This document shows positions 1 through 64,000 of a DNA stretch of 64,000 nucleotides, piece by piece. The stretch spans positions 7,040,001-7,104,000 of the forward strand of contig CM000151.3 in the NCBI GenBank assembly GCA_000004695.1. The letters run 5' to 3'. Numbering within the stretch: the stretch's first letter is position 1; the number at the start of each line of letters is the position of its first letter. This DNA is from Dictyostelium discoideum. Lineage: Eukaryota. A program made the position numbers and the translations under genes. The notes beneath the pieces are model-generated. The model did not search any database, had not been told where the DNA came from, and saw only the letters and a list, made by a program, of their open reading frames with translations.

Positions 1-243
1 ATGACAAAAATTAAAATTGGTCAATGCCATTGGAAAATGATTTTTTTTTTTTTTTTTTTTTTTTATATATCTATTGTTTGTGAATGTAAATGAAGAAATT
101 ATTAAATAACAGTTACCAATTTCAAATCAAATTGGTATTCAGAATTTGGTTATTTTCCATTTTTTTATTTTAATTTATTTTAAAATAATCTAAAACAATA
201 AAAAAAAAAAAAAAAAAAAAAATTTTTCTGTTTTTAAATTATC

Positions 244-279
<36 letters not shown>

Positions 280-400
280 AAAATAATTAAAAATAATATT
301 AAGAAAATTAAGGATTTAATATGTTTTTGAAAAAAGAAAAAAAATGGGTGGAGTGAATCTTTTTTGATTGAAAAATTATTATTATTCGAAATTAATAATT

Positions 401-1141
401 TTAGAGGGTTTTTGGAAATCTTTTAAGTAATGATTTTAATTTTGGTTGAGATATAATAGGAGAATTTAAACAAATACTTGGTAATTGGAAGTTTGATGAA
501 TCAGCAGATGGTTCGTAATAGTAAAAGTTGGTTAATGAATTACCACTTGGTGTGCCATTAGTATTTTGAGCAGATGCAGAGATCAATGAACAATCGGATT
601 TATCAACAAAGAGATATTGATTTGTACTGTTACCCAAAATGCTTGGATACATAAACAAATCACATTCGACTGAACCTATTTCAGCATCACTAACATACTT
701 TAAATTTTCAAAGACTGGAACAGAGTATGTTAATGTCTCTAAGAAACAATATTCATTTCCGTTTAATTCAATATTAACATATTGAGTATTATTTCCATTG
801 AAACCCCAAAGTTTACCTTTAGTTACAGAGTTTTCAGTATCCATTTCAAAATCAACATACAATTGTCCACCAACAAAATCAATATCAACTGTACCAGATT
901 CCATATAAGAAGTTTGAGTAATGTCTCCGTTTGAAGTTGGAGTATTTGCATTAAAAGCTATTTGGACAAATGAAGTTGAATAACCAGTTGGAAAGTTAGA
1001 ACTTGATGTAAAACATTGTTGTTGGCCAACTTTATTTTCAAGTTTCGAATAATCAACATTATTATTTACACCCAATTTAAGGGATTCACCACAATTGAAT
1101 GCAATTGTAAATAATAAAATTAAAGATAATAATAATTTCAT
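401..1141 (-). CDS. Secreted hypothetical protein, paralog 1 (246 aa). Signal peptide MKLLLSLILLFTIAFNC; Cys- and Asn-rich with several N-x-S/T sequons.
   Basis: Uninterrupted ORF with A-rich context before the ATG. Near-identical to paralog 2; variation concentrates in the last ~20 codons. Confidence 0.6.
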   Translation of the reverse strand: MKLLLSLILLFTIAFNCGESLKLGVNNNVDYSKLENKVGQQQCFTSSSNFPTGYSTSFVQIAFNANTPTSNGDITQTSYMESGTVDIDFVGGQLYVDFEMDTENSVTKGKLWGFNGNNTQYVNIELNGNEYCFLETLTYSVPVFENLKYVSDAEIGSVECDLFMYPSILGNSTNQYLFVDKSDCSLISASAQNTNGTPSGNSLTNFYYYEPSADSSNFQLPSICLNSPIISQPKLKSLLKRFPKTL

Positions 1142-1686
1142 TTTAATGATTTTTTAATTTTTTTAATTATTTGTTTTGGGAAATATATTTTTTAATTATA
1201 TGTTTTGTAAATATTGATTGATTTTAATAATTTAATTTTTTTTTTTTTTTAATTTATACAAAAATTTTATTAATTATTTGTTTTTATTTTATTATTTTTT
1301 TCATTTTTTTTTTTTTGTTTTTTACTTTAATTTTCAGTTTTCATTTGAAAATCGCAAAACTAAAACGATTTTTCTTTAGAATTAACCAGATCCGGTTGTG
1401 ATTTGAAATTTTAAATAAATTAAATGATAATTAGGTTACAACATAAAATCATAAATATCACAACATTACATCTTTTTTCAAACAAGATTTTATTATTTTT
1501 TTTTTTTTAAAAAATAAATTAAATGAAACAACACAAATTTCAGTTTTTTTTTTTTTTTTTTTAAAAATTATTTTTTTATTCTTTTTTTTAATTTAAAATC
1601 TTTGGTCGGTCCATTTTTAATAAATAAGTTTTTTTTTTATGATTCGTTCTTTAAATAAATTTTCAAATGGTTTTTTTTTTTTTTTT

Positions 1687-1946
1687 TTAATAGTTTACAA
1701 AGTTTGGTCTTGTAAAGAATGTTGTTGAACTCTTATTTGAAACAGTATTACATGTTAAATCGAATGAATTTAAATTAGAATCATTTGATAATAATGATTT
1801 TGATGATGAAACATTTGATGATTTATTTGATAATGAAATAATTGATTCTAAAAATAAATAAAAATAATAATTAATTAGTAATTTGTTTTTTAATTTTTAC
1901 TTTTTTTTTTTTTTTTTTTTTTAAAAAAATACATACTGAATAACAT
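1687..1946 (-). CDS. Small-family gene A. Exon 1 1937..1946 (ATGTTATTCA), intron with GTATGT donor, exon 2 1687..1847. Product MLFKSIISLSNKSSNVSSSKSLLSNDSNLNSFDLTCNTVSNKSSTTFFTRPNFVNY.
   Basis: Hand-derived splice with frame check. Conserved 10-nt exon 1 and conserved C-terminal FFTRPNFVNY. Conserved promoter module at 1950-2250 on the minus strand. Confidence 0.6.
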
Positions 1947-2852
1947 TTTTTTTTTTATAGGTTTATTTAAATAATTTTATTTTTTTATATTAATAATTAA
2001 TTTTTATTTTGGAATAAATGAAAAAAAAAAAATTCTATTTATACTTTTTTTTTTTTTTTTTTATATCACCACCAAATAATTACCCCATTTTTAACCACAA
2101 CCAAACACTAAAACAAAAGATAATTATTTTTTATTTTGTAAAAATTTATATGTTGACATACAAGTAAAATAATAAAGGAAATAAAATTTAATCAAGGAGT
2201 ATGATACTAACAAGCATAAGATTATGATTTTATTATCTTTTGATTTTAAAACTATATGTTTTTTAAATTTAATATATTTTTTATTTTTTATTTACATATT
2301 AAAAAAATATGATTCTATCATCATTGTTAAATTGATTTTATAAAATAATTGTAAACATCATATGAATCATTAAAGCCATCATTTTTACCTTAATTATTTA
2401 ATTTTTAAGATGATAAAAATTAAAATTCGTCATTATCATTGGAAAACAATTTTTTTTTTTATTTTTTTTTTATTTTTTTTTTTATTTCTTTTTTAATCTC
2501 TGTGATTGTTCGTGATTATAAATGAGGAGATTTTAAAAAACATCATTTTGTATATTAATGAGTTTATTCGACCACCCAAACACCTTTTTTTTTTTAAAAA
2601 AAAAATTTTCATTGGTTTCTATAAAAGTAATGTAAAAATTAACAAAAATATATTAAATAAACAAATGCACTAATCTAATTTTAAATTTAAAAAAAGTGAA
2701 AGTAGTAAAAAAAAAAATATATTTTTAATTTTTTATTTTTAGAAAATTTATATATATATTTTTAAAGATTGTTTTTAAAAAAAAAAGAAAAAAATGGAAT
2801 GAGTGAATCTTTTTTTGATAATTAAAATTATTATTATTCGAAATTAACACTT

Positions 2853-3593
2853 TTAGTTAATTTTTGGAATTTTGTTAAGTAATGATTTTAATTTTGGTTG
2901 AGATAAACTAATATGAGAATTTAAGCAAATACTTGGTAATTGGAAGTTTGATGAATCAGCAGATGGTTGGTAATAGTAAAAGTTGGTTAATGAATTACCA
3001 CTTGGTGTGCCATTAGCATTTTGAGCAGATGCCGAGATTAATGAACAATCAGATTTATCAACAAAGAGATATTGATTTGTACTGTTACCTAAAATGCTTG
3101 GATACATAAACAAATCACATTCGACTGAACCTATTTCAGCATCACTAACATACTTTAAATTTTCAAAGATTGGAACAGAGTATGTCAATGTCTCTAAGAA
3201 ACAATATTCATTTCCGTTTAATTCAATATTAACATATTGAGTATTATTTCCATTGAAACCCCAAAGTTTACCTTTAGTTACAGAGTTTTCAGTATCCATT
3301 TCAAAATCAACATACAATTGTCCACCTACAAAATCAATATCAACTGTACCAGATTCCATATAAGATGTTTGAGTAATGTCTCCGTTTGAAGTTGGAGTAT
3401 TTGCATTAAATCCTATTTGAACAAATGAAGTAGAATAACCAGTTGGAAAGTTAGAACTTGATGTAAAACATTGTTGGCCAACTTTATTTTCAAGTTTCGA
3501 AAAATCAACATTATTATTTACACCCAATTTAAGGGATTCACCACAATTGAATGCAATTGTAAAAATTAAAATTAAAGATAATAATAATTTCAT
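2853..3593 (-). CDS. Secreted hypothetical protein, paralog 2 (246 aa).
   Basis: ORF about 98% identical to 401..1141. The C-terminal tail diverges with an in-frame 3-nt indel. Confidence 0.6.
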   Translation of the reverse strand: MKLLLSLILIFTIAFNCGESLKLGVNNNVDFSKLENKVGQQCFTSSSNFPTGYSTSFVQIGFNANTPTSNGDITQTSYMESGTVDIDFVGGQLYVDFEMDTENSVTKGKLWGFNGNNTQYVNIELNGNEYCFLETLTYSVPIFENLKYVSDAEIGSVECDLFMYPSILGNSTNQYLFVDKSDCSLISASAQNANGTPSGNSLTNFYYYQPSADSSNFQLPSICLNSHISLSQPKLKSLLNKIPKIN

Positions 3594-4160
3594 TTAAATG
3601 GTTTATTAATTTTTTTTAATTATTTGTTTTGTAAATTTATTTTTTTTTATTTATTGATTTTAATAATTTAATACTATTTTTTTTTTTTTTTTTTTAATTT
3701 ATACAAAAATTTTTTTAATTATTTGTTTTATAATTAATTGTTTTTTTTTTTGTTTTTTTTACTTTAATTTTCAGTTTTCATTTAAGAATAGAAAAACTTA
3801 AATGATTTTTCTTTAGAATTAATCATCACCATTTGTGATTTGAAATTTTTCAAACACATATTTTTTTTTTTTTATTTTGAAAATAGATATTTTTAGATCT
3901 TTGGTCTAAAAAAATAAGTTGAATAAAAAAGCATAAAACAAATTGCTATGATAAGGTTACAAAATAAAAAACCTTAAAATCCACGTCATTATGTTTTTTT
4001 TAATAATAAAGTAAAACAAAATTACAATTAAAATTTTTTTTAAAAATAATTTTTTTTATTCTTTTTTTATTTTATATATATGGTCGGCCCTTAAATAAAT
4101 AATTTTGGTTAAATGATTCGTCCTTTAATTAATTTTGTGGTTGTTTTTTTTTTTTTTTTT

Positions 4161-4284
4161 TTAATAATTTACAAAGTTTGGTCTTGTAAAGAATGTTGTT
4201 GAACTCTTATTTGATACAGTATTACATGTTAATTGGAATGAATTTAAATAAGAATGATTTGAACATAATGATTTAGATGATACA
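4161..4284 (-). CDS. Small-family gene B, partial. The 3' part of exon 2 ends …SSTTFFTRPNFVNY; the rest runs into the N gap.
   Basis: Track ORF 4161..4490 has a family C-terminus. Duplicate of gene A. Confidence 0.5.
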
Positions 4285-4384
4285 NNNNNNNNNNNNNNNN
4301 NNNNNNNNNNNNNNNNNNNNNNNNNNNNNNNNNNNNNNNNNNNNNNNNNNNNNNNNNNNNNNNNNNNNNNNNNNNNNNNNNNNN
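4285..4384. other. Assembly gap (100 N).
   Basis: Run of n. Confidence 1.
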
Positions 4385-4394
4385 AATTATTTAG

Positions 4395-4546
4395 AATCAT
4401 TAATTTCATTTTCATTAAAATCATCTTCAAAATGTGATTCATTGATCTCAGATAATTTAAATAACCCATCCAACCAATCAAATGATACAATTGTTATGAA
4501 GAGTACATCATCTTTTTTTACAAGACCAAACTTTGTAAATTATTAA
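4395..4546 (+). CDS. Small-family gene C, exon 2 only; exon 1 lost in the gap. …KSLISFSLKSSSKCDSLISDNLNNPSNQSNDTIVMKSTSSFFTRPNFVNY.
   Basis: Acceptor ttag at 4391-4394 followed by the AATCATTAATTTC exon-2 start. Track ORF 4277..4546. Confidence 0.55.
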
Positions 4547-5092
4547 AAAAAGAAAAAAAAAATAATTAATGTACGAACTTTTTTTAAAAATTAAATTCTT
4601 TGGGCGACATTTTTAGTAAATTAAATAACCGAATTAAATTTATAAAAAAATAAAAAATACTTTTTAAATTAAAATACACTTTTTTTGAAATTAACCAATT
4701 TCATTTTTTTTAATCTTCTGTTGAATACTTTCCCTATTACTTCTTGATCAATAATTTTCAATTCACCAATTAATGGCAAATGGAAAAAATTAAATTGAAT
4801 AGCCTGAAATAACCTGTGTTTATTTTTTAAAAAATATTTGTTATTAATATTTTTTGTGTGTTGTTGGTGGTGTTTTGTTTAATTGAGATTTTTTAATTGA
4901 TTAGGGAACTAAAATTCTTTTAAATTGTTTGTTTACATAAACATTCCCATTCTTTTATACATGTTTAATTCATATATTCCTCATTAAAAAAATATTAATA
5001 AAAAAAAAAATAAAAAAAACTGATAGGAATAATTATTTTTTTTATATATACAATTTATCATTCGATTTTATTTTTTTTTTTTAAAATACTGA

Positions 5093-5343
5093 TTAAAAAT
5101 TAACAAAATTTGGTCTTGTAAAAAAAGAAGATGTTGAGTTTTTACTTGAAATACTATTTGAGTTTGGAATAATTTTTTTTTTATTTTCATTTAGGTATAA
5201 AAGAGAGGTTGTTGAATTAATTTTATATTCTAAAAAACACAATGAATCTAAAATTAATTTTGAAAATAATAAAGTTAATTAACTATTAATAAACAATAAA
5301 TAAAATTAAAAAAATTAATATTGAAAAACTTACTAAGTAACAT
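5093..5343 (-). CDS. Small-family gene D. Exon 1 5334..5343 (ATGTTACTTA, GTAAGT donor), exon 2 5093..5247. MLLNSLCFLEYKINSTTSLLYLNENKKKIIPNSNSISSKNSTSSFFTRPNFVNF.
   Basis: Hand-derived frame is consistent. Diverged member. Confidence 0.45.
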
Positions 5344-6442
5344 TTTTAGTTTTATAAATTTATGGTAAAGTTTATTTTTTAATATTTTATTTTTAGTAAC
5401 TTTGTTGAGAATGATAATTAAATTTTACCAAAAAAAAATTAATTTATACATTTTTATTTTAATTGCAAATCATTTAAAAACAACATATAAAAGTTTTAAA
5501 AAATTTTGTAAATTAATTGTGTTGACAACAATTACTAGTTTTAAAAACAATTTAATAAAAAAAAATTTTTTAGTCCTATCCTGATATTAAAAGACACTTC
5601 TAAATTTTAAAAATAGAATTAAAATTACCATTGTAAAAATAAATTATTCAGTTTCTAAGGTTGTTCAAATTATTACTCTTTTTTTATTTGGTGTGGTATG
5701 TGTTGGTGATAATAAAAATAAATAAAAATAAATAAAAATAAATAAAAATAAATTTTAAAATTAAAAATAAAAAACAATCAAACGAATAATATTAATTATT
5801 TATTAACAAACATTTACTATGTTGATTTTTTTATTAATTTCAAATATAAATGTGATTAATGTGGTGATTTATTTTTAACAATATAATGGTAATATAAAAA
5901 TAATAAAAATAATAAAAAAAATAAAAAAATAATAACATTATACGATTCCTAAAAATAAGTACATAAATAAGATAAAAAAAAAAACCAATTTAACATTTTT
6001 TAATTGAATTATAAATTAAAAAGGTATAAAATGAAATTACCTTTAATGATTTGATATAATATAGTTTTGAAAGAAACTATTTTTAGAAAAAATTATTTCA
6101 AATCTCTTCTTTTAAAAGTGGGGTGTTGAAAACATATATCTTTTCTTCACTAAAAAGTTAATTCTGTATGGCGACAACAATTTTTTATTCAATTTTTTTA
6201 CTGTTATATATGATTTCACCAGTTTTATATATATATGTACAAAAAAGTAAAGTGGTTATGGTGTTTTAAAAAAATCAAATAATTTAAAATTAATCGAATT
6301 AAAAAAAATAAAAAAAAAATAAAAAAAAAAAAAGTATAAATAGTTTTTTTAATTATATTAAAATAAAACAAAACAATTAGAAAAAACTAAAAAAAAAAAC
6401 GAAACTATTAAACAAATCTAAAATTTGAAAATATAAATAAAA

Positions 6443-6688
6443 ATGTTATTTAGTAGGTATTAAAATATAATGAAAGATAATATTAGATAAAATAAAGTTA
6501 TTAATTTTTTTTTATTTTTTTTTTTTTTAGAATCTATTATAACAATCTCAAAAAAAATTAATATCACATCAAATAAAAAGACCAATATTGAATTAAATAA
6601 TAATCATTCAATAGAAAATACCAATAATATAATTACTTTAAAGAGTACATCATCATATTTTACAAGACCAAATTTTATAAATTATTAA
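6443..6688 (+). CDS. Small-family gene E. Exon 1 6443..6452 (ATGTTATTTA, GTAGGT donor), exon 2 6531..6688. MLFKSIITISKKINITSNKKTNIELNNNHSIENTNNIITLKSTSSYFTRPNFINY.
   Basis: Splice and frame verified by hand. Confidence 0.55.
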
Positions 6689-6885
6689 AATCTTGTTAAA
6701 TATATTTAAATAATTAAAAACAAATAATAAATCTTGGGCGACTTTAAATTACAATAAAAATAATCGAATTTATATATATGTATATATTTTATTTATTTAT
6801 TATGAATTACAATGGTTTTTTTTTTTTTTTTATTAATTTATTTTTTTTTTTTTTTTTTTTTTTTTCCTAATAATTTTATTTGATT

Positions 6886-9800
6886 TTAAATTTGTTGAAC
6901 ATAATTTGAAGGTAACATACCAATTTGTTTAGTTCTAACTAATTCACCTTGCCACCAATCAGCATCTACTTTTTTAATTAAATTGATGACATCATTTTCT
7001 TTGAAAGTTAATTCATCTGGTTGCATAGCGTCGTACTCGTAAAGAGCGATATATTGTTGAGGTGGTGGAGCTGCTGGTTTCTTCATTGGAGTTGGTTGTG
7101 GTTTTGCGATTGGTTTCATCATTGGTTGACCTGCTGGTTTTTTCATCATTGGAGTTGGTGCACCTGCTGGAGCTGGACCACCTGGAGCGGTTGGAGCTGG
7201 TTTCTTCATCATTGGGGCACCAGTTGGTGATGGTAATGGTTTAGAAACTCCGCCTGCTGGTTTCATAATTGCAGAACCACCTGGAGCTGGACCACCTGGA
7301 ACTGGTGCTGGTTTTTTCATCATTGGAGCACCACCTGGAGCTGGTGCTGGTTTTTTCATCATTGGAGCGCCACCTGGAGCAGTTGGTGCTGGTTTTTTCA
7401 TGACTGGTGGACCTGATGGTGGAGCAGCTGGTGCTGGTTTCTTCATAATTACAGAACCACCAGATGGTTTAGCTACCATTGGTTTAGCGACTGGTTTAGC
7501 AATTGGTTTTGAAGGAGTTGAAACTTGACTTGGATTTTTTCTAACTTTGGCAACGGTAGTTGAAGCTGGTAAACCTGAAGCAATATGGAATTGATTCTTT
7601 TTGAGGAAGATTTCTTTATGCATTTCATCCTTTAAAAAGGTAACGGTATTATTACTACCCTTCTTTTTAAAGTATTGAATTGATTGACCGAAATTAACAG
7701 CCAAAGTTGTACCTTTTTGTTTGTTGATTAATGCAACCAATTCAGTCTTAAACTCAGTTGTCACTGCGACATCGAATTGAGTTGATGTATGAATTACAAG
7801 TAAATTATCAGCTAATGAAGAGAGAGAAAAAGAGGTTACCTCAGCCAATGGAACACGTCTATCCAATAGATAGGTAGCTAAATTCTTCTTTTGTTTCAAT
7901 TTAATTAAATAGATGGCTTGTTTAGTTACAATGAGGAATCTTGGTGATAATTTATTAGCGGATAAAATTGGGTGTACCATGACTTGAGATTTTGAAGAAA
8001 AGATAACATCTTCATTACGACCCTCTGCCATTGCATCCAAGAAATAAGATTGTGAACGAACGTCTAAATAGTCACCAAAGTATTTTCTAACGCTAATCAT
8101 AGAGAAACGATTTCTCTCTTTACGACCTTGGAATAATTGTTCATTTTGCATACGAAGATCAAAGAAAGGAGAAGCTTGTTTCCAAGCTCTAAAGTAACCT
8201 TGAATGGTTTGAGCACAACGTTGACGATAGAGTTTATAATTTCTAAAGGCATTCTTGATACGATTGGAACATTCGAATTGGAAAGCTTTATAGTTTCTAT
8301 AGGCATTCTTGATACGACTTGCCATATCATGCCAATAACGTTCACGAGTTTCTTCGAGAGAGAATAACATCTCTGGATAACGAATGAATATCTTGGTTTT
8401 ACCGATTTGATATTGAGTGTTATCAACATTTTGTGAGGCTAAAATGGCACGGCACGCAGAGAGAGCATCACCTTTCCAAATGTTATTACCAGCGTAACAA
8501 GTTTTATCAGAGAGGAGATAATATCTTTGGAAGAATCTATCAAAGGTTGCTCTGTAGGCAAAACCTGCTCTTCTAACTTTAATGTTATCCAATAGACCCA
8601 AATATTTAACTTGATGAAGTACACGACCACCTTCTAAAATATTTGGTTTTTTAAGATCATTTGGTTTGATGGTTCTAATGTAGTGAGGTGTTGATTTCAT
8701 TAAAGTGGCAACCAATTCTGCTGCTTGTGATTTAATTTTGAAACCAGCTGTTGATGGTAACTTTTTAGAGTCGGTATCGATGACATCTGGGAAAAGACCA
8801 ACCAAGAAATTGTTTGCTGACATTTGAAGAATCTCCAAATGATCTTTGAGAAGAGTATCTTTATTCTTTTCAATCATACCTGGACCTTCATAAACTACAT
8901 CACCTGCATAATGTTTAACACAGAATGCATTACCACGAGTATCGAAATGTGGATTTGATTTACAAACGGCAATGGATTGAAGTAACTTTTGATCGGCACC
9001 TTCGGCTTGTGAATGAACTGCACGACAAACATCATCTAAAATACTGAAAATACCTGGTGGATTCTTACCTTCAATCAATTCACATACAATCTTATTATCA
9101 AAGAATGGAATTGGCTCCCATTTAATACCTTCACGAACATACTCTTCTTGTTCCATCTTTAATGTAAACTCGATGAAGATTTGTTGTAACTTTTCATTGA
9201 CATAGTTGATACAAAATTGTTCAAATCCATTTCTATCGAAAACTTCAAATCCATAAATATCCAATACACCAATCATTAAACCTTTTTGTGGATTATCCAT
9301 CTCCTTATTGATACGATCAACTAACCAATTGAATAAACGATCATAAATTGCTTTTGCTAATGCATCTCTACCTGCAATTGCTTGTGTCTTATTCAATGGT
9401 ACATTATATTGTGTACCTCTTTGATTACCATGTCTAGTTTCCATTTGTCTAAATTCTAATGCTGTTTTTAAAAAATGACTTGGTACATCTAATAATTGTG
9501 ATACAAAATCCAATACTAATATATAATAAATAAAAAAAAAAATAAAAAAAAAGTTAATATTTTATAAATTATTATTATTTTTATACTTAGGTATATCTAT
9601 ATTTTTATATAATTATTAAAATTTACCAGATGTATCAGCAATTGTAACTTTATCACCAGCTTGTTCTTTAAAATCAATATTACCAATCCAAAGGATAGCA
9701 GCTAATAATTTGAAGATTTGTTTTTGTTCATTTGCTGGAATACCAATAACATTCATAGCATTACGAGTGAGAGCAAATTCTTCAACATCATCAACACCAT

Positions 9801-10545
9801 CAATATCTAAAGTATCACCTTTGGTTAGATAAGCGAAATTCTCTGGACCATAGATACCAAACTCTTGTTGTTCTTGTGGAGTTGCACCTCTACAGAATTG
9901 ATAGAAAATGTGGAAATTACGTTCACCCTTCAATTGGAAAACTACACGAGATTTCTCCAAGAGGTAATTTGTGATTTTACCACCCTCTGGTTCATTTTTT
10001 TGATTGAATTGAATTTCAAAGTATTTACCGAAACGTGAAGAATTATTATTACGAAGAGTTTTAGCATTACCAAATGCTTCCAACAATGGATTAGTCTCTA
10101 AAATGATTGATTTAACATGTTCTACCTTTTGATTTGATGAACTACCTCTTTCACCACTAACATCTGCAATATATTGCATAATCTTTTTTGCTGCTTCAGT
10201 TTTACCTGCACCTGATTCACCTGAAATAATGACACATTGATTCTCCTTTTCGTTGATCATACTTCTGTAGGTTTGTTCTGCAACTGCAAATACATGTGGT
10301 GGTAATTCAATACGTGATTTACCAATATACTCTTGTAAAACTTCATCTGAATACATTCCATCTATAAATTTAAATGGATTCACTGAAATTAATACATCAC
10401 CAATATTTGTATAAATAATATCCTTTTCAAATCTTTTCTTTAAATTATCTAAAATTTGATCATTGGAAACTTTTGATAATAATGTCATATCATCTAAACC
10501 TTCATTTTTCATTTGATTTCCCCATTCTGGTTTTTGTTGTGCCAT
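6886..10545 (-). CDS. myoC: Long-tailed class I myosin heavy chain. Motor with P-loop GESGAGKT, Gly/Pro/Ala-rich tail, C-terminal SH3. Two exons: 9627..10545 and 6886..9515; 111-nt intron with GTAAAT donor and TATTAG acceptor. About 1180 aa.
   Basis: Motor motifs GESGAGKTE and LEAFGNAKT. Tail repeats [12 protein letters not shown]3 [24 protein letters not shown]…WWQGEL. Length fits myoC (~1181 aa). Symbol is tentative. Confidence 0.8.
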
Positions 10546-10811
10546 TTTCTTTTTTTTTCTTTTTTTTTCTTTTTTTTTTTTTTTAAAAAGGTTTTTTCTT
10601 TTTAAATTTTTTTTTTTTTTTTTTTTTTTCAATAATGTAATAAATAAATAAATTAAAAATACAAGGGTTTTTTTTTTTTTTTTTTTTTTTTTCAATTTTT
10701 AACTATTTAAAAATGAAACAAATGAATAAATAAATAAAATTATTGTTTATTTATTTTATATAAATATATATATATACAATAAATAATATCAATTTTTTTT
10801 TTCCATTATTG

Positions 10812-10850
<39 letters not shown>

Positions 10851-11389
10851 GAAAAATAAAAAACTTTCTGATGGCTCAGGAGAATTATTTGAAAAAATGG
10901 TCACCCAATTTTTTTTTTCATTTTTTTTTTTTTTTTTTTTTTTTTTGATTATTTTTTAGTTCAAAAAAAATAAAAAAAAATAAAAGTGATTGTGGATTAT
11001 ATTAAAAGAAATTCATATGGTTCGTTTACCTATATTTTTCAAATAATGTCAAAAGGAAAAAAAAAATATAAAAAAAAAAATAAAAAAATAAAAAAAAAAG
11101 GAAAATTATTATACAACAAATTGTTTTTTTTTTATTTATTATTAAATTACAGTTGAGAGATTATAAATAAATATATATAAATAATTTTTTTTTTTTTTTT
11201 TTTTTTAAGATTTTTTATCTCTTTTGTATTTTTTTTTTTTTTTTTTTTTGACAATTATTTGAGTTTTTCTTTTTTTGGATTTTTTTTTTTTTTCTGGATT
11301 TTTTTTTTTTTTTTTTTTTTTTTTTGGAAAACCAAAAATATTCAATTATTGATTTTTTTTTTTTTTGTTTTGTTTTGTTTTGTTTTTTT

Positions 11390-11879
11390 TTATTCATCAT
11401 CGTCATCAGCAACCATATCACTATGATCATGAGCTGTTGGTTTATAAGGTTTTTTGGATGCGGCTTCATCTTCATCTTCTTCATCGTCGTCATCATCAGC
11501 GAAATCTTCTTTGTTGATAGTTGCAGCCAAGGTAGCTTGTTTAATTAAATCTTTCATTGTTGATGATTTTGCTAAATGAGTGACAGTTTGTTTTTGATTA
11601 TTTGTGATGGTTGGATTAGCACCATTTTCAATTAATAATTCAAACATTGGGATACGGTCATACCAAACTGCTTTGTGAAGTGGTGTTTCACCTGCTTTAT
11701 TTTGAATATTTGTATTTGCACCTGTTTCTAATAAGCGTTTGGAAACATCAATATGTCCAAATGTTGCACTATAATGTAATGGTGTATTTCCTAATGCATC
11801 AACAATATTGGCATCAAATTGATTCTTTTGTTTTCTTTGTTCAAAAAATTCTTCAAACATACTTATATAATTTCTAAAT

Positions 11880-11926
<47 letters not shown>

Positions 11927-12039
11927 AATTAATAAATTAACTTTAAAAAAAAGGTAAAAAAATAAAGTTTTATAAAAATAAATTACTTTTTTGCTGCAGT
12001 GAAAAGAACTTCATCTTCAAAATAATCTTCTTCTGACAT
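11390..12039 (-). CDS. Ankyrin-repeat protein with acidic C-terminal tail. Main exon 11390..11861; probable 5' exon 11987..12039 (MSEEDYFEDEVLFTAAK, GTAATT donor).
   Basis: ANK motifs GNTPLHYSATFGH and GETPLHKAV. C-terminus DDDDDEEDEDE. The 5' exon is an inference. Confidence 0.55.
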
Positions 12040-12358
12040 TTTTTTTTTTTTATTATTTGTTTTTAATTAATAAATTCTCTTTGGGTAATAGGAGTGGAAA
12101 TTTTTGATAAGAATTTTGAAAAAAAAAAAAAATTGATCAATAAGTGATTTTTTTTTTTCACAAATTAAAATAAAAAAAAAAATAATAAAAAAAAAAATAA
12201 AAAAAAAATAAAAAAAATTAAAAAAAAAAAAAAAAAAAAAAAAAGAAAATGGGTTTTTTTTTTTTTTTTTTTCTAATTATTTGAATACAAATATTTATCA
12301 AGATTTTTGTCCATGATCATGTCCTTTGTTTTTTTTATTTCATTTTTATTATTTCTTT

Positions 12359-12398
<40 letters not shown>

Positions 12399-12665
12399 AT
12401 AACAAAAAATAAAAAAAATAAAAAAAATAAAAATAAAAAATGAAATTAAATAGAAAATAGAAAATAAAATAAAAAAGTAATAACTAAAATAAATAAAACA
12501 AATGGTTAATTGGAAAACAAAATAAAATTAAAAAATAAAAATAAAAATATAACACAAGAGTGCTTCATCAGAACTTTTTTATTTTATTTTTTTTAATTTT
12601 TTATAATTTTTTTCAAAAAAATTTTTTTTGATTTTTTTTTTCGTGTTAATCTCGACTGATTAAAT

Positions 12666-12703
<38 letters not shown>

Positions 12704-13640
12704 TTCTTCGTTTTGTACAATAATAAACCTATTTATATATATTTATCTCTTTATTTTCAACTTTAAAATTGTTTTTGAACATCTTTTTTTTTTTTTATAT
12801 AAATTTTTAATCTCAAAAAAAAAAAGTATGTGTTGAAATCCACTTTTTTTTATTTTTGGATTATTTTAAAAAAAAAAAAAAATCAAGAATAATTTATACC
12901 AAACATATTTTATCACCCACTTTTTATATATATTTTTTTTTTTTTGGTAACCACCATTGCAGAAAATCACTTTTTAAAAACATTTTTCCTTTTTTTATTT
13001 AATTTACAAACAGAAAGAAAAAAAAAAAAAAAAAAAAATTAATGTTTAAAAAAAATAAATAGAGTGTTATTTTAATACATTTACATTTTATACCTCGTTC
13101 ATAAAATATCCATGTTAGATTTACAAACAGATTTTTTTTTTTCAAAAAAGGGGTTCCATTTAAAAAAAAGATTAATAATAATGAAAAAAAATGGATAAAC
13201 TTCGTTATTATTGTTTTGTTTTATTTTATTTTTTTTATATAATTTAAAACAAGTAGGGTTTTTTTTAATTTTTTTTTTTTTTCTTTGTAATAATAAACTG
13301 TTTTTTAATTTTTTTTTTTTATTATTTCTTTTTTTTTTTTTTTTTTTTTTAGTTTAATCAAAAAGTTGTTTTATAAACATTGTTTTGGAATTGGGCAGTG
13401 ATTTTTATTTTTCCCCAAGATAAATCAAAAAAATAATAAAAATAAAATATTTTATAAATATATTTATTAATAATTTCAATTTATTTTATAAAATAGGTAT
13501 TTTTAATTTAAAAACAAACGAAATAAATTAATTTATATATAATAGTAATAATAATAATAAAAGAAATTTCAAAAAAAGGTCAAATAAATCTTTCAAATAA
13601 TAAAATTAACAAAAAATAAAATAATAATTAAAATAAAAGA

Positions 13641-15221
13641 ATGATTAGAATTGGTTCAAATTTAATTAAACAAAGTATTAAAAACACAAATAAAAGTGGT
13701 ATTTCAAGATTTTTTACAACAGGATCAAATAATAGTACCAATTATAAACCAGAATCATGTGTTAAAGAAGAACCAAAAGGTAAGAGTGTTAATGTCGAAG
13801 ATTTAAAAGACCAAGAGATTATTGCATTAGTTGACAAGGGTGAAATCCAACCACATAATTTGGAAACTAGACTTCCAAATAACTTTCAAAGAGCAGTTCA
13901 CATTAGAAGAAAATTATTAGCAAGAGATCTTCAAAAGGAACATCAAAGAGCACTTCACGCACAAGCAGTTGTTGCAGCAGCAGAGAAAGCAGCAACCAGC
14001 GGTGAAGATCCATCAAGCATTCAACCAGTTGTCCCACCAACATCAAATTTAGATTTTGAAGGTTCATTAACCAACTTACCAGTTGATCATTTCGATTACA
14101 CCAAAGTTTTAGGTGCCTGTTGTGAAAATGTAATTGGTTACATTCCAATTCCAGTTGGTGTTGCAGGTCCAATCCTTTTAGATGGTAAATTAGTTTCAAT
14201 TCCAATGGCAACCACTGAAGGTTGTTTAGTTGCATCAACTCATAGAGGTGCTAAAGCCATCACTAAATCTGGTGGTGCTAAAACTGTACTCTTACAAAGC
14301 GGTATGACTCGTGCACCAGTTTGTCGTTTACCATCATCCATTCGTGCTGGTGAACTTAAACAATGGATTGAAAATCAAGAGAACTTTTATCAAGTTGCCT
14401 CTGCATTCAACTCTACAAGTAGATTCGCTCGTTTAAAGAGTATTAAAGTTGTGATTGCAGGTAGACTCGTTTACCTTCGTTTCAAATCTTCCACTGGTGA
14501 TGCTATGGGTATGAATATGGTTAGCAAAGGTGTTGAAAAAGCCCTCGAAGTCATCACTGAATACTTCCCAGAGATGGAAGTTCTCTCATTGAGTGGTAAT
14601 GTTTGTACTGATAAGAAACCATCATCAATCAATTGGTTAGAAGGTCGTGGTAAGAGTGTAGTCGCCGAAGCTGTCATCTCTGGTGATATCGTTAGAGATG
14701 TACTTAAAACCACAGTCGAAGCTTTAGTATCACTCAACATTGATAAGAATTTAATTGGTTCCGCTATGGCTGGTTCCATTGGTGGTTTCAATGCTCACGC
14801 TTCAAACATTGTCACTGCTCTCTACATTGCCACTGGTCAAGATCCAGCTCAAAATGTTGAATCTTCAAATTGTATTACCCTCATGGAAAGTATCAATGGT
14901 GGTAAAGATCTTTACATCTCTGTCACTATGCCATCTATTGAAGTTGGTACTGTTGGTGGTGGTACACATTTACCAGCTCAATCCGCTTGTCTCGATCTCT
15001 TAAAGATTCGTGGTGCCAATCTCGAACGTCCAGGTGCAAACTCTGAACAATTAGCTCGTGTCGTTGCCGCCGCTGTGCTCTCTGGTGAATTATCACTTAT
15101 GAGTGCTCTCGCCGCTGGCCATTTAGTACGTTCTCACTTGAAACATAATCGTAAAACTGAAGCTCCTGCTCCACAAGCTGATACAATTTCGATGACTCAT
15201 AATTTACCACATTCTGATTAA
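13641..15221 (+). CDS. hmgA: 3-hydroxy-3-methylglutaryl-CoA reductase (526 aa, single exon).
   Basis: Catalytic motifs [26 protein letters not shown], and the C-terminal His region. Symbol assignment is tentative (hmgA versus hmgB). Confidence 0.85.
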
Positions 15222-15347
15222 AAAAAAAAAAAAATCCATGGATTAAATCCATAATTTTAAAAATAAACTTTAAGTAATAATAATAATTTTATATTTTCAT
15301 AAATTTATATATATATATCTTATTTGTTTTTTATTTTATGTTGTTGT

Positions 15348-15380
<33 letters not shown>

Positions 15381-15458
15381 TTCTTTGTGTGTATATATTT
15401 TTTTATTTTTTTATTTTTTTATTTTTTTTTATTTATTTTTTAATTTCTTTAAACTTGT

Positions 15459-16467
15459 TTAACTTGAAGAGGCAAGTGCACGAGCACGAGTTTGGGCATA
15501 CTTGATATAAGAATACCAAAAGCTTGCAAGTGTACTAAATATTAAACCAAATGAAAGTAATGGAGTTATAATAACATCACCAAACATAAATAAACCTATA
15601 ATTGTTTGGAGGATTGACTTTATTTGACCAGTGATTGATGTTGTTAATGGTGAATTCATTGTTGAACATAAAAATATGAAATAATTTAATAAAAATGCTT
15701 GAATTGATGACATAAAGAAACAAAACTAATAATAATAATAATAATTTAATGTTATATTTGTGTTAGAAAATCTCTAAAAAAAATATAATAATAATAATAT
15801 ATTGTAATAATAAATTTAAAAACACTTACTTGGAAACCAATATTTCCATAACCTTCAAAAGTTGAAATACCTTCCCATTCAGTTATAAATGTTAAGATTA
15901 TAGTTGCTGGTAATGATAAAATATTACAATAAAACATTAAACCAAATGTATTTAATTGTGTTTCTTTTGTTTTCTTTGCTAAAAATAATAAAAGAGTATA
16001 TTAGATTAGATGTGTCTTAATATAGAGATAGAGCGAGAGTGAGGGAAAGTTTTTAAAAACTTACCAATATAAATTAAATAACCAGCAGTTACAAAACAAT
16101 TGAATAAAATATAAATTGAACCAACAAAATCAAATGTTGCATCACCTAAACCAGCAATTAATGCACCTAAAACCATAACAACTACTGATTGAACTTCATC
16201 AGTTGGTGTAACTTTACCTAATAAAAATCCTTCCCCTACAATAACAATCAATGTTGAAAGTCTTCTCAATGCGCTAAATAATGGTACATTTGTCTTTGCT
16301 AATGCTGCTAAACCTGAAATTACCATTAAAATGAATAAAAGAGATAATGATGCTAACTATAATATATAGATAAAGTTAAAAAAATATATTAGGACCAATT
16401 ATGATAATTTTTTTTTTTTTTTTTTCTTTTTTTTTTTTTTTTAGAATTAATTTATATATATATATAA

Positions 16468-16541
<74 letters not shown>

Positions 16542-16902
16542 AAAGAATAAAAAAAGAGAATAGTTTTTTTAAAAAAAAAATAAATAAAATGAAAAATTAA
16601 AAAATTCTTAAAATAGATTTGAGGATGTAAAAAAAAAAAAAATTTTATATAAATATAAAAATTACCTTTTTACATAAATCAAGATTAAAATCTGGATATG
16701 ATATGTAACCAAATGTTTTCATTGTTACTAAAAAAAAAAGTGAAAATATCATTTGACCAAGTGTTAATGAATTTGAAAAATTGAAACCATAATAATTTAA
16801 AACTGCTTTATTGAAAAAGGTAATCGATACTGATGTAACACCATAAGCAACTGCTACAAAAAACCCTTTATTTTCTTTAAATGTTTTTACTATGAAATCC
16901 AT
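15459..16902 (-). CDS. SLC35/TPT-family nucleotide-sugar transporter-like multipass membrane protein. Four exons: 16666..16902, 16065..16356, 15830..15978, 15459..15725.
   Basis: Hydrophobic helices throughout. Motifs GLGDATFDF and FNCFVTAGYLIY. Splice sites are GTAATT/GTAAGT donors with (T)nAG acceptors, and frames check. Confidence 0.6.
16466..16540. repeat. (ATT)n microsatellite (~25 units), intronic or flanking in the SLC35 gene.
   Basis: Direct reading. Confidence 0.9.
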
Positions 16903-17453
16903 TTTTTATTATTATTTTATTTTTTTATTTTTTTTTGTTGTCTTTTGTAAAATTATATAATATGTCCGCTTTATATTTATTATATATTGTAAACTTTATT
17001 ATTTATTATTTATTTATTATTATTATTATTAATTATTATCGTACTAATATTCATAAACGTAAATATAGGATTCTTATATATTATTGTGGAAATGATTTAA
17101 GGAATTTTTTATTTTTTACTTGAGATAAAAAAAAAAAAAAGAACAAACACCCGACACTTCTTTTTTTTTTTCTTTTTTTTTTTAATTTAATTTTTTTATT
17201 TTTTTTTTTTTTTATTTTGAAAATGCTTTTTAGTTTTGTTGATCGCTTTTCAAAAAAAAAAAAAATAAAAAATTTCAAAATTGGTTTCTTTTTTGATAAT
17301 AATAAATTTTTATAATAAATTAATTAAATTATATTTTGTAAGTTTAAAAAAAAAAAAACAAAAAAAAAAAAAAAAATTTAATAATATTTACCACATCACA
17401 TTTAAATTTGTAAAATAACACACCCTATTCATACACTTAAAATTAATTTGTAA

Positions 17454-17490
<37 letters not shown>

Positions 17491-17806
17491 CCAAAAAAAT
17501 TAAAAATAAAAACAAACACCCAAATAAAACAAACCTTTTGAAAATAAGGTAATTATTAATTATTATTTTGATAAATCCAAAAAAAAAAAACCTTGGTTGA
17601 CTTTTTTTTTTTTTTTTTTTTTTTATATAATTATGATGGTTAATGGATTTTTCAGGCAAAAAAAAAAAAAAAAGAAAGAAATTAAAAAAAGAATGGATTT
17701 TTGATTTACATTAAAGAAAAAAAAAAAAAAAAATAACAAAATAAAAAAATGGAAAAATAAAAAAATAAATTAAAAAAAAATAAAATAAAAAATTTTCGTT
17801 TGTGTC

Positions 17807-17845
<39 letters not shown>

Positions 17846-17899
17846 CTCTTATTTTTTTCTCAATAATAATAACAATAATAATAATAATTTTTAATAAAA

Positions 17900-19117
17900 A
17901 TGACTATTAGTGCCAAAAGTAGAATTAAACAATGTGATCCATTCTGCACAAGAAAACCACTTGAAGATAAAACAGCAACTTTAAAGGATAAACCGGTAAA
18001 AGCTAAAAAATCCAATTCAGTTCCAAAATCATTAAAAACCTTTATGGAAGGTGTTCAATTAGTTAAACAAATTGATGAAAAAAGAAAACAAAGAACAATT
18101 ATTGAAAAAAAACAACAAGATGAAAAAAAAAAATTACAAGAAGAAATTAAAAATAATAATACAACCACTACAACCACTACAACCACTACTGCTACCACCA
18201 CAACTAATACATCTACTACAACACCAAAAATAAATAATAATAATAATAAAAGATTAAATAAAAAACAATTAAAACAACAACAAAAAGAAAAACAAGTTAT
18301 AGTTACAGATTTAAAAGATGATATAAAGAAATTGAATTCATTATATTATAGACAATCAAGAGAGGATGTACCAGAGGGTGTAAAAGAGGAAGAAGAGATT
18401 GAGAATACAAATTTAAAGAAATATAAAGGTGAATTGCATTCAGATTATTTAGATAGAATTAATAAAGAGATTGCAAAGAAAATGAAAAAGTCTACATCAA
18501 CCTACCAAAAAAGAAAAGAATTTTTTGATGAAAAGAAATTAAAAGAGAAATTAAAGAAACAAGGTGTAAAATATTCAGATTATTTAGAGAAAGAAAAAAG
18601 AGAGGAAGAGAAAAGAAAAGAGCAAGAAGAGGGGGGATCAGAGTCCACTGAAAATGGGAAGAAGAAGAGAAAACGTAACGTAGATGATTTCGATGAGTTG
18701 AAAGATAACATCAGATTCGGTGAACAAATTGAAAGACCACCATCACAATTACCAACTCTCAAAAATTTTACAAATAAAAAAGTTATGCAAAATACTGATT
18801 CCTCAAAGAGAGATTACTTATGGCAACAAACCAACCAAGGTAGCACTACCAATAATGAAAATTTAATCTCTTCAAAGAAATTGGAAGAAGAGAAACAAAA
18901 GAAAAAAAATGAAAAAAAACTTAAAAAACAAAAGATCACCAATGAAGCTGATGCTGAACAAGAAGCATTAAAAAGAAATTTAGAAGCTCTCAAACAAAAA
19001 ACAATTGAACATTATAATCAAACTAAAAAGAGAAGACAATTACAAAATAAAAAAGAAATAAAAGAAAATAAAGAATCTGAAAATCCTCAAACTTTAAAAA
19101 GAAAATTTTATCTTTAA
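17900..19117 (+). CDS. Lys/Glu-rich coiled-coil hypothetical protein (405 aa) with a poly-Thr tract.
   Basis: Long ORF with good A-rich start context. Low complexity; no recognisable domain. Confidence 0.45.
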   Translation: MTISAKSRIKQCDPFCTRKPLEDKTATLKDKPVKAKKSNSVPKSLKTFMEGVQLVKQIDEKRKQRTIIEKKQQDEKKKLQEEIKNNNTTTTTTTTTTATTTTNTSTTTPKINNNNNKRLNKKQLKQQQKEKQVIVTDLKDDIKKLNSLYYRQSREDVPEGVKEEEEIENTNLKKYKGELHSDYLDRINKEIAKKMKKSTSTYQKRKEFFDEKKLKEKLKKQGVKYSDYLEKEKREEEKRKEQEEGGSESTENGKKKRKRNVDDFDELKDNIRFGEQIERPPSQLPTLKNFTNKKVMQNTDSSKRDYLWQQTNQGSTTNNENLISSKKLEEEKQKKKNEKKLKKQKITNEADAEQEALKRNLEALKQKTIEHYNQTKKRRQLQNKKEIKENKESENPQTLKRKFYL

Positions 19118-19339
19118 AAATAATAATAAATAAAATAAGAATTTTCATATTAAAATATGTTTGAGTCTAAAGGATTTTTTTATTATTTTTTAGGAATCAT
19201 TGGAATCCTTTGGAAAATCACCTTTTTTTTTTTTTTTTTATTAAAACTGTATTCTGGCATTCAATTTTTTTTATCTTCCTCTTGTTCTAATTGTTGTTGC
19301 TGTTATTGCTGTTGTTGTGGCGGCGATGATGAATCGTTG

Positions 19340-19575
19340 TTTATATTCCAACAATCGTTGTTCACTTTTCAGCACTCGTTGTTCACATTCCAACAATTGT
19401 TGTTCACATTCCAACAATTGTTTTTCACTTTTCAGCACTCGTTGTTCACATTGGGAAATTCTTTGTTCACATTGGGAAATTCTTTGTTCACATTCGGAAA
19501 TTCGTTGTTCACATTCAGAAATTCGTTGTTCACATTCAGATATTAGTTGTTCAAATTCCAACATTGGTTGTTGAT
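19340..19575. repeat. 21-bp tandem repeat, ~11 copies (unit about cgttgttcacattccaacaat). Encodes ECEQRIS heptads on the minus strand (track ORF 19271..19564).
   Basis: Direct reading. The minus ORF uses CGA codons, which are rare in Dictyostelium, so coding status is uncertain. Confidence 0.6.
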
Positions 19576-19855
19576 TTTCTATCAGTTGGATCTGACCTCC
19601 ACACTTGTCAAAATATTCAGATTAAATTTCTTTTTCTTTTTCTTTTTCAAATAAATTTAAATTTTTTAATTTCTTATGTCTAGTTGGAGCCAAATTGCCA
19701 TAAACCTTTAATTGTAAAGATAATTTGGTTAGATACAAATTTGTAATCATACAATATTATTACATAAATATTGATAATCACATACCTAATGTTATTATTC
19801 CATTGCACCTAGCACACTGAAAACTAATGATTATTTATATTAAAAAAAAAAAAAG

Positions 19856-19891
<36 letters not shown>

Positions 19892-20112
19892 GATAAAAAA
19901 AAAAATAAAAACAAAAATATTTATTTAAATTAATCCTTGGCAGATGAAACCCCTTGATTTTTCATTACTTTTTTTTTATTTTAATTTTTTAATTTTTTCA
20001 TTTTTTTTTTTTTTTTTTTTTTAACTTCGTGTTGTTCATTTCAAAAAAAAAAAAATAAAAAAAAAAAAAAAATACAAAAACAAAACACAAAAACATTTGT
20101 ATTAATAAAAAA

Positions 20113-21161
20113 ATGAATTCATTGATAAAATCATCAAATAATATATTTAGAAATGTTTTAAATAAAAGACAAATTATTAATAATAGAGTATCATATAGAT
20201 TCTATTCATCATCAAATAATTATCAAAATTTTAACAATAATAATAATAATAATAATAATAATCAAAATAATCAAAATAATAATAATAAAAATTACTTTAA
20301 AGATTTTATGGCAGTTGGAATAGTTGGAGGACTTTCATTAGCTATACCATCAATTGCATTTTGTGTTGAATGTTTTGAAGAAGATGATGAATTCATCACT
20401 CAAATTAAAACTGGTTTTAAATTTCCAAAGATTTTAAGTACTGAATATCCATTCAATCTTGTTAATATCGGTAGTAGAAAACTATCATTCATAAGTATGT
20501 ATTTTATTTATTATTATTTATTTATTTTTTTAAAAAAAAAAAGAAAATATTAATTATTATTATTATTATTATTTTTTGTTTTGTTTTTATTTTAGATATG
20601 AATGTTTATTCAATTGGATTTTATATTAATAAAGATAATGCAAAGAATAAATTAAATGAACATTATTCAAATCAAAGTAAAGAAGATTTTTGTATGAATA
20701 AAGTAGAGATTGCACAAGATATTTTAGATAAAGGTATTGGTGTAACAATAAAGATTAGACCAACTAGAAAAGTGAATTGGGGTCATATTTATGGCGGTTT
20801 TCAAAGAAGTTTAATCATTATGTTATTAAAGAAATATGATATGCCATTGGACGAAATCGAAGTATTGATGAATCAACTTAAATCAACTTTGAAATCCACT
20901 CAAGAGATCTCAACAACTGAATCAATTGATTTCATAAAGAATGATGGTTTAGATCCATCTTTAATCATTTTATTCAATAATAAACAAGTTTTAGAAATTA
21001 AAGATAAACGTTTAGCAAATTGTTTCTTTGATTTCTATTTAGGTGATAATACTAAAACTCCTGAAGCTAGAAATCAATTCTTTGAAAATCTTTGGTCAAT
21101 CTTTAATCATGATCAAAATTTAAAAAATAATATTCATCATACTTTAACAAATCCAATTTAA
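20113..21161 (+). CDS. Chalcone-isomerase-fold (CHI-like / fatty-acid-binding-like) protein with an N-terminal mitochondrial-type presequence. Two exons: 20113..20494 and 20596..21161 (GTATGT donor).
   Basis: CHI-like core FKFPKILSTEYPFNLVNIGSRKLSFI…MNVYSIGFYI. N-terminus MNSLIKSSNNIFRNVLNKRQ. Splice keeps the frame. Confidence 0.55.
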
Positions 21162-21248
21162 AAAAACATGTTTATAAAATAATAATAATAATAATAAAAA
21201 AAATAATTAAAATAATTTTTATTTCTTTATTTTTTATTATTTTAGTTT

Positions 21249-21270
21249 GGGGGTGTGTGTGTGTGTGTGT
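21249..21270. repeat. (GT)n dinucleotide microsatellite.
   Basis: gtgtgtgtgtgtgtgtgtgt. Confidence 0.9.
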
Positions 21271-21708
21271 GTTAATAATAATAATAATAATAATATTTCC
21301 TTTTTTTATTATTTCTTTTATTTCACATATATATTCCCAAATTAATAATTTGCAACTAATGTGATAATTCTAATTATTTTGGAATAATTTTGGTTTAATA
21401 TCTGATCAACATGTTTTTTTTTTTTTTTTTTTTTAAAAGTGTCAAAAAAAAATAAGCAATTGATATTTTTGCTGATTTTGTTAATAAAAACATTCAAGTT
21501 TTTCATTTAACATTCAAATTATTGAACTTAATTTTTTATTTTTTTATTTTTAATTTTTTTTTTAAATTTCGCTTAAACCCATTTTTTTTTTTTTTTCATT
21601 TTTTTTTCCCGAAACTTATTTCCACTACTTTTTTTTTTTTTATTTTTTTTTATTATACAAATATTAATATTTGTATAAAGAAAAAAAAAAAAAAAAAATA
21701 AAGATAAA

Positions 21709-24204
21709 ATGAAATCATTTTTTGAAATTACAGGTGAAAATGGTGATACACCAACAACAAGTTATTTATTTTCAGATTCAGATCGATATTTTTTTGATTG
21801 TGGTGAAGGATTTCAAAAATTTACAAAAGGTAGACCAAATATAACATTAGGTAAAGTGAAATCATTATTCATTACTAAACTTACATGGGATTGTATTGGT
21901 GGTTTAATTGGTTTATTTTTAACATTAGCAGAATATAATATTAAAATTAAAGTTTATGGTCCAAAAGGTTTACATAAATTATTTACATCATCAAGAGAAT
22001 TTCAATATTCATTAAATGTTGAAATTCATGAAATTGATACAAATAAAGTTCAAATTATTAAAGATGAATTATTTATATTTTATACTTTACCAATTTTTAA
22101 ATCAATAAATAATAATAATAATCAGAATGAAAATGAAATTAAAGAATCAATAATTGATGAAATTGGGTTACCAAAATTAACATATTATGGAAAGAAGCCA
22201 AATTTTAATCAAGAAATAATTGAAAATTATCAAGAACCAATTGTATGTTATATTGGTAAAACTAAAGATTTTAGAGGAAAGTTTTATCCAGAGAAGGCTG
22301 AAGCATTGGGTGTACCAAAAGGTATTGCATATAAACATTTACAAGATGGTAATTCAGTATTGAATAAAGATGGTATAACAATTACACCAGATCAAGTTAT
22401 GCAACCATCAGTTAAAGGAACTAAAATCGCTGTTATTAGATGTCCATCATTAGATTACTTGGATAGTTTATTAACACATACTCATTTATTTAAAGATATT
22501 CATGTAGTTAATCATATTACACCACAATCTGTATTAACAAATGATAAATATATTAAATTTATGGAAACAATTACAAATCAATCACTAAATATTGGTGGTG
22601 GTGTTGGTGGTGATGGTGTTGGTTGTAGTACTAAACATATAATTGTAAATGAAGAAAATTGTGAAAGATCATCAGGTTGTTTATCATCTGATCTTCAAAT
22701 TTCAAAATTAAGAAAATTCATACCACAATTATTCCCAATTAATGATGAAAATATTCAACGTAAACAATTACCAATTGATTTAAAAAATTCAAAAATTTTA
22801 AATACAACAAATATTATACCATGTAAAGATGCAACACATATAACAATTGGACCACCACAAAATGCTGGTGAAATTCAATTTTTACCAATGTTTTTAAATA
22901 ATAGTATAAATAATAATAGTAGTAGTAATAATAATAATAATAATAATGAAGATATTATTAATAATAATGATGAAATTATTGAAGAATTTATAAATACAAA
23001 ACAAGGTAGAATATTTAAAAATCAATTAGATGAAAAAATTAAAGAGATTGAACTTGATTGTGATAAAGTTTGTTTTCCAAAGATTTTATTTACAGGTACA
23101 GGTTCATCAATTCCAAGTAAATATAGAAATGTAACAGGTAATTTTATAACATTAAAAGATGGTAGTAATTTATTATTGGATGCAGGTGAGAGTACATTTG
23201 GTCAATTGTATCGTTTCTTTGGTCCAATTGAAATTAAGAAACAGTTGGTTAATTTAAAGATGATTTGGATTTCACATTTACATGCTGATCATCATTTAGG
23301 TATACCAAATCTATTGGAAAAGAGACAACAATATTCAAAAGAATTAGGAATGGTTGACTCGACCATTAAACCATTGGTTATCATTGGTCCAAACTCAATA
23401 ATTCAATGGATTAAAGAGTTATCATCAATCATTCAAATGAATTTCATTGGTATTACAATTGGTAAGGAGACTGAGGAATTCTATGAAATTTGTCAATCGT
23501 TGGATATTAAATGTGTGACAATGGTGCCTGTAATTCATTGTAATTTCGCATTTGGCATTGTCATTGAATGGAATGACGGTTTTAAATTAACTTATTCCGG
23601 TGATACTCGTCCTTGTAAATTCTTATCGGAAATGGGTAAACATTCATCGGTTCAAATCCACGAAGCTACCTTTGAAGATGAGAAACGAAATGATGCAATC
23701 TCTAAAAGACATTCAACAGTTGGTGAAGCATTGGAAGTTGGTAGAAATATGAATTGTAAATTCTCATTGTTAACTCATTTCAGTCAACGTTATCCAAATT
23801 TAAAAATGGGAACTTATAAAGATACAAATTATGGCTTAGCAATTGATTTACTTCAAATAGCTCCTTATCAATATCCCTTGGTCTATAGAATGATTGAACC
23901 ATTCTCTTTACTATTTGAAGATGAAGCTCAAAAGAAATTCGATAGAAAACAACAAGTTATTCAACAAACTCTAATTCAAAATCCAAATAAAAAATTCAAA
24001 GCTGCAAAACAACCTGATGACACTATTGATCCTTTAGAAAAGGATTCAAAAAGATTAGAAAGGTATCAAAGAAAATATAAAAAGGTTGATTCAAATTTAC
24101 CAGCTTATTTATTTAATATCATCTCAAAATCTTTATCAAAAATTGAAAATACTTTTGATGATTTAAATAATCAACCACAAATTGATGATAATGATGATTT
24201 CTAA
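21709..24204 (+). CDS. Ribonuclease Z (tRNA 3'-processing endonuclease), long ELAC2-like form, 831 aa, single exon.
   Basis: Metallo-beta-lactamase motif ISHLHADHHLGIPNLL. C-terminal His motif HSTVGEALEVG…LTHFSQRY. N-terminal pseudo-MBL half. Confidence 0.8.
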   Translation: MKSFFEITGENGDTPTTSYLFSDSDRYFFDCGEGFQKFTKGRPNITLGKVKSLFITKLTWDCIGGLIGLFLTLAEYNIKIKVYGPKGLHKLFTSSREFQYSLNVEIHEIDTNKVQIIKDELFIFYTLPIFKSINNNNNQNENEIKESIIDEIGLPKLTYYGKKPNFNQEIIENYQEPIVCYIGKTKDFRGKFYPEKAEALGVPKGIAYKHLQDGNSVLNKDGITITPDQVMQPSVKGTKIAVIRCPSLDYLDSLLTHTHLFKDIHVVNHITPQSVLTNDKYIKFMETITNQSLNIGGGVGGDGVGCSTKHIIVNEENCERSSGCLSSDLQISKLRKFIPQLFPINDENIQRKQLPIDLKNSKILNTTNIIPCKDATHITIGPPQNAGEIQFLPMFLNNSINNNSSSNNNNNNNEDIINNNDEIIEEFINTKQGRIFKNQLDEKIKEIELDCDKVCFPKILFTGTGSSIPSKYRNVTGNFITLKDGSNLLLDAGESTFGQLYRFFGPIEIKKQLVNLKMIWISHLHADHHLGIPNLLEKRQQYSKELGMVDSTIKPLVIIGPNSIIQWIKELSSIIQMNFIGITIGKETEEFYEICQSLDIKCVTMVPVIHCNFAFGIVIEWNDGFKLTYSGDTRPCKFLSEMGKHSSVQIHEATFEDEKRNDAISKRHSTVGEALEVGRNMNCKFSLLTHFSQRYPNLKMGTYKDTNYGLAIDLLQIAPYQYPLVYRMIEPFSLLFEDEAQKKFDRKQQVIQQTLIQNPNKKFKAAKQPDDTIDPLEKDSKRLERYQRKYKKVDSNLPAYLFNIISKSLSKIENTFDDLNNQPQIDDNDDF

Positions 24205-24334
24205 AAAAAAAAAAATCCAAGGAAAGAAATAGTTCTTAAAGAAAAAAAAAGAAAGAAAAAAAAAAAAAAAAAAACAAAACAAAACCAGATAATTAAAAAA
24301 TTTTAATAATAATATTAATTATTTTTTTTTTATT

Positions 24335-24365
<31 letters not shown>

Positions 24366-25121
24366 TTTTTTTTTTAAATAAATAAAAATTAATAAACATA
24401 TATGATCATATTAAATTTGATATCAATTTTTGGTCTATTTTTAGGTTTTATTTTAATGTATATAATCATATTGTCTTTTTTTTTTTTTGGGTCTTTTTTT
24501 TTTGTGGGTTAGGTTTTATTTTAATTTTATTTTAATTTTATTTTTTTACTTTTTTTTTAATTGTTTTATTATTTTTGTTTAATTATTATTTTTTGATGGC
24601 AGATAATTGTTTTTTTTTTTATTTTTTTATTATTTTTTTTTTCAATTTGGGAAACTATCTACTATTAAAAAATAATAATAATTAAAAGTTAAATCTGTTA
24701 ATAAAAAAATTCTAAGGTGGTGGGGATCAAAAAGATCTTTTTTTATTAATTTATTTCTGGTGAATATTAAAAAAAAAAAAAAAAAAAAAACAAAAAACAA
24801 AAAACAAAATAAAAATGCACCAAGTAGGTCACTAAACAGAAAATTTGCTACAAATTAATGATTCTTATACTTAATTTAAAAGGGTCTTTTAATCTCATTT
24901 CGAAAGTTGGTAAGTGAAAATGAATGGGAAGAAATTTACTAAAAAAAATAAAAAATATAAAAATAAAAAAAAATTTAAAAAAAAAAATAAGTATAAATAA
25001 AGTTTTTTTTTTTTTTTTTTTTTTTTTCAAAAAATTAACATTTAATCATCTCAAGAAATAAGTAAAAATAAAAGTTCAATTAAACTTAAAAAAAAAAAAA
25101 AATTTCAATCAATCTAAAAAA

Positions 25122-25377
25122 ATGTTATTCAGTATGTTTTATTTTTTTTTTTAATTTTTTAAAATTATATTAAATGTTGTAGGGAATTTTCCATAAAATT
25201 TCACTACAGTAGCGTAGTGAATTTTATTATTTAATTTCACTACAGTAGCGTAGTGAAAAAAAAAAATCACTGACCTTAAATTTTTTTTTTTTTCAAAAAA
25301 CAAATAAAGTTTATTAAATTGAAATTTTATTTTTTGTTTTAATTATTATTTTATTTATTTTTATTATAATTATTGTT

Positions 25378-25410
<33 letters not shown>

Positions 25411-28329
25411 CAATTTTTTTTTTTTAAATTTTTTTCAATTTTTATTTGTTTATTAAAATGTAATTTTATTTTTTGTTTTAATTATTATTTTATTTATTAT
25501 TATTGTTAATTTTTTTTTTTTTTCAATTTTTTTTTTTTTAATTTATTTTTATTAATTTATTTTTATTAACTCCCTGAGTTGTTCAATTGCTTGATTTACC
25601 ATATCACTGTAAACACTGCACACAATTGAATTTTTTCTAGCTTTGTTACCTCTGGTGCATTTGATGTTTTTGCATTTTCCTTTGTATACAAAAAAGTCCA
25701 AATATAATTCGTTTTCTATTACAGTTTTTACACAATGTTGGTGAAATTGTTTTGATTTTAATTCTAATGCTTCTAACATCATATTTGAATTTTTAACGAT
25801 TAAAGCATCACCACTATTTACATATAGTACTTTGGCTGCTTTTTCGAGGAATTTAGTCAAATTTTCCTCTGAATCTAACTATTCTTCATTGCCATATTCA
25901 ATGGCTAAATTTCTTAAGAGTTTTATCGAATCTATTAATTCTTCGATCATTCTTTTTTTTTGAAATTTTTTTTTATTTTGTTTTTTCAATTTTTTTTTTT
26001 TATTTTGTTTTTTCAATTTTTTTTAAGTTTTATTTTTTTTTATTTTTTTTTATTTTTTTTAACAAATGTAATTTTTTTTTATTTTTTTCAATTTTTTTTT
26101 TTTTTAATTTTTAATTTTTTTTTTTTTTTTTAATTTTTTGTGTTGATTTGTGTTTTTTTTGTTTTTTTGATTTGGCCACTTGTTTTTATTTTCTAATTTC
26201 CCCATACCCCCTTCTATTAATTGCAACCAAATCAAGTTCTAATTTTTGTGTCCTTGTTGACTTTGTTTTTGCAACTTTTTTTGAAGGTATCACATTAACG
26301 ATTTTTCCTATTGATGGTGATTTGGAAGGTGATTTAAATGGTGATTTAAATGGTGAATTGGAAGGTGATTTAAATGGTGAATTGGAAGGTGAAATGGATG
26401 GTGATTTGGAAGGTAATTTAAATGGTGATTTGGAAGGTGATTTAAATGGTGATTTAAATGGTGAATTGGAAGGTGAAATGGATGTTGATTTGAGAGGTGA
26501 TTTGGATGTTGATTTGAGAGGTGATTTGGATGGTTTAGAATGTGATTTTAAAGGAGGTTTATTAACAATTGGTATCTTATGAGGACGGCCTCTGAGACGT
26601 TTAACAGTTGTTACTATACCACTACCAGATTGTGGTATAGTATATGATGGTATTATTTGCACTTGAGGTATTGGTGGTACTATTTCTTTTAAATTCATAT
26701 CCTTTCTCAAACAATTCATTAAATTTGGCGCTGTTGGATTATTATTTAAAAATGGGAGTATTTCTTCTTGTTCCATTTCATTATTGAGTTTGTGTTGAAA
26801 TGGATTATCGTTAATGATAGGTGGAATATTTGATGGATTGTTAAGAGCATCTTCCAAAACCCTAAATGGATCATTTTGTGTTACCAATTGATGCAAGTTG
26901 AAATTGGATAAATCCTTACCAAGATTTTTAATAAACTGAACCAGAAATTCAATAACTTTCCCATCATTATTTAAATAAAGACCAGAAGTAAAAGAATCAA
27001 TATCTTTTTGTATGTTTGGCGATGTTCTAAAAATATCAACTGTTGATTGTTTATAAAGAACCAACTTGTTACCTCCTACAAAACCAGAGTATAAACCTTT
27101 TTTTTGAAGGCTATTGATTCCATCTTCCAAAAATTCAAGTTTATAAAGTTGTTTAGTGTCTTCCTGTATTACCTTATGAATTTTACACAAAATCAATATT
27201 TTCTATTAGAATTAAATATAAAATTTGTTAATTATTACTGTTTCATATATTATTAATCTTTATGTTTTAATTACTTACATTATTTTTTTTAATTTCTAGA
27301 AAGAGTACAGTATCACCAACTTTCAATCCCTTTGGTGGTTTTGAATTCCATTGATTTTGGTAACTTGTGAGATTTTCAAGAATAATAGCTGTTCTTTCTT
27401 CTTTTGAAACATCTGAAACACCAATTGATTGAGAGTCTTGTTCTGATTGAACATTAATAAACAAAGGAACAATACCAACAGCTTGAGATGGTGTCATTTT
27501 AATTGTTCTTGTTTTTGTATTATTGTAATCATACAAAGCTTGTTTTAATAGTTCAGAAAGAGACCTAGAAGTACCATCAAGAAAACTAAAATTTATTTAT
27601 AAATGATTAATTAATAAACATATCGATAATTTATATTGTTCAAAATATCATACTCTTGTTGTTTTAATTTTGAGATCCTCTCCTTGATAGTTCGATTCAA
27701 TCTTTCTACCATACCTTGAGTTGTTGGTGTACGAGGAGCTCCATGTGCTGACTTGGAGCCTGGAAAAAGTTTTAGGAATTCTTTTTGGACTTTGTTTTTA
27801 AATTCACGTCCATTATCGCAGTGCCATACTTTCACAGAGTTTTAATATAAAAGTTACAAAACATCATATAAAAAATGATTGATACCAAACCTTTTATTCT
27901 ATTTCGTTGGCAAATGTCACACGTATCTACTGCATCAGATACAAAAGAATACAATCCCATATTATAATATTTAGTCTTGTAGTTCCCATAGGTTGCATCT
28001 CTTCCTATATGACCTTTATGCATTTCTTCCCAGAGTGATACCATTCTATAATCATTAATTACTTCTAAACACACTTCTTTTGATATATTTCTATCTCCGC
28101 CACAATTCATGACTTTTTTTTCAATTCTAAATAATTTTTCTTTTCTGTTTCTGTTTTTTATTGGTCAGAATTTAAAAAATGATTGTGTTATGGTAAGGAA
28201 AAATATTTACTCATCATGTAAAAATTTATAATTTTTATGTTTAGTATTTTCAAAATTATTATCTTCAATAAATTTTAAATAATTTATAATTTCATTTATT
28301 TTATCTTGTTTCATTTTGGGAAAATGAAA

Positions 28330-28364
<35 letters not shown>

Positions 28365-28837
28365 TGTTGGGGAAAAAAAAAAAAAATTTTGGCGCAAAAA
28401 AAAAAAAAAAAAATAAAATAAAAAAAAAAAAAAATAAAATAAAAAAAAAAAAATAAAAAAACTTAAATAGAACTAATAATCAAATAAAAGATAATAATTT
28501 AATAAACTTTATTTGTTTTTTGAAAAAAAAAAAAATTTAGGGTCAGTGATTTTTTTTTTTCACTACGCTACTGTAGTGAAATTAAATAATAAAATTCACT
28601 ACGCTACTGTAGTGAAATTTTATTGAAAATTCCCTACAACATTAAATATTAATTTTTTTTATTTTAATTTTTATATTAGAATCATTAATTTCCATTTCAT
28701 TCGAATCATCAGAAGTATCCTCAAACTTTGCTCAATTAAATAATGGTGTCTGTTTTTCTTCATGTAAAAGTGCAATTGAATTAAAAAGCAGTCAAACATC
28801 AACATTCTTTACAAGACCAAATTTCTATCATATTTAA
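25122..28837 (+). CDS. Small-family gene T. Exon 1 25122..25131 (ATGTTATTCA); the intron is split by the transposon insertion; exon 2 28680..28837. MLFKSLISISFESSEVSSNFAQLNNGVCFSSCKSAIELKSSQTSTFFTRPNFYHI.
   Basis: Exon 1 plus GTATGT lie 45 nt before the left TIR. Acceptor tattag lies 38 nt after the right TIR. Exon 2 is in frame with a diverged tail. Probably inactivated. Confidence 0.5.
25175..25320. repeat. Left terminal inverted repeat of the DDT-A-like element; contains two copies of the sub-terminal palindromic motif CACTACAGTAGCGTAGTGA.
   Basis: Reverse complement matches 28496..28641. Confidence 0.8.
25552..28313 (-). CDS. Transposase (retroviral-integrase-like; zinc finger, DDE core, C-terminal basic SPxK repeats), split by short introns. 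Exon fragments about 28214..28313 (possible first exon), 27832..28110, 27611..27835, 27267..27536, 26186..27196, 25552..25937.
   Basis: HKGHIGRDATYGN…CDICQRN (HHCC). WHCDNGREF…GAPRTPTTQGMVERLNRTIKE (rve-like). RGRPHK plus KSPSKSPFKSP repeats. Exact exon joins not resolved. Confidence 0.6.
26320..26530. repeat. ~15-bp tandem repeat (ggtgatttaaatggt-like, ~14 copies) inside the transposase 3' region. Encodes S-P-(F/L)-K-S repeats on the minus strand.
   Basis: Direct reading. Mirrored as GDLNG repeats in the antisense track ORF 26148..26582. Confidence 0.7.
28496..28641. repeat. Right terminal inverted repeat of the DDT-A-like element.
   Basis: Reverse complement of 25175..25320. Confidence 0.8.
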
Positions 28838-28951
28838 AGACCAAACTGAATTATTCATTAAAAATTGTCCGACATATAAATAATCCACACCATTAAATAA
28901 AATAAAATTTTTTTATATTTGATTTTTTAAATACACCTTAAAAAAACAAAT

Positions 28952-28995
<44 letters not shown>

Positions 28996-29334
28996 CCTTA
29001 ATCTAAATTAATTATATAAAATTGATATCATTATAAAAATAAAGATATATTTTATATATTTATTTAATATCATTATTTTAATTATTAAGTAAGGTATTAA
29101 ATCTGTATCCAAAATCACCAAAAACACCAAATCGGAATTGGGGGGAGAGACAAGGGTTTTTCACGTGTTTTTAATTTTAAAAAAAAAAAAAAAAAAAAAA
29201 TATTAATTGATGTTTATATGTATATTAATTTGTTTTTTTATTAATTTTTTTCAAGTATGGGATCGGCCTTTGAAATAATTATTTTTAATTCGATTTTATT
29301 GTTTTTTTTTTTTTTCCCAGTTTTTTTTTTAATT

Positions 29335-29630
29335 TTAATAATTAATAAAATTTGGTCTGGTAAAGAAAGCTGTTCTCTTTAATGCACATTCAACATTTGT
29401 TGAGTAGTTAGAATCAAAGATTGAATTTTCCATAAAATCACGTGATGTATTTTTTGATTCGTTTGTTTTTGATAATAAAATTAATGATTCTATTTAATAA
29501 AATGAAATAATTATATTATTATAAAAAAATAATTATTATTATTATATTTTTTTTTTTTTATTCTTTTTTCTGTATTTTTTTACTATAAAACTAGGTTCTA
29601 ACATGTTGTTATTTACATACTTAATAACAT
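29335..29630 (-). CDS. Small-family gene F. Exon 1 29621..29630 (ATGTTATTAA), exon 2 29335..29489. MLLKSLILLSKTNESKNTSRDFMENSIFDSNYSTNVECALKRTAFFTRPNFINY.
   Basis: Splice and frame verified. Threonine codon ACC in place of ACA in the motif is a synonymous change. Confidence 0.55.
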
Positions 29631-30219
29631 TTTTTTTTAAAGGATTTTATTTAATTTAATTATTAAAATTAAAATTGTGATTTTTTTTTTTATTTTTTTT
29701 TTTTTTTCTTGACAAAAACTATTTATACTGATTTTTTTTTTTTTTTTTTTTTATAATTACCACATTTTCATCTTTAACCACATACATATAAAATTTGTAA
29801 ATAATTTTTTGTTTCTATTTTTAACAAAATTGTTTTTTTGGGTTTATTTTGACTACTTCTTAATAGATTTAAATTTTATTCCAATAAATTATATAGAATA
29901 ACAATAACTAGAAACATACAAATTCACATCTAAAATTAATTATTTCATTCCTTTTTTGAAATTTGAATATGTTTTATTTGAATTTAATAATAGTTTTTAT
30001 AATATAGTAATATTTAAGTTACAATGAGCAGAAATGCTTTTAAAATTTAATGAAATTTTAAAAAATAAAAAAATAAATGGGAAAAAAAAAAAAAAAATTG
30101 TTTTTAAAAGTTATTTATTTTTTTTATACTGTTTTATTTTTATTGTTTTTTTAAATCAAGTAAAATGTCGGCCTTGAATTAATTTTTTTGTTTAAATTTT
30201 TTTAGTTAACTTTTTCTTT

Positions 30220-30520
30220 TTAAAAGTTAATAAAGTTTGGTCTTGTAAAGAATGTTGAAGTACTTTTAATTGAGGTAATAAAATTTATGGATTCATTTGT
30301 TTTTTTATTTAAATCATTTGAAAAAGAAATCGTAGTTTCAATGTTTGTATTTTTTAAAGAAATTAATGATTCTATAATATTTAAAAAAATAAAAATAATA
30401 AATATTAATAATCAGAACTTGATTTTTTTTTTTTTTATTTTTTTTATTTTTTTTATTTTTTATTTTATTTTATTTTTTTTTATTTTATTTTATTTTTTTC
30501 AAAAACATACTTAATAACAT
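30220..30520 (-). CDS. Small-family gene G. Exon 1 30511..30520, exon 2 30220..30371. MLLKSLISLKNTNIETTISFSNDLNKKTNESINFITSIKSTSTFFTRPNFINF.
   Basis: Splice and frame verified. Confidence 0.55.
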
Positions 30521-31149
30521 TTTTTATTTGTTTATATATTTTTTTATTTTATTTGATTTGATTTTAATTTTTTTTTTTATTGTTCTATTTATATTTTTTT
30601 TTTTTATTTTTTTATTTTTTTTTTTATTTTTAAAAAATTTGTTTTTCATTTTTACTTTATTTATTTATTTTTAGCACACTTCACTCTACACACTACACAA
30701 TAAACAAATAAATAATTTTGTAAAAAGATTGTTGGTGCCATTTTTTTTTTTTTTACTCTTTTTTAAAAATTTTAATGTTATCGAAATATAATATAATTAT
30801 AAAAAATAGATTTAATTGTATTGTTAATAATAGATAGTTTTTAATAGTAATTTGTATAGAATCAACATTTAATAAATAATTTAATTTTATATGTTGTTAT
30901 ATAAAATATATAGATAAAATCAAGATCAAATGAAGTGCATTCAATTATTTCATATCATTCAATTTCTTCTTTTGCTTAAATAAAAAAAAAATAATAAAAA
31001 AAAAAAAAAAAAAAACATGTACATTCAATGTATTATTTCATAATCCAATTCTATATAATTTTTTAATATAGGATTGCCATCATTAATTTTAAACCATTTT
31101 TAAATATAAAATTAACAAGACACATATATCGATATCTTTCCCAAATAAG

Positions 31150-31207
<58 letters not shown>

Positions 31208-32163
31208 ATCTTTAATCCAATTTTTATTTTATTTTAACAATAAACAAATAAAAATAAAAATATTGGTAATATAGTTAAATTTAATTTCTTTACTTAAGTT
31301 TTTCCAAAATAAAATAAAAATAAAAATTTTAAAAATTCTTTCATTTTTTGGATTAATTTTAAAAATAAAAGAATAATGGCACCAAAGAATTTCTTATTTT
31401 TTTAATTTTTATTATTTTAATTATTTTTAATAATTTAATAATTTTTTGGAATAAAGAACATCGAAAATATTGTGTTTAAAACAAACTATGAATCTCCTTT
31501 ATTGCATTTATATAGATATCTCTTTTTATGTACACTAATAAAAATAATTCTTTTACTTTTAATTAAAAGTTTTATTTGATTATTTAGACAATAATGATCT
31601 GATAAATTGAATTTTGGTTCATTTCAAATATAATTAAAATAAAAGGAAACTTCAATGGTCTTGTGGTGGGTTATTGTTTTTTTAGTGTTAGATTTTGGGG
31701 TTTATTTTTAATTTTTTTTTTTTTTTTTTTATTCATTTATTTTTATTATTTTTTTTTTTTTATTTTTAATGTTTTTTTTCATATTATTAATAAAATTAAA
31801 AACCTATCTATTAGTAAAAGGAATTTTATCAGCAATTATTAGGGACATCAAATCTCACCAATGTTCTTTTTAAAGTTTAATTTAACAACAACCCACAATT
31901 TACAAATTTTTATATGATCATATTTTAATGTTGAACAAATAATTATTATTATTATTATTTTTTTTCTAGAAGAGGGTTAAACAAATAAATAAATAAAAAT
32001 AAAAATAAATAAAAATAAAAAAAAAAAAAATAATTAAAAATAAAAAATCTGGTAAAAAAAAAAAAACTATAAATATTTTTTTTTTTTTTTTTATATAAAG
32101 CATTAAACAAATCGAAAAAAACTAAATTTTTAACTATAAAAAAAATTAAATTTAAAAAAAAAA

Positions 32164-32186
32164 ATGTTAGCAAGTAAGTGTCTAAA

Positions 32187-32225
<39 letters not shown>

Positions 32226-32417
32226 AATCTAACTTTATCCTTTTTTTAATTAGAATCATTAATCTTCTCTAAAAACTCATCAAAGGCAGACAAAATTTTT
32301 TCAAATGATAAATTGACTGTTACTTCTTTTTCTTTAAATGCCACTTGCGAAAAAATTTCAGCTTCAACTACAACTTCTACCTCTATTTTTACAAGACCAA
32401 ATTTCTTGAACTACTAA
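32164..32417 (+). CDS. Small-family gene Ha. Exon 1 32164..32173 (ATGTTAGCAA, GTAAGT donor), exon 2 32254..32417. MLAKSLIFSKNSSKADKIFSNDKLTVTSFSLNATCEKISASTTTSTSIFTRPNFLNY.
   Basis: Splice and frame verified. Convergent with H. Confidence 0.55.
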
Positions 32418-32783
32418 AAAAAATATATAAATAAACTAAATATATTGGCCGACTATAAATTTAAAATTCTAATTTTAATTGTTTGTTTGTTTTTTTTTTT
32501 TAATAAATTTACCAATAATTTTATTAATTTAAATGATTTTATTAATTTAAATGATTTTCCTTTTAAAATTAAAAAAAAAACAATTTCATTTCTAATTAAT
32601 TTTTTTTATTAATTTTTTTTTTTCAAACCCTCCATTACCTTTTACTAAAAAAAAAAAAAAAAAAAAATTATCTTATTTTGGTTTTAATATATGTACATGT
32701 TTTTTTATTATTTATTTAAATATACAGTTTTTATATCAAGTATTTGTCGGCCTTGATATTTTATATTATTTTTTTATAAAATT

Positions 32784-33031
32784 TTAAAAATTTAAAAAAT
32801 TTGGTCTTGTAAAAAAAGAAGTTGCGTTCTTAATTGAAACAATTTCATTTTTTGAAAAGTTATTTAAAGGTGTTTCACTATGGATACAGTTTAATGAAGA
32901 TGAGTTTGTTTTGTTTGAAATTGAAATTAATGATTCTAAAATAATAATAAAAAAAAAATTAGAAATTATGTTTTGGAAAAAAGAAAAAAAATTGTTTTAA
33001 TATTCATTGCATTATACATACTTAATAACAT
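32784..33031 (-). CDS. Small-family gene H. Exon 1 33022..33031, exon 2 32784..32935. MLLKSLISISNKTNSSSLNCIHSETPLNNFSKNEIVSIKNATSFFTRPNFLNF.
   Basis: Splice and frame verified. Promoter module at 33140-33330 on the minus strand. Confidence 0.55.
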
Positions 33032-33555
33032 TTTATTATTTTTTTATATAGTTTTTTTATTTATTTCTAAATTTAGAATTTTTGTTTTATTTAAAATGAT
33101 TTTTTAATTAATAATGAATTATTTTTTTTAAACTATTTATATTTTTTTTTTTTTTTTAAGTAAAAGTATTCAAAAACCACTTTTATCTGTTAAATAATAA
33201 AATTTAAAAAATAATTGAACAGATGTTGTCGACATACACACACTCTCAATATAAAAATAGTGTTATCACAAACTTTAAAAGAAGTATGTGCGAATAGATT
33301 TTATTTAATATAGAATCATAAAACCAAAATGATATTTTTTATATATTGATTTTAAAAATAAAAAAAGCAATTTATTATTTTTAATAAATGAAGAAATAAA
33401 TTTAATTAATAAATAAATAATTTAAAAGGGTTGGTTTAAAAAATAAAATAATTATTTAATATGAACCAAAATTAAAAAATGAATTAATTTTGAATTTTTA
33501 TTGGAATAATTGAGTATACATATATTTTTAATTGAATATTAATAAAAGTGAAAAT

Positions 33556-33655
33556 NNNNNNNNNNNNNNNNNNNNNNNNNNNNNNNNNNNNNNNNNNNNN
33601 NNNNNNNNNNNNNNNNNNNNNNNNNNNNNNNNNNNNNNNNNNNNNNNNNNNNNNN
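33556..33655. other. Assembly gap (100 N).
   Basis: Run of n. Confidence 1.
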
Positions 33656-33879
33656 ATGTCATCATTTGTATTTTTAATTTATAGTGTCATTTTTAGATAT
33701 TCTTTTTTTTTTTTTTCAATTAAAACTGAAATTGTATGTTTATATATATCAGTGTTTTATTTGAAATAAAAAAATAATAATAATAAATGAAGTAAAAATA
33801 TTCAAACCACTTGTTGATGATATCCATTATTTAAGTAATCATTGTTGAAAACATATATTTGATATTGTTGTTGTCAAAA

Positions 33880-34257
33880 AAAAAATTAATATGATTTCAA
33901 CAAGATTAATAAAATAGTTTAAATTATATTATTATTCTTGTTGATATCATTATCCTTGTTTTTTTGTTTTTAAAAACAATTGTCTTTACTTGTATGTCAA
34001 CATAATATTTTTACAAAATTTAAACAATTAATAAAATTGTGTGTTTATTAAATAGTGGTGGTGGTAGGAAGTGGTTGGGGTGGGGTGGTGGGAAGTGGTT
34101 AAATTTTACTTAAAATAATTATTTCGATTTAAAAAATAAAATAGAATTTAAAAAAAAGTATAAATACTTTTTTTTAATTTTATTTTTTATATCAAACAAA
34201 CATTAAATTAAAAACAAAACAAAAACATTAATTAAAAACTATGAAACTATAAATAAA
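33880..34257 (+). promoter_or_regulatory. Conserved family promoter module, example for gene Ia. Elements TTGTTGATATCAT, TTGTATGTCAACATAATATTTTTACAAA, a G/T-rich GTGGTGG block, ATTATTTCGATTT, the TATA-like AGTATAAATAC, and TTTTTATATCAAACAAA just before the ATG.
   Basis: Alignable with 37230-37583 (Ka), 40190-40606 (M), and in reverse complement with 1950-2250 (A), 33140-33330 (H), 35270-35460 (I), 38930-39070 (K). Confidence 0.5.
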
Positions 34258-34497
34258 ATGTTATTCAGTATGTATTTTTAATAAAAAAAACAATGAAAAT
34301 ATCAATGAATATAATATTAATTTAATATTTTTTTTTTAAATTTAGAATCATTAATTTCATTATCAAATAAAAATACCACCTTAAATTCATCTTTAATTTC
34401 AAATCAAACAAACAATGATTGTAATGAATTTAAAAATGAAATTACAAACAAAAGTTCTACTGCATTCTTTACAAGACCAAACTTTGTAAACTATTAA
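34258..34497 (+). CDS. Small-family gene Ia. Exon 1 34258..34267, exon 2 34346..34497. MLFKSLISLSNKNTTLNSSLISNQTNNDCNEFKNEITNKSSTAFFTRPNFVNY.
   Basis: Splice and frame verified. Exon 2 is identical to Ka. Confidence 0.6.
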
Positions 34498-34584
34498 AAA
34501 AAAATATTATGATAAAAACAATTCCGATAAAAAACTTGTACAAACAATAAAATCTATTTATTTATTTATTTATTTATTTTAAAA

Positions 34585-34632
<48 letters not shown>

Positions 34633-34944
34633 CCTTGAGTGATTTTTAAAGTTGGTTTTAAATTAATTTTTTAAAACTATTGATTTTTTGATATTTTATC
34701 TTTATTAATATGTCTCCTTTGGATTTTATTATTTGCCCACTTTTTCATTTATAAAAGTAATTCGTTTTTTTATCAAATTTTACATAATTTTAAAATTTTT
34801 TTTTTTGTCAAACTTTTCCACAAATAAATAAAGAAAAAACAGAAAAATTATTTTTTAATTTTAAATAAATATATAAATATATTTTTTTTTTTAAATGTAC
34901 AATTTGTTTATCGGTATTAAAATTTTTTTTTTTTTTTTTTTTTT

Positions 34945-35189
34945 TTAATAGTTTATAAAGTTTGGTCTAGTAAAGAATGCAGTAGAACTTATGTTTGTAA
35001 TTTCATTTTTTAATTGATTACAATCATTGTTTGGTTGATAAGAAATTAAAGATGATTTTGAGGTGGTATTTTTATTTGATAATAAAATTAATGATTCTAA
35101 AAAAAAAAAAAAAAAATTCAAAATTAAAATCAACTTCATTATAATATATTTTTAATTATAATTTTTAAAATATACCTACTGAATAACAT
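34945..35189 (-). CDS. Small-family gene I. Exon 1 35180..35189 (GTAGGT donor), exon 2 34945..35096. MLFKSLILLSNKNTTSKSSLISYQPNNDCNQLKNEITNISSTAFFTRPNFINY.
   Basis: Track ORF 34945..35139 covers exon 2. Splice and frame verified. Confidence 0.6.
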
Positions 35190-35705
35190 TTTTTATTTTT
35201 ATAGTTTTATATTTAGTTTTTTAAGATTTTATAATGTTAACTTTGTTCGATATAATAAATTAAAAAAAAAAAAAAGTATTTATACTGTTTTTTAAATCGA
35301 AATAATTAAGTAAAATTTAGATAAACACCCACAACCACCACCACTATAGCACATTTTTTTAAAAATTATGTAAAATGATTATGTTGATATACAAGTAAAC
35401 AGTAAAAAAAAAACAAGTATAATGATATCAACAAGAATAATAGTTTAATTTATTAACAACATTTTAAAAATATGTTTCCAACATCCATTTTTTTAAAAAA
35501 GGACTTAAAATTTTATTTAATTAATTAAAAAAATAATACAATAAAATTGTTTACAACAAAATTTAATTTTAATTTTTATGATTATTTAAAAAAGAAAAAA
35601 ATAAATGATAATTTGTAAAAAAAAAAATAAAAAATTAATTCTAATTATCTAGAATAATTTATTTTACAATAGTTTTTTTAATAAAAAAAGTTATTTGGTT
35701 GTTTT

Positions 35706-35745
<40 letters not shown>

Positions 35746-35936
35746 AAGCTAAATTGAATTATTTATTTAAAAACCTTTTTTGAACTAATTATAATAATAA
35801 AAATCAAAATAGCTAAACTATTTCACTCAAAAAAAAAAAAAAATGAAAATAATTTTTAAATTTTTTAAATAAATAAATAAATAGTTTTTTATTTGTACAA
35901 GTTTTTGTCGGCAATATAATTTTTTCAATAATTTTT

Positions 35937-36085
35937 TTAATAGTTTACAAAGTTTGGTCTTGTAAAAAATGCAGTAGAACTTTTACTTGCAATTTCATTT
36001 TTGAATTCAATGCAATTATTATTTAATTGATTTGAAATTAATGATTTTGAGGTGGTGTTGTTATTTGATAATGAAATTAATGATT
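35937..36085 (-). CDS. Small-family gene J, exon 2 only; the intron and exon 1 run into the gap. …KSLISLSNNNTTSKSLISNQLNNNCIEFKNEIASKSSTAFFTRPNFVNY.
   Basis: Frame verified. Confidence 0.5.
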
Positions 36086-36119
36086 CTAATAAATAAAAAA
36101 AAAAAAAAAAATAAGTATA

Positions 36120-36219
36120 NNNNNNNNNNNNNNNNNNNNNNNNNNNNNNNNNNNNNNNNNNNNNNNNNNNNNNNNNNNNNNNNNNNNNNNNNNNNNNNNN
36201 NNNNNNNNNNNNNNNNNNN
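36120..36219. other. Assembly gap (100 N).
   Basis: Run of n. Confidence 1.
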
Positions 36220-37583
36220 ATAAATCATTTTATTTCATATTTATGTTTAAAATATGTACATGAAATCACAATAAACAAAACAACACCTATGTTTAATGAT
36301 TGTTTAAAAATTGTTGATTTAAGAAATGATTTGTATTGATTCTAATAAATTAAAATTTTAACCACAAAATAAAATCCTACCACAATTTATTCTTCCATTC
36401 CTTCTACTATACCCTAACCTATTTAATTATATATTCTAGAATTTGAATTTATTGTAAAATAGTGTTTATACTCCACCAACAAAAAGGATTTAAAAACTAT
36501 TTTAAAAATCATAAAGCTTTAAAACAAAATGTTTGAAATTATTATTTTAAAAGGTTTGGAAAAAAAAGAAAAGAAAAGAAAAAAGAAAATGATATTATTT
36601 ATTAAAAAGAAAAAAACAAAAAAACAAAAAAAGAAACAAACTAAATCAAAATAAACCAATTTAGAATATAATTAATTTCTTGTTTTTCTTTTTTTTTTCC
36701 AAACTTTTAAATTTAGAAAATAATTGATTTCTTGTTTTTCTTTTTTTTTTTAGAATCGCTGGTGTATTTATTTTTTTAATTATTTTATTTTTTGATTTTG
36801 TTTTAATTTATTTCTCTTTAATTTTACTTTTTTTTCGAGTTGCTGATAGCTATGCTATTTATTTTTATTTTATTTTACTTTTACCATTTCTCTTTTATTT
36901 TGTTCTTTTTTTTTTTTAATGAATTTTTTTTTTTTCATTGTTTTAAAAACTTTTAAAAATGAAAAAAAGTATAGGAAAAATGAGAATCATAAAAAACAGG
37001 ATGATGAATAAGTTTTGATCACTTATATTTTTTAAAATATAGTGCATTTTTACATGACATATTATTATATTTTTTAAATTTGAATTGAAAAATTATATAA
37101 ATGAAGAAAAAAAATGAAAATTAATTAATGATGATATCAATTTTAAAACAATGATTGTTGAAAACATACAATATTTATGATTTTTATATGGTAGTTGAAG
37201 AAAATTATTGATTAAAAAAATTATTATCTATTAATAAAAAGGTTTTAAATTATATTATTATTCTTGTTGATATCATTTTGCTTGGCTTAATTTTATATTA
37301 ACATTTAACTTTACTTGTATGTCAACATAATATTTTTACAAATTTTAATTTATTTAATTTATTAAATAATTGTGTGTTTATTAAGTAGTGGTGGAGGGGG
37401 GTGGGTGGTTGTGAGTGTGTGATTAAATTAATTATAACTAAAAATTATTTCGATTTTAAAATTAAAAAAAAAAACAGTATAAATACTTTTTTTAATTTTA
37501 ATTTTTTATATCAAACAAAAATCATTAATTAAAAACTAAAGTTAAATAAATTAAAAACTATAAAAAAAAAATATATTTATAAA

Positions 37584-37839
37584 ATGTTATTCAGTATGTA
37601 TTTTTTTTTTTATTTTTTTATTAGAATTATTTTTTAAAAATATCAATGAATTTAATATTAATTTAATATTTTTTTTTTTAAATTTAGAATCATTAATTTC
37701 ATTATCAAATAAAAATACCACCTTAAATTCATCTTTAATTTCAAATCAAACAAACAATGATTGTAATGAATTTAAAAATGAAATTACAAACAAAAGTTCT
37801 ACTGCATTCTTTACAAGACCAAACTTTGTAAACTATTAA
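37584..37839 (+). CDS. Small-family gene Ka. Exon 1 37584..37593, exon 2 37688..37839. Product identical to Ia.
   Basis: Splice and frame verified. Promoter 37230-37583 is paralogous to 33880-34257. Confidence 0.6.
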
Positions 37840-38493
37840 AAAAAAAAATAATATGATATAAACAATGCCGATAAAAAACTTGTATATTTAATAAAAAAAA
37901 TTAATTATTTATTTATTTATTTATTTAAAAATAAAACCAAATTTTTTATTTTTTTATTTTTTTTTTTTTATTTTTTTTTTTATTTTTTTGAACATTTTCT
38001 ATCCTGACCCTGCAAATATAGCACCAAAAAAAAAAATTTAATTCAAAAAAAATAAATTTAAATAAAATTAAATGTTTTTTGAACTTCGTTTTTTTTTTTA
38101 TTTTATATAAATTTTTTTTTTTTTTGGGTACTTTTGTTCACTTTTTTCTTTTTATTTTTATACTTAAAATCTTTCAAAAAAAAAAGAAAAAACAAAAATT
38201 GATCAAATAATGAACTTAATATATTTCTTACCAAAAAATAAATAATAATAATAATAATAACGATAAAAATAATACTCAGTTCTTATTTTACATATGTAAC
38301 CTTTTTATTTTTTTAGATAATTTGTCATAATTATTATTTTTATTATTATTATTTAAAGTTTAAAAAAAAAAAAAGAAAAAAAAAAAAAATTTTAGTTTTT
38401 TTAATTAAGTTTTGTTTATTAATTTTAATTTATTTTACAAGTAAAGTTCGGCCATGTAAATTTATATATATATATAAAGTTTTTCGTTTTTTT

Positions 38494-38736
38494 TTAATAA
38501 TTTACAAAATTTGGTCTTGTGAAAAAGGCAGTTGGACTCTTCATTGTAATAGAATTATTTGTAGTACTAATTGAATTTATATTATTAGATTCAATTGAAC
38601 TTGATAATGATGATGAATTTTTGTTTGATAATGAAAGTAAAGATTCTATTTAAAAAAAAAAAAGTAAATTAATTAATACAATGACTTTAAAAATTTTTTT
38701 TTTTTTTTTTTTTTTTTTCAACTTACTGAATAACAT
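38494..38736 (-). CDS. Small-family gene K. Exon 1 38727..38736, exon 2 38494..38645. MLFKSLLSLSNKNSSSLSSSIESNNINSISTTNNSITMKSPTAFFTRPNFVNY.
   Basis: Splice and frame verified. Confidence 0.55.
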
Positions 38737-39601
38737 TTTAAATTATAGTATATTAATATAGTTTTTATATTTGTTTTTTTATTTATTTAATTAATAAAAT
38801 TTTTTTTTAATGATTAAAATAATTTTTTTTTTTTTTATTTATACTTTTTTTTTTATTTTTAGTTTAAACATTTAATATAACCCCCAAAAAACCACTTAAT
38901 AACACTAATAACAAATTTGTAAAATAGATGTTGTCGACATACATGTGTTTTAAAAATTAAAAGGTTTTTTTGATAAACACACACACATTAAAAGAAGAGA
39001 TTTTATTATTTTAATTAAAAGATAATTTTAAAAAATGTAGATATGGTATCAACATCATTTTCTTTTTGACAAAAATAAAAATAATTATTTTAAATTTTAA
39101 TTTTTAATGATTATATAATTATTTACCCGCTCATTGATCACTATTTTTTTCCAAATAATTGTTATCATCATTTTTAAAATCAATTTTCTTCTTTTATAAG
39201 TTTTTTATTTTATTTTTATAATAATTTTAATTTTCTTAAGGAGTATTAATATGGATATAATAACAATATAATTGATTTTTAAAGTAAATCAAGTAAAATA
39301 AAAATAACAAAATTTCTTCATTTACTTTATTTATTTTAAAAATAAAAAGGTTTTTTATTTAATTTTAAAAAATTATAACATCATCCTTTTTTAAAATAAA
39401 AGAAGATAAAAATGATGAAATTATTTTATTATTTTTTACTTAATGATGTATTATCTTAGGGGACATCAAATTGAGAAAAAAAAAAAAAAATTATTTAAAT
39501 TAAAAATTTTATTCTTTTTTTTTTTTTTTTTTTTTTCTTTCCTTAAATTTATATAAAAACTTAAAAACTAGAACTTCTAAAAATAAATAAAAGAAATTAA
39601 A

Positions 39602-39843
39602 ATGCTATTTGGTATGTTAAAATTAATTTTATATAATTGGTTGATATTTATTTATTAATATTTTAAATTTTAGAATCAATTAAATTAAACATAAAAATAA
39701 ATAATTCTTTAAATGAATGTTCAAATTTATTAATTAGTGAAAATAATAAACATTCATTATATATTAATTCATTAAATACAATTACAACTAGAAATCAAAC
39801 TAGTAGCTTTTTTTTTTCTAGACCAAATTTCCAATGTTTTTAA
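39602..39843 (+). CDS. Small-family gene L, divergent. Exon 1 39602..39611 (ATGCTATTTG), exon 2 39674..39843. MLFESIKLNIKINNSLNECSNLLISENNKHSLYINSLNTITTRNQTSSFFFSRPNFQCF.
   Basis: Splice and frame verified. The promoter does not align with the others. Confidence 0.45.
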
Positions 39844-40309
39844 AAATAGATAACTAATTGTTAATTTACATTAAGAATAATTGTTCGAATAACTCAATAT
39901 TTAATTATTATTATGAATTAAATCATTTTTAATTTTAGAAAAAATAATAATTTATAAAAAAAATAGTAAAAATAAAAAATAAATTATTATTATTAAATTT
40001 CCAAAATCATACTTCATTTTTTTGATAATAACAATAATAATTATTTTGACAAAAAAAAAAAAAAAAAAATTGATAATTATTTCTTTTTGATAAACAAAAA
40101 TTAAAGTTGATATCAATAAATTTATTAGCCGGACAATTATTCAATATATTTTAAAAAATCAAATATCTAAAATATAAATCTTGATTTTAATAAATGTTGA
40201 TATCATACATATTATTTCTGCTTCTCATATAAATTTAAAAATAGCAACATATTCAATTTACAAATATATTTTATTTTTCAATCTATAGATTTATCAATTT
40301 TTTATTTTT

Positions 40310-40349
<40 letters not shown>

Positions 40350-40606
40350 ACCCATAGTAAAGAAGGGGTCAATTTTTAATTATCAAGTTATACGATTATT
40401 TCTATTTTAATTTTTATTTTATTTTTATTTTTATTTATTATTTTACTTTAATCAAAAAAAAAAAAAAAAAAAAAGTAAATATAAATAGTATTTTTTTTTT
40501 TTAAAAAAATAAATACTTAAAAATAAATCACAAATCAAAACATTAATTAATATAAATTATTAAAAAAAAAAAAAGAAAAATATTAAAAAAATAAATATAT
40601 TTTAAA

Positions 40607-40847
40607 ATGTTATTCAGTATGTATTTTAAATTAATTTTATTTCATTGTAAATTATAAATAATAAATATTAATTATTTTTATTTTTTTTTTTAAAATAGAA
40701 TCATTAATTTCATTATCAAACAATGTTTCAAAAGTTTCAACATTAATTTCAGTTGAAAACAATGAAAATTCTATAAATACTACAACAAATACTATAACAT
40801 TAAGAAGCACAGTCTTCTTTACAAGACCAAATTTTATTAATTATTAA
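40607..40847 (+). CDS. Small-family gene M. Exon 1 40607..40616, exon 2 40699..40847. MLFKSLISLSNNVSKVSTLISVENNENSINTTTNTITLRSTVFFTRPNFINY.
   Basis: Splice and frame verified. Confidence 0.55.
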
Positions 40848-41016
40848 TTAAAAAAATAATTTATATATAAAAACAAAACATGGCCGAAATTTACATGTTT
40901 TAAAAAAAGTTAACGAAATAAAATCCTTTTGATTATAAAAAAAAAAATAAAAAAAAAAATTATATGTTTTCTTTGTATTTTTATTTTTTATTTTTTATTT
41001 TATTATTTTATTATTT

Positions 41017-44000
41017 TTAACTATCTTTTTTAAAAGTTAAAAATTTTTCAAAAGAAAATTTGTTTGTACCAAATATTGATAATAAAACTGGTAATAAGAC
41101 TAAACCATGAACAGCTGCTAATAAACAAATACTTATATACATTTTGAAATAGTATATGATAAAGATTTCTGATTTTGAAAAAGCTAAAACTACACAACCT
41201 AAAAGTTTTGTGATAAAGATACCACTAAATATGTTTGCACCCATTTCTGATATTGCAAATTTAACCTTTTCATCTCTTGAATAATGTTTTGGTGATCTGA
41301 TGAATGTACTTGCAATATGAACGCAAAATTCTATTGATATACCAACAGCCATAATTAAATTTACGACAGAGATTGCATTCAAAGATATATCCCATAATGT
41401 CATGACGGCCAAAAGGTCAACAACCGTCATACCAACACAAAGTACAACCAATATTGAAACCAATGGATTCATTAATATAGCTAGTGATACGAAAAATACA
41501 CTTCCCAATGCCAATAAAATACCTTTTAATGCCACTTGTTTTATGGTTAAATAAGCTTCAAAGTAACAATAGAAAATACTATAAGTGAAAACTTGAGCAT
41601 CTGAATGGTCAGCCAAATAATAACTTGTGGCAAGTGCATTGATGAAATCATTTTGAGTTCTTAGAGTTGTATGATAAGCATCGAAACGAGTTGCTGCAAT
41701 ACTACCATCACTATTGAATTTTACATCACCAGTATATGCTAAACCTGCCAATGGACATTGATCTGTATTTGTGAAATTTAAAAATGCAGGTAAATACTTT
41801 TTAAATAGTGATGGATCGGGTCTACCAGATTTTTCCAATGGGAAACATTGTTGATCACAACCAGGTTCATCACTATTACAATAGGTACCATTATCGAATG
41901 CTGTACAACAACCGACAGTATTACTCCATTGTAACATATCATCTAACCATGATGAAATTCCAGGTGAAATGAATGGTGCATTATCAAATGTATTTATAAC
42001 TGAATTATTATTACAACCACCTACTGTACAAAATTGATTTTGAATTGATGGTATGGAGAAATCATAATTTCCTTTTACAACTATATACATTGGTGGTCCA
42101 ACCTCTAAGAATTGATTCATATTTGTGAAATAAGCTTGAAGATAAGAGTTTCTTGGTAGTGCAACCTTTTGATCTAAACCAATTGGAATTTGATATGCAT
42201 AATTTATTGAAAACAATAACATTGCAATAAAGAATATTATAATTAATAATTTTGAAATTGGATGAACTAAAAATGGAGCATAATATTTTGTAAATAATTC
42301 CTTTAATAATGTTGTTTTCTTTTTTGATTTCTTTTTTAACATTCTCTTTTTTGATAATGGTGATGATTCTTCATTATTAATATTTAAACCATCAACAACA
42401 TTTAATGCATCAACATCATAATTAAAATTATGAGCATTATCATTTCTATCATCATCTTCACCATTAATTAAAAGTGGTTCATTTTCAATTTCTTCTTGAT
42501 TATTATTATTATTGTTATCATTGTTATTAAGATTATTATTATTATTATTATTATTACTATTTAATTGTTGATCAATATTATCAAATGGATCATCTTCTAA
42601 ATCTGAATTATCACCATTTAATGATAAGCATGGTAAACAATCAACTCTTCTTGATTGTAAACGTTTTGTATCTAAAACTAATAAACAAGCGAATGCACTA
42701 ATTTGTAATAGGAAGTCAAAGAAAACTGCAATTGAAGCATAGAATGAAAATGCTTTTACTGCTGGCATTTTAGTTAAGGAACCTAATAGGAAAGCAAATG
42801 ATTCACTTAATGATGCTAATGCAATTGATGGACCAACCTTTGCAAGTGTACGAGCAAATGATTCTTCTGGTGTTGGCATTTGATGATGATTTTGATTAAA
42901 ACCACTAATTGATGATGATGATGATGATGATGCAACATGTAAAGATTCAAAAGTATTTACTAAAATGAATATATTATCAACACCAATGGCTAACACTAAG
43001 AATGGTATAACTTCACTAATGATTAGAGTTGCTTTTATACGTAGAATTGAACAAATACCAACAGAGATTATAATTGAACATGCAACTATACAAATACCAG
43101 ATAGACCCAATGCAAATCTTGAACGAATGAAAAATGAATTGAATCTTCTTGGAAATGGGTAATAACTACCTAAACTAAGGGAGATATATAAAAACATAAC
43201 GAAATAACTAACGATAATCGTTGGTATATCTGCATTACCTTCTCTTGCCAATTCATCTTGTACTGATCTTTGAGCATTGAATGATATTTCGAATGGACAT
43301 GAAGGATCATTTGAAATCTCTTGAATTTTATTTAACCAAACTTGTTCCCACATCATTGATCTATCAATCATTGAATCTGGATTATTCAATAGGAAAGTGG
43401 TGACAAATGCTTTTGCCAACGTTGAATTATCATTCCAACCACCCAATACTATCTTTGGATTTACAGGTACACCAGTTGAATCCATACATTCTGGTGAAAG
43501 TAATTGTGATTTACATTGTTCAAACCAACCAATTACATTATCCTTTTGTTGATTTAATTTATTTTGATCACGTTGAAAAATACCTGTTATACTCTCAACC
43601 AAACAACCACGTTTAGTAGGTTCAAAACATAATTGATCCAATGTTATAATCCTATTTGAACCATCATTAAGCTTTACACTTGTATTCTTCATTAGTTGTG
43701 TCTCTATATCAATTAATGATTTAAATAAATCATAATTGAAAATCGTTGATAAATTCTTTTGTTTTGGTATTAAAATTAATTGTTCAACACGATAGAATGG
43801 ACCGAAATGATCATCGAAATATTGTTTCTCAATTGCTGATCTACTATCTGGTGATACCCATAATTTTACTGGATCAGTTTCAATCTCTAATGAAATAATA
43901 CCAATACCAATACCAATTGTAAATAGTAAACAACATATTAAAACTATTATTGGTCTTTTTGTAATATTAATTCCATACCAATAAAATACTTTTTGAAAAA

Positions 44001-45437
44001 TATTTGAATAATTGCTACCACTATTATTGTTATTATTTCTATTATTATTGGTATTTTGAATTTCATCATTATTAACTTGTTGATTAATTATACCACCACT
44101 AATACCAAGTATTCTTCTTGAATTTCTATTTGAAGCTGTTTTATCAACAATTATACAAGCTAAAATTACTATTGATAATAACAATAATGTTATCATTATA
44201 TAAATGGATACACCCATTGCAAATGAACAATTCCATTCTTTTCCATCATCTAATTTCCACATACAACTTGCTGTTTTACCATCTATCATTTGATGAGTAG
44301 TTACAAATGGTATCAATACTGTACAAATGAATAAAATACCCAATATTATCATCATTACTGTTTTAAACTTTTTACCCTTAAAATATCTAATCTTTGATGA
44401 ATATTTAAATATTAACCAAATGCTAAATCCAAATAATAATGATAATAAAAATAATAAAAATGACCAAACTATCCAAATTGTTAAATGTGGTACTCTTAAA
44501 AAAAAAAAAAAAAAAAAACCAAAATATTAATATATATATTTAAAATATATAATAAATAATAATAATAATATTATAAATTTACTTACTCTATTAATAAATG
44601 AGTTTGAATGATTGTATCATTTAATAAACCAATATCTTTATAGGAAGGGGGAGGTAAACAAGCATCACGACATTGATCACAAGAACAACCTTCAGAACAT
44701 GGTACGATTGCATCATTATAACCTTCATTATTAAAAACCCAATTTAATTCTTTGAATGTTGGATTCACTGCAGAGAAAACACCAGTGAAGAACAATTGTG
44801 CAGTTGGAAACATTACACCAAATGGTTGAGCACCATTGGCATGTACATCTCTACATGAATTATATAAACCATTGGCGAAATCTGGATGTAAAACGAAATC
44901 GATGCTAATGATTTGGTCAGTTTTATTATCAACTTTAGTTGGTACCATAAATGATTTCTGATAGGGTGAACATGACGATGCACACCATAGATTATAAAGA
45001 TTAACCATACAACTACTACATCTACCAAATATACCACCCGCTACCAACATATTGGTTTGTAAGATTAAAGTTTGATTATAATTACAACATGATTCAATTG
45101 AATATTCTGGATGTGTTAATTGACATGTATTTGGTGCGATTTCCGTATTATTCTGAAATTTTAATATTAAAAAAAAAAAAATAATAAAAACATAAAAAAT
45201 AAAAAAAAAAAAAAAATAAAAAAAAAAAATAATTAATTTTTCATAGAAAATAAATATTTTTATTTTTATTAATAATAAAAAACTTACTAATGGTGGAAAA
45301 TCTTTTGCTTCAACAAATGAAGATGAAACGCCATACATTGAACAACCTAATGTTGTATTATAAGGGTAAGGTGATTGACATTGTATTATATTTATAATCG
45401 ATAAAAAAAAGATTAAAAAAACTATTATTTTATTCAT
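41017..45437 (-). CDS. NPC1 (Niemann-Pick C1)-like sterol transporter with N-terminal cholesterol-binding domain and sterol-sensing domain. Three exons: 45288..45437, 44587..45152, 41017..44494. About 1350 aa.
   Basis: NTD Cys pattern (CCNYNQTL…GRCSSCMVNL…). SSD GLSGICIVACSIIISVGICS…AIGVDNIFILV. 13-TM-like topology. Splice donors GTAAGT with acceptors TTTCAG and TTTAAG; frames check. Confidence 0.8.
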
Positions 45438-46305
45438 ATTGAATGAATTTTATTTTTATTTTATTATTTTAAAATTATTATTATTATTCTATTTCATTAA
45501 AATAAAAATTTATTTTTTATATTTTTTTTTTTTTTTTTATTTTTTATTTTATTTTTTTTTTTAGTGTGTGTGATTGGCAATTATTATTTATTTATTTTTT
45601 TCAACCTACAAAAAAAATTAATTATTGAAGGTATTGAAATTTTATTATAATAAATGAATTGGAACACTAGGATGTAATAATTGGTAAATAAAAAATAAAA
45701 AAAAAAATAAAAAAATTAATATAATAAATAAAAAAAAAAATAAAAAAAAAAAATAAAAAAAAAAAAAAATAAAAAAAACCAATATTATTTGAACAACCCC
45801 ACAACACACAAAAATTTTGCATTAAACAACGGGTGTTTATTTTTAGTAATAATAAAAAAAATAATAAAAAAAATTAAAAAAATTAAAAAAAAAAAAATAT
45901 TTCTATATATATTTTCAATCATTTGAAATATATTGAATTCATCCTAATTTGATTATTATTTAAATCATGTCCGAAATATAGACATATGGTATTTGGAATA
46001 ATGGTTTTTTTTTTTTTTTTTTTTTTTGAGATATTTTGATTATAATATAAAAAAAAAAAAGTGAAGTTTCAAAAAAAAGATTTTTTGTTGGCTTGGAGAG
46101 ATTGAAAAAAAAAAAAGAAGATTTTTTTTTTTTTAAGAAATAATTTTTTAAGAAATAATTTTTTCATTAGAAAAAGAATTAATTAAAAAAAATTGGAAAC
46201 AGAGATAAATTCTGAATACTAATACTAATATTTTCAATATTTAAGAATCTAAATTTGGATTTGATTTTTTTATTTTTGAAAAGTTTTGTTTTTATTTTCT
46301 AGCCG

Positions 46306-46338
<33 letters not shown>

Positions 46339-46502
46339 TTCTTTAGTTTTCAAGAAAATATCTGTTGTTTTTTTTTCTTCATTTTTTAAAAATTTTACGA
46401 ATAACAACTCTTAAGAAATTTTAATTTTTTTTTTTTTTTTTCTGTACAAAAAATAAAGAAATTTTTTTTTTTTTTAAATTAAAAAATTTCTAAACTCAAA
46501 CA

Positions 46503-48710
<2,208 letters not shown>

Positions 48711-48763
48711 ATTAAAGAATTCAAAAAATAAAATAAATAAATTATTATTATTATTATTATTTA

Positions 48764-49506
48764 TTAATTTGCCCAAGAATAATATTTTAAAGTAGTTGGT
48801 GGATTGAAATAATTTGATTTACCACAATCATAACAAGTTTTTGATATAATATTTGCGATTGGATTGAATTGACCAGTTGAAAGTGTTAAAAGTTTGTCAC
48901 TTGATTTAATGGCATTTATTAATTGATCAGTTGGTATCGATTTAATTTGAGTTGTATTTTGAGTTATAAAAGATAGATGATAAAATTTATTAACCAATAA
49001 TAAATCCAATAGTAATTGATAAGAGTGTATTGGTGATTTAAAATTTGTAAATGTTAATTGTAGATCCAATGAAGTTATCTTTGAATTTTCATTACAAAAT
49101 ACTTTCATTAAATCGGTATCATTTGTATCGGTTTCACCTTCCAATGATAAAAATTCTAATGTTGGATGAAATTTATTAAGGAATGCTATTAAATCAATTG
49201 ATGTGAATTTAAAACCAATTAATATCAATTCTACAATTGATTTACTCTTTCCAATCATTTCATAGAATTTATTTGTTATTGGTCTTGATTCATAATCACT
49301 TGAAATCTTTAATCTAACCAAATTTATTAAAACATTCATACAACCATCAACTAAGATATCAATATCATCAACCTCTGTAAATTTTATCTCTAATGATCTT
49401 AGATTTTTAAATTCAATATCTCTTAAAACTGGTAATGATAAAATTGGAAATAATGTCATTAATGATAATTGTTCAATATTACAAATTAGTTTTTCATCTT
49501 TTTTTA

Positions 49507-49589
<83 letters not shown>

Positions 49590-50818
49590 TCATTATCATT
49601 ATTCCAAATAAAATTATCTAAATTTTGTTGAATTTGAGATGGTGGTGGTGGTGGTGGTGATGATGTTTTATCTGAATCACTTGTAATTGTTCTTAATAAA
49701 ACAACTTTTTCAATATTATTTGATAAATTTGTTAAAAATGATTGAACTTTTGAAACTGTAATTGAAGGTGAATCTCTTGGTGTAATTGAAGGTGAATCAT
49801 TATAATATTTTAATTTATTAAAAGAGTTATTAATTGCATCTAATATTAAATTTGAATCAATACCAGTACAATTTTTAATTTCTAATTTTTCTAATTTACA
49901 AGTTGAAGTTTCTTTTGTTGCTGTTGTTGGTGTTTTTGAAGAAGAAGGAGATGATGATGATGATGATGATGAAATTAAATCAACTAATTGATTACAATTA
50001 ACTTCTTTACATGAATAAATTGCTAATGATGTTAATTGTTTACAAAGTAAAGAATTTTTAAAACCAGTTAAACCATTTGGACCACTATCCATAATGAATA
50101 ATTTTGAAAGGTTTATTAAACCACCCAATTTAATAGTTTCATTAAAACATGTTAAATCAACTAACGGTATTTGATTTTGTTTAATTGCAGAGAATCTTAA
50201 ACTTAGTATTTCAATATTGGCACCAACGACTTGATATTGATCACCAGTTTTAATTGGTTTAATTAATTCAATAAATTCATACCAATGTTGTGGTATATCG
50301 AATTGCATGAATAATTTTGTAATATTTTGGAAAAGTGGTAACCTAATCGAATGAAAATCGCAGTCTTTATAAGATGATGATTCATTATCAATGGTTAAAG
50401 AGACGATATTTTTTGAATATTTTAATAAACGATTTTTATTAATTTTTACAATTGGATTTGTAAAAACGGCTAGTTCAACAATTTGTGGTTGAGTATCCAA
50501 TGTTCTACTTGACACTGCTAAGAATTTATATTGTTTTGATAATAGTTGTTGAAACCATGGTAATCTAAATTTACTAAAATCACTATGTGCTTTAAATTCT
50601 GGTAAATACAATAACGAATCTGTTACCCAACTATAATACCATTCCCTATTAACCAACATTAATCTCTTTATATTTTCACCGATTAATGACTTTAAATAAT
50701 TTGGACCACTACCATTTGGTATACAATATTTTAAAAATTCTAAAACATATCCAATAATTTTTTTATATAAATAATTTGGTAATTTCTTTATAATTATAAT
50801 TTCTTCTTTATTATTCAT
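48764..50818 (-). CDS. Hypothetical 684-aa protein with poly-Ser, poly-Pro and poly-Asn tracts (ATT microsatellite 49505-49585 is coding); possible leucine-rich-repeat-like architecture.
   Basis: Long uninterrupted ORF with regularly spaced Leu/Ile/Asn. No firm domain call. Confidence 0.45.
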
Positions 50819-51220
50819 TATGTTTATTTTATTTTATTTTATTTGTTGTTTTTTTTTTTTTTTTTTTTTTATTCAAAAGCATTTGTATGTGTGATATTTA
50901 TTGGGGATTTTTTAAAAAAATTAAAAAATAAAAAATTAAAAATTAAAAAAAAATAAATAAAAAAATAAAATAGAAGATTCAATGAAAATAACTAGAATAA
51001 TCCAAATTTTGTTTTAATATTTTTTGAAAATAAAAGAAAAAAATAAATAATTTTAAAATTAATTGAAAATAACTAGAATAATCCAAATTAATTTAATTTT
51101 TTTTTAATTTTTAATTTTCAATTAATGAGTTTATAAAAAAAAAAAAAAAAAAAAAAAAGGTTTTTAACATATTTATTTTATTTTTTTTATTTTTTTTAAT
51201 TTTTAATTTTTAATTTTTTT

Positions 51221-52051
51221 TTAAATTGATTTAACTTTACAAGTACCATCAGTTTGACCGAAATAAGCAATTTTAGTCATATTTACAAATAAACCTGTTT
51301 CAACAACACCTGGAATCATTTTAATATCAATTGCTAATTGTGGAATATTTGATAGTGGTTTTGAGAATTGAGCATCGATTATGAAATTACCATTATCAGT
51401 TACAACTGGACCAGCTTTATTTACGGCCATACGTAATTTTGGAGTCAATGAAAATGATGAACTTTCTAATTTCTTCATTACAGGTACGTAAGCCATTGGT
51501 ACCACTTCAATTGGGATACCTTTTTTCCAATTTTCACCCAACTCTGTTGATTCCTTTGTATGATCTGCAACAATAACTAATTTCTTTGAAGAGTATGCAA
51601 CGATCTTCTCTTGTAATTGACAACCACCACCACCTTTAATTAAATTAAAATCCTTATCCACTTCATCTGCACCATCGATTGTAATATCCAATTCTGGTGT
51701 ACGTGATAAATCTGATAACTCTAATCCTGCTTCAACAATTAATTGAGTAGATTGAAATGATGTTGGTACACAAATTACATTCTTTAATCCTAATTCTTTA
51801 ATTCTATCAACTGCATACTTTATTGTACTACCACTACCAATACCAATTTTACAACCATCTTTAACAAAATCATCAACTGCTTTATATGCTGCTACTTTTT
51901 TACAATTATCTAATGACATTTTATTATAATTATTATTATTATAGTTTCTAATTGAAAATCTAATTAAATTATTATTTATATTATTATTTATATTATTTTG
52001 TTGTATTAATTTTGAACTTAAATAAATGATTTTATTTTTAGAGTTGAACAT
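51221..52051 (-). CDS. rpiA: Ribose-5-phosphate isomerase A, with an Asn-rich N-terminal extension.
   Basis: RpiA motifs GIGSGSTIKYAVDRI, DGADEVD, KGGGGCQLQEKIV. Confidence 0.8.
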   Translation of the reverse strand: MFNSKNKIIYLSSKLIQQNNINNNINNNLIRFSIRNYNNNNYNKMSLDNCKKVAAYKAVDDFVKDGCKIGIGSGSTIKYAVDRIKELGLKNVICVPTSFQSTQLIVEAGLELSDLSRTPELDITIDGADEVDKDFNLIKGGGGCQLQEKIVAYSSKKLVIVADHTKESTELGENWKKGIPIEVVPMAYVPVMKKLESSSFSLTPKLRMAVNKAGPVVTDNGNFIIDAQFSKPLSNIPQLAIDIKMIPGVVETGLFVNMTKIAYFGQTDGTCKVKSI

Positions 52052-52336
52052 GAAAAAAACAAAATAAAAAATAAAATAAAAAAAAAATAAAATAAAAAAA
52101 AATAAAAAAAAAAAGTAAAAAATAAAAAATAAAAAAAAATTAAAATTAAATTAAAATTGAAATTTACTTTAAAAAGTGTAGAAACATTTTATTTATTTTT
52201 ATTTTTAGAAACATTTCTACACTTTTTAAATAATTTAATTTTTAATTTTGATTTTTAATTTTTTTTTTTTTTTCAATTTTTTTTTTATTTAACTCGTTGT
52301 ATTTTTTTAATTTTTTTTTTATTTAACTCTCTTATT

Positions 52337-52369
<33 letters not shown>

Positions 52370-53015
52370 CAAAGAGGAAGAAAATATAGAAAATTATAAA
52401 ATTGTAATTTTTTATTGACCACAGCCCACGAAATGACCAATATTGTGGAGTTATCAAATTTATCTTTTGAAAATAGTAAATTTATATTTGAAAGATGAAT
52501 TTGGTTATTTCTAATTTTGATCATTTCGTGCACTATGGAGAATAATAAATCACTATTAAATAATTATCTATGATTTTCATTCCATTCAATCTGTAAGGAT
52601 TTGCAAAATAAAAAAATATTTATTATTAATTATTTCTAAAAAAAGAAATTCAAAAAAAAAAAAAAAATAAAAAAAAAAAAAAGAAAAAACAAAAAAAAAA
52701 AAAAGATTGTTTAAATCAGGGTGTGGTGGGACGGTAAAATCGTTTTTATCATTCAGGTAAAATTTAAAAAGACTGAATTGTTTTTCAGTTTATTTCTCAT
52801 TTTCAACAGTGGTGAATGTGGTCAGTCTACACACTAATAAAAAAAAAAAAAAAAATTAAATCAAAATAAATAAAATTTAAATAGGTTACCCCACACACAA
52901 TTATTATTTGAAATGATTAAAATTTTTAAATTTAATAAAAAAAAAAAACACCCCATTATTTCAGTAAAAAAAAAAAAAAAAAAAATTATTTCTATTAAAT
53001 TTATAAAATTAAAAA

Positions 53016-53303
53016 ATGAACAAGTATACATTGTTGCTATTACTTTTAAATACATTTTTTATTTCAAATACTAAGTCTCAATCCTACAATGCAAATTGGA
53101 CAGGTATAAAATAAATGTTTTTATAAAAAAAATAAAAATAAAAAGTTATCGATTATTAATTTTTTTTTTTTTTGAATAGATTTAAATTCAAGACCAAATC
53201 CTGGATGGGTAGGTATTAACAAATCTTTTTTAAATTATTTTATTTGAAAAAAAAATATAAATTTATTTATTTATATTTTTATATTTACACATTGACAACT
53301 ACA

Positions 53304-53346
<43 letters not shown>

Positions 53347-54693
53347 GTATGATCAAGTTAAATTTGGAATTTTTATACATTTTGGAGTTTATAGTGTTCC
53401 AGCATTTGCAACCCATGATTATGCAGAATGGTATTGGTATAATTTAGTAAATGATAATGGTACAACTCAAAAATGGCAAGACCAACATTTTGGTGAACAC
53501 TTTCAATATCAAGATTTTGCACCAATGTTTAATTGTAGATTATTCAATCCAGATGAATGGGCATCAATATTTCAAAAATCTGGTGCGAAATATGTTGTAC
53601 TAACATCAAAACATCATGAAGGTTATACACTTTGGAAAAGTGATCAATCATGGAGTTGGAATTCTGTTGAAAATGGTCCTGGAATTGATATTGTAGGTAA
53701 ATTAACCAATTCTGTTAAAGCTCAAGGTCTTCATATGGGTTTATATCATTCATTATATGAGTGGTTTAACCCATTATACTTGGCCGATAAAAAGAGTGGT
53801 AACCCACCAACTCAAAACACCTATGTTAAAGAAGTTTTATTAAATCAATTAAGAGATATAGTTTTAAAATATGAACCTGATATAGTATGGGCTGATGGTG
53901 AATGGGAGGTAAATATATAAATATTAATAATAATTAAATACATAGAATTTTAATATTAGTTTATATTAATTTTATTTTTTTAAAAAAAAAAAAGCAATAT
54001 TCAGATTATTGGGGTTCAAAAGAATTTTTAAGTTGGTTATATAGTGACAGTCCAGTTAAAGAAACAGTTGTAGTAAATGATAGATGGGGTAAAGAGACAA
54101 GAGGAGTTGATGGTGGGTTTTATACGGGTGGTGATAATTGGCAGCCTGGTCATTTGGTTACACATAAATGGGAGAATTGTCAAACTATTGGTAGTTCATA
54201 TGGTTATAATGAAAATGAACCAGCAGAGGCATACCAAGATTCAACTATTTTAATTCAAGAATTTGTTGAAACAGTTGCATGTGGTGGTAATTTCCTTTTA
54301 GATGTTGGACCAAATGCTGAAGGTGTAATTCCAAATAACATGGTGGATCGTTTGTATGATATTGGTAAATTCTTATCAATTAATGGAGAATCAATTTATG
54401 GTAGTTCTCCCTGGAGAATTCAAAATCAAACTCAATCAATTTGGTTCACTACAAATACTACGACAGGTGCAATCTATGCTTTCAGTTATTATTTTCCAGA
54501 AGATGGTGTATTTAATTTTAATGAAATCATTGGTTCGAAATCTACAATTGTTGAATTATTCGGTTATAAAAGTAAAAATCCAATTACAATTGAAACTTAT
54601 CAACCAAAAGGAATTAACATAACTGTACCATTTGTATCACCATCAGACTATCCACCATTTATTTATGTTTTTAAATTTATAAATGCTTATTAA
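53016..54693 (+). CDS. alfA: Alpha-L-fucosidase (glycoside hydrolase family 29) with signal peptide. Four exons: 53016..53103, 53180..53208 (29 nt), 53348..53908, 53995..54693.
   Basis: GH29 motifs FGIFIHFGVYSVPAF, KHHEGYTLWKS, WADGEWE. Donors GTATAA, GTAGGT, GTAAAT; frames verified. Symbol is tentative. Confidence 0.75.
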
Positions 54694-54730
54694 AAAAAAT
54701 AAAAAATAAAAAACAAAATAATATGTAAAC

Positions 54731-54781
<51 letters not shown>

Positions 54782-54812
54782 TATTATTTTTTTATTTAAA
54801 AAAATGATATTA

Positions 54813-57800
54813 CTAAATTTTCTTTAAATTAATTAATGGTATATTACCACTAGCATTACCAACAACATCATCAAAATCATTATCAATATTTGTTGTTGTT
54901 GTTGTTAAAATTGAATTATTTTGAATTTGTTTGTTAAATATAACATTATTTGAACTATTATTAATTGAACGAGATTTTGAAAGTTCTTTACTTCTTTTTG
55001 ATTGTCTTAATAAGAAAAGATGATGTTCAACAGCATCATTAATTGTCCAAAAGAAATGATCGGCACCATAATGATCGACTACACCACCTCTTTTCATACT
55101 ATCTCTAACGTAACCTTTTACTGATGCAAAATAAATTACCAATTGTCTCTTTCTAAAATCTGATACTAATTCCTTCAACATACGAATACCAGTTGAATCT
55201 ATATCATTCACAGAACTGAAATCAATGATAATTGCACCAATAATCTTATGACCATCGATATCAACTTCAATTGGTTCATCATCATCAATGTAAGCATTTT
55301 CAGCCTCACTATCTGTCATGAAAGAAATGATATCCTCTTGACTACCATGATTTTGGTCACCACTCTTTAAAGAGAATGGTTCGTGATGTCTTAGTTTTTT
55401 CTTTATAAACATACAATTTGCGAAATAAATTGAACCATCAATACGAACGATACGGACACCTTTGAAAGTTTCAGCTTTTGGTACACGTTTAATGTTTTTA
55501 TAGATCTCTGTTCCAGGTAAACGACCCAATACTGCAAATGGTGGATAAGCACTACGATAGATAATCATTAATAAAGAGGCGATTGCACCAATTAATATAC
55601 CTTGTAAAATTCCAAGTATTGTAGTTGAAAGGAATGAAATACCAAATAGGAGTAAATCTTTTCTATGAACTTTCCAAAGATCAAATACCATCTGATATTC
55701 AACCAAATCAATGATTGCAACGATTACAATCGATGATAGAACTGCCCTTGGTAAGAAGTACACCACTGGTGTTAAAAAGAAAACACTAATTACAATGATA
55801 ACCGTGCAAATGAATGACGAAACTTGTGATACTGCACCATTCTGTGCGTTTACTGCTGTTCTTGATAATGATGCACCCACTGGGAACGATAAAAAGAAGG
55901 CACCAAAGAAATCACTGGCGCCCAATGCAAAAAGTTCTTGATTAGGCTCAACTATGTAATTATATTTCTCACCAAATTTAGAACCAATTGAAATACTACT
56001 TATAAATCCAACCAATGTTAATACCAATGAGCCTGGTATCAATTGAATTAAAACACTAAACCAATTGGTATTGGGTGGTAGTGGTAACCCGTCCACACCT
56101 TCATTCTGACTATACAATGATTGATTATAACGTACCAATGGGAATGATGGTGATGGAAACCCGGATGGAATTTCACCAACCACCTTTATATGTGCTCTTT
56201 GCTCTAGTTTTAAAATAAATGAAAAGAATGTGAAAACTACAACAACCAACAATGGTCCTGGTATCTTTAATTTAAATCTTGCATTCAACTTTTTAATACC
56301 CAATAAAAATACAACACCAATTATACCCAATAAAAATGACCACCAATTTGTTTTTGCAATATCTTTTAAATATCTAATTACTAATAATAATAAAAAATTG
56401 GTTTCTTCAACACCATATCCAAATATATGTTTTAATTGACTACTACCAATAACTTTTTTTTAAAATAATAATAATAATAAAAACAATAATAATAATAATA
56501 ATAATAATATTAGTATTAAAATTATTATTATTATTTCTTTATTTTATTTTATTACTACTTACTTAAAGCACAACCACTTGTAAAACCAGTACGAACTGGA
56601 TCAGATAAAAAATTTGCAACGAAACCAAACCTTATTAAACCTAAAAACATTTGCATAGCACCACATACTAAAGCCAATAGTATAGCTACACTAACATGAT
56701 AAACTTCATCAGTATTACCAGCACCAACAACACCTGTAACTGTTTCTGATACCAACAATGAAATGATTGCAAATGGTCCCATTGATAATTGTTTTGATGT
56801 TCCAAATATACAATATGCTAATACTGGTAAAATAGATGAATATAAACCATAAATTGGTGGTAATTTTGCAACCAATGCATAAGCCATACCTTGTGGAATA
56901 AGCTATAAATAAAAAAAAAAATAAAAAAAAAAATTAATTAATTTTTATTTTAATTAAAATTAAAATTATTATTATTAATTAAAATTTTAATATTTTACCA
57001 TTACACCAACAGTTATACCAGATATTAAATCACCTTTCCAATCAGATTTCCAATTATATTTTGGTAACCAATCAATGATTGGAACTAAATTATATAAATA
57101 TCTTTGTAATTTTTTTTTATGTTTTTTTTCAAATTTAAATGTTCTAATTTGTTTAATTGTATTCATAAAGTTAATAGTATCATAATCTTCTTTATTTTTA
57201 ATATGTTGTGCTTTCATTTCTTCAACTGTTATTGACTCATCATTATTATTATTATTTTTATTGTTATTTGGTTGTTGTTGTTGTTGTTGATAATGATTAT
57301 CCAAACTTAATGGTGGAAAACCATTACTATTATTATTACTGCTTATATAAATATCACTACTACTATTCATTAAATTTGAATGGGAGTTTGTTAAAATATT
57401 AATTGGTGAACTTGAATTATTGGTTAATTTTGGTGAATTGGTTGATATTAACATAGGTGTATTTGATTTACTACCAATATTACTACTAGCATTACTACTA
57501 GCATTACTACCACCTGCACCATTACTATTTAATGATTGATGTAATAGTGTTGAAGGTGAGCTATCACCTGGTAATGATATCTTTTTAGGTGGTAAATAAT
57601 AAAGCTCTGGGCTTCTTACTGATGTTAAAATATTTTGTGGTCTTTGAATATTAGTATTACTATTATTTAAAATTCTTCCTTCCTCATTATGATTATCTTC
57701 ATTATTATTATTATCAATATTATTATTATTACTATTATTATTATTATTACTATTATTATTATTTAAATTATTTTCTTCATTTAAATTATTATTATTAGTT

Positions 57801-57850
57801 TGCTGATTTTCATCATCTTGTTTATCGTCACCAAGTTGTTTGTATCTAGT

Positions 57851-57853
<3 letters not shown>
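54813..57853 (-). CDS. SLC26/SulP-family sulfate/anion transporter with C-terminal STAS domain and Asn-rich N-terminal extension. Three exons: 56999..57853, 56563..56902, 54813..56452.
   Basis: SulP signature LIPQGMAYALVAKLPPIYGLYSSILPVLAYCIFGTSKQLSMGP. STAS-like C-terminal half. Donors GTAAAA and GTAAGT; frames verified. Confidence 0.75.
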
Positions 57854-57887
<34 letters not shown>

Positions 57888-58031
57888 TATAAAAAAAAAA
57901 ATTAACTATTTATTATATATTCAAAACACATACAAATAAAAATAAATTATATAAATAAATAAATTCTATCTATATAAAAAAATTAAAAAATAAAAAATAA
58001 AAAAAAAATTAAAAAATAACAGATATTGAAA

Positions 58032-58068
<37 letters not shown>

Positions 58069-58267
58069 TTTTTTTATTTTTTTTAAATTCAATTTAAAAA
58101 AACGTTTAAAATACACACTTTTTTGGTGTGATTAGTTATGAAAAGGTGAAAATTTTAAAAATTGCCCACGTTGCACTGTGTGCACCAATGAAATCATAAA
58201 ATTCCCCAGCCACACCATTTTTTTTTTTTTTTGTAGAAATTTTGACTGGTGTGAATTGGGGGTTTTT

Positions 58268-58550
58268 TTTTTTTTTTTTTTTTTTTAAAGGTGATTGATA
58301 CTGGTTGGTAAATCATTTTTCAAAAGTTTATTTATATTTATGAAGGGTATTAGTTTAAAAAAATAATAAATATTATTTTAATTGGTTTTTTTTTTTTTTT
58401 TTTTTTTTTATTATTTAGGTTATTAAAATTAATTGATATTGGTTAACCGTTTTTTTTTTTTTTTTTTGAAAGGTTTATTTAGATTTAAATTATGAAGGGT
58501 AATAGTTTAATAAATAATAAATATTATTTTAATTTTTTTTTTTTTTTTAT
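58268..58550. repeat. Two diverged tandem copies of a ~120-bp intergenic unit (…ggttggtaaatcatttttcaaaagtttatttatatttatgaagggtattagtttaaaaaaataataaatattattttaat…).
   Basis: Direct comparison of 58280-58390 with 58420-58540. Confidence 0.6.
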
Positions 58551-59203
58551 AATCAAAAGTTCTTTTTTTTTTTATTTTTTTTTTTTTTATTTTCAACCAT
58601 TAGAATTCATTAAATAAAATTTTTAATGAATTACTTTAAATTTATTTTTAACCAATTCATTTTTCTTATGAAAACATACCAACATTAATAACCCAAAAAA
58701 ATTTGGGTTTTTTTTTTTATGTGTTTTATTTAAAAATTCTTGAGCTTTCCAAAAATTTATTTTGTGTTATAATAAAGGTAATAACCTTTTTTTTAGATAT
58801 TAAAAAATTATAATTTTTTTTTTTATTGTTTACACCCCTTTTTTTTTAAAGTTTTAAAATTTTTATTTTGGATTAAAAATAATTTTTTTTTTTTTTTTTT
58901 TTTTTTGTTGTTTGTTTTAGAATTAATTTCAAAGATCGCACAATTGTCTGTTAATAAAAATTCCAAATTCAGAAAAATAATTATCTGAAAACATCAAAAT
59001 TTATATCCATGTGCCCCATGGTTGTAAATGACAAACCCCAAACAAAAAAAAGTTTTAGAAATTATTTTTTTTCTTTTAATGGGTGTGTTTTTAAATAAAA
59101 TAAAAAATAAAAAAAAAAATAAAAAAATAATTATAAAAATAATTAAAAAAAACTATTAAATTTTAATAAAAAAAGATAGTATAAATATTCGCATGGGTTG
59201 TTT

Positions 59204-59234
<31 letters not shown>

Positions 59235-59273
59235 AAATTATATTTAAATAATAATAATAATTAATTATAAAAG

Positions 59274-59486
59274 ATGTCCCTTACAGGTGGAGATGCAACT
59301 TTTTTTGATTTTAGCAAACCAATTGATAGTCCAGCACTAAAAGAAAAGCTTTATGGGGTAAAACATAACTATCATCCTCAAGTACATTGTTTTTCAACCT
59401 TTAATGTTGATAACACAATTCCAGATGGTTGTTTTAGAGCTATTATTGTCAACCAAAAAAAGTTGGGAGAAGTATGGTATCCTTAA
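59274..59486 (+). CDS. Hypothetical ORF (MSLTGGDATFFDF…IPDGCFRAIIVNQKKLGEVWYP). Probably the first exon of a gene whose 3' part lies in 59540-59810.
   Basis: Track ORF. Downstream exons not resolved. Confidence 0.3.
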   Translation: MSLTGGDATFFDFSKPIDSPALKEKLYGVKHNYHPQVHCFSTFNVDNTIPDGCFRAIIVNQKKLGEVWYP

Positions 59487-59599
59487 GTTGTATACAAAAA
59501 TATTTATAATAATTAATATTTTTTTTTTTCTTTAATAGAGCTGTAAGAATTTATGATAAATCTGATTCCATGGCATAAAATGTGGTGATATTTCTGGTA

Positions 59600-60435
59600 A
59601 GGTATGTAAAAAGAATCCAAATCTTAAATATGATTCTACACTTATTAAGTTGTCCAAGGAAACAGTATTCAACTTGGAATGTGGAAACCAGGAACATTTG
59701 GTGTTTGGGGTGAAATGTATTCTGTTATTCTCAAAAAAGAAGACTGGGCAGCACATCATCACCTTAGAAATGTTTACTTTTTCTTTGATAATGATGGTGA
59801 TAAATATTGAAATGATGCTAATAGATTAGATTTTTTAGATATGACTTAAATCTAAACTTCTAAATCAAACTTTTAAAAATAAATTTAATTTTACTTTTAT
59901 ATTCTTGAGTCTATCAATTCGAGAGGATATTTTTTTTTTATTTTTTAAAAGTTTAAAAATTTTGGTCCTGAAAAAGTGATTTTCTTTAAAAAATACAATT
60001 CCATTATAATTTGAATAATTAAATCAATTTTTAATTGACTAACCACCACCCGAATATTAAAATCATTTATTAAGATCCAATTCTTAAATTTGATACTCAA
60101 ATTGTAAAGTAACAGTATTCAACTAGGGATGTGGAAACCAGGAATATTTGGTGTTTGGGGTGAGATGTTCTCATAAAAGAAGACTGGGCATCTCGACACA
60201 ATCGTGTAAATTTTTACTTTTTCTTTGATAATGATGGTGATAATTATTTCAATTTAGATGCTAACAGATTGGAGTTTAACTTTCAATCAAACATCATCAT
60301 CAAACATATTTAAAAAAAAATTATGGAATAAATTTAATTGTTTAAATTAATTTTTATCAATTTATATATATTTATATTTTTTATTTGATTTTTATATTTA
60401 ATTTTATATTATTAAGTCGACCAATTCGAGAGGAT

Positions 60436-60472
<37 letters not shown>

Positions 60473-60530
60473 TTAAAAAATTTGGTCTTGTAAAAGTGCA
60501 ACTCTTTAAACTTATACAATTAATTGTTTT
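59600..60530. repeat. Tandem duplication of a ~450-530-bp segment: the gene-tail segment at 59600-59830 is repeated at 60060-60300, and each copy is followed by a small-family 3' end. The second copy has indels.
   Basis: cagtattcaacttggaatgtggaaaccaggaacatttggtgtttggggtgaaatg…ctttttctttgataatgatggtgataa occurs twice (59664 and 60113). caattcgagaggat…aaagtttaaaaa(a)ttttggtc(c/t)tg occurs twice (59917 and 60433). Confidence 0.7.
59935..60000 (-). pseudogene. Truncated and degenerate small-family gene remnant (…KSLFQDQNF*, derived from TTTACAAGACCAAA).
   Basis: aaattttggtcctgaaaaagtg compared with the consensus aagtttggtcttgtaaagaatg. No exon-2 start or exon 1. Confidence 0.5.
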
Positions 60531-60695
60531 GTTGGGAATTTCATTATTGTTTGAATTTATTTTTGATCTTTCCATAGTAATTTTAAGTGAAAAAATAAAC
60601 GATTCTATTATTTATTATTTTAAATATAAATATTAGTTTTTTTATTTTTTTTATTTAATTCTATTCTCTAATATATAAAACTTACTAAATATCAT
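60465..60695 (-). CDS. Small-family gene N. Exon 1 60686..60695 (ATGATATTTA), exon 2 60465..60604. MIFKSFIFSLKITMERSKINSNNNEIPNKTINCISLKSCTFTRPNFLNF.
   Basis: Splice and frame verified. Lies outside the main cluster. Confidence 0.5.
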
Positions 60696-61218
60696 TCTTT
60701 TTTTAATTGATTATTATTATTTTTTTTTTTATTTATAAATATAATTTTTTTTTTATTTTTTATTGAATTAAAAAAAAAAAAAGTATTCATAACCCACCTG
60801 AAACAAATAAATTTTTTTAATATATAAAATCTGATAAAAAATGTTATCGAAGATTTGTAAAATGGGTGATGATGTTATATCTCTTTTTCATTTTAATTTT
60901 TTAAAAAAAAAAAAAACAATTAAATTTTAAACGAATATATGAAAATGTGAGTTGTAAATGAAAATTAAAAATTTTTATTTTTATTATAAAAAAAAATAAT
61001 AATCTTCCAATTGATTCTATTATTAAAAAAAAAAAAATATCTTATTCCATTGATAAAAATTTTAAAAAAAAAAATATCAAAAGAACTTTATGGTGAAAAA
61101 TAAAAAAAATATCTGATGATGATTTTGTTTTAATTTAAAAAATCAAAAAAAATAATTTTATTTTACATTTTTAAATTAAATTTTTTTATTTTAGTTTGTT
61201 TTATTTTTTTATTTTAAA

Positions 61219-62214
61219 ATGTTTGTAAAATTAATATTTAAATTGTTTTTAATTATATTTTTAATTAGTTTTATTGATTGTTCAAATCAATTAATTTATT
61301 CAATATCTTCGAATTTGAATCCATCAGTTGGTCAAATTATTTATGTAATTAATCCAATAAATAATGAACTATTATCCAATTCAACTACAATTTTAGATTG
61401 TACAATTAATGGAATTGTCTCAATTGATGAAAATCAAATGAATGCAAAAGTATTATGTGGATTTAAAAGCCTAATTTCAATTGATATAAAAAGTGGTGAA
61501 TTTCAAATACTTGGTACAAGTGATTCAATATTACCAACATTTACAACAAAAGCTCAACAATTATTTTATAATAATAATAATAATAATATTTATATGTCTG
61601 TATCAACCAATAAATATAAATCAATTACATTTTTTGATTACAATTTCAATACAAACTTTACAACCATAAATTCACTCCCAACATATGATTATAACTATAT
61701 GATTGACGATACATCAATTTATTCATTTGATTATAGTTTTAATAAAATGTATATTTTATATTCAAGTGAAAGTAATCCAAATAATTGTAATTTACTTTCA
61801 TTCAATGTTAATAATATTCAAAATTCATTAGAAACATTTAAATCAATTAATAATTTAGAGAATGCATTTTCACAACTATTATTTACAAATGACCAAGGAG
61901 AATTATTTTTACTTTATGGTAACCCTGAAACAGACACTTTTGACATTTGTCAATTTTCATTCCAAGAAAATAGCAATGATTGTGAGAATGTTTTATCAAT
62001 TCCTGTTACTCAACTATACCCAAATTTTAACTACTTATTATCTTATTTAAATGATGAAAACCAACATTTTACTATTGTTTTATTATCTGGTGATAATGTA
62101 TCTGTTCAATTTACTACATACTATATTACAAATTTCACTGTTGCTTACCAGTATACTTTAAATAACATTTGGGATAATGGAAATAAACAACAAACTACTT
62201 ATTTTTATTCTTAA
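61219..62214 (+). CDS. Secreted Asn-rich hypothetical protein (331 aa) with a signal peptide.
   Basis: MFVKLIFKLFLIIFLISFIDCS start. Long ORF; no recognisable domain. Confidence 0.45.
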   Translation: MFVKLIFKLFLIIFLISFIDCSNQLIYSISSNLNPSVGQIIYVINPINNELLSNSTTILDCTINGIVSIDENQMNAKVLCGFKSLISIDIKSGEFQILGTSDSILPTFTTKAQQLFYNNNNNNIYMSVSTNKYKSITFFDYNFNTNFTTINSLPTYDYNYMIDDTSIYSFDYSFNKMYILYSSESNPNNCNLLSFNVNNIQNSLETFKSINNLENAFSQLLFTNDQGELFLLYGNPETDTFDICQFSFQENSNDCENVLSIPVTQLYPNFNYLLSYLNDENQHFTIVLLSGDNVSVQFTTYYITNFTVAYQYTLNNIWDNGNKQQTTYFYS

Positions 62215-62351
62215 TAAAATTAATAAATAAATAAAAAAAAAAAAAAAAAAAGAAAAAGACCTGGGGGTCAATTTTGTTGTTTTATTTCTTATTTTATTTA
62301 TTATGTTTTTTTATTTTTTATTTTTTTAATATATTTTTTTTATTTATTTAT

Positions 62352-63289
62352 TTATAATTGACTACAACGACAATCACATGAAGTAACTGGACAAATTGAA
62401 TGATCTTTAAACCAATCTAAAATATGTTGAGAATGACCACCATGTCTACAAGTTTGACACCAAGTGAACCAATCTTCAAAAGGTTCAGAACCATTTGACC
62501 AAAGTTGTGAATCATTTGGATTATTAATACTACCACTATTATTTATACCACCACTACTTGCAATACTACCACCACCACTACCAATTGTAGTATTTGATTT
62601 TTTAAATTCAGGTGTTGGTACCATACAATTCAATGGTAATAAACAAAGACAACAACGTGGTAATGACTGTTTACAATGTGGACAAAATGGTACTTTTGCT
62701 TTGAAATTTGGTTTACTACTTGCATTTCTTCCAACGATTGAACTTGCACTAATTGATTCAAAAGCAAAAGAATTTTGACAGAAACCACATTTTGCAAAGA
62801 TTTGTGGAGTTGGTGGTTGATCGATACCACTAATTCTAGTTTGAATATCGAGTATTGCACGTTCATGCCATAATTCCCATTGATCCAATAGATCACTATA
62901 GATGGAAGACCATTTTGAAACTCTTTTATCTCTAAAGAATTTTGGTACAACCAAACTAATTGCTAAAACTGCCGTTTGAATATCACAAGTTCTATCGATA
63001 TAATTTGATAATAAATCTACACCTCTACCTGTTAAACCAGTTAATAATACACCCTTTAAATTACCACATTCTATAACTCGAATTGTATTTCTTTCAACAA
63101 AATGAATTAAATCTTGATAGTCTAAATATTTACAAGAGAAAGCTATCTTATCATCTAAATTAATTCTAGAATCTTCAATGATTGAATAAATATCCTTTGA
63201 ATCTGAATTTGATGCTAAAAATTCTAAACATGTTTTTAAATATGGATTTATAAATGATTTTGCTGTTGATTTACAAGTTTCTTTCCAAA

Positions 63290-63328
<39 letters not shown>

Positions 63329-63699
63329 TTGTTGAACTACCATCAAAACCTGCTAAAGCAATTGATAAAAGTTTTAAACTAAATTCACGATCTTGTCTCA
63401 TTAAATGACCATGATGATTAGTTTGAGTTACTGGATGAATATTATAAGTTGCATTTGTTACTACTAAAATCGCTCTTTTTATATCTAAATGAAATACAGC
63501 AATTGCTGCAGCTCTCTCATATTCTCCACTCTTTTCTAATCTTGATAATATATTCTCCAATGGTAAACTTTGATTAAATCCCCAACCACAAATTGATAAA
63601 CATAAATTTCTATTTGGTGATTTATATATTACAAATCCATTTGATGATTCAACCGTTGAAATATCTTTTTCAATTAAAATATTATAAATTCCATTATAT

Positions 63700-63791
<92 letters not shown>

Positions 63792-63813
63792 ATTATTAAT
63801 ATTATTATTAATA

Positions 63814-63845
<32 letters not shown>

Positions 63846-64000
63846 TATTATTGTTTTTGTTGTTGCTGATGGTGTTATTGGTCCACCTGGTGTTGTAGTT
63901 GAAATACTTGGAGTTGATATTAATGATGATTCTCTCTTAAAATTTTGAATTTGTATTGGAACTTTTTGAATCCATTTCCATAAAAAGTTTATATTTTCAT
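62352..64000 (-). CDS. C-terminal part of a GATOR2/SEA-type WD-repeat protein (Mios/WDR24/WDR59-like) with a RING-like zinc finger. Partial; it continues beyond the window end with poly-Asn tracts.
   Basis: C-terminus CPHCKQSLPRCCLCLLPL…WCQTCRHGGHSQHILDWFKDHSICPVTSCDCRC. The reading frame continues upstream through (ATT)n at 63694-63840. Family assignment rests on a recalled motif. Confidence 0.4.

Follow-up and report, generated by a model that had tools for sequence, protein, structure and literature searches.

A tandemly amplified family of microprotein genes with a C-terminal FFTRPNF motif in Dictyostelium discoideum and its probable relation to hssA/sigN

The genes with an FFTRPNF tail make up a family of about 30 members, amplified in tandem on chromosome 2 of Dictyostelium discoideum and restricted to group-4 Dictyostelium species. 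They very probably encode proteins under selection, and they are not new, having been annotated before, yet they remain unstudied. The new point of this analysis is a probable relation to the hssA/2C/7E/sigN small-protein family, the closest relative, which has the same mini-exon design and had been overlooked in the sequence-only reading that preceded this work. Among 1.84 billion representative proteins the family was found only in D. discoideum, D. citrinum, D. firmibasis and D. purpureum, in agreement with the lineage specificity claimed for it.

The window analysed is a stretch of 64,000 nucleotides of D. discoideum AX4 (chr2:7,040,001-7,104,000) and contains 18 copies of the two-exon gene plus one remnant, which are the 19 copies counted earlier: five lie between 1.7 and 6.7 kb, 12 between 25 and 41 kb, and one together with the remnant at 60 kb. 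The tail pattern TTYTTYACNAGRCCNAAYTTY, searched as a degenerate pattern with up to two mismatches allowed, matched the window 18 times, the number expected from shuffled sequence being 0.18. When the whole unit was searched as a nucleotide profile, these 18 copies were found again, together with the detached 5' half of copy T (24972-25142) and the decayed remnant. Assembly gaps of 100 N interrupt copies B, C and J. The 25-41 kb interval had been described as essentially empty otherwise, and no other ORF of at least 110 aa was identified there, with the exception of a TIR transposon in copy T. The copies and neighbouring features are the following.

1687..1946, minus strand: copy A, complete (exon 1 1937-1946, exon 2 1687-1847), 56 aa, identical to DDB_G0276595/DDB_G0276605
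4161..4284, minus strand: copy B, truncated by assembly gap 4285-4384 to the 3' part of exon 2
4395..4546, plus strand: copy C, exon 2 alone, its exon 1 missing because of the gap; partial annotation DDB_G0276649
5093..5343, minus strand: copy D, complete, 54 aa, DDB_G0276619
6443..6688, plus strand: copy E, complete, 55 aa, DDB_G0276621
25122..25131, plus strand: copy T, exon 1 (ATGTTATTCA), parted from exon 2 by the transposon
25173..28643, minus strand: TIR DNA transposon within the copy T intron, outside the family
28680..28837, plus strand: copy T, exon 2, tail FFTRPNFYHI
29335..29630, minus strand: copy F, complete, 54 aa, DDB_G0276641
30220..30520, minus strand: copy G, complete, 53 aa, DDB_G0276639
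32164..32417, plus strand: copy Ha, complete, 57 aa, DDB_G0276637
32784..33031, minus strand: copy H, complete, 53 aa, DDB_G0276635
34056..34075, plus strand: G-rich promoter box of DDB_G0276613 (copy Ia), about 200 nt upstream of the ATG
34258..34497, plus strand: copy Ia, complete, 53 aa, DDB_G0276613
34945..35189, minus strand: copy I, complete, 53 aa
35937..36085, minus strand: copy J, exon 2 only; exon 1 in or beyond gap 36120-36219
37389..37409, plus strand: G-rich promoter box of DDB_G0276707 (copy Ka)
37584..37839, plus strand: copy Ka, complete, 53 aa, DDB_G0276707, same peptide as copy Ia
38494..38736, minus strand: copy K, complete, 53 aa, DDB_G0276651
39602..39843, plus strand: copy L, complete, divergent (ATGCTATTTG, tail FFSRPNFQCF), 59 aa, DDB_G0276653
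40607..40847, plus strand: copy M, complete, 52 aa, DDB_G0276655
59929..59984, minus strand: decayed tail remnant (…FSGPKFLNF*)
60465..60695, minus strand: copy N, complete, 49 aa, DDB_G0276669

Complete two-exon models were obtained for 14 copies and follow the general architecture proposed from the sequence. A 10-nt exon 1 (ATGTTAnnnA) is followed by an intron in phase 1, 62-139 nt long, and by 140-170 nt of exon 2, and the products have 49-59 aa (typically about 53). Exon 1 is ATGTTATTCA in six models and ATGTTATTAA in three, the others being ATGTTAGCAA, ATGTTATTTA, ATGTTACTTA, ATGCTATTTG and ATGATATTTA, once each; the donor is GTA(T/A/G)G and the acceptor is TAG followed by A(A/T)TC. A generic scan for mini-exons on both strands of the window (ATG plus 7 nt, then GTA..AG and an ORF with at least 35 codons) yielded 13 candidates, of which 12 belong to the family. 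At least 14 of the window copies, which had been presented as an unrecognised family, are already annotated with identical splice models as 'hypothetical protein' (DDB_G0276595...0276707). The exact product of copy I has no match in the protein collection, and this gene may therefore be unannotated. No Pfam family covers the FFTRPNF-tail proteins, no paper on them was found in the literature search and no spliced contigs are on record for their genes. In copy T a TIR/integrase transposon has inserted into the 'intron', which thereby reaches about 3.5 kb. The inverted terminal repeats of this element measure about 90 nt, and its integrase exons (H2C2 and rve-like) lie on the minus strand; the D. 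firmibasis ortholog of copy T has a short, normal intron.

The peptide comprises a conserved leader, a weakly constrained spacer and a conserved C-terminal block. The leader is formed by the 12 conserved residues M-L-F-K-S-L-I-S-L-S-N-K, the phase-1 intron falling after 'MLF' plus one nucleotide; the spacer by about 25-30 residues rich in Ser, Asn, Thr, Ile and Lys; and the block by (K/R)-S-[ST]-[ST]-x-[FY]-F-T-R-P-N-F-[VIL]-N-[YF]-COOH. The tail had been called invariant, which holds among the window copies only for F-[TS]-R-P-N-F, since its flanks vary (YFTRPNF, IFTRPNF, TFTRPNF, FFSRPNFQCF and FFTRPNFYHI). Across 35 sequences of the sampled species, positions -7, -6 and -4 from the C-terminus are always R, P and F, respectively. 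Cysteine, expected once or twice in the middle, was counted zero to two times per peptide and is not conserved. Lys plus Arg exceed Asp plus Glu in every peptide. No canonical signal peptide was identified, the leader having a maximum 9-residue hydropathy of 1.68 and being interrupted by Lys4, and N-glycosylation sequons are not enriched (41 observed, 40.7 expected). AlphaFold2 returned no fold (pLDDT 63.6, pTM 0.14), and the products are predicted to be basic, intrinsically disordered microproteins.

Selection was examined on ten syntenic D. firmibasis orthologs. Pooled dN/dS is lowest in the tail (0.10), followed by the leader (0.22) and the middle (0.47), with 0.37 overall, and dS is similar in the three regions (0.40-0.57), which places the conservation at the protein and not at the RNA level. 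The purifying selection and the translated product proposed earlier, as opposed to a non-coding repeat, are both supported. The middle, previously termed hypervariable, is variable under relaxed constraint rather than positive selection. The codons of the core F-T-R-P-N-F vary nearly exclusively at third positions, and in eight of nine ortholog pairs the second exons have the same length or a length difference divisible by three, the ninth pair having been mis-parsed by the script, whereas intron lengths vary freely. The 10-nt exon 1, the GT donor and the acceptor AG followed by AATCA are retained in the D. purpureum homolog and in each of the nine D. firmibasis orthologs examined.

The relation to hssA/2C/7E/sigN (Pfam PF05710 'Coiled', HssA/B-like proteins, about 96-100 genes) is judged probable. 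The hssA-like genes have a 13-nt exon 1, ATGACACTTTTTT, followed by gt…ag and CTTCAATCTCATCAATTTCAAAT, giving MTLF-SSISSISN; the phase of the intron and its position relative to 'LF' are identical in both groups, directly after M(T)LF. The leader MLF-KSLISLSNK corresponds to MTLF-SSISSISNP, both second exons beginning with S-Φ-x-S-Φ-S-N and the N-terminal similarity staying in register for about 23 residues, and the leader pattern was found nowhere else in a six-frame translation of the window. The best BLASTP pair aligned residues 2-24 of copy I with residues 3-25 of an HssA/B-like protein (E=2e-4, 11 of 23 identical, ungapped). Shuffle z-scores were 6.2, 4.6 and 3.3 (the last for D. purpureum), with non-significant results for several paralogs. 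PF05710 does not match the FFTRPNF-tail proteins, the family HMM retrieves no hssA proteins and hhalign gave a probability of 1% (P=0.052, 11 columns), the homology being based on about 23 low-complexity residues and the intron position. Both groups are tandemly amplified, with the sigN clusters and most FFTRPNF genes on chromosome 2, and have products below 100 aa with no canonical signal peptide. They differ in length (49-59 aa against 87-99 aa), in the Gly/Ser/Cys-rich body and C-terminal Cys cluster, both absent here, and in the tail FFTRPNFxN[YF], exclusive to this family.

The FFTRPNF family would most likely be an offshoot of this superfamily in which leader and mini-exon were retained, and spacer and FFTRPNF tail replaced the Gly/Ser/Cys-rich body. 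SigN proteins have been reported in small vesicles, their secretion being proposed but unproven, and mounds were affected by an antibody to these proteins. The shared leader might route the peptides in the same way, the exposed C-terminal decapeptide could be a short linear motif docking on one conserved partner, and dose or timing, not specificity, would be adjusted through the number of paralogs and the drift of the spacer. Such a leader-plus-motif mechanism on a vesicular or extracellular route is tentative and rather doubtful; the explanation taken as a whole, weighted towards its demonstrated parts, earns slightly more belief than doubt.

An intracellular role is also conceivable, although unlikely, with the peptides in the cytosol or on an organelle as decoys or regulators whose tail binds and titrates a conserved intracellular protein; the amphipathic, basic, acid-free leader could then be a helix targeting membrane or mitochondrion. 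The predicted disorder, the basic excess, the lack of signal peptide and sequon enrichment, and an invariant R-P-x-F core typical of docking motifs fit this reading. However, the leader resembles that of proteins seen in vesicles, and, of the six candidate proteins that have 5-mers in common with the query, no other one carries the motif, which leaves no obvious partner motif being mimicked.

A function as signalling peptide, as suggested earlier, is possible. In its specific form, cleavage after the conserved Lys/Arg near -15 would set free the last 10-15 residues (such as SSTAFFTRPNFVNY), which would act between cells as a developmental factor, leader and spacer being a mere pro-region as in plant CLE/RGF-type precursors. 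In plant CLE/RGF/CEP-type precursors a hydrophobic signal peptide can be cleaved off, and the sites of processing or modification are defined. Like them, the FFTRPNF proteins are short multigene-family products with a variable centre and the strongest conservation in the C-terminal 10-15 residues; unlike them, they have neither signal peptide nor sequon enrichment, end in the motif itself, whose carboxyl group is free, and show no homology. A basic residue is frequent near -15 (K in 16 of 35 sequences), many near-identical paralogs would increase dose and secretion has been proposed for the SigN relatives. Nevertheless, dibasic sites and a C-terminal Gly for amidation are absent, and the leader is under purifying selection that a disposable pro-region does not need, making this form improbable.

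It is very unlikely that the transcripts are the functional product or that the conserved 15-mer ACAAGACCAAAYTTY serves as an element at the DNA or RNA level. A frame-shifted hssA construct still suppressed a STATa-related defect, as summarised by Kin 2018, and the Val-type tail (TTTACAAGACCAAACTTTGTAAA) carries a 7-bp inverted repeat. This hairpin is nevertheless kept (at least 6 of 7 pairs) in just 12 of 25 sequences with no compensatory changes, and the low dN/dS of tail and leader at normal dS, the third-position wobble and the frame-preserving exon-2 changes beside variable introns all stand against it.

Self-recognition, killer/immunity or greenbeard-type peptides, with the middle as a specificity region under diversifying selection, had been suggested and are likewise highly improbable. 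Tandem amplification, lineage restriction, the variable middle and copy gains and losses between species (F and J extra in D. discoideum, f5 in D. firmibasis) are compatible with the idea, which the relaxed, not positively selected middle does not support. Moreover, ten copies keep one-to-one order and orientation with D. firmibasis, D. discoideum strain variants differ by just 1-3 residues and the cluster has no paired receptor or immunity gene. The allorecognition proteins tgrB1/tgrC1 of Dictyostelium are large, highly polymorphic and transmembrane; they resemble the FFTRPNF family as lineage-specific, clustered, developmentally relevant families of the same organism, and differ from these microproteins of about 53 aa with few strain differences and dN/dS below 1.

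The MSDIN precursors of Amanita have a hypervariable core of 6-10 residues with Pro on both sides. A RiPP-like origin of this kind, with a variable core excised from between leader and follower and modified, the invariant Pro being a prolyl-oligopeptidase site, would account for an amplified family of very short precursors in which conserved ends enclose a variable middle, but is extremely improbable given a 'core' of 25-30 low-complexity S/N/T residues under mild purifying selection, no conserved Pro at the leader/core boundary, no processing enzyme gene linked to the cluster and no homology.

Regarding expression, hssA-like genes are prominent in the cup and stalk lists of Kin 2018, in contrast to the family identifiers, which are absent from the searched portions of its cup, stalk and spore lists and of further published supplements. 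Upstream of the genes, TATAAATA was identified at -73 to -127 in 12 of 14 copies, copy Ia (DDB_G0276613) having the TATA box GTATAAATA at about -99, and a G/T-rich box near -150 to -200 in about half of the copies, in D. discoideum and D. firmibasis alike. These promoter elements suggest regulated, probably developmental, transcription. According to a paper on G-quadruplexes, the boxes of DDB_G0276613 (34056..34075) and DDB_G0276707 (37389..37409) are the oligonucleotides p12 and p14, respectively, studied there as G-quadruplex formers.

The window is very AT-rich (GC 14-33% in 2-kb windows). The degenerate pattern of the FFTRPNF tail matched it 18 times against 0.18 expected, and a nucleotide profile built on the complete unit recovered the same 18 copies together with the separated 5' part of copy T, a family gene whose two exons are separated by a transposon, and a decayed remnant at 59929-59984. 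The 19 tiny genes counted in the sequence-only reading were thus recovered as 18 copies and this remnant. Complete gene models were obtained from 14 copies and encode peptides of 49-59 aa. Their consensus is AAA-ATG-TTA-nnn-A followed by intronic GTA(T/A/G)G, an intron of 62-139 nt ending in TAG, and a second exon of 140-170 nt that opens with A(A/T)TC; the predicted exon-exon junction reads ATGTTAnnnA joined to AATCATTA. The first exon is a 10-nt ORF, with a phase 1 intron directly after Met-Leu-Phe. Scanning both strands of the window for this architecture, without reference to the family, returned 13 candidates, 12 of them FFTRPNF genes. Two weak nhmmer matches (24610-24831 and 36565-36762) were rejected as low-complexity, promoter-like A/T sequence.

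The dense cluster is compact, occupying 16 kb between tRNase Z (DDB_G0276531) and an NPC1-like gene; the other neighbours comprise two ependymin-like genes, a myosin I gene, hmgB (DDB_G0276615) and a sulfate transporter. The ependymin-like genes are in tandem (401-1141 and 2853-3593, minus strand, 246 aa each; PF25544, E=7.5e-63) and alternate with genes for 56-aa peptides. One ependymin-like gene plus one peptide gene seem to make up a co-amplified unit of about 2.4 kb. More copies were identified beyond the window (DDB_G0276599/609/701/703/751). Assembly gaps of 100 N truncate three family copies. All three gaps (4285-4384, 33556-33655 and 36120-36219) lie in or beside family copies, and at 4161-4546 the gap is flanked by two partial copies facing each other; copy number and arrangement in AX4 are probably mis-assembled or underestimated at these places.

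Exact-sequence look-ups in NCBI and UniProt identified the spliced products of the window, which are entered there as hypothetical or uncharacterised proteins: DDB_G0276595/605, 0276613, 0276619, 0276621, 0276635, 0276637, 0276639, 0276641, 0276649 (partial), 0276651, 0276653, 0276655, 0276669 and 0276707. The spliced peptide of copy Ka is 100% identical to hypothetical protein DDB_G0276707 of D. discoideum AX4, and copy I is the only product lacking an exact match among annotated proteins. The earlier observation was accurate in that the genes are real, though already annotated as hypothetical proteins. Chromosome 2 paralogs outside the window (DDB_G0276599/609, 0276699-0276751, 0276467, 0275477 and 0275639/41) bring the family to about 30 genes.

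Among 1.84 billion representative proteins, a profile search retrieved 21 representatives; 16 of these were traced to their source, which in every case was D. discoideum, D. cf. discoideum, D. firmibasis or D. purpureum, the D. purpureum entry carrying the name 'expressed protein'. A member from D. citrinum was found by a word-based search. These relatives are all small FFTRPNF proteins or models fusing a family peptide with adjacent sequence. Two extended automatic annotations, P0022 (D. firmibasis, 101 aa) and P0037 (D. discoideum ACTFIW_004353, 108 aa), run beyond FFTRPNF into '…TKFGLVK…'; this extension is the reverse complement of a tail-coding sequence (TTTACAAAGTTTGGTCTTGTAAAA), and both were therefore read as fusions with a convergent adjacent copy. 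Models P0004 and P0036 begin at an intron-internal ATG, and all four were taken to be annotation artefacts. A Pfam scan of five peptides (E up to 10) gave no family matches, a sub-threshold match to Emr1 being rejected as spurious. Full-text literature searches returned no papers for 'FFTRPNF', only a G-quadruplex paper on two promoters, not on proteins, for 30 gene IDs, and nothing relevant to the family among work on Dictyostelium micropeptides and smORFs. As far as found in the literature, these genes are defined here as a family for the first time. The value added is this definition, a selection profile, cross-species synteny and an architectural link to hssA/sigN; the gain is one of classification and testable hypotheses, not of gene discovery, the genes being already annotated.

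In D. firmibasis a syntenic cluster was identified between tRNase Z and NPC1, with copies in matching order and orientation:
CM069768.1 (locus L002), 4872-15305: D. firmibasis syntenic interval, 11 family copies

Orthology is stable, with occasional copy gain and loss. The D. firmibasis copy at 8884-9054 (minus strand, 'LELITSIHK…') has no AX4 counterpart, and its place in AX4 may be the gap at 33556-33655. Copies F and J of AX4 lack a counterpart in D. firmibasis. Such differences point to birth-and-death turnover. The 10-nt first exon is kept in all nine D. firmibasis orthologs considered, and the D. purpureum homolog has the same arrangement (ATGTTATTCA before gtaagt, a 76-nt intron, ag before AATCATTAGTT). 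Second-exon lengths are equal or differ by multiples of three in 8 of 9 ortholog pairs, the ninth (copy Ka and its counterpart f8) having an unreliable parse, and intron lengths vary freely (e.g. 139 vs 75 nt).

Pooled Nei-Gojobori (NG86) estimates from ten one-to-one syntenic D. discoideum/D. firmibasis pairs, a crude method in a genome so AT-rich, for which differences among the regions are more trustworthy than the dN/dS values themselves:
Tail, last 10 codons: dN/dS 0.10, dS 0.47
Leader, first 7 codons of exon 2: dN/dS 0.22, dS 0.40
Middle: dN/dS 0.47, dS 0.57
Whole peptide: dN/dS 0.37, dS 0.52

Since dS is alike in the three regions, conservation of leader and tail lies at the protein level, and variation within the core motif is almost wholly TTT/TTC, ACA/ACC/ACT, CCA/CCC and AAT/AAC. 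Taken together, the selection, frame and exon-conservation results argue from sequence that these are real, translated protein-coding genes. An origin as fragments of a transposon or retroelement ORF, or as a non-coding repeat, was rejected: Pfam matches are lacking, differences in exon length preserve the frame, and neither the tail nor the whole peptide approaches the dN/dS of about 1 that the sequence-only reading had named, with mobile-element similarity, as grounds for refutation. A function at the RNA level is disfavoured by the same selection data, and a possible RNA hairpin, formed by an inverted repeat of 7 bp within Val-type tails, is not conserved. Diversifying recognition, the fast-evolving recognition or killer role proposed from the variable middle, is disfavoured as well. 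The middle evolves below neutrality across the ten syntenic pairs and AX4 differs from other strains by 1-3 residues, all of them in the middle, a verdict drawn from a small sample. An arms race argued from hypervariability is not needed for these peptides.

The peptides consist of a conserved leader, a disordered spacer under relaxed constraint and a free C-terminal motif that is strongly conserved (e.g. SSTAFFTRPNFVNY). The tail is less invariant than first claimed: its constant part in the window is limited to F-[TS]-R-P-N-F, and among 35 sequences of the sampled species R(-7), P(-6) and F(-4) never vary, and 34 of these sequences carry F(-9). The middle is composed of 22% Ser, 18% Asn, 10% Thr, 10% Ile and 9% Lys, with 0.3% Gly and 1.8% Cys, and Lys+Arg exceeds Asp+Glu in every peptide. 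Cysteine, described earlier as one or two per peptide, does occur in some of them, but its count is 0-2 and its position is not conserved. AlphaFold2 run with the family alignment gave no fold (pLDDT 63.6, pTM 0.14). The leader (MLFKSLISLSNK) is broken by Lys4 and Ser residues, its highest 9-residue Kyte-Doolittle mean is 1.68, at the extreme N-terminus only, and it is too polar to hold the hydrophobic core of 7 or more residues of a classical signal peptide. N-x-S/T sequons are not enriched (41 observed vs 40.7 ± 4.9 in composition-matched shuffles). A classical secreted peptide precursor is not supported: the signal-peptide core, sequon enrichment and conserved disulfide Cys are all missing.

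The sigN/hssA/2C/7E family comprises some 96-100 genes for proteins under 100 aa, with both sigN gene groups on chromosome 2 and a 13-nt ORF in the first exon of each gene; members are expressed in prestalk or cup, SigN staining was located to small vesicles, mounds were disaggregated by an antibody against group-2 SigN, and deletion of the sigN groups gave no phenotype (Vicente et al. 2008; Kin et al. 2018). The N-terminal region of that family is highly conserved (MTLFSSISSISNPMTSSKSS…). An hssA-like gene at locus L003 reads ATGACACTTTTTT, intron gtaagg…aag, CTTCAATCTCATCAATTTCAAATCCA, giving MTLF then SSISSISNP; FFTRPNF genes read ATGTTATTCA, intron gtatgt…tag, AATCATTAATTTCATTATCAAATAAA, giving MLF then KSLISLSNK. 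Both introns are phase 1 and identically placed relative to 'LF', and the sole difference between the first exons is one extra Thr codon in hssA (13 nt vs 10 nt). Sequence comparisons gave a mixed picture. Copy I aligns with an HssA/B-like protein ungapped and in register (11/23 identical, composition-adjusted BLASTP E=2e-4). Against composition-matched shuffles the hssA leader scored z=6.2, 4.6 and 3.3 for three members including that of D. purpureum, and 0.2-2.6 for other paralogs.

Profile methods did not recover a relationship: hhalign against hssA aligned 11 columns without significance (P=0.052, probability 1%), PF05710 matched no FFTRPNF peptide at E up to 10, and the family HMM retrieved no hssA proteins among representative proteins. 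In favour of the link, translating all 64 kb of the window in six frames showed the leader pattern at no other place. Gly/Cys-rich hssA-like genes were not found in the window. The bodies are unrelated, being Gly/Ser/Cys-rich and of about 87-99 aa in hssA/sigN, whereas FFTRPNF peptides have a S/N/T spacer and tail in 49-59 aa. Because of the pairwise and shuffle statistics and the intron position, it seems rather likely that the FFTRPNF family is a divergent branch of the hssA/sigN superfamily or a sharer of its 5' module; it is not a member of PF05710. The hssA/7E/2C-related gene DDB_G0276687 (beiE) is cup-specific and extremely highly expressed, reaching 33,338 TPM there according to the supplement of Kin 2018. 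It lies on chromosome 2 outside the window and its ID falls in the range of the FFTRPNF family, by which an hssA-type gene may stand close to the FFTRPNF clusters.

Upstream of the genes, 12 of the 14 complete copies carry TATAAATA at -73 to -127 relative to the ATG (-95 to -110 in ten); about half of the copies have a G/T-rich box about 50-100 nt further upstream, in D. discoideum and D. firmibasis alike. The D. purpureum homolog has a C-rich box adjoining the TATA. Two of the family promoter boxes form G-quadruplexes in vitro, as oligonucleotides p12 and p14 (PMC6511855), whose published map positions place the window at chr2:7,040,001-7,104,000:
34056-34075 (chr2:7074056): p12 G-rich box, about 200 nt upstream of DDB_G0276613
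37389-37409 (chr2:7077389): p14 G-rich box, about 200 nt upstream of DDB_G0276707

The D. firmibasis orthologs have conserved boxes akin to these in their upstream regions. The G/CA boxes of the family promoters presumably resemble GBF-type elements of post-aggregative genes, a likeness that we infer. The TATA and G/T-rich boxes are no more than suggestive of developmental expression. Family IDs are absent from the cup and stalk lists of Kin 2018 and from the examined part of its spore list, which, within the extent of those lists, argues weakly against terminal cell-type specificity. They were not found in the searchable supplements among Glöckner 2016, Mef2A 2013, Strasser 2012, Parikh 2010 and Katoh-Kurasawa 2021, and no cDNA-like contigs encoding the exact peptides are on record.

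With this layout, the tail would be a short linear motif recognised by one conserved partner; the leader, as a module common to SigN/HssA proteins, may route the peptide to vesicles or the cell exterior, and amplification of paralogs would provide dosage. An intracellular decoy, a cleaved diffusible signal and a RiPP-like precursor are rivals to this reading. The leader and mini-exon apparently shared with the hssA/sigN genes point to the leader as a functional module. A much bolder and improbable extension is that the pattern M(T)LFxS-Φ-x-S-Φ-SN, of 12-24 residues and always split by the phase-1 intron after 'LF', is a portable non-canonical targeting or secretion module common to two otherwise unrelated microprotein families (hssA/sigN with about 100 genes, FFTRPNF with about 30), through which the FFTRPNF peptides would deliver the tail decapeptide as an extracellular developmental signal. 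If so, the cluster would be a candidate source of a genetically unassigned Dictyostelium peptide factor; secreted factors are needed for development, and the peptide factor SDF-1 is not known to have an assigned gene.

Redundancy makes small proteins difficult to approach by genetics, as the sigN group deletions illustrate. The roughly 30 FFTRPNF genes offer a second Dictyostelium microprotein family, in which selection at the protein level is clear and a putative docking motif at the C-terminus is invariant, and the 16-kb cluster is compact, syntenic across species and deletable in one step.

The sole transposon at the family copies is the insertion in the intron of copy T, whose D. firmibasis ortholog has a normal intron:
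25173-28643: TIR DNA transposon, about 3.5 kb
26290-26560, minus strand: coding tandem repeat (SPSKSPFK)n in the transposon, within a 336-aa ORF

Its termini are inverted repeats of about 90 nt with a duplicated 'TTCACTACAGTAGCGTAGTGAA' palindrome, and its minus strand carries integrase H2C2 and rve-like exons interrupted by introns; from its appearance it may be a Tdd-4/Tdd-5-type element. The tandem repeat is also read by an overlapping ORF on the plus strand, as (GDLEGDLNGELE)n.

Follow-up and report, generated by a model that had tools for sequence, protein, structure and literature searches.

What occupies the intron of gene T, a small gene belonging to a family, at this locus of Dictyostelium discoideum, and is it equipped to move by its own means? 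We analysed a 64-kb window (the whole stretch of DNA under study), in which the small proteins neighbouring the element match the AX4 chromosome 2 genes DDB_G0276707, DDB_G0276613 and DDB_G0276655 exactly. Positions 25175-28641 very probably represent an internally deleted, non-autonomous copy of the cut-and-paste DNA transposon Tdd-4 (Ginger2/Tdd) on AX4 chromosome 2 that is presumably mobilised in trans. The gene carried by this element is already annotated in AX4 as DDB_G0276645 (P0018), with exons 100% identical to the window.

The element is 3467 bp long, starts with TGTTGTAGGG and ends with CCCTACAACA, and its termini (TGTTG...CAACA) fit the TGTNR pattern (criterion from PMC2836005). Its two terminal inverted repeats (TIRs) measure 146 bp each. 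The left one (25175..25320 (+)), which begins with TGTTGTAGGG, borders the transposase gene on its 3' side, and the right one (28496..28641 (-)), which finishes with CCCTACAACA, on its 5' side; 144 of the 146 positions are identical between 25175-25320 and the reverse complement of 28496-28641. Identity drops sharply just past 146 bp, with looser A/T-rich pairing on to ~283 bp. A 19-bp subrepeat, CACTACAGTAGCGTAGTGA, occurs twice in each arm at a spacing of 36 bp (25202-25220 and 25238-25256 on the left, 28560-28578 and 28596-28614 on the right), giving exactly four copies in the 64-kb window against 0 expected by chance. Both ends of the element are flanked by TTAAA as a 5-bp target-site duplication (25170..25174 and 28642..28646), for which the probability of a chance 5-bp match is ~0.006 at local composition.

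These limits were compared with the corresponding locus (L003) in another D. discoideum strain assembly, GCA_054859385.1, where the site is uninterrupted (...ATCATATTAAATATTAAT...) and holds one TTAAA and no footprint. The whole 3467-bp unit is missing from this allele and the difference is a clean 5-bp duplication, which proves both the element boundaries and the duplication. The element therefore entered as a single 3467-bp unit, antisense to gene T, in a 76-nt intron, duplicating TTAAA. A preliminary description of the locus had proposed a single element with these boundaries, TIRs of ~146 bp containing duplicated subrepeats, and a TTAAA duplication, all of which stand. The empty locus in another strain marks the insertion as polymorphic and recent; copies elsewhere in D. 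discoideum assemblies share 98.9-99.7% DNA identity with the window copy. The clean pair of filled and empty alleles is a useful by-product of the comparison, as it shows that the deleted form of Tdd-4 has moved recently.

Gene T itself comprises a 10-nt micro-exon (ATGTTATTCA, 25122..25131 (+)) followed by the donor GTATGT, both of which recur in at least 13 paralogues within the window, and an exon 2 (28680..28837 (+)) that ends in ...FFTRPNFYHI with its stop at 28835-28837, so that the spliced product reads MLFKSLISISFESS...FFTRPNFYHI*. Between them, the intron (25132..28679 (+)) has been enlarged from 76 to 3548 nt by the insertion, and the element begins 43 nt past the micro-exon. Joining 25174 to 28647, which leaves out the element and one TTAAA, restores a 76-nt intron (GTATGTTTTATTTTTTTTTTTAATTTTTTAAAATTATATTAAATATTAATTTTTTTTATTTTAATTTTTATATTAG) that aligns continuously to the empty allele and is typical of the gene family (introns of 45 to 139 nt), as had been predicted; the insertion site was also rightly placed within a family gene's intron, but the intron had been given as 90 nt and the offset as 45 nt. 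Two further points are altered by the comparison. The diverged FYHI* C-terminus of gene T had been mentioned together with a likely disruption of the gene, which the insertion may cause, but the L003 orthologue has an intact reading frame and keeps the same ending, which must therefore predate the insertion and be unrelated to it. The insertion had also been offered as a relative date for the amplification of the family to which gene T belongs; being recent and polymorphic, it shows only that gene T was there beforehand, and says next to nothing about when the far older amplification took place.

The transposase gene occupies the minus strand, is split by introns and encodes, besides an H2C2 finger and 15 SPXX repeats, part of an integrase core (rve_3). 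Exon 1 (28211..28314 (-); MKQDKINEIINYLKF...HDE) corresponds to the N-terminal end of P0003 and P0016 and is followed by a 60-nt GT-AG intron (28210-28151 (-)), with an inferred acceptor. The next exon (27891..28150 (-)) carries the HHCC zinc finger (H..H...CDIC), matched by Pfam PF17921 (Integrase_H2C2) with an E-value of 8.8e-8 and 32.6 bits against a gathering cut-off of 25.5. Beyond a hybrid intron (27829..27890 (-)) created by an internal deletion, the exon at 27654..27828 (-) is matched by Pfam rve_3 and holds the catalytic residues still present: the second Asp, in VWHCDNGREF, and the Glu, in QGMVERLN. They align to PFV integrase around D185 and E221, and also to RSV integrase. A further exon (27279..27585 (-); FLDGTSRSLSELL...LFLEIKKNN) precedes the large C-terminal exon (26186..27202 (-)), onto which residues 235-572 of P0018 map with 100% identity; the SPXX repeats lie here (12-nt period, about 26278-26565) and the frame stops after ...YGEIRK. 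A longer isoform is possible, since the AX4 model DDB_G0292352 (P0001) predicts the joining of ...AINRRG to MIEELID...GNEE*, which would use a last exon at 25879..25950 (-) (MIEELIDSIKLLRNLAIEYGNEE, then TAG). This TAG is identical in three copies, and an open stretch of 108 codons continues beyond the exon, to 25552; a Pfam search with the 132-codon second reading frame (25552-25950) returned no match.

The deletion that made the hybrid intron removed 388 bp. Its junction, 27836|27835, bears a CT microhomology and was mapped against a full-length copy (L001, 6275-6662). It took away the remainder of intron 2, the exon and intron that follow, and the first part of a further exon, in coding terms 104 codons of the integrase core (GITKDF...GKPVK); all that the copy keeps is its zinc finger, its second Asp and Glu, and the 15 SPXX repeats. 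Within the lost segment, IILCIDSFTKF aligns to LVVVDGMTGF of PFV integrase, the strand that bears the first Asp; in this alignment Gln occupies the first-Asp column and Asp residues stand 2 and ~30 positions off, both candidates lying inside the deletion. The PFV alignment thus shows that the deletion takes out the region predicted to hold the first catalytic Asp. It is unlikely that the additional segment of the full-length copies is itself an insertion, because it encodes conserved integrase strands such as IILCIDSFTKF; its existence was also confirmed, the sole use made of this copy, in L004, which is ~90% identical, comes from a divergent strain, and is truncated on one side with differing ends. 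Gene models predict an in-frame splice over the deletion, which may still allow a truncated protein. Thus, of the transposase outlined in the preliminary description, the minus-strand orientation, the split by introns, the HHCC finger and the SPXX tail (of 15 repeats) are upheld, but the 388-bp deletion leaves the DDE core incomplete, and the proposed match to an element of ~3.8 kb gives way to a shorter, non-autonomous version.

This deleted version is not confined to the window. In 1999 Wells reportedly described Tdd-4 as having six introns and 15 SPXX repeats and as occurring in two sizes, 3.8 kb and, in a deleted version, 3.4 kb; the window copy would correspond to the latter. Comparison copies (L001, L002 and L004) were drawn from strain assemblies other than AX4. 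L002 has the same deletion junction, is 98.9% identical to the window copy end to end and is flanked at the same termini by the 5-bp duplication GCTAA, while the full-length L001 is flanked, again at the same termini, by TCATC. The junction peptide RIKVWHC recurs in a second strain and in AX4, where genes on chromosomes 2, 3 and 6 encode it; the annotated AX4 genes of the deleted form are no fewer than those of the full-length form. The presence of the same deletion at other loci with their own 5-bp duplications indicates a propagated non-autonomous subfamily. From its coding content we infer that the window copy would be unable to make active transposase, and the distribution of copies suggests that the subfamily is presumably mobilised in trans by 3.8-kb copies. 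Under such a mechanism, full-length Tdd-4 in the same genome would supply a transposase that recognises the intact 146-bp TIRs, probably via the paired 19-bp subrepeats, cuts the target with a 5-bp stagger, and excises and reinserts the deleted copies.

A different role for the deleted form, which we consider unlikely, is that of a maintained subfamily whose in-frame product, as gene models predict it, binds the TIRs and dampens Tdd-4 transposition. If true, this could account for a deleted form that is as common as the full-length one or commoner. Such a putative product would keep the zinc finger, the SPXX DNA-binding tail and, of the catalytic residues, the second Asp and the Glu, but not the first Asp.

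Our preferred reading, a non-autonomous copy mobilised in trans, also contrasts with that of a complete, autonomous Tdd-4 encoding a full HHCC-DDE transposase. The TIRs are indeed intact, the spliced frame is long, and domain matches reveal the HHCC finger along with some of the integrase core, but autonomy is very improbable on several counts. At 3467 bp, the element falls short of the 3839 bp of TDD-4 (PMC2836005), and restoring the 388 bp would bring it to about 3855 bp, near that value. In the full-length P0002 and P0003, a stretch of 104 residues separates RNRIK from VWHCDNG, downstream of the zinc finger and ahead of the second Asp; the window copy has lost it. These two proteins alone retain the Pfam rve match, lost in the deleted copy, and they have the complete DDE core that the window copy lacks. 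Comparison with full-length copies thus refutes the autonomous reading, and the missing core marks a defective copy rather than a separate family.

The name Tdd-4 is reached through a chain of protein identities and through what a close relative is called: DDB_G0282919, to which P0018 is 90.7% identical (291 columns, counting gaps), is named Tdd-4 by dictyBase (table in PMC12405889). The published TDD-4 has a 5-bp duplication and TGTNR termini, and Ginger2 is set apart from Ginger1 by missing GPY/F and YPYY motifs (PMC2836005), both of which are absent from P0002, P0003 and P0018. Assignment to another Dictyostelium DNA-transposon family, Tdd-5 or DDT-A, is something to which we give very little credence. 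Tdd-5 belongs to the same superfamily, with a similar length of 3783 bp, 5-bp duplications and the same transposase type (PMC2836005), but the relative labelled Tdd-4 argues against it, as do the many near-identical copies found here, given that dictyBase holds about 19 Tdd-4 sequences and just two of Tdd-5 (PMC3386910). In addition, the only other related family found (P0005 and P0006, 41% protein identity) would be the natural candidate for Tdd-5; at the locus of P0005 (L005), which sits in a nest of repeats, there was no clear TIR pair. DDT-A is also a D. discoideum DNA transposon and often adjoins Tdd elements (PMC2665215), but Tdd, DDT and thug are described as separate families (PMC5633606, PMC2665215), so that the preliminary label 'Tdd-4/DDT-A-like' merges two families, and all the evidence here points to Tdd-4. 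No tRNA genes were found within the window or in the L001 inserts. That the locus is an integrase-region fragment of an LTR retrotransposon or an integrase-derived host gene is vanishingly unlikely, for although retroviral-integrase-type domains are the sole recognisable domains of the protein, the ends are inverted rather than direct repeats, the 3467 bp contain no second long frame that could encode a reverse transcriptase or RNase H, the filled site differs from the empty allele by the entire unit plus a clean 5-bp duplication, and near-identical copies stand at multiple unrelated loci.

The window copy is accordingly an ordinary, already catalogued Tdd-4: the family, its structure and its 5-bp duplication have been published and the copy is an existing AX4 gene model, which gives the present findings mostly annotation value. 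It shares with Tdd-4 the TIRs of ~145 bp with TG...CA (TGTNR) ends, the 5-bp target duplication, the intron-split gene, the HHCC finger, the integrase-type core and the C-terminal SPXX tail, and differs from the 3839-bp reference in lacking 388 bp of the catalytic core, with no difference in kind. The TDD-4 repeat length is given as 260 bp by Bao, Kapitonov and Jurka 2010 (PMC2836005), compared to 146 bp of high identity here. Outside Dictyostelium, the closest parallels we draw are Ds, derived from Ac, and deleted P elements. While the transposase here is of the integrase type and mobilisation in trans is deduced from the distribution of copies, the window copy likewise combines intact ends with a disabling internal deletion, and the same deletion is found at several loci.

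The transposon lying in the intron of gene T, a small host gene, spans window positions 25175-28641 (3467 bp; start TGTTGTAGGG, end CCCTACAACA) and, as proposed in the preliminary description, ends in terminal inverted repeats of 146 bp (25175-25320 and 28496-28641), identical at 144 of 146 positions with a sharp loss of identity beyond. The duplicated subrepeats described within them were also recovered, with CACTACAGTAGCGTAGTGA occurring twice per arm at a spacing of 36 bp and exactly four times in the whole window (0 expected by chance). Past 146 bp the element ends pair more loosely, in A/T-rich sequence, up to ~283 bp, which probably explains the 260 bp given as the repeat length of the Tdd-4 family (PMC2836005). 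TTAAA adjoins both ends (25170-25174 and 28642-28646), a 5-bp match with a chance probability of ~0.006 under local base composition. These boundaries and the proposed TTAAA duplication were confirmed by an empty allele with a single TTAAA in D. discoideum assembly GCA_054859385.1. This locus (L003) and window 28641-47549 are collinear, with an identity of 86-94%, and the first 520 bases of L003 form an unbroken alignment to window 24895-25174 fused to 28647-28860, with an insertion site (...ATCATATTAAATATTAAT...) that holds one TTAAA and no footprint. The 3467 bp were therefore inserted as one unit, duplicating TTAAA, and the insertion is polymorphic between strains. Across L003:1-20251, aligned to window 24895-47549, the same 86-94% identity is large for within-species divergence, though both sequences are labelled D. 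discoideum, and small-gene copies around window 33600-38000 are arranged differently in L003.

Gene T (25122-25131 and 28680-28837; product MLFKSLISISFESS...FFTRPNFYHI*) has at least 13 further family members in the window, of 49-66 codons, whose shared layout is a first exon of 10 nt, reading ATGTTATTCA or nearly so, a single intron (45-139 nt) and a C-terminal FFTRPNF(V/I/L)N(Y/F). Family loci lie at 1847-1946, 4394-4540, 5247-5343, 6443-6700, 29347-29630, 30226-30520, 32164-32430, 32790-33031, 34258-34510, 34950-35189, 37584-37850, 38480-38736, 40607-40860 and 60471-60695. Their proteins had no match in a Pfam search, and the exact product of T was absent from the protein collection searched. 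Only some members are annotated in AX4; two small window-encoded proteins are exact matches to chromosome 2 entries, one to both DDB_G0276707 and DDB_G0276613, the other to DDB_G0276655. The former two, at 34258-34510 and 37584-37850 with 3.3 kb between them, are a very recent local duplication: their 53-residue products do not differ at any position, and their upstream regions resemble each other, as do their introns of 78 and 94 nt.

With the element, the intron of T measures 3548 nt; joining 25174 to 28647, which removes the element and one TTAAA, restores a family-like intron of 76 nt rather than the 90 nt previously stated, with the element 43 nt, not 45 nt, past the micro-exon. The diverged FYHI* terminus is real but was not caused by the insertion: the T orthologue of the empty allele, which stays in frame and differs by an in-frame indel of 12 nt and a handful of substitutions, also ends in FYHI*, so this feature is older. 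The insertion is young: its arms are 98.6% identical, other Tdd-4 copies are 98.9-99.7% identical to it, and another strain carries the site unoccupied. The small-gene paralogues share only ~40% identity at the protein level, and so recent an insertion does not usefully date the amplification of the family, contrary to the earlier suggestion.

The expected intron-split, minus-strand transposase gene was found, with splice sites that are predictions. Exon 1 (28314-28211) and a 60-nt intron are followed by exon 2 (28150-27891), encoding an HHCC zinc finger (Pfam PF17921, E 8.8e-8), predicted exons at 27828-27654 and 27585-27279, and a last large exon (~27202-26186) whose 15 SPXX repeats, recurring every 12 nt, form the anticipated SP-repeat tail. 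Some gene models, such as P0001 (DDB_G0292352), add a short final exon (25950-25879) ending ...GNEE then TAG; this stop is the same in all three Tdd-4 copies compared, and is thus a family feature rather than damage to the window copy. Past the TAG, a 108-codon open stretch (25552-25878, minus strand; LDSEENLTKFLEKAAK...CVKT...CKNIKC...QLRELIKIN) is intact in the three copies, is taken in by AX4 gene model DDB_G0287117 and had no match in a Pfam search; it is perhaps coding, as an alternative isoform or second protein, or merely untranslated sequence.

The DDE core attributed to this transposase proved incomplete. Two full-length Tdd-4 proteins, P0002 (693 aa) and P0003 (708 aa), carry 104 additional residues (GITKDF...GKPVK) between RNRIK and VWHCDNG, and only these gave a Pfam rve match. 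Aligned at the DNA level with a full-length copy (L001 4722-10790), the window element lacks 388 bp; the deletion lies at 27836|27835, shows CT microhomology and took the end of one intron, one entire exon, one further intron and the start of the following exon. VWHCDNGREF, which aligns with the second catalytic Asp of PFV and RSV integrases, and QGMVERLN, which aligns with the catalytic Glu, remain. The first-Asp strands of these solved integrases align to the deleted segment, where the exact Asp is ambiguous; as both candidates fall within the deletion, any DDE site encoded by the window copy must be incomplete.

The same deletion junction was present in a copy from another assembly (L002 5920-9354), 98.9% identical to the window element over its full length and bounded by a separate 5-bp duplication (GCTAA); in the full-length L001 copy the duplication is TCATC. 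The junction peptide RIKVWHC occurs in AX4 models DDB_G0276645, DDB_G0282083, DDB_G0292352 and DDB_G0292954, on three chromosomes, and in two gene models of a second strain. From these sequences we infer that the deleted form would be a non-autonomous subfamily mobilised in trans by full-length copies, of which one is recorded for AX4 (PMC2836005, Table 2). The full-length copy in GCA_054883475.1 itself hosts three insertions (L001:5108-5867, 7299-8056 and 9108-9867) of a 758-760-bp element, not present in the window, with inverted ends CACAGCAAAGAAAAA...TTTTTTCTTCGCTGTG and interior repeats rich in TTTAAAG. Two of the three are identical at 760/760, one insertion has a clear TA duplication and another is accompanied by a 30-bp loss of Tdd-4; the element looks very active recently, with a preference for Tdd-4. 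[quoted passage not shown]

The label 'Tdd-4/DDT-A-like' lacks precision, since Tdd, DDT and thug are three distinct families (PMC5633606, PMC2665215). The protein P0018 is 90.7% identical, gaps counted, to DDB_G0282919, named Tdd-4 by dictyBase (PMC12405889), which counts ~19 Tdd-4 sequences and only two of Tdd-5 (PMC3386910). Traits given for TDD-4 and Ginger2, namely a 5-bp duplication, TGTNR termini and H2C2 plus DDE, without GPY/F and YPYY (PMC2836005), were all found, the DDE being incomplete in the window copy; GPY/F and YPYY, sought in the family proteins as a Ginger2 criterion, were absent. A second integrase-type transposase family (P0005 and P0006; L005:4001-7307) occurs in D. discoideum and D. 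cf. discoideum. At 41% identity with Tdd-4, it shares the layout HHCC...DNG(K/R)EF...GMVER but lacks the SPXX tail; it is probably Tdd-5. Other repeats surround the P0005 locus, which shows no clear pair of inverted repeats that would define its ends.

The transposon's gene is already an annotated AX4 gene model: at 100% identity, the window element matches the exons of DDB_G0276645 (P0018, labelled 'integrase catalytic domain-containing protein'). Wells, in 1999, reportedly described Tdd-4 with six introns and 15 SPXX repeats, in a 3.8-kb version and a deleted 3.4-kb version, and the window copy presumably corresponds to the latter. The element is a well-bounded, already annotated copy of the known transposon Tdd-4, in what is said to be a known deleted form, and nothing about it is novel. 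With the 388 bp restored it would reach ~3855 bp, which nearly matches the 3839-bp length of TDD-4 in PMC2836005.

Follow-up and report, generated by a model that had tools for sequence, protein, structure and literature searches.

A family-specific GC island linked to AATAAA in the 3' flanks of a Dictyostelium microgene family

Background

The 3' UTRs of Dictyostelium are 85-90% A+T, and the recognition of signals in such sequence is a puzzle; we know of very little on the cis-elements that they carry. The locus studied here raises this question in a concrete form: a short GC-containing motif recurs downstream of the small genes of one family, and it could be a 3'-UTR element, a terminator or the boundary of an amplified unit, as the original prediction had proposed. 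The DNA analysed (the window) is a stretch of 64,000 nucleotides from chromosome 2 of Dictyostelium discoideum AX4, with a G+C content of 14-33%, whose other genes include those for a class I myosin, HMG-CoA reductase and an NPC1-like protein.

Results and discussion

The microgene family and the orientation of its genes

We observed 18 copies of the family, along with one decayed copy, in the window, as defined by an anchor 17-mer, TTTACAAGACCAAATTT, which at up to three mismatches yields 19 matches against 4.1 expected. The genes have two exons and code for a protein of about 53 aa (MLFKSLIS…FFTRPNFVNY). Every copy with complete sequence displays the same layout: TATAAATA(C/G), about 90 nt, AAAATGTTATTCA followed directly by GTATGT, an intron of 70-100 nt, TAG followed directly by AATCATTAATTTC, a variable middle, and finally TTTACAAGACCAAAYTTTNTNAAYTAYTAA. 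The two ends of the protein, MLFKSLIS and FFTRPNF(V/I)NY, are conserved, and the Ser/Asn/Thr-rich middle held between these fixed termini is hypervariable, suggesting that selection on that region is relaxed or diversifying. Pfam matched no family to these proteins, and the 36 proteins recovered by a profile search with the family protein, from D. discoideum, D. cf. discoideum, D. citrinum, D. firmibasis and D. purpureum, are all annotated as hypothetical, uncharacterised or 'expressed protein'. Between D. discoideum and D. firmibasis, orthologous proteins share only 54-84% identity, and the 3' flanks share 75-88% (window against the D. firmibasis loci L122 and L124).

The orientation first assigned to the genes is the correct one: they show an AAAATG start, a GTATGT or GTAAGT donor, a TAG acceptor, a frame kept across the intron and TATAAATA upstream. 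Hence, the GC motif truly lies 3' of the family genes. An open antisense frame (…FGLVK…EINDS) raised the possibility of genes on the opposite strand, which is ruled out by the splice signals, the AAAATG context, the conserved reading phase and TATAAATA; it is also contradicted by the spliced product of one small gene in the window, which is 100% identical to the annotated AX4 gene DDB_G0276707 (chromosome 2, 8,484,197 bp). Our search of the literature returned nothing on GGCCGAC in Dictyostelium, nor on 13 of the 14 family gene IDs; the only mention of DDB_G0276707 comes from a G-quadruplex survey and concerns its promoter (PMC6511855).

A GC island with a CGA core follows the stop codon of every copy

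A CG dinucleotide, always as CGA, is present 29-81 nt past the stop codon in all 18 copies, which upholds the prediction of a GC-containing motif 25-100 nt after the stop of most of them. CG is rare in the family units (1-6 per 860 nt). The heptamer GGCCGAC, with at most one mismatch, has 22 matches in the window against 4.5 expected, a count reached by none of 100 shuffles, and 13 of the 22 lie on the same strand as the family anchor and 43-95 nt 3' of it. In an alignment anchored on CG, positions -3 to +3 (GGC-CGA-C) carry 1.1-3.6 bits each over a background below 0.5 bit, and a weaker conserved block, (A/C)CTTG, occupies +9 to +13. The island is always on the sense strand, in flanks that cannot otherwise be aligned; across the first 110 nt of 39 family flanks, 53 of the 55 CG dinucleotides belong to CGA.

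The motif might simply have been as dense in unrelated DNA. This is not the case: CCGA reaches 6.6/kb in the family 3' flanks and 0.13/kb in other AT-rich DNA. None of the 46 ends of non-family long ORFs in the same DNA carries the motif, and only 7 have any CGA. A metagenome scan with TTYACWAGACCAAAYTTY yielded 120 loci, all of them chance matches in unrelated DNA. The decayed copy (59945-60100, minus strand) reads GATAGAC where its neighbour has GGTCGAC, the heptamer thus being lost. This nineteenth copy ends in …FSGPKFLNF*, has no recognisable start or intron, and keeps CTCGAAT in its 3' flank.

The interval that prompted this work lies between the convergent genes Ha and H. Its features are the following (motif offsets here are measured to the C of CGA, with the first base of the stop codon as origin):

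32164-32417, plus strand: family gene Ha; exon 1 from 32164, ATGTTAGCAA followed by GTAAGT; exon 2 from about 32253; stop codon 32415-32417
32447-32453, plus strand: Ha main motif GGCCGAC, 35 nt past the stop, linear and without a hairpin; context TTGGCCGACTAT at 32445-32456 (plus strand)
32502-32507, plus strand: first AATAAA past the Ha motif, 52 nt from the CGA core
32784-33031, minus strand: family gene H; ATG at 33031, stop codon 32786-32784
32729-32762, minus strand: predicted H stem-loop AUAUCAAG-GCCGACAAAUA-CUUGAUAU, -7.4 kcal/mol, z -4.0
32746-32752, minus strand: H heptamer, in ATCAAGGCCGACAAATACTTGAT / ATATCAAGGCCGACAAATACTTGATAT
32711-32716, minus strand: first AATAAA past the H motif, 33 nt from the CGA core

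The pair had been said to carry two inverted motif copies about 300 bp apart, and this proved accurate, with the heptamers 299 bp apart in a gap of 366 bp between the convergent stops. The sequences first quoted for Ha and H also stand as given; that of copy 4544 is CTTTGGGCGAC and not CTTGGGCGAC, and that of copy N had been quoted in antisense.

Beyond this pair, the copies without the hairpin discussed below display a series of variants:

1605-1611, minus strand: copy 1689, A-type motif GGACCGACC (heptamer GACCGAC); ACGAAT 38 nt upstream, at 1641-1649
4083-4089, minus strand: copy 4163, A-type motif GGGCCGACC; ACGAAT at 4115-4123
4602-4608, plus strand: copy 4544, B-type GGGCGAC; AACCGAATT 25 nt downstream, at 4627-4635
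5059-5067, minus strand: copy 5095, AATCGAATG as sole island, no GGCCGAC
6736-6742, plus strand: copy 6686, B-type GGGCGAC; AATCGAATT 26 nt downstream, at 6762-6770
28867-28873, plus strand: copy 28835, GTCCGAC; the D. firmibasis orthologue also has GTCCGACATA
34522-34528, plus strand: copy 34495 (DDB_G0276707), C-type TTCCGAT (AAAAAACTTGTACA)
34910-34916, minus strand: copy 34947, C-type TACCGAT
35907-35913, minus strand: copy 35939, C-type TGCCGAC
37866-37872, plus strand: copy 37837, C-type TGCCGAT
39883-39891, plus strand: copy 39841, GTTCGAATA, the most degenerate island; TTCCGAC in the D. firmibasis orthologue
60416-60431, minus strand: copy 60467, CTCGAATTGGTCGAC, in which CGAAT adjoins GGTCGAC (60416-60422)

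Conservation of the island among paralogues and species

We compared the window with three D. firmibasis loci (L122, which is syntenic with the window, L124 and L126), one of D. cf. discoideum (L123), one of D. purpureum (L121) and a second assembly of D. discoideum (L127). An island with a CGA core is present in 49 of 49 copies from D. discoideum (two assemblies), D. cf. discoideum, D. firmibasis and D. purpureum. The D. purpureum copy bears GCCCATCGATCGAGCTTGTAAATAAA 64 nt past the stop, and two near-identical tandem copies of L127 carry a mutated heptamer and retain the CGA in CGAAT or as ACGAC. Because the D. firmibasis flanks are 75-88% identical overall, comparison with that species footprints only weakly, and recent tandem copies share their whole flanks. 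The distant paralogues are more telling: BLAST homology among them begins at the TATA box and gives out only 4-18 nt after the stop codon, and the spacer from stop to island has a roughly 3-fold range within the window and spans 20-110 nt across all copies. The island therefore stands alone in diverged sequence. These sequence comparisons indicate that the element is real, conserved and family-specific.

The same data speak against the idea that the motif marks the boundary of an amplification unit, for in the hairpin subfamily homology between paralogues extends 100-140 nt past the motif, and among distant paralogues it has already ended at the stop codon. Neither does the unit resemble a transposon or MITE ending in the motif, as its opposite end carries different promoter blocks instead of the matching terminal repeat that such an element would have. 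By the same token, it is very improbable that the island is a neutral remnant or edge of a duplicated unit kept by kinship alone: all copies are paralogues, making the enrichment over unrelated DNA partly trivial, and recent tandem copies have whole flanks in common, but the island survives 4-fold changes of spacer length in unalignable flanks, is retained in D. purpureum, is flanked in one subfamily by stems that show compensatory changes, has subfamily homology continuing 100-140 nt beyond it, and has lost its heptamer in the sole decayed copy.

The island is coupled to the following AATAAA

Among 39 copies, AATAAA piles up at +10 to +39 nt from the core, with 11, 18 and 10 occurrences per successive 10-nt bin (26-46/kb), as against 0-10/kb (mostly below 5) upstream of the core and mostly 3-7/kb beyond +90. 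The hexamer occurs within 60 nt past the core in 33-34 of the 39, at a median of 22 nt, and between the stop and the core in only 7. The standard deviation of its distance is 10.7 nt when measured to the core and 23.0 nt when measured to the stop; hence, AATAAA travels with the motif and not with the coding region. What is new here is this link of the family's 3' island to the poly(A) hexamer. Provided that the AATAAA which follows is the signal used, we infer that the island lies in the distal 3' UTR. Its position between the stop and AATAAA supports the suggestion of a 3'-UTR element or terminator, and we regard it as a predicted 3'-UTR cis-element with a candidate role in mRNA stability, localisation or 3'-end formation. 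UGUA is found within 40 nt past the core in 14 of the 39 copies, and in some of them UGUA or UGUAUA falls between the island and AATAAA.

A hairpin presents the island in one subfamily

The short inverted repeats with hairpin potential that had been noted around the motif are a trait of one subfamily, comprising 5 of the 18 window copies (H, G, 29337, M and 38496) and five D. firmibasis copies (7763, 10235, 7020, 603 and 2665), and do not extend to the family at large: the hairpin is absent from 13 of the 18 window copies. When single 3' flanks were folded, only 3 of 18 were better than dinucleotide shuffles (mean z -0.26), and a 3'-arm swap among 39 copies gave p = 0.055. The two members of the convergent pair exemplify the extremes, with Ha at -0.8 kcal/mol (z +0.4) and without a hairpin, and H at -7.4 kcal/mol (z -4.0) in sense as against -5.4 kcal/mol (z -1.3) in antisense. 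The other predicted stem-loops of the window are:

30149-30183, minus strand: copy G (stop 30222), AAUUCAAG-GCCGACAUUUUA-CUUGAUUU; heptamer 30167-30173
40872-40905, plus strand: copy M (stop 40845), AAAACAUG-GCCGAAAUUUA-CAUGUUUU; heptamer 40882-40888
38430-38463, minus strand: copy 38496, UUUACAUG-GCCGAACUUUA-CUUGUAAA, with one U.U mismatch and AAUAAA directly after; heptamer 38447-38453
29244-29278, minus strand: copy 29337, bulged, UUUCAA(A)G-GCCGAUCCCAUA-CUUGAAA; heptamer 29262-29268

The subfamily hairpin has a stem of 7-8 bp and a loop of 11-12 nt, GCCGA-N4-5-UA. Its stems vary in sequence (AUAUCAAG, AAAACAUG, UUUACAUG, GUUCAAG and others), yet remain complementary, the outer pairs being A/U only. 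In the 10 copies, 87.5% of the stem cells are paired versus 67.5% in shuffles (0 of 500), 17 cells are altered on both sides versus 8.0±2.0 (0 of 500), compensatory change affects 5 of the 8 stem pairs and the covariation score is 0.461 versus at most 0.167 for all slid registers, values that are inflated by the choice of the 10 copies by eye and by their non-independence, since they include four clear orthologous pairs and an uncertain fifth. RNAalifold independently predicts the identical helix. A covariance model built from the 10 copies scores those 10 alone at 37-47 bits, with other family flanks at 19 bits or less, and found no matches outside family flanks in 149,634 bases. Thus, in this subfamily the flanking arms covary as would an RNA-type stem, which adds to the case for an element acting as RNA.

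A second motif accompanies the island in subsets of copies

A second motif, with CGAAT at its heart, had been placed 20-40 nt further on in several copies. Its enrichment is genuine, about 10-fold (3.8/kb in family 3' flanks versus 0.37/kb in other AT-rich DNA), but the fixed downstream placement is not, as it occurs on either side of the main motif. Copies 4544 and 6686 have it 25-29 nt downstream (40845 has a weaker ACGAAA there), and copies 1689, 4163, 29337 and 60467 have it 9-38 nt upstream; in copies 5095 and 39841, CGAAT is the sole island. In L127, most members of the 10-copy A-type array have the upstream arrangement, ACGAATCAT-N~22-GGGACCGACC, and GGGACCGACC is kept in 8 of the 10. 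The CGA core is the common denominator of the main motif and CGAAT, and the bipartite layout is a trait of subsets, not of the whole family. A tRNA or external B box (GGTTCGAATCC) was considered for these motifs and rejected: ARAGORN found no tRNA gene in the window, and the CGAAT motifs lack the GGTTC half.

Likeness to known 3' elements

Rfam gave no matches over the whole window at gathering thresholds, and none at the element at E<=5 over 28500-41000. Of the systems with which the island may be compared, the upstream auxiliary elements of poly(A) sites (UGUA/CFIm, viral USEs and yeast UAUAUA) are like it in position, 10-40 nt upstream of AATAAA, and in constrained spacing to the hexamer. 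They are unlike it in being U/A-rich and genome-wide, whereas the island is a GC element with a CGA core (only 14 of 39 copies have UGUA within 40 nt), is confined to one family (none of 46 other gene ends has the motif) and is partly displayed in a hairpin loop.

The histone 3' stem-loop (RF00032) is likewise a family-specific stem-loop soon after the stop of clustered multicopy genes, with a conserved loop and a covarying stem. Its stem is a GC-rich one of 6 bp and its loop has 4 nt, as opposed to the AU-rich stem of 8 bp and the loop of 11-12 nt seen here, and it takes the place of a poly(A) signal, whereas here AATAAA follows; the RF00032 model matched no family 3' flank. With AATAAA after the stem-loop, the family mRNAs are presumably polyadenylated. 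As for structured RNAs in general, compensatory base pairs are found in the 10-copy subfamily, and a structure in all members is not.

The zipcodes bound by She2p have a CGA triplet in the loop, and She2p is restricted to budding yeast; Smaug elements have a CNGG loop. By analogy, both of these types of protein-binding 3'-UTR hairpin combine a variable stem with invariant loop bases, as the family element may with its invariant CGA; there is no homology, the family element has no CNGG loop and most family copies have no stem. A further analogy may be drawn with the Sal box bound by Reb1/TTF-I factors, also a short GC-containing, GGTCGAC-like box in fixed orientation at the 3' end of a transcription unit. 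The variants GGTCGAC, GGACCGACC and GTCCGAC recall the core of the mouse Sal box, GGTCGACC. Those factors, however, act on duplex DNA and mostly with Pol I, GGTCGAC is found in only one window copy, and their model leaves the stem covariation and the coupling to AATAAA unexplained.

How the island might act

The module as a whole has a regular order: the stop, an A-rich spacer of 20-110 nt, (T/A)GGCCGAC, often ACTTG(T)A, AATAAA 10-40 nt later, and T-runs. We lean, tentatively, towards the reading that the island is a family-specific distal 3'-UTR cis-element which would act as one module with the poly(A) signal and contribute to defining the 3' end. A sequence-specific protein would read the island on the transcript, with the hairpin subfamily displaying GCCGA at the 5' side of the 11-12-nt loop closed by a stem of 7-8 bp. 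The bound protein would mark the authentic cleavage and polyadenylation site among many chance A-rich hexamers, and such marking might end transcription before a very close neighbour. The stop-to-stop gaps in the five convergent family pairs are about 370-650 bp, and about 170-200 bp separate copies 40845 (M) and 6686 from the non-family genes that they face. We infer from sequence that the island is transcribed and bound by a protein, with an effect on 3'-end formation rather than on another fate of the mRNA. Against this reading, use of the element was not seen outside the family in about 150 kb, which would be odd for general 3'-end machinery. As descent fixes the orientation of the island with respect to its gene, orientation does not distinguish a function in RNA from one in DNA.

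Also possible, and nearly as plausible, is that the element acts after processing, with a dedicated RNA-binding protein co-regulating the stability, translation or localisation of the family as a regulon; the closeness of AATAAA would then merely reflect a 3' UTR that ends soon after its last functional element. Such co-regulation would explain the strict family specificity better, given that none of the 46 other gene ends has the motif and that the covariance model found nothing else in 149,634 bases, and regulatory hairpins that bind proteins typically have a conserved loop on a covarying stem. The promoter blocks common to the family also suggest co-regulation, and the UGUA found within 40 nt of the core in 14 of 39 copies partly resembles Pumilio sites. 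Conversely, a regulon does not require the narrow coupling to AATAAA (SD 10.7 nt), no binding protein is known, and most copies are without the hairpin.

A site acting in DNA is unlikely in our estimate. It would be a roadblock terminator of the Myb/Reb1/TTF-I type or an insulator, and the same factor might bind the GTCGAC block of the promoter. The universal feature is indeed a short linear GC island and not a structure, the GGTCGAC-like variants recall the Sal box, the promoter blocks of H and 38496 carry ATGTCGACAACAT, resembling the 3' GCCGACAA, and densely packed, often convergent genes need termination. Yet compensatory changes in a stem would have no role in a duplex-DNA site, the narrow range of distances to AATAAA suggests action on the transcript, and the strict CGA core recurs in two contexts (CCGAC and TCGAAT). 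A promoter element of the neighbouring gene is ruled out, as the island is present in five convergent pairs with no promoter downstream.

It is conceivable, though decidedly a long shot, that this lineage-specific, fast-evolving microprotein family has its own 3'-end module, made up of the CGA-core island or stem-loop and AAUAAA and read by one dedicated factor, which perhaps also reads the promoter GTCGAC block. The start and the end of each unit would then be linked, and packed convergent copies insulated from one another. A GC island of 7 nt at a set distance from AATAAA, found in at least four species and absent from the other genes examined, makes a clean case for study. Its natural series of variants (linear, hairpin and one decayed copy) offers a direct handle on how poly(A) sites or mRNA fates are specified in an extremely AT-rich genome, and gives reason to look at a little-studied family of proteins of about 53 aa.

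Promoters and neighbouring sequence

Upstream of TATAAATA, the family promoters display (TTTACT)TGTATGTC(G/A)ACAACAT, then TTTTACAAAAT, a G-rich box and then TCGATTT. These shared blocks are seen in H (33226-33239) and 38496 (about 38925-38960) and upstream of 1689, 34495, 34947, 37837, 5095 and 6686. The block CATGTATGTCGACAACATCTATTTTACAAATT shows no difference between D. discoideum 38496 and its D. firmibasis orthologue, and GTCGACAA within the promoter block resembles the 3' GCCGACAA. The only Rfam match at E<5 in 28500-41000, a sub-threshold one to the Histone3 model at 38958-39003 (plus strand) in the promoter of copy 38496, scores 18.1 bits against a gathering threshold of 34 (E 0.81) and is most likely due to chance. 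G-rich runs (GGTGGTGG…GGGGTGGGGTGG) occur in the promoters of 34495 (about 34150-34250) and 37837 (37420-37470), and the run near copy 37837 is a match to p14, a G-quadruplex that PMC6511855 reports for the promoter of DDB_G0276707. Such G-rich promoter boxes suggest that the family is regulated post-aggregatively.

Three runs of exactly 100 N, at 4285-4384, 33556-33655 and 36120-36219, are assembly gaps. The first sits between two inverted, apparently overlapping family copies (stops 4163, minus strand, and 4544, plus strand), which suggests an inverted repeat left unresolved by the assembly. At the edge of the family cluster, at 27267-28110 (minus strand), ORF fragments with sequence resembling a retroelement integrase (HCDNGREFKN…) probably represent a degraded retrotransposon. 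An ependymin-like gene of 246 aa and an A-type family copy are duplicated in tandem as a unit of about 2.4 kb, with 84% identity over about 1.4 kb; both ependymin-like genes (401-1141 and 2853-3593, minus strand) have TTAATTTCGAATAATAATAA 12 nt past the stop. The second D. discoideum assembly (L127) has ependymin-like and HSP20 genes in alternation with its 10 A-type copies.

Follow-up and report, generated by a model that had tools for sequence, protein, structure and literature searches.

The 64,000-nt stretch of DNA analysed here (the window) is chr2:7,040,001-7,104,000 of Dictyostelium discoideum AX4, and it carries about 18 two-exon genes of one family, arranged as inverted pairs and encoding proteins of 52–57 aa that end in FFTRPNF(V/I/L)N(Y/F). 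The FFTRPNF micro-protein genes, roughly 25 in number, are lineage-restricted and uncharacterised. A Pfam search with the family proteins returned no match, a literature search on 12 other family gene IDs found nothing, and no match was found in the supplements of cell-type RNA-seq papers. The exon-1 ORF of the family genes is only 10 nt long, and a conserved hairpin with a GGCCGA loop, placed in the putative 3′ UTR, is common to them. Members outside the cluster include DDB_G0282383 on chr3 as well as DDB_G0275639, DDB_G0275641, DDB_G0275705, DDB_G0276001 and DDB_G0276467.

The promoter module and its copies

Positions 33880-34257 are the upstream region of g11 (DDB_G0276613), whose 53-aa product ends in FFTRPNFVNY. 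An earlier description made from the letters of the window (the sequence-only reading) placed a conserved promoter module in this interval, and the module is indeed found there, with its 3′ end abutting the g11 ATG (34258). The elements run from TTGTTGATATCAT to TGTATGTCAACATAA..TTTTTACAAA, a G/T block and ATTATTTCGATTT, followed by AGTATAAATAC, some 100 nt from the ATG, and finally ATATCAAACAAA; as described, this order is found in full in g11, g12 and g14, and g1 keeps most of it. The local DNA is ~84–87% A+T rather than the >90% A/T that had been given. The g11 unit comprises the following features:

33843-33854, forward strand: Box A copy 1, TGTTGAAAACAT
33891-33902, reverse strand: Box A copy 2, TGTTGAAATCAT, the sole inverted copy of the 8 in the window
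33937-33950, forward strand: Box A copy 3, CTTGTTGATATCAT, equivalent to TTGTTGATATCAT of the sequence-only reading
33991-34017, forward strand: Box B, made up of TGTATGTCAACAT, a spacer and TTTACAAA, with the family-wide core CAACATAATATTTTTACAAA at 33998-34017
34039-34100, forward strand: G/T-rich block with G on the sense strand, TGTGTG and then GTGGTGGTGGTAGGAAGTGGTTGGGGTGGGGTGGTGGGAAGTGGTT
34118-34130, forward strand: ATTATTTCGATTT, specific to the closest subfamily, with 3 exact copies (g11, g12, g14)
34157-34176, forward strand: core promoter, TATA box AGTATAAATAC and then a T-run, inside invariant blocks
34189-34200, forward strand: ATATCAAACAAA, conserved, ~30 nt downstream of the TATA box
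34258-34497, forward strand: gene g11, with exon 1 at 34258-34267 (ATGTTATTCA), intron at 34268-34345 and exon 2 at 34346-34497

Whole or partial counterparts lie upstream of other family members:

37156-37583, forward strand: paralogous module of g14 (DDB_G0276707), with Box A at 37156-67 and 37265-76, Box B at 37316-42, a G block containing the motif p14 at 37389-37409, ATTATTTCGATTT at 37444-56 and TATA at 37476-86
35190-35493, reverse strand: paralogous module of g12, with Box A at 35422-33, TGTATATCAACATAA at 35379-93, a G block, ATTATTTCGATTT at 35294-306 and TATA at 35276-86
2035-2270, reverse strand: module of g1, a distant paralogue, with Box B at 2135-2162 and TATA at 2035-2045
6124-6179, forward strand: promoter of g5 (DDB_G0276621), with Box A at 6124-6135 and a degenerate core, TGTATGGCGACAACA, at 6165-6179
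40195-40264, forward strand: promoter of g17 (DDB_G0276655), with Box A at 40195-40206 and a Box B core, CAACATATTCAATTTACAAA, at 40245-40264
30717-30734, reverse strand: Box B core upstream of g8 (DDB_G0276639)
31886-31906, forward strand: Box B core upstream of g9 (DDB_G0276637)
5505-5524, reverse strand: Box B core upstream of g4 (DDB_G0276619)
33223-33238, reverse strand: 16-nt variant TGTATGTCGACAACAT upstream of g10 (DDB_G0276635), conserved in orthologues
38916-38943, reverse strand: 16-nt variant plus TTTACAAA upstream of g15 (DDB_G0276651)

Gene L (g16, ATG 39602) lacks the module, in agreement with the sequence-only reading, while the partial module ascribed to gene M (g17) consists of Box A plus the CAACA..TTTACAAA half, TGTATGT being missing. 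As a shared element, ATTATTTCGATTT holds up among the closest paralogues but not beyond them. At 2 mismatches it is barely enriched (45 matches vs 30 expected). It also occurs in D. citrinum class-I genes, and a related sequence, ATTATTTTTCGAT, occurs in L005. Neither a generic repeat search over the full 64,000 nt nor a self-BLAST at permissive settings was informative, A/T low-complexity matches dominating both.

The canonical Dictyostelium core promoter consists of a TATA box and then an oligo(dT) run, and the family matches it with AGTATAAATA followed by T8-9, which nearly every member carries ~100 nt ahead of its ATG; there is nothing unusual in this part of the module. The TATA element has 11 matches vs 3.6 expected and lies at -75 to -129 in nearly all of 29 genes. 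Downstream of it, ATATCAAACAAA is probably the transcription start or a 5′UTR element. A scan for bacterial sigma-70 promoters and terminators gave chance-level results and is irrelevant to this DNA.

Boxes A and B and the G/T block

Boxes A and B are two previously undescribed, family-specific DNA motifs. Box B is bipartite, CAACA-N(5-11)-TTTACAAA, and across ~104 kb from three species all of its 23 matches lie 178–362 nt upstream of family ATGs in the orientation of the gene. In the window, CAACA-N3-12-TTTACAAA has 8 matches vs 0.53 expected, each upstream of a family gene, and TGTATGTC-N0-3-AACAT, in which TGTATGTC is a 5′ extension of Box B present in four subfamilies, has 5 matches vs 0.00 expected, all in family promoters. 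Box A (TGTTGAWAWCAT) is situated farther upstream, in one to three copies per promoter, of which copy 1 has counterparts at -380 to -430 in orthologues; its 8 window matches (0.21 expected) all fall in family promoters. TCAACA/TGTTGA is common to the two boxes, in opposite orientations. The suggestion of family-specific regulatory sites is borne out to the extent that, in the DNA scanned, the elements are limited to family promoters, have a fixed orientation and approximate position, and are conserved across three species. For the 15-mer element of the sequence-only reading, significance is confined to its exact or spaced versions, the number of window matches at 3 mismatches (8 vs 7.9 expected) being not above chance.

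In the G/T-rich block of g11, the G residues lie on the sense strand, and the block includes the motif p12 (34056-34075, or chr2:7074056-75) as well as four matches to the GBF half-site, (T/G)G(T/G)G(T/G)G(T/G) (PMC2257962). GTGGTT is the top enriched 6-mer. Sense-strand half-site matches number 4 in g11, 5 in g14, 2 in g12 and 4 in g15; 11 of 29 family promoters (38%) have at least two, vs 4.7% of background tiles, and the strand split is 40 sense vs 3 antisense. The block is most likely a G-box of known kind and a candidate GBF site. About 60% of the family promoters, however, have zero or one match, and g15, which does have matches, is already induced at 3–6 h in pulsed suspension, so GBF cannot explain the whole family.

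Constraint, duplication and alternative readings

For the elements, the comparison extended to D. citrinum and D. firmibasis orthologues. In the class-K orthologue trio, the number of invariant columns per 50 is 43 in the core, 32–41 in exon 2, 18 in the intron and 8–18 in the distal flanks, and the longest invariant block of the whole unit, 30 nt, sits at Box B (GTATGTCGACAACATCTATTTTACAAATTT). In the conservation scores of the 12-gene, three-species class-I alignment, Box B reaches 0.93 and the interval -330 to -301 (Box A copy 3) 0.85, as against coding maxima of 0.94–0.96 and an intron score of 0.69. The CAACA..TTTACAAA blocks of classes M and G are invariant. Semi-global pairwise identities, which are noisy in A/T-rich DNA and were used for just the g11/g1 and g11/g14 contrasts, give 90% for the core and 79% for exon 2 of the distant paralogues g11 and g1, with no similarity in the 3′ flank. 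In addition, the same order of Box A, Box B, G patch, ATTATTTTTCGAT and TATA recurs at an isolated family gene of D. firmibasis that lies 85 kb outside the cluster. In the one D. purpureum gene compared, on the other hand, the related elements are rearranged. The compared sequences are related by descent, so the enrichment p-values are inflated and the argument for selection draws only on the contrast of elements with flanks. Judged by that contrast, in which the blocks exceed intron and flanks across species, the elements appear to form a genuine, evolutionarily constrained cis-regulatory module.

It had been recognised in the sequence-only reading that the similarity might simply mark a duplication unit, and for one pair of genes this is the case. 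The g11/g14 alignment is a single 776-nt HSP of 82.7% identity that spans promoter, intron, exon and ~135 nt of 3′ flank, with intron (0.83) and 3′ flank (0.81) about as similar as the promoter; it represents one ~750-nt segmental duplication and is thus uninformative on selection. That the similarity as a whole is just what recent segmental duplication or gene conversion of entire gene units left behind, with no selection on the upstream motifs, could also find encouragement in the g11/g12 alignment over 484 nt and in the inverted gene pairs, which are typical of duplicated arrays. In orthologue trios and distant paralogues, however, similarity collapses beyond short footprints, islands of 10–30 nt that are conserved at least as well as the exons, as introns and flanks are not; subfamilies whose upstream DNA is otherwise unalignable nonetheless have CAACA-N-TTTACAAA about equally far from the ATG, and the solitary D. 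firmibasis gene retains its ordered elements. Duplication without selection is, on these observations, very unlikely. We give hardly any credence to the idea that the block belongs to an ncRNA gene, a mobile-element terminus or a replication or chromatin element that lies upstream by chance. Some G blocks, when taken on the opposite strand as ACCCACAA in g12, resemble the upstream element of Dictyostelium ncRNA genes, and 33797-34050 has weak inverted self-similarity, but the window has 0 Rfam matches at the gathering threshold and 0 tRNAs, the unit has no terminal repeats or target-site duplications and is bounded as promoter plus gene, and orientation and distance range relative to TATA and ATG are fixed in 23 of 23 cases. 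Taking the C-rich strand for this upstream element (DUSE) was rejected, its matches being sporadic and without an Rfam match.

Two further readings accept that the module is regulatory and differ as to which part of it matters. The sequence-only reading had singled out a near-palindromic TGTTGTCGACATACA variant, which occurs in exactly two copies as it had reported, one upstream of g10 (33224-33238) and one upstream of g15 (38929-38943), with a version at 1 mismatch in g5. Were the functional site a GTCGAC palindrome (TGTCGACA) recognised by a transcription factor that acts as a symmetric dimer, one could point to the perfect 8-nt palindrome in g10 and g15, which recurs in their orthologues from D. 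citrinum and in one from D. firmibasis, and to the adjacent ATGT/ACAT arms, which are inverted repeats too. Dyad symmetry is nevertheless not conserved across copies: TGTCGACA is limited to two subfamilies, classes H and K, and its symmetry is lost in g5 (TGGCGACA) and at L002 8374 (TGTCGCCA), whereas the non-palindromic TGTCAACA is conserved, with no drift toward symmetry, in the largest subfamily, class I (12 genes in 3 species). The 13-nt and 16-nt forms are a 3-nt insertion apart, a difference that would turn a dimer's two half-sites relative to each other, and conservation runs asymmetrically 3′ to TTTACAAA, a half that is kept in subfamilies lacking TGTATGT. The invariant part is the asymmetric CAACA-N-TTTACAAA, and a dimer palindrome is an unlikely description of the site. 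The other reading gives the leading role to a DNA G-quadruplex (G4) of the G-rich block, so that control would be exerted by structure and not by a sequence-specific factor. It has been reported that two oligos, p12 and p14, which the authors placed in the DDB_G0276613 and DDB_G0276707 promoters, form stable G4 in vitro (Saad et al. 2019, PMC6511855); they are identical to the g11 and g14 G blocks, which have G4Hunter scores of 2.08 and 1.88. At the threshold applied (G4Hunter of at least 1.5), however, only 3 of 29 family promoters qualify, and the close g11 paralogues and orthologues of class I score 0.60–1.44, so that G4 capacity is not conserved although the GT-rich patch is. Boxes A and B, the best-conserved elements, are unable to form G4, and expression of DDB_G0276613 and DDB_G0276707 lay outside the tests of PMC6511855. 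We regard a structural switch as distinctly improbable. The same study treated p12 and p14 as isolated G4 motifs of “hypothetical proteins”, without noting that the two are paralogous and belong to a larger conserved module of several elements. Both are expansions of a GT-rich box that is conserved although its G4 potential is not, a point that calls for caution in G4-centred interpretations.

Expression, proposed mechanism and known systems

Published developmental RNA-seq provides timing for several members of the cluster (Rosengarten 2015, PMC4403905, Additional file 7). On filters, DDB_G0276613 is classed as UP_Hr10_gradual, and in suspension, where 300 µM cAMP was supplied from 6 h, it falls in UP_Hr08_rapid, a list that also contains DDB_G0276643 and three neighbouring IDs. 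DDB_G0276651 (g15), on the other hand, is induced at 3–6 h in pulsed suspension (PMC4403905). Post-aggregative, high-cAMP induction of the kind seen for GBF targets was found for g11 and DDB_G0276643 only. The proposed co-regulation of the whole cluster finds no support in this comparison: DDB_G0276613 and DDB_G0276643 share a list, but DDB_G0276651 is induced earlier, and hence the cluster is not uniformly co-regulated.

Taking the elements together, we think it likely that 33880-34257 is an RNA polymerase II promoter with a regulatory module (core, G-box, Boxes A and B) that is shared wholly or partly by most family members. The core, with TATA ~100 nt before the ATG and a T-run, would direct transcription from a start near ATATCAAACAAA, predicted to lie around 34190-34200. 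The G/T patch, which lies between about -140 and -220 and in every case has its G residues on the sense strand, would serve as a G-box for GBF, through which high extracellular cAMP could induce transcription at the aggregate-to-mound transition, a timing observed for g11. Box B at -180 to -360 and Box A beyond it would most likely be bound by at least one sequence-specific factor, with the effect of limiting or adjusting expression of the family. The module presumably spread with its genes through tandem and inverted duplication, after which purifying selection would have held the short elements while the surrounding DNA diverged. Perhaps Boxes A and B are sites of a single candidate transcription factor, the family of ~25 FFTRPNF genes then forming a private regulon controlled as a unit both transcriptionally and, by way of the 3′-UTR hairpin, post-transcriptionally; this is a tentative proposal that we consider possible and would not yet favour.

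The module is real and conserved, and as a case of gene regulation it is ordinary but useful. Nothing is overturned, as conserved promoters of tandem families, GBF boxes included, are already documented in Dictyostelium. Few Dictyostelium transcription-factor sites have been defined so far, and a short, highly specific motif pair, conserved between species, plus a G-box in a compact (<450 nt) promoter offers bait for factor identification and, equally, a reporter for the cell state that expresses FFTRPNF genes.

The closest organisational parallel considered is that of the sigN (hssA/2C/7E-type) Group 2 promoters (Vicente et al. 2008, PMC2257962), which likewise belong to clustered inverted pairs on chromosome 2, with very small proteins and a tiny first exon, and whose intergenic promoters are highly similar among paralogues and contain conserved, GBF-matching G-rich boxes; sigN induction occurs at ~10–12 h of development. 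The sigN proteins, however, are 87–89 aa and S/G/C-rich, in contrast to the 52–57 aa and invariant C-terminal TRPNF motif of the FFTRPNF proteins, their exon-1 ORF is 13 nt rather than 10 nt, they map to 0.82 and 2.24 Mb and not to 7.04–7.10 Mb, and Boxes A and B are absent from their descriptions. Membership in the sigN/hssA-2C-7E group was rejected on protein size, composition and exon-1 ORF, the likeness being one of organisation. GBF-dependent post-aggregative promoters also have clusters of GT-rich half-sites 40–120 nt upstream of TATA and show the induction at 10 h on filters and with 300 µM cAMP seen for DDB_G0276613; unlike them, most family members have 0–1 half-sites, and g15, with matches, is earlier.

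A literature search for TTGA/STATa elements found no supporting paper. The Dd-STATa sites of the ecmA and ecmB promoters contain TTGA, as TTGA repeats. The Box A and Box B units are longer (12–27 nt) and lack such repeats, yet TTGA/TCAA is present in both boxes, within TGTTGA/TCAACA, and offers a lead only.

Gene family and locus

The window is extremely A/T-rich, with 13–16% G+C around region 33880-34257. This region lies upstream of g11, a small gene with two exons of which gene models place about 18 copies in the window, each with an exon 1 reading ATGTTATTCA, an intron of about 70–140 nt and an exon 2 of about 150 nt whose C-terminal end is FFTRPNF(V/I/L)N(Y/F). A profile search found about 25 members of this FFTRPNF family in AX4, nearly all on chromosome 2 and one on chromosome 3, and orthologues in D. 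citrinum, D. firmibasis and, as a single gene, D. purpureum. All members found are annotated as hypothetical, no Pfam domain was found in the family proteins, and the Dictyostelium discoideum AX4 entry “hypothetical protein DDB_G0276707” matches the g11 protein at 100% identity. Two published oligonucleotides (Saad et al. 2019, PMC6511855, Table 2) anchor the locus: p12 (TGGTGGTGGTAGGAAGTGGT, chr2:7074056-7074075, “promoter of DDB_G0276613”) matches window 34056-34075, and p14 (TGGTGGAGGGGGGTGGGTGGT, chr2:7077389-7077409, “promoter of DDB_G0276707”) matches window 37389-37409. The window is thus chr2:7,040,001-7,104,000, and two genes can be named:

g11, ATG at 34258: DDB_G0276613, the gene of the finding
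g14, ATG at 37584: DDB_G0276707, the twin of g11

Directly downstream of the cluster is a large NPC1/Patched-like sterol-sensing gene (41017-44355, minus strand); it is also downstream in D. citrinum and D. firmibasis, so synteny is kept. Each of the three 100-N assembly gaps lies within or between family genes (4285-4384 at g2/g3; 33556-33655 in the g10–g11 intergenic region; 36120-36219 in the exon 1/promoter of g13). Assembly of the array is probably incomplete, and its copy number may be underestimated. A second D. discoideum strain (GCA_054859385.1) carries a tandem array of at least seven g1-type genes, interleaved with ependymin-like and HSP20 genes, that partly matches window 220-4281, and exact TGTATGTCAACAT lies upstream of four of the seven copies. 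The window has fewer g1-type copies, and copy number therefore differs among strains.

An ordered upstream module and its conservation

The sequence-only reading had proposed a conserved promoter module shared by family members, and the module is real: the region abuts the g11 ATG exactly, and when 430 nt upstream of seven members were aligned, the proposed order of elements was recovered in g11, g14, g12 and g1; g10 and g15 carry the variant TGTATGTCGACAACAT, and g5 a degenerate form. Within the window, TGTATGTC-N0-3-AACAT has 5 matches against 0.00 expected, TGTTGAWAWCAT has 8 against 0.21, and CAACA-N3-12-TTTACAAA has 8 against 0.53, all of them in family promoters, so that chance is ruled out for these three specific patterns. 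Unbiased k-mer counts against A/T-rich background tiles showed enrichment of GTGGTT, TGTATGT, CAACATA, TTTACAAA and AGTATAAA; g16, singled out earlier as lacking the module, has none of these pieces.

The near-palindrome emphasized in that reading did not hold up as the conserved unit. What is shared instead is CAACA-N(5-11)-TTTACAAA (Box B), present exactly, at -178 to -362, in 22 of the 29 upstream regions in an anchored comparison, among them those of subfamilies without the TGTATGT half (g4, g8, g9, g17). Across the window and the D. citrinum and D. firmibasis clusters, all 23 matches to Box B share the orientation of a family gene and lie 178–362 nt ahead of its ATG, and one of them led to a family gene additional to the gene-finder set. 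Orthologue trios of g17 and g9 retain the invariant blocks GCAACATATT.AATTTACAAA and TAACAACAAC..ACAATTTACAAATT. The TGTATGTC extension is confined to four subfamilies and takes a 13-nt form (TGTATGTCAACAT) or a 16-nt form (TGTATGTCGACAACAT) that differs by a 3-nt insertion; the palindrome TGTCGACA arises in the 16-nt form only, and is disrupted in g5 and one D. firmibasis orthologue. The first element of the earlier reading is one copy of Box A (TGTTGAWAWCAT, one to three copies), whose reverse complement ATGWTWTCAACA contains TCAACA, as does Box B; a single factor might therefore recognise the two boxes.

Such similarity could simply mark the boundary of a recently duplicated segment, as the sequence-only reading itself had pointed out, and for the closest copies that objection stands. 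A single 776-nt alignment joins g11 and g14 at 82.7% identity from -353 to about 135 nt beyond the stop, with intron and 3′ flank as similar as the promoter; the pair is uninformative on constraint, and the syntenic D. citrinum and D. firmibasis clusters were compared instead (29 gene models with those of the window). There the short elements stand out. Among g15 orthologues of the three species, the longest invariant block of the whole unit is the 30-nt GTATGTCGACAACATCTATTTTACAAATTT at -206..-177, and invariant columns number 43/50 at -236..-187 and 40/50 at -331..-282, as against 32–41/50 in exon 2, 18/50 in the intron and 8–18/50 in the distal flanks. When 12 genes of the g11-type subfamily were aligned, the ACTTGTATGTCAACAT..TTTTACAAA window had a conservation of 0.93, on par with the best coding windows (0.94–0.96; intron, 0.69). 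The distant paralogues g11 and g1 are 90% identical in the core and 79% in exon 2, with no similarity in the 3′ flank, and a solitary D. firmibasis member, which lies beside an HSP70 gene 85 kb away from the cluster, has the same order of parts (CTTGTTGATATCAT, TGTATATCAACAT..CTACAAAA, a GGGTG patch, ATTATTTTTCGAT and a TATA box). This pattern is what purifying selection acting on short cis-elements would leave, as opposed to recent copying of a block, and we consider it quite probable that the module is a selected cis-regulatory module.

Exon 2 of g11 (34346-34497) and that of g14 (37688-37839) are 100% identical in nucleotides, whereas introns, promoters and 3′ flanks are only about 77–83% identical, which suggests that gene conversion recently affected the exon alone, or that synonymous sites are constrained. 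The D. citrinum gene at L001 8039 (minus strand), compared with L001 11442 and g15 of the window, encodes a g15-type protein, yet its promoter is of the g11 type (13-nt Box B, Box A, ATAATTTCGATTT), indicating promoter swapping or recombination across subfamilies. The invariant sequence TTCTTTACAAGACCAAACTTTGTAAACTAT (34470-34497), which encodes the C-terminus and recurs at that position in every member, includes TTTACAA together with its inverted partner TTGTAAA, the heptamer of the Box B 3′ half; this could be coincidence or nucleotide-level constraint. The upstream DNA of the one D. purpureum gene (L003 1100-1520) has parts that appear related but differently arranged: TGTATGACAACA in inverted orientation, CAACAACAACAAATTACAAAAAT in forward orientation at about -355, G-rich tracts and, adjoining the TATA, the C-rich box CCCCCACTCC.

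The G/T block, expression timing and a proposed mechanism

The G/T block lies at -140 to -220, and its G-rich strand is always the sense strand. Matches to the half-site of G-box binding factor (GBF), (T/G)G(T/G)G(T/G)G(T/G) (PMC2257962), number 40 sense and 3 antisense, and at least two occur in 11 of 29 promoters as against 4.7% of background tiles. In g11 and g14 the block is expanded into the p12/p14 tracts, which fold into G-quadruplexes (G4) in vitro (Saad et al. 2019, PMC6511855). Of the 29 promoters, only three score 1.5 or more by G4Hunter, and close relatives of g11 score 0.6–1.4, so selection does not seem to have acted on G4 capacity.

In the data of Rosengarten et al. 2015 (PMC4403905, Additional file 7; columns assigned from the tab pattern and checked against always-empty columns), DDB_G0276613 is listed under UP_Hr10_gradual in filter development. 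In suspension, where 30 nM cAMP pulses from 2 to 6 h are followed by 300 µM cAMP from 6 h (PMC4403905), it appears under UP_Hr08_rapid together with DDB_G0276705, DDB_G0276697, DDB_G0276693 and DDB_G0276643, a set in which family membership is confirmed for DDB_G0276613 and DDB_G0276643 only. Post-aggregative, GBF-type genes behave in this way, and the timing agrees with induction of the sigN genes at 10–12 h. Against the proposed co-regulation of the whole cluster, g15 (DDB_G0276651) is earlier, under UP_Hr03_rapid, Hr05_gradual and Hr06_gradual (PMC4403905); the family is developmentally regulated, though not as one block.

Closest among known systems are the sigN Group 2 promoters (PMC2257962), which likewise belong to inverted-pair arrays of tiny two-exon genes on chromosome 2 with highly similar intergenic regions, carry paired GBF boxes and drive prestalk expression from about 10 h. 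The FFTRPNF family is not sigN: protein length and composition, exon-1 length and chromosomal location all differ, and Boxes A and B are not reported for sigN; a literature search turned up no account of these motifs or this family beyond the G4 paper (PMC6511855). In the mechanism we propose, a TATA box and T-run would form the core promoter, with transcription predicted to start near ATATCAAACAAA, and a GBF-type G-box would provide stage-specific activation, a step that fits the timing shown for g11 and to which we give roughly even chances. Boxes A and B, conserved and specific to the family, would be candidate sites for family-specific factor(s).

A 3′-flank hairpin and an apparent insertion beside g6

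In most or nearly all family members, including those of D. citrinum and D. firmibasis, a conserved element lies 20–77 nt past the stop codon: a 5–7-bp stem (CAAG/CTTG, CATG/CATG or ACA.G/C.TGT) around a loop starting GGCCGA, GGCCGA(C/A). Examples are:

34518-34539: hairpin of g11
just below 32787, minus strand: hairpin of g10, about 33 nt past the stop
just above 40847: hairpin of g17, about 36 nt past the stop

Across 19 aligned sequences, pairing reaches 78% of cells as against 64% in shuffles (0 of 500 attain the observed value), pairing drops to 32–45% with partners slid, and 5 of 7 hairpin pairs show changes on both sides. The hairpin is degraded in the g11/g12/g14 subfamily. It may be a 3′-UTR regulatory element, and is arguably as interesting as the promoter.

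At 25161-28655, 283-nt inverted repeats (84% complementary) bound a G+C-richer segment of about 2.9 kb with an ORF at 27832-28110 (minus strand) that resembles an integrase by eye; the whole appears to be a transposable-element insertion beside g6 (DDB_G0276643). The normal promoter and exon 1 of g6 are not recognisable, and a palindromic TTCACTACGCTACTGTAGTGAAATT occurs twice at about 28559-28618.

Follow-up and report, generated by a model that had tools for sequence, protein, structure and literature searches.

The conserved 10-nucleotide coding start of a Dictyostelium small-protein family is most probably the tail of an ordinary first exon

Small developmental prestalk proteins of Dictyostelium are encoded by the sigN/hssA-2C-7E family (PF05710, "Coiled"), whose two-exon gene structure was established from a sigN cDNA (Vicente et al. 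2008, PMC2257962). The reading frame in exon 1 is 13 nt long in 89 of the 96 genes and 10 nt long in three of them, and a phase-1 intron of 66 to 122 nt follows in typical genes (PMC2257962). SigN proteins are rich in Ser, Cys, and Gly and lack an obvious signal peptide; they have been observed in vesicles, and secretion was suggested for them (PMC2257962). A study of Mef2A (PMC3640940) described clustered prestalk-specific proteins of 57 to 59 residues, such as the hssA-related DDB_G0283503, and prespore-specific proteins of 69 to 72 residues. We found that a separate and unnamed family of Dictyostelium genes has this already known architecture.

We analyzed a window of 64 kb from chromosome 2 of Dictyostelium discoideum AX4 (positions 7,040,001 to 7,104,000), in which the initial annotation had reported a conserved 10-nt "micro-exon" at the start of about 19 paralogs. 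We counted 18 copies of the unit formed by exon 2 and its C-terminal FFTRPNFxN(Y/F). The gene cluster is bounded by the genes for tRNase Z and NPC1. An intact 10-nt exon 1 lies 62 to 139 nt from exon 2 in 14 of the 18 (Table 1). The 5′ ends of three others fall in assembly gaps of 100 N, and the remaining copy carries a transposon of about 3.5 kb inside its intron. This element has arms of 283 nt, is flanked on both sides by a duplicated ATTAAAT, and contains pieces of an integrase ORF (Integrase_H2C2, rve_3). The exon 1 variants listed earlier (ATGTTATTAA, ATGTTAGCAA, ATGTTACTTA, ATGCTATTTG, and ATGATATTTA) were all found, along with an additional one, ATGTTATTTA. Allowing up to three mismatches, the 19-mer AAAATGTTATTCAGTATGT occurred 13 times in the window, compared to 0.31 times expected from shuffles. 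Further dispersed paralogs are present in AX4 (DDB_G0275639, DDB_G0286475, DDB_G0276467, and DDB_G0282383).

Table 1. Positions of the analyzed gene, its upstream elements, and the other exon 1 copies in the window
Feature	Position	Strand	Remarks
G-rich (GGTGG/GGGG) promoter element	34055..34099	+	About 160 to 200 nt 5′ of the ATG; includes the published G-quadruplex-forming sequence p12
TATA box TATAAATA, then T-run	34159..34166	+	99 nt 5′ of the ATG
Three-codon upstream ORF ATGAAACTATAA	34241..34252	+	In the presumed 5′UTR of the DDB_G0276613 copy only
Exon 1 coding part, DDB_G0276613	34258..34267	+	ATGTTATTCA (ATG TTA TTC A), Met-Leu-Phe and first base of Lys4; ATG 34258-34260, TTATTCA 34261-34267
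Intron, DDB_G0276613	34268..34345	+	78 nt, phase 1, GT-AG; donor GTATGT 34268-34273, T-rich stretch, TAG with acceptor AG 34344-34345
Coding exon 2 with stop, DDB_G0276613	34346..34497	+	152 nt, begins AATCATTAATTTC; encodes (K)SLISLSNK...FFTRPNFVNY; stop TAA 34495-34497
Exon 1 coding part, DDB_G0276707	37584..37593	+	Protein identical to DDB_G0276613; intron 94 nt
Exon 1 coding part, DDB_G0276621	6443..6452	+	ATGTTATTTA
Exon 1 coding part, DDB_G0276643	25122..25131	+	ATGTTATTCA followed by GTATGT; exon 2 from 28680; intron enlarged by transposon
Transposon in DDB_G0276643 intron	25161..28655	.	Tdd-4/Tdd-5 kind, about 3.5 kb, terminal inverted repeats
Exon 1 coding part, DDB_G0276637	32164..32173	+	ATGTTAGCAA
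Exon 1 coding part, DDB_G0276653	39602..39611	+	ATGCTATTTG
Exon 1 coding part, DDB_G0276655	40607..40616	+	ATGTTATTCA
Exon 1 coding part	1937..1946	-	ATGTTATTCA; protein deposited as DDB_G0276595 and DDB_G0276605
Exon 1 coding part, DDB_G0276619	5334..5343	-	ATGTTACTTA
Exon 1 coding part, DDB_G0276641	29621..29630	-	ATGTTATTAA
Exon 1 coding part, DDB_G0276639	30511..30520	-	ATGTTATTAA
Exon 1 coding part, DDB_G0276635	33022..33031	-	ATGTTATTAA
Exon 1 coding part	35180..35189	-	ATGTTATTCA followed by GTAGGT; exact protein absent from protein collection
Exon 1 coding part, DDB_G0276651	38727..38736	-	ATGTTATTCA followed by GTAAGT
Exon 1 coding part, DDB_G0276669	60686..60695	-	ATGATATTTA; divergent outlier copy

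The 10 bases are a genuine coding start that is already annotated in the AX4 gene models. Of the ten spliced models that we looked up, nine matched deposited AX4 proteins letter for letter. The same layout extended to other species: D. purpureum has one copy, D. citrinum has 10, and D. firmibasis has 10 clustered copies and two dispersed, divergent ones. Across these four species, all 37 complete copies have the 10-nt start followed at once by a GTA(T/A/G)GT donor and, later, an AG acceptor, although paralogs and orthologs share ancestry and such counts overstate the number of independent observations. The conserved exon, donor, acceptor, and intron position claimed for the window were thus common to every complete member. 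The donor had been written GT(A/T)(T/A/G)GT; one does always follow immediately, but its third base is always A. In the 35 copies that we tabulated, which exclude the two dispersed D. firmibasis members (both of which also have a 10-nt exon 1 and a phase-1 intron), the donor is GTATGT in 23, GTAAGT in 8, and GTAGGT in 4. TAG serves as the acceptor in every one of these and in 36 of the 37 complete copies. The introns are short, phase-1, GT-AG introns of 62 to 139 nt, and the products are 49 to 59 residues long.

Exon 2 is the sole long reading frame of each gene, and in most copies it has no start codon of its own. There is no internal Met in 27 of the 35 copies and no in-frame intronic ATG leading into exon 2 in 32 of them, and the unspliced frame from the ATG ends after 5 to 48 codons. 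Judging from these frames, translation would require splicing. We consider it highly probable that DDB_G0276613 is a small two-exon gene of a duplicated family and that the 10 bases are the coding tail of its ordinary first exon. Transcription would start about 30 nt past the TATA box and T-run, giving a first exon of about 60 to 80 nt of 5′UTR, the ATG, and seven more bases. Removal of the short phase-1 intron would then form codon 4 (A plus AA, Lys) and join Met-Leu-Phe to the long frame of exon 2. Three ordinary causes account for the conservation of this start. The copies go back to one ancestral gene that was duplicated locally time and again, purifying selection acts on the N-terminal peptide and on the splice signals, and Dictyostelium rarely loses 5′-proximal introns in AT-rich flanks. 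The published layout of the sigN small-protein family is the same, which makes this arrangement an ordinary one.

The term micro-exon does not fit this exon. Most of the 35 copies have TATAAA and a T-run 73 to 127 nt before the ATG, which in every copy is also preceded by an in-frame stop at a distance of 6 to 90 nt. Given these features and the lack of an upstream, donor-bearing signal peptide exon, with the TATA box lying about 95 nt upstream, the exon is an ordinary first exon made up of 5′UTR and 10 coding bases. Strict micro-exons of animals and plants are internal exons of about 3 to 30 nt, and the likeness consists only in the 10 coding nucleotides that precede the intron here. Strict micro-exons are flanked by introns on both sides, whereas the family exon comes first and carries the 5′UTR. 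They also pose exon definition problems, none of which arise for a first exon without an upstream acceptor. Further upstream, GT-rich 20-mers resembling the G-rich element in Table 1 occur at positions -145 to -200 in paralogs and in the D. citrinum and D. firmibasis orthologs. The paper that described p12 assigned such G-rich elements to promoters using the RNA-seq and EST tracks of dictyBase, which bears only indirectly on where the transcript begins. The three-codon upstream ORF was rejected as a family-wide regulatory feature; it occurs in a single copy, and the copy at 37584, whose protein is identical, lacks it.

Conservation followed the coding sequence. In the 35 copies, the mean pairwise identity was 0.87 for exon 1 and 0.80 for the last 36 coding nucleotides, compared to 0.52 for the 40 nt 5′ of the ATG and 0.48 for the 30 nt 3′ of the stop. 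High conservation runs unbroken across the junction and through the first 13 nt of exon 2. Ortholog pairs were 93% identical in exon 1 and 85% identical in exon 2; their 5′UTRs were 67% identical, compared to 63% in shuffled controls. Pooled dN/dS was 0.29, a value drawn from six short, partly redundant pairs. It had been proposed that the N-terminal tripeptide is constrained. The N-terminus is indeed constrained, as the contrast between exon 1 and a 5′UTR identity of about 0.5 indicates, but the unit is larger than a tripeptide, because residue 3 varies (F, L, A, or S), no base of exon 1 is less conserved than the wobble base of that codon, and conservation continues into exon 2. By this comparison of sequences, the constraint falls on a peptide of about 12 residues, MLFKSLISLSNK, that straddles the splice junction.

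Each product consists of this conserved N-terminal dodecapeptide, a fast-evolving Asn/Ser/Thr-rich middle, and a conserved C-terminus, FFTRPNF(V/I/L)N(Y/F). Overall composition is 17.7% Ser, 15.7% Asn, 10.1% Thr, 1.7% Cys, and 0.1% Gly. An AlphaFold2 model was of low confidence (mean pLDDT, 64; pTM, 0.14) and contained a short helix at residues 3 to 9, a somewhat firmer C-terminal motif, and nothing else. An amphipathic N-terminal helix was considered and rejected; the hydrophobic moment of residues 1 to 12 was not above that of shuffles, 10 to 83% of which reached the observed value. Five family members had no Pfam match at an E value of ≤10. A word-indexed profile search returned proteins from D. 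discoideum, D. citrinum, D. firmibasis, and D. purpureum only, and an exhaustive profile search against 1.84 billion representative proteins yielded 25 clusters, of which all that were traced came from the same four species. On these searches, the family appears to be a tandemly and invertedly duplicated one restricted to Dictyostelium of the discoideum/purpureum group. This defines an unnamed lineage-restricted family of about 30 or more D. discoideum genes with conserved motifs at both ends, which may interest those who study peptide signals or the small proteins of development in social amoebae. For the 10-nt exon itself, the outcome is mostly one of housekeeping, in that ordinary gene evolution accounts for what is a genuine exon.

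Another reading is that the family is a diverged branch of sigN/hssA, or borrowed its 5′ end, with the loss of one codon taking the exon 1 frame from 13 to 10 nt; we regard this as possible but doubtful. What was inherited would be an ancestral 5′ module consisting of a TATA box, a 5′UTR, an ATG micro-reading frame, a phase-1 intron, and an exon 2 that starts S-(I/L)-x-S-(I/L)-x-N. Both families consist of two-exon genes with a tiny exon 1 frame, and three of the listed sigN genes already have one of 10 nt. The intron is in phase 1 in both and of similar length (66 to 122 nt in typical sigN genes [PMC2257962] and 62 to 139 nt here). The products of both are under 120 residues with homologs only in Dictyostelium, their genes lie in clustered, partly inverted arrays (many of the sigN ones on chromosome 2), and neither has a classical signal peptide. 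Both N-termini alternate hydrophobic residues with Ser (MTILASISSIGN in sigN and MLFKSLISLSNK in the family), and MTI(L/M)ASISSIGN of sigN resembles the family dodecapeptide. A search with a SigN-like sequence returned one D. dimigraforme protein, and from database sequences we confirmed a 13-nt exon 1 in a sigN-like gene of that species.

Several results argue against common descent with sigN/hssA. Family members did not match PF05710 at an E value of ≤10, whereas a sigN-like control matched at 2.8e-23. The hhalign probability between the family alignment and a sigN-like alignment (three rows, one of them a SigN-like query sequence and not a database entry) was 0.4%, and the search of 1.84 billion representatives yielded no sigN/hssA proteins. 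Gly makes up 0.1% of the Asn/Ser/Thr-rich family, in contrast to the abundant Ser, Cys, and Gly of SigN (PMC2257962). The family proteins have 49 to 59 residues and end in FFTRPNFxN(Y/F), whereas sigN proteins mostly have 75 to 100 and end in CGC followed by His or Asn. When compared by exon sizes, the family genes could not be recognized among the 96 sigN-related genes listed, and none of the four entries with a 10-nt exon matches. The shared motif of about 11 low-complexity residues is too short to serve as proof of descent.

The small-protein sets of the Mef2A study resemble the family in size class and in their tandem clusters, but they sit in another chromosomal cluster (G02834xx to G02835xx). 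The RT-PCR primer for DDB_G0283503, CAAATCATTACAATC (..KSLQSITS), nearly matches the spliced family junction, CA joined to AATCATTA, at the nucleotide level, which adds to the case for a sigN/hssA link. The relation to DDB_G0283503-type genes may be taken as a lead only. A wider proposal is that the FFTRPNF, sigN/hssA, and 57- to 59-residue prestalk families share one ancestral 5′ starter module with a leader function, which we think rather unlikely. The starter would comprise a promoter with a TATA box and T-run, a short 5′UTR, an ATG with 7 to 10 bases, the phase-1 intron, and the S-(I/L)-x-S-(I/L)-x-N sequence. The encoded M(T)(L/I)(F/L)-x-S-(L/I)-x-S-(L/I)-x-N would act as a functional leader, possibly for vesicle routing or for unconventional secretion without a classical signal peptide, by analogy with what was suggested for SigN. 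If this were true, new small-protein families would arise by joining new C-terminal sequence to an intron-containing starter. Likewise, common descent behind the resemblance to the sigN 5′ module, if real, would show how new small-protein families arise in this lineage.

The intron or its boundary might instead be retained for a function of its own, either a boost in expression (intron-mediated enhancement or splicing-coupled export or translation) or a promoter or regulatory element. Enhancing introns act near the transcription start, and the family intron would begin about 70 to 110 nt from the predicted one. Loss of the intron was seen in 0 of the 37 complete copies in four species, and the unrelated-looking sigN family keeps an equivalent intron in 89 of 96 genes. 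Retention, however, is what one expects by default for 5′-proximal introns in AT-rich flanks: introns that were lost in Dictyostelium lay further from the 5′ end and had more GC-rich flanks than conserved introns. When we aligned the introns, only the splice signals and the T-run were conserved, and the intron core of ortholog pairs was 62% identical, compared to 58% in shuffled controls, a comparison that bears on sequence elements and cannot test a sequence-independent benefit for expression. Since the interior is barely above shuffled sequence, no specific intronic element is indicated, and we saw no sign of the intronic promoter or regulatory role suggested at first. One copy also tolerates a 3.5-kb transposon in its intron, as seen in the sequence alone. 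As the copies are tandem duplicates, no special function is needed to account for the shared intron position, for which a functional constraint had been proposed. We judge a dedicated function of the intron to be improbable and prefer an ordinary first exon kept by descent and by selection on the peptide and splice signals.

It is very improbable that the gene models are prediction artefacts, with repeats that are noncoding or pseudogenes and a meaningless exon-intron structure. All members are deposited as hypothetical or uncharacterized proteins. We compared 21 gene identifiers, the D. purpureum locus tag, and two peptide motifs against literature text, and the G-quadruplex paper was the sole match; the gene identifiers came without expression data in the papers and supplements searched and were absent from the supplements of the searched RNA-seq and expression papers and from the supplementary tables of one life-cycle proteome. 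In contrast, more than 40 copies from the four species retain the open frame and FFTRPNF, splice signals are canonical in every copy, conservation is far higher in the exons than in the intron and UTR, and dN/dS is 0.29, as above. The deposited D. purpureum member bears the label "expressed protein."

The initial annotation had also seen a contradiction between abundant N-x-S/T sequons and the lack of a signal peptide. The sequons are an effect of composition: we observed 31, compared to 31.2 ± 4.4 in 5,000 shuffles, 56% of which reached 31. Uninterrupted hydrophobic runs within the first 25 residues reach at most 3 to 4 residues (a classical core has about 7 to 15). We ran the proposed check for an upstream signal peptide exon on the sequence of the 35 copies, searching the 1 kb upstream for phase-1 exons that span 15 or more codons and end in a family-type donor. 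That an unseen exon of this kind encodes a signal peptide and that the ATG of the 10-nt exon is not the true start has next to no probability, despite the N-x-S/T sites and the vesicular location of SigN proteins that likewise lack an obvious signal peptide, given that 33 of the 35 copies had no candidate, the two chance matches had hydrophobic runs of 4 to 5 residues and no hydrophobic core, a conserved TATA box and T-run and an in-frame stop precede the ATG, and neighboring genes leave only about 0.5 to 1.2 kb of intergenic space.

Tiny first coding exons are easily overlooked or mismodeled in automated annotation. Of at least 10 copies in the D. citrinum region, a single one is annotated. 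Models that begin within the intron or read past the stop are found for several genes of D. firmibasis, D. discoideum, and D. dimigraforme. The AX4 model of DDB_G0276643 seems to include a spurious 7-nt exon that lies within the transposon.

We found that the 10-nt coding start at 34258-34267 belongs to DDB_G0276613, whose spliced protein matches the deposited protein at 100% identity along its entire length. The coding part of exon 1 is ATGTTATTCA; a GTATGT donor opens the AT-rich intron of 78 nt, whose last bases are TAG, and exon 2 begins AATCATTAATTTC. The spliced product has 53 residues (MLFKSLISLSNKNTTLNSSLISNQTNNDCNEFKNEITNKSSTAFFTRPNFVNY). The copy at 37584, DDB_G0276707, encodes an identical protein. 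GC content in the window is only 14 to 33% (2-kb windows), and at ≤3 mismatches the window has 13 occurrences of the 19-mer that surrounds the start, versus 0.31 expected by chance. The exon, donor, intron, and AG acceptor described in the initial annotation were present from 34258 onward, and all of its exon 1 variants were found in the window. Its donor consensus, GT(A/T)(T/A/G)GT, was right in that a donor was always present but was too broad, since the 35 complete copies that we tabulated, which share ancestry, carry GTA(T/A/G)GT; the acceptor was TAG in 35/35. Nine of the 10 spliced models that we looked up were letter-identical to deposited AX4 proteins. Therefore, the structure is already in public annotation. 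It also has published precedent.

A six-frame scan of the window yielded 18 copies of the C-terminal motif FFTRPNFxN[YF], which marks the family. An intact 10-nt exon 1 was found in 14 of these, three have 5' ends that fall in 100-N assembly gaps, and in one a ~3.5-kb transposon in the intron splits the two exons. We then took homologous genomic DNA from D. purpureum (one complete copy), D. firmibasis (10 in the syntenic cluster and two dispersed and divergent), and D. citrinum (10 in the syntenic cluster). All complete copies had the same structure as those of D. discoideum; the D. purpureum copy reads ATGTTATTCA before GTAAGT and TAG before AATCATTAGTTTC. In D. discoideum and D. firmibasis, a gene resembling tRNase Z and another resembling NPC1 flank the cluster, and the NPC1-like gene is on the same side in D. 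citrinum. The shared structure indicates that the architecture dates to the family ancestor. In word-indexed and exhaustive profile searches, the family was limited to these four species. It had no Pfam match, and its deposited labels are all hypothetical or uncharacterized.

We found no Met besides the first in 27/35 copies and no in-frame intronic ATG leading into exon 2 in 32/35, and unspliced reading from the ATG stops after 5 to 48 codons. We infer from these sequences that splicing would be needed: the conserved, selected exon 2 frame would be translatable only after being spliced to the exon that carries the ATG. For the D. purpureum member, the deposited name is "expressed protein," which hints at transcript support. 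In most copies, TATAAA and a T-run after it precede the ATG by 73 to 127 nt (-92 to -110 in the majority), and every ATG has an in-frame stop 6 to 90 nt upstream. Dictyostelium core promoters usually consist of a TATA box with an oligo-T stretch after it. Thus, the first exon would consist of a ~60- to 80-nt 5' untranslated region (5'UTR) plus 10 coding bases, and the term "micro-exon" used initially does not strictly apply.

The copies arose by local duplication of a single ancestor and so should share their intron position. Introns lost in Dictyostelium lay farther from the 5' end and had more GC-rich exon flanks than conserved introns, and the GC-rich flanks fit loss via reverse-transcribed mRNA (PMC4683709). 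With only 10 coding nt before it and extremely AT-rich flanks, the family's intron therefore belongs to the class with the lowest expected rate of loss. An early intron might also give a general expression benefit to such short transcripts.

We compared segments by mean pairwise identity over the 35 copies. Identity was 0.87 in exon 1 (10 nt), 0.80 in the last 36 coding nt, 0.65 in the first 32 nt of exon 2 (much higher in its first 13 nt), 0.61 and 0.57 in the first 20 and last 30 nt of the intron, 0.52 in the 40 nt upstream of the ATG, and 0.48 in the 30 nt downstream of the stop; random identity at intron base composition is 0.41. Within exon 1, conservation is lowest at the wobble base of codon 3 (position 9), and residue 3 varies (F, L, A, S), a pattern that is the signature of protein constraint and not of a DNA or RNA element. 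Between orthologs, identity was 93% in exon 1 and 85% in exon 2. The intron core reached 62% versus 58% in the shuffled control, which argues against the intronic regulatory role once considered, and the 5'UTR reached 67% versus 63%. The pooled dN/dS, from six short, partly redundant pairs, was 0.29. Thus, the N-terminus is constrained, as proposed, but the conserved unit is neither a tripeptide nor the intron; it comprises the splice signals and the first ~12 residues, MLFKSLISLSNK, whose codons run across the splice junction.

The N-x-S/T sequons had been seen as contradicting the lack of a signal peptide. In 14 window proteins, we counted 31 sequons, versus 31.2 ± 4.4 after shuffling each protein. 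The sequons simply mirror composition (Asn, 16%; Ser, 18%; Thr, 10%), and the contradiction disappears. N-terminal hydrophobic runs span only 3 to 4 residues. A hidden alternative first exon is essentially excluded by sequence: in the 1 kb upstream of each copy, ATG-initiated exons of ≥15 codons with a phase 1 end and a family-type donor were absent in 33/35 copies, and the other two had chance matches without a hydrophobic core. Of the functional reading first offered, constraint on the N-terminal peptide holds, but nothing special has to be invoked for the "micro-exon," intron, or sequons.

Among described cases, the sigN family (hssA/2C/7E) comes closest, with 96 genes encoding proteins of <120 residues, 89 of them with a 13-nt exon 1 reading frame; sigN132, sigN183, and sigN176 are tabulated with a 10-nt exon 1 reading frame (PMC2257962). 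In D. dimigraforme, we verified that one sigN-like gene has an exon 1 of 13 nt (ATGACAATCATGG before GTAAAT). Both 13 nt and 10 nt place the intron in phase 1, and the N-termini are alike (MTI(L/M)ASISSIGN in sigN and MLFKSLISLSNK here). A published primer for DDB_G0283503, another small-protein gene, encodes ..KSLQSITS (PMC3640940). In contrast, composition is quite unlike that of sigN, PF05710 had no match at E ≤ 10 (sigN-like control, 2.8e-23), and profile-profile comparison, on a three-row sigN alignment of which one row was not drawn from a database record, gave a probability of 0.4%. We therefore rejected sigN membership by sequence and placed these genes in a separate family whose gene architecture is of the known sigN type; that the two 5' modules share an ancestor is possible but rather unlikely. 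Another D. dimigraforme sigN-like gene, at L006:10396-10409 (+), reads ATGACAATTTTTAG before GTAATT, one T beyond the in-frame 13 nt, and is either a frameshifted pseudogene or an assembly homopolymer error.

Positions of features in and around the family arrays (window coordinates)
Feature	Position	Strand	Remark
246-residue ORF	401-1141	-	matches amoebozoan ependymin domain PF25544
Family copy	near 1716-1946
246-residue ORF	2853-3593	-
C-terminal motif	4190	-	5' end masked by gap
100-N gap	4285-4384
C-terminal motif	4517	+	5' end masked by gap
TATA box, DDB_G0276643	near 24992
Exon 1, DDB_G0276643	25122-25131
Transposon	25161-28655
Apparent 7-nt exon of deposited model	28237-28243		ATGTTTA before GT
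Exon 2, DDB_G0276643	from 28680
100-N gap	33556-33655
G-rich tract	34055-34099	+	contains p12 (at 34056)
Upstream ORF	34241-34252	+	ATGAAACTATAA
DDB_G0276613	34258-34497	+
Homopolymer run	34589-34633
Family gene	34950-35189	-
G/GT-rich tract	~35320-35345		upstream of minus-strand gene at 35189
C-terminal motif	35966	-	5' end masked by gap
100-N gap	36120-36219
G-rich tract	37389-37409	+	p14 (at 37389)

Some copies carry G/GT-rich tracts 145 to 200 nt before the ATG, in surroundings of ~15% GC. The D. citrinum and D. firmibasis orthologs have similar tracts at the same distance, and in D. purpureum a C-rich tract adjoins the TATA box. The tracts might serve as sites of the G-box type, bound by a developmental transcription factor. 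p12 and p14 are published G-quadruplex-forming sequences whose chromosome 2 coordinates place the window at chr2:7,040,001-7,104,000, and G-rich elements were put at ~-200 in the DDB_G0276613 and DDB_G0276707 promoters via dictyBase RNA-seq and EST tracks (PMC6511855). The three-codon upstream ORF, 17 nt before the start codon, occurs only in the DDB_G0276613 copy and is absent from the 37584 paralog.

The AlphaFold2 model was of low confidence (mean pLDDT, 64), with a short helix at residues 3 to 9 and a somewhat firmer C-terminal motif; an amphipathic N-terminus was not significant. Overall, the peptide would be mostly disordered, with a short conserved motif at either end.

As side results, the analysis yielded an unnamed family, errors of annotation due to the tiny exon, and a transposon-expanded intron. 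Automated annotations of the D. citrinum, D. firmibasis, and D. dimigraforme loci cope poorly with tiny first exons. Of at least 10 complete family genes in the 20-kb D. citrinum locus, only one is annotated; deposited models P0004 and P0050 take as their start an ATG that lies in the intron or upstream of it, and P0030 and P0033 extend beyond the normal stop.

The transposon in DDB_G0276643 enlarged the intron ~forty-fold. Its terminal inverted repeats are 283 nt long and 84% complementary, it carries integrase ORF pieces (Integrase_H2C2 and rve_3), and an ATTAAAT duplication flanks it; it resembles the Tdd-4/Tdd-5 class. In the D. firmibasis counterpart (L002:4872), which we assigned on protein similarity and position, the intron has a normal length of 85 nt, and therefore the insertion appears derived. 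In the deposited AX4 model, which has 54 residues (MFKSLIS...), the start appears to be a spurious exon of 7 nt within the transposon. The exon 1 of the family type, 3.5 kb upstream and with its own TATA box, would give MLFKSLIS....

All three assembly gaps fall inside family arrays, and two of them mask the 5' ends of three copies. DDB_G0276613 and the minus-strand gene at 34950-35189 form a tail-to-tail inverted duplication ~450 nt apart, with proteins ~83% identical and long T or A homopolymer runs between them. The two 246-residue ORFs, of which we scanned the first, lie among family copies and suggest a larger duplicated unit of ~2.45 kb. DDB_G0276595, DDB_G0276599, DDB_G0276605, and DDB_G0276609, four AX4 genes, encode near-identical proteins in one 90%-identity cluster, which fits several ~2.45-kb repeats.
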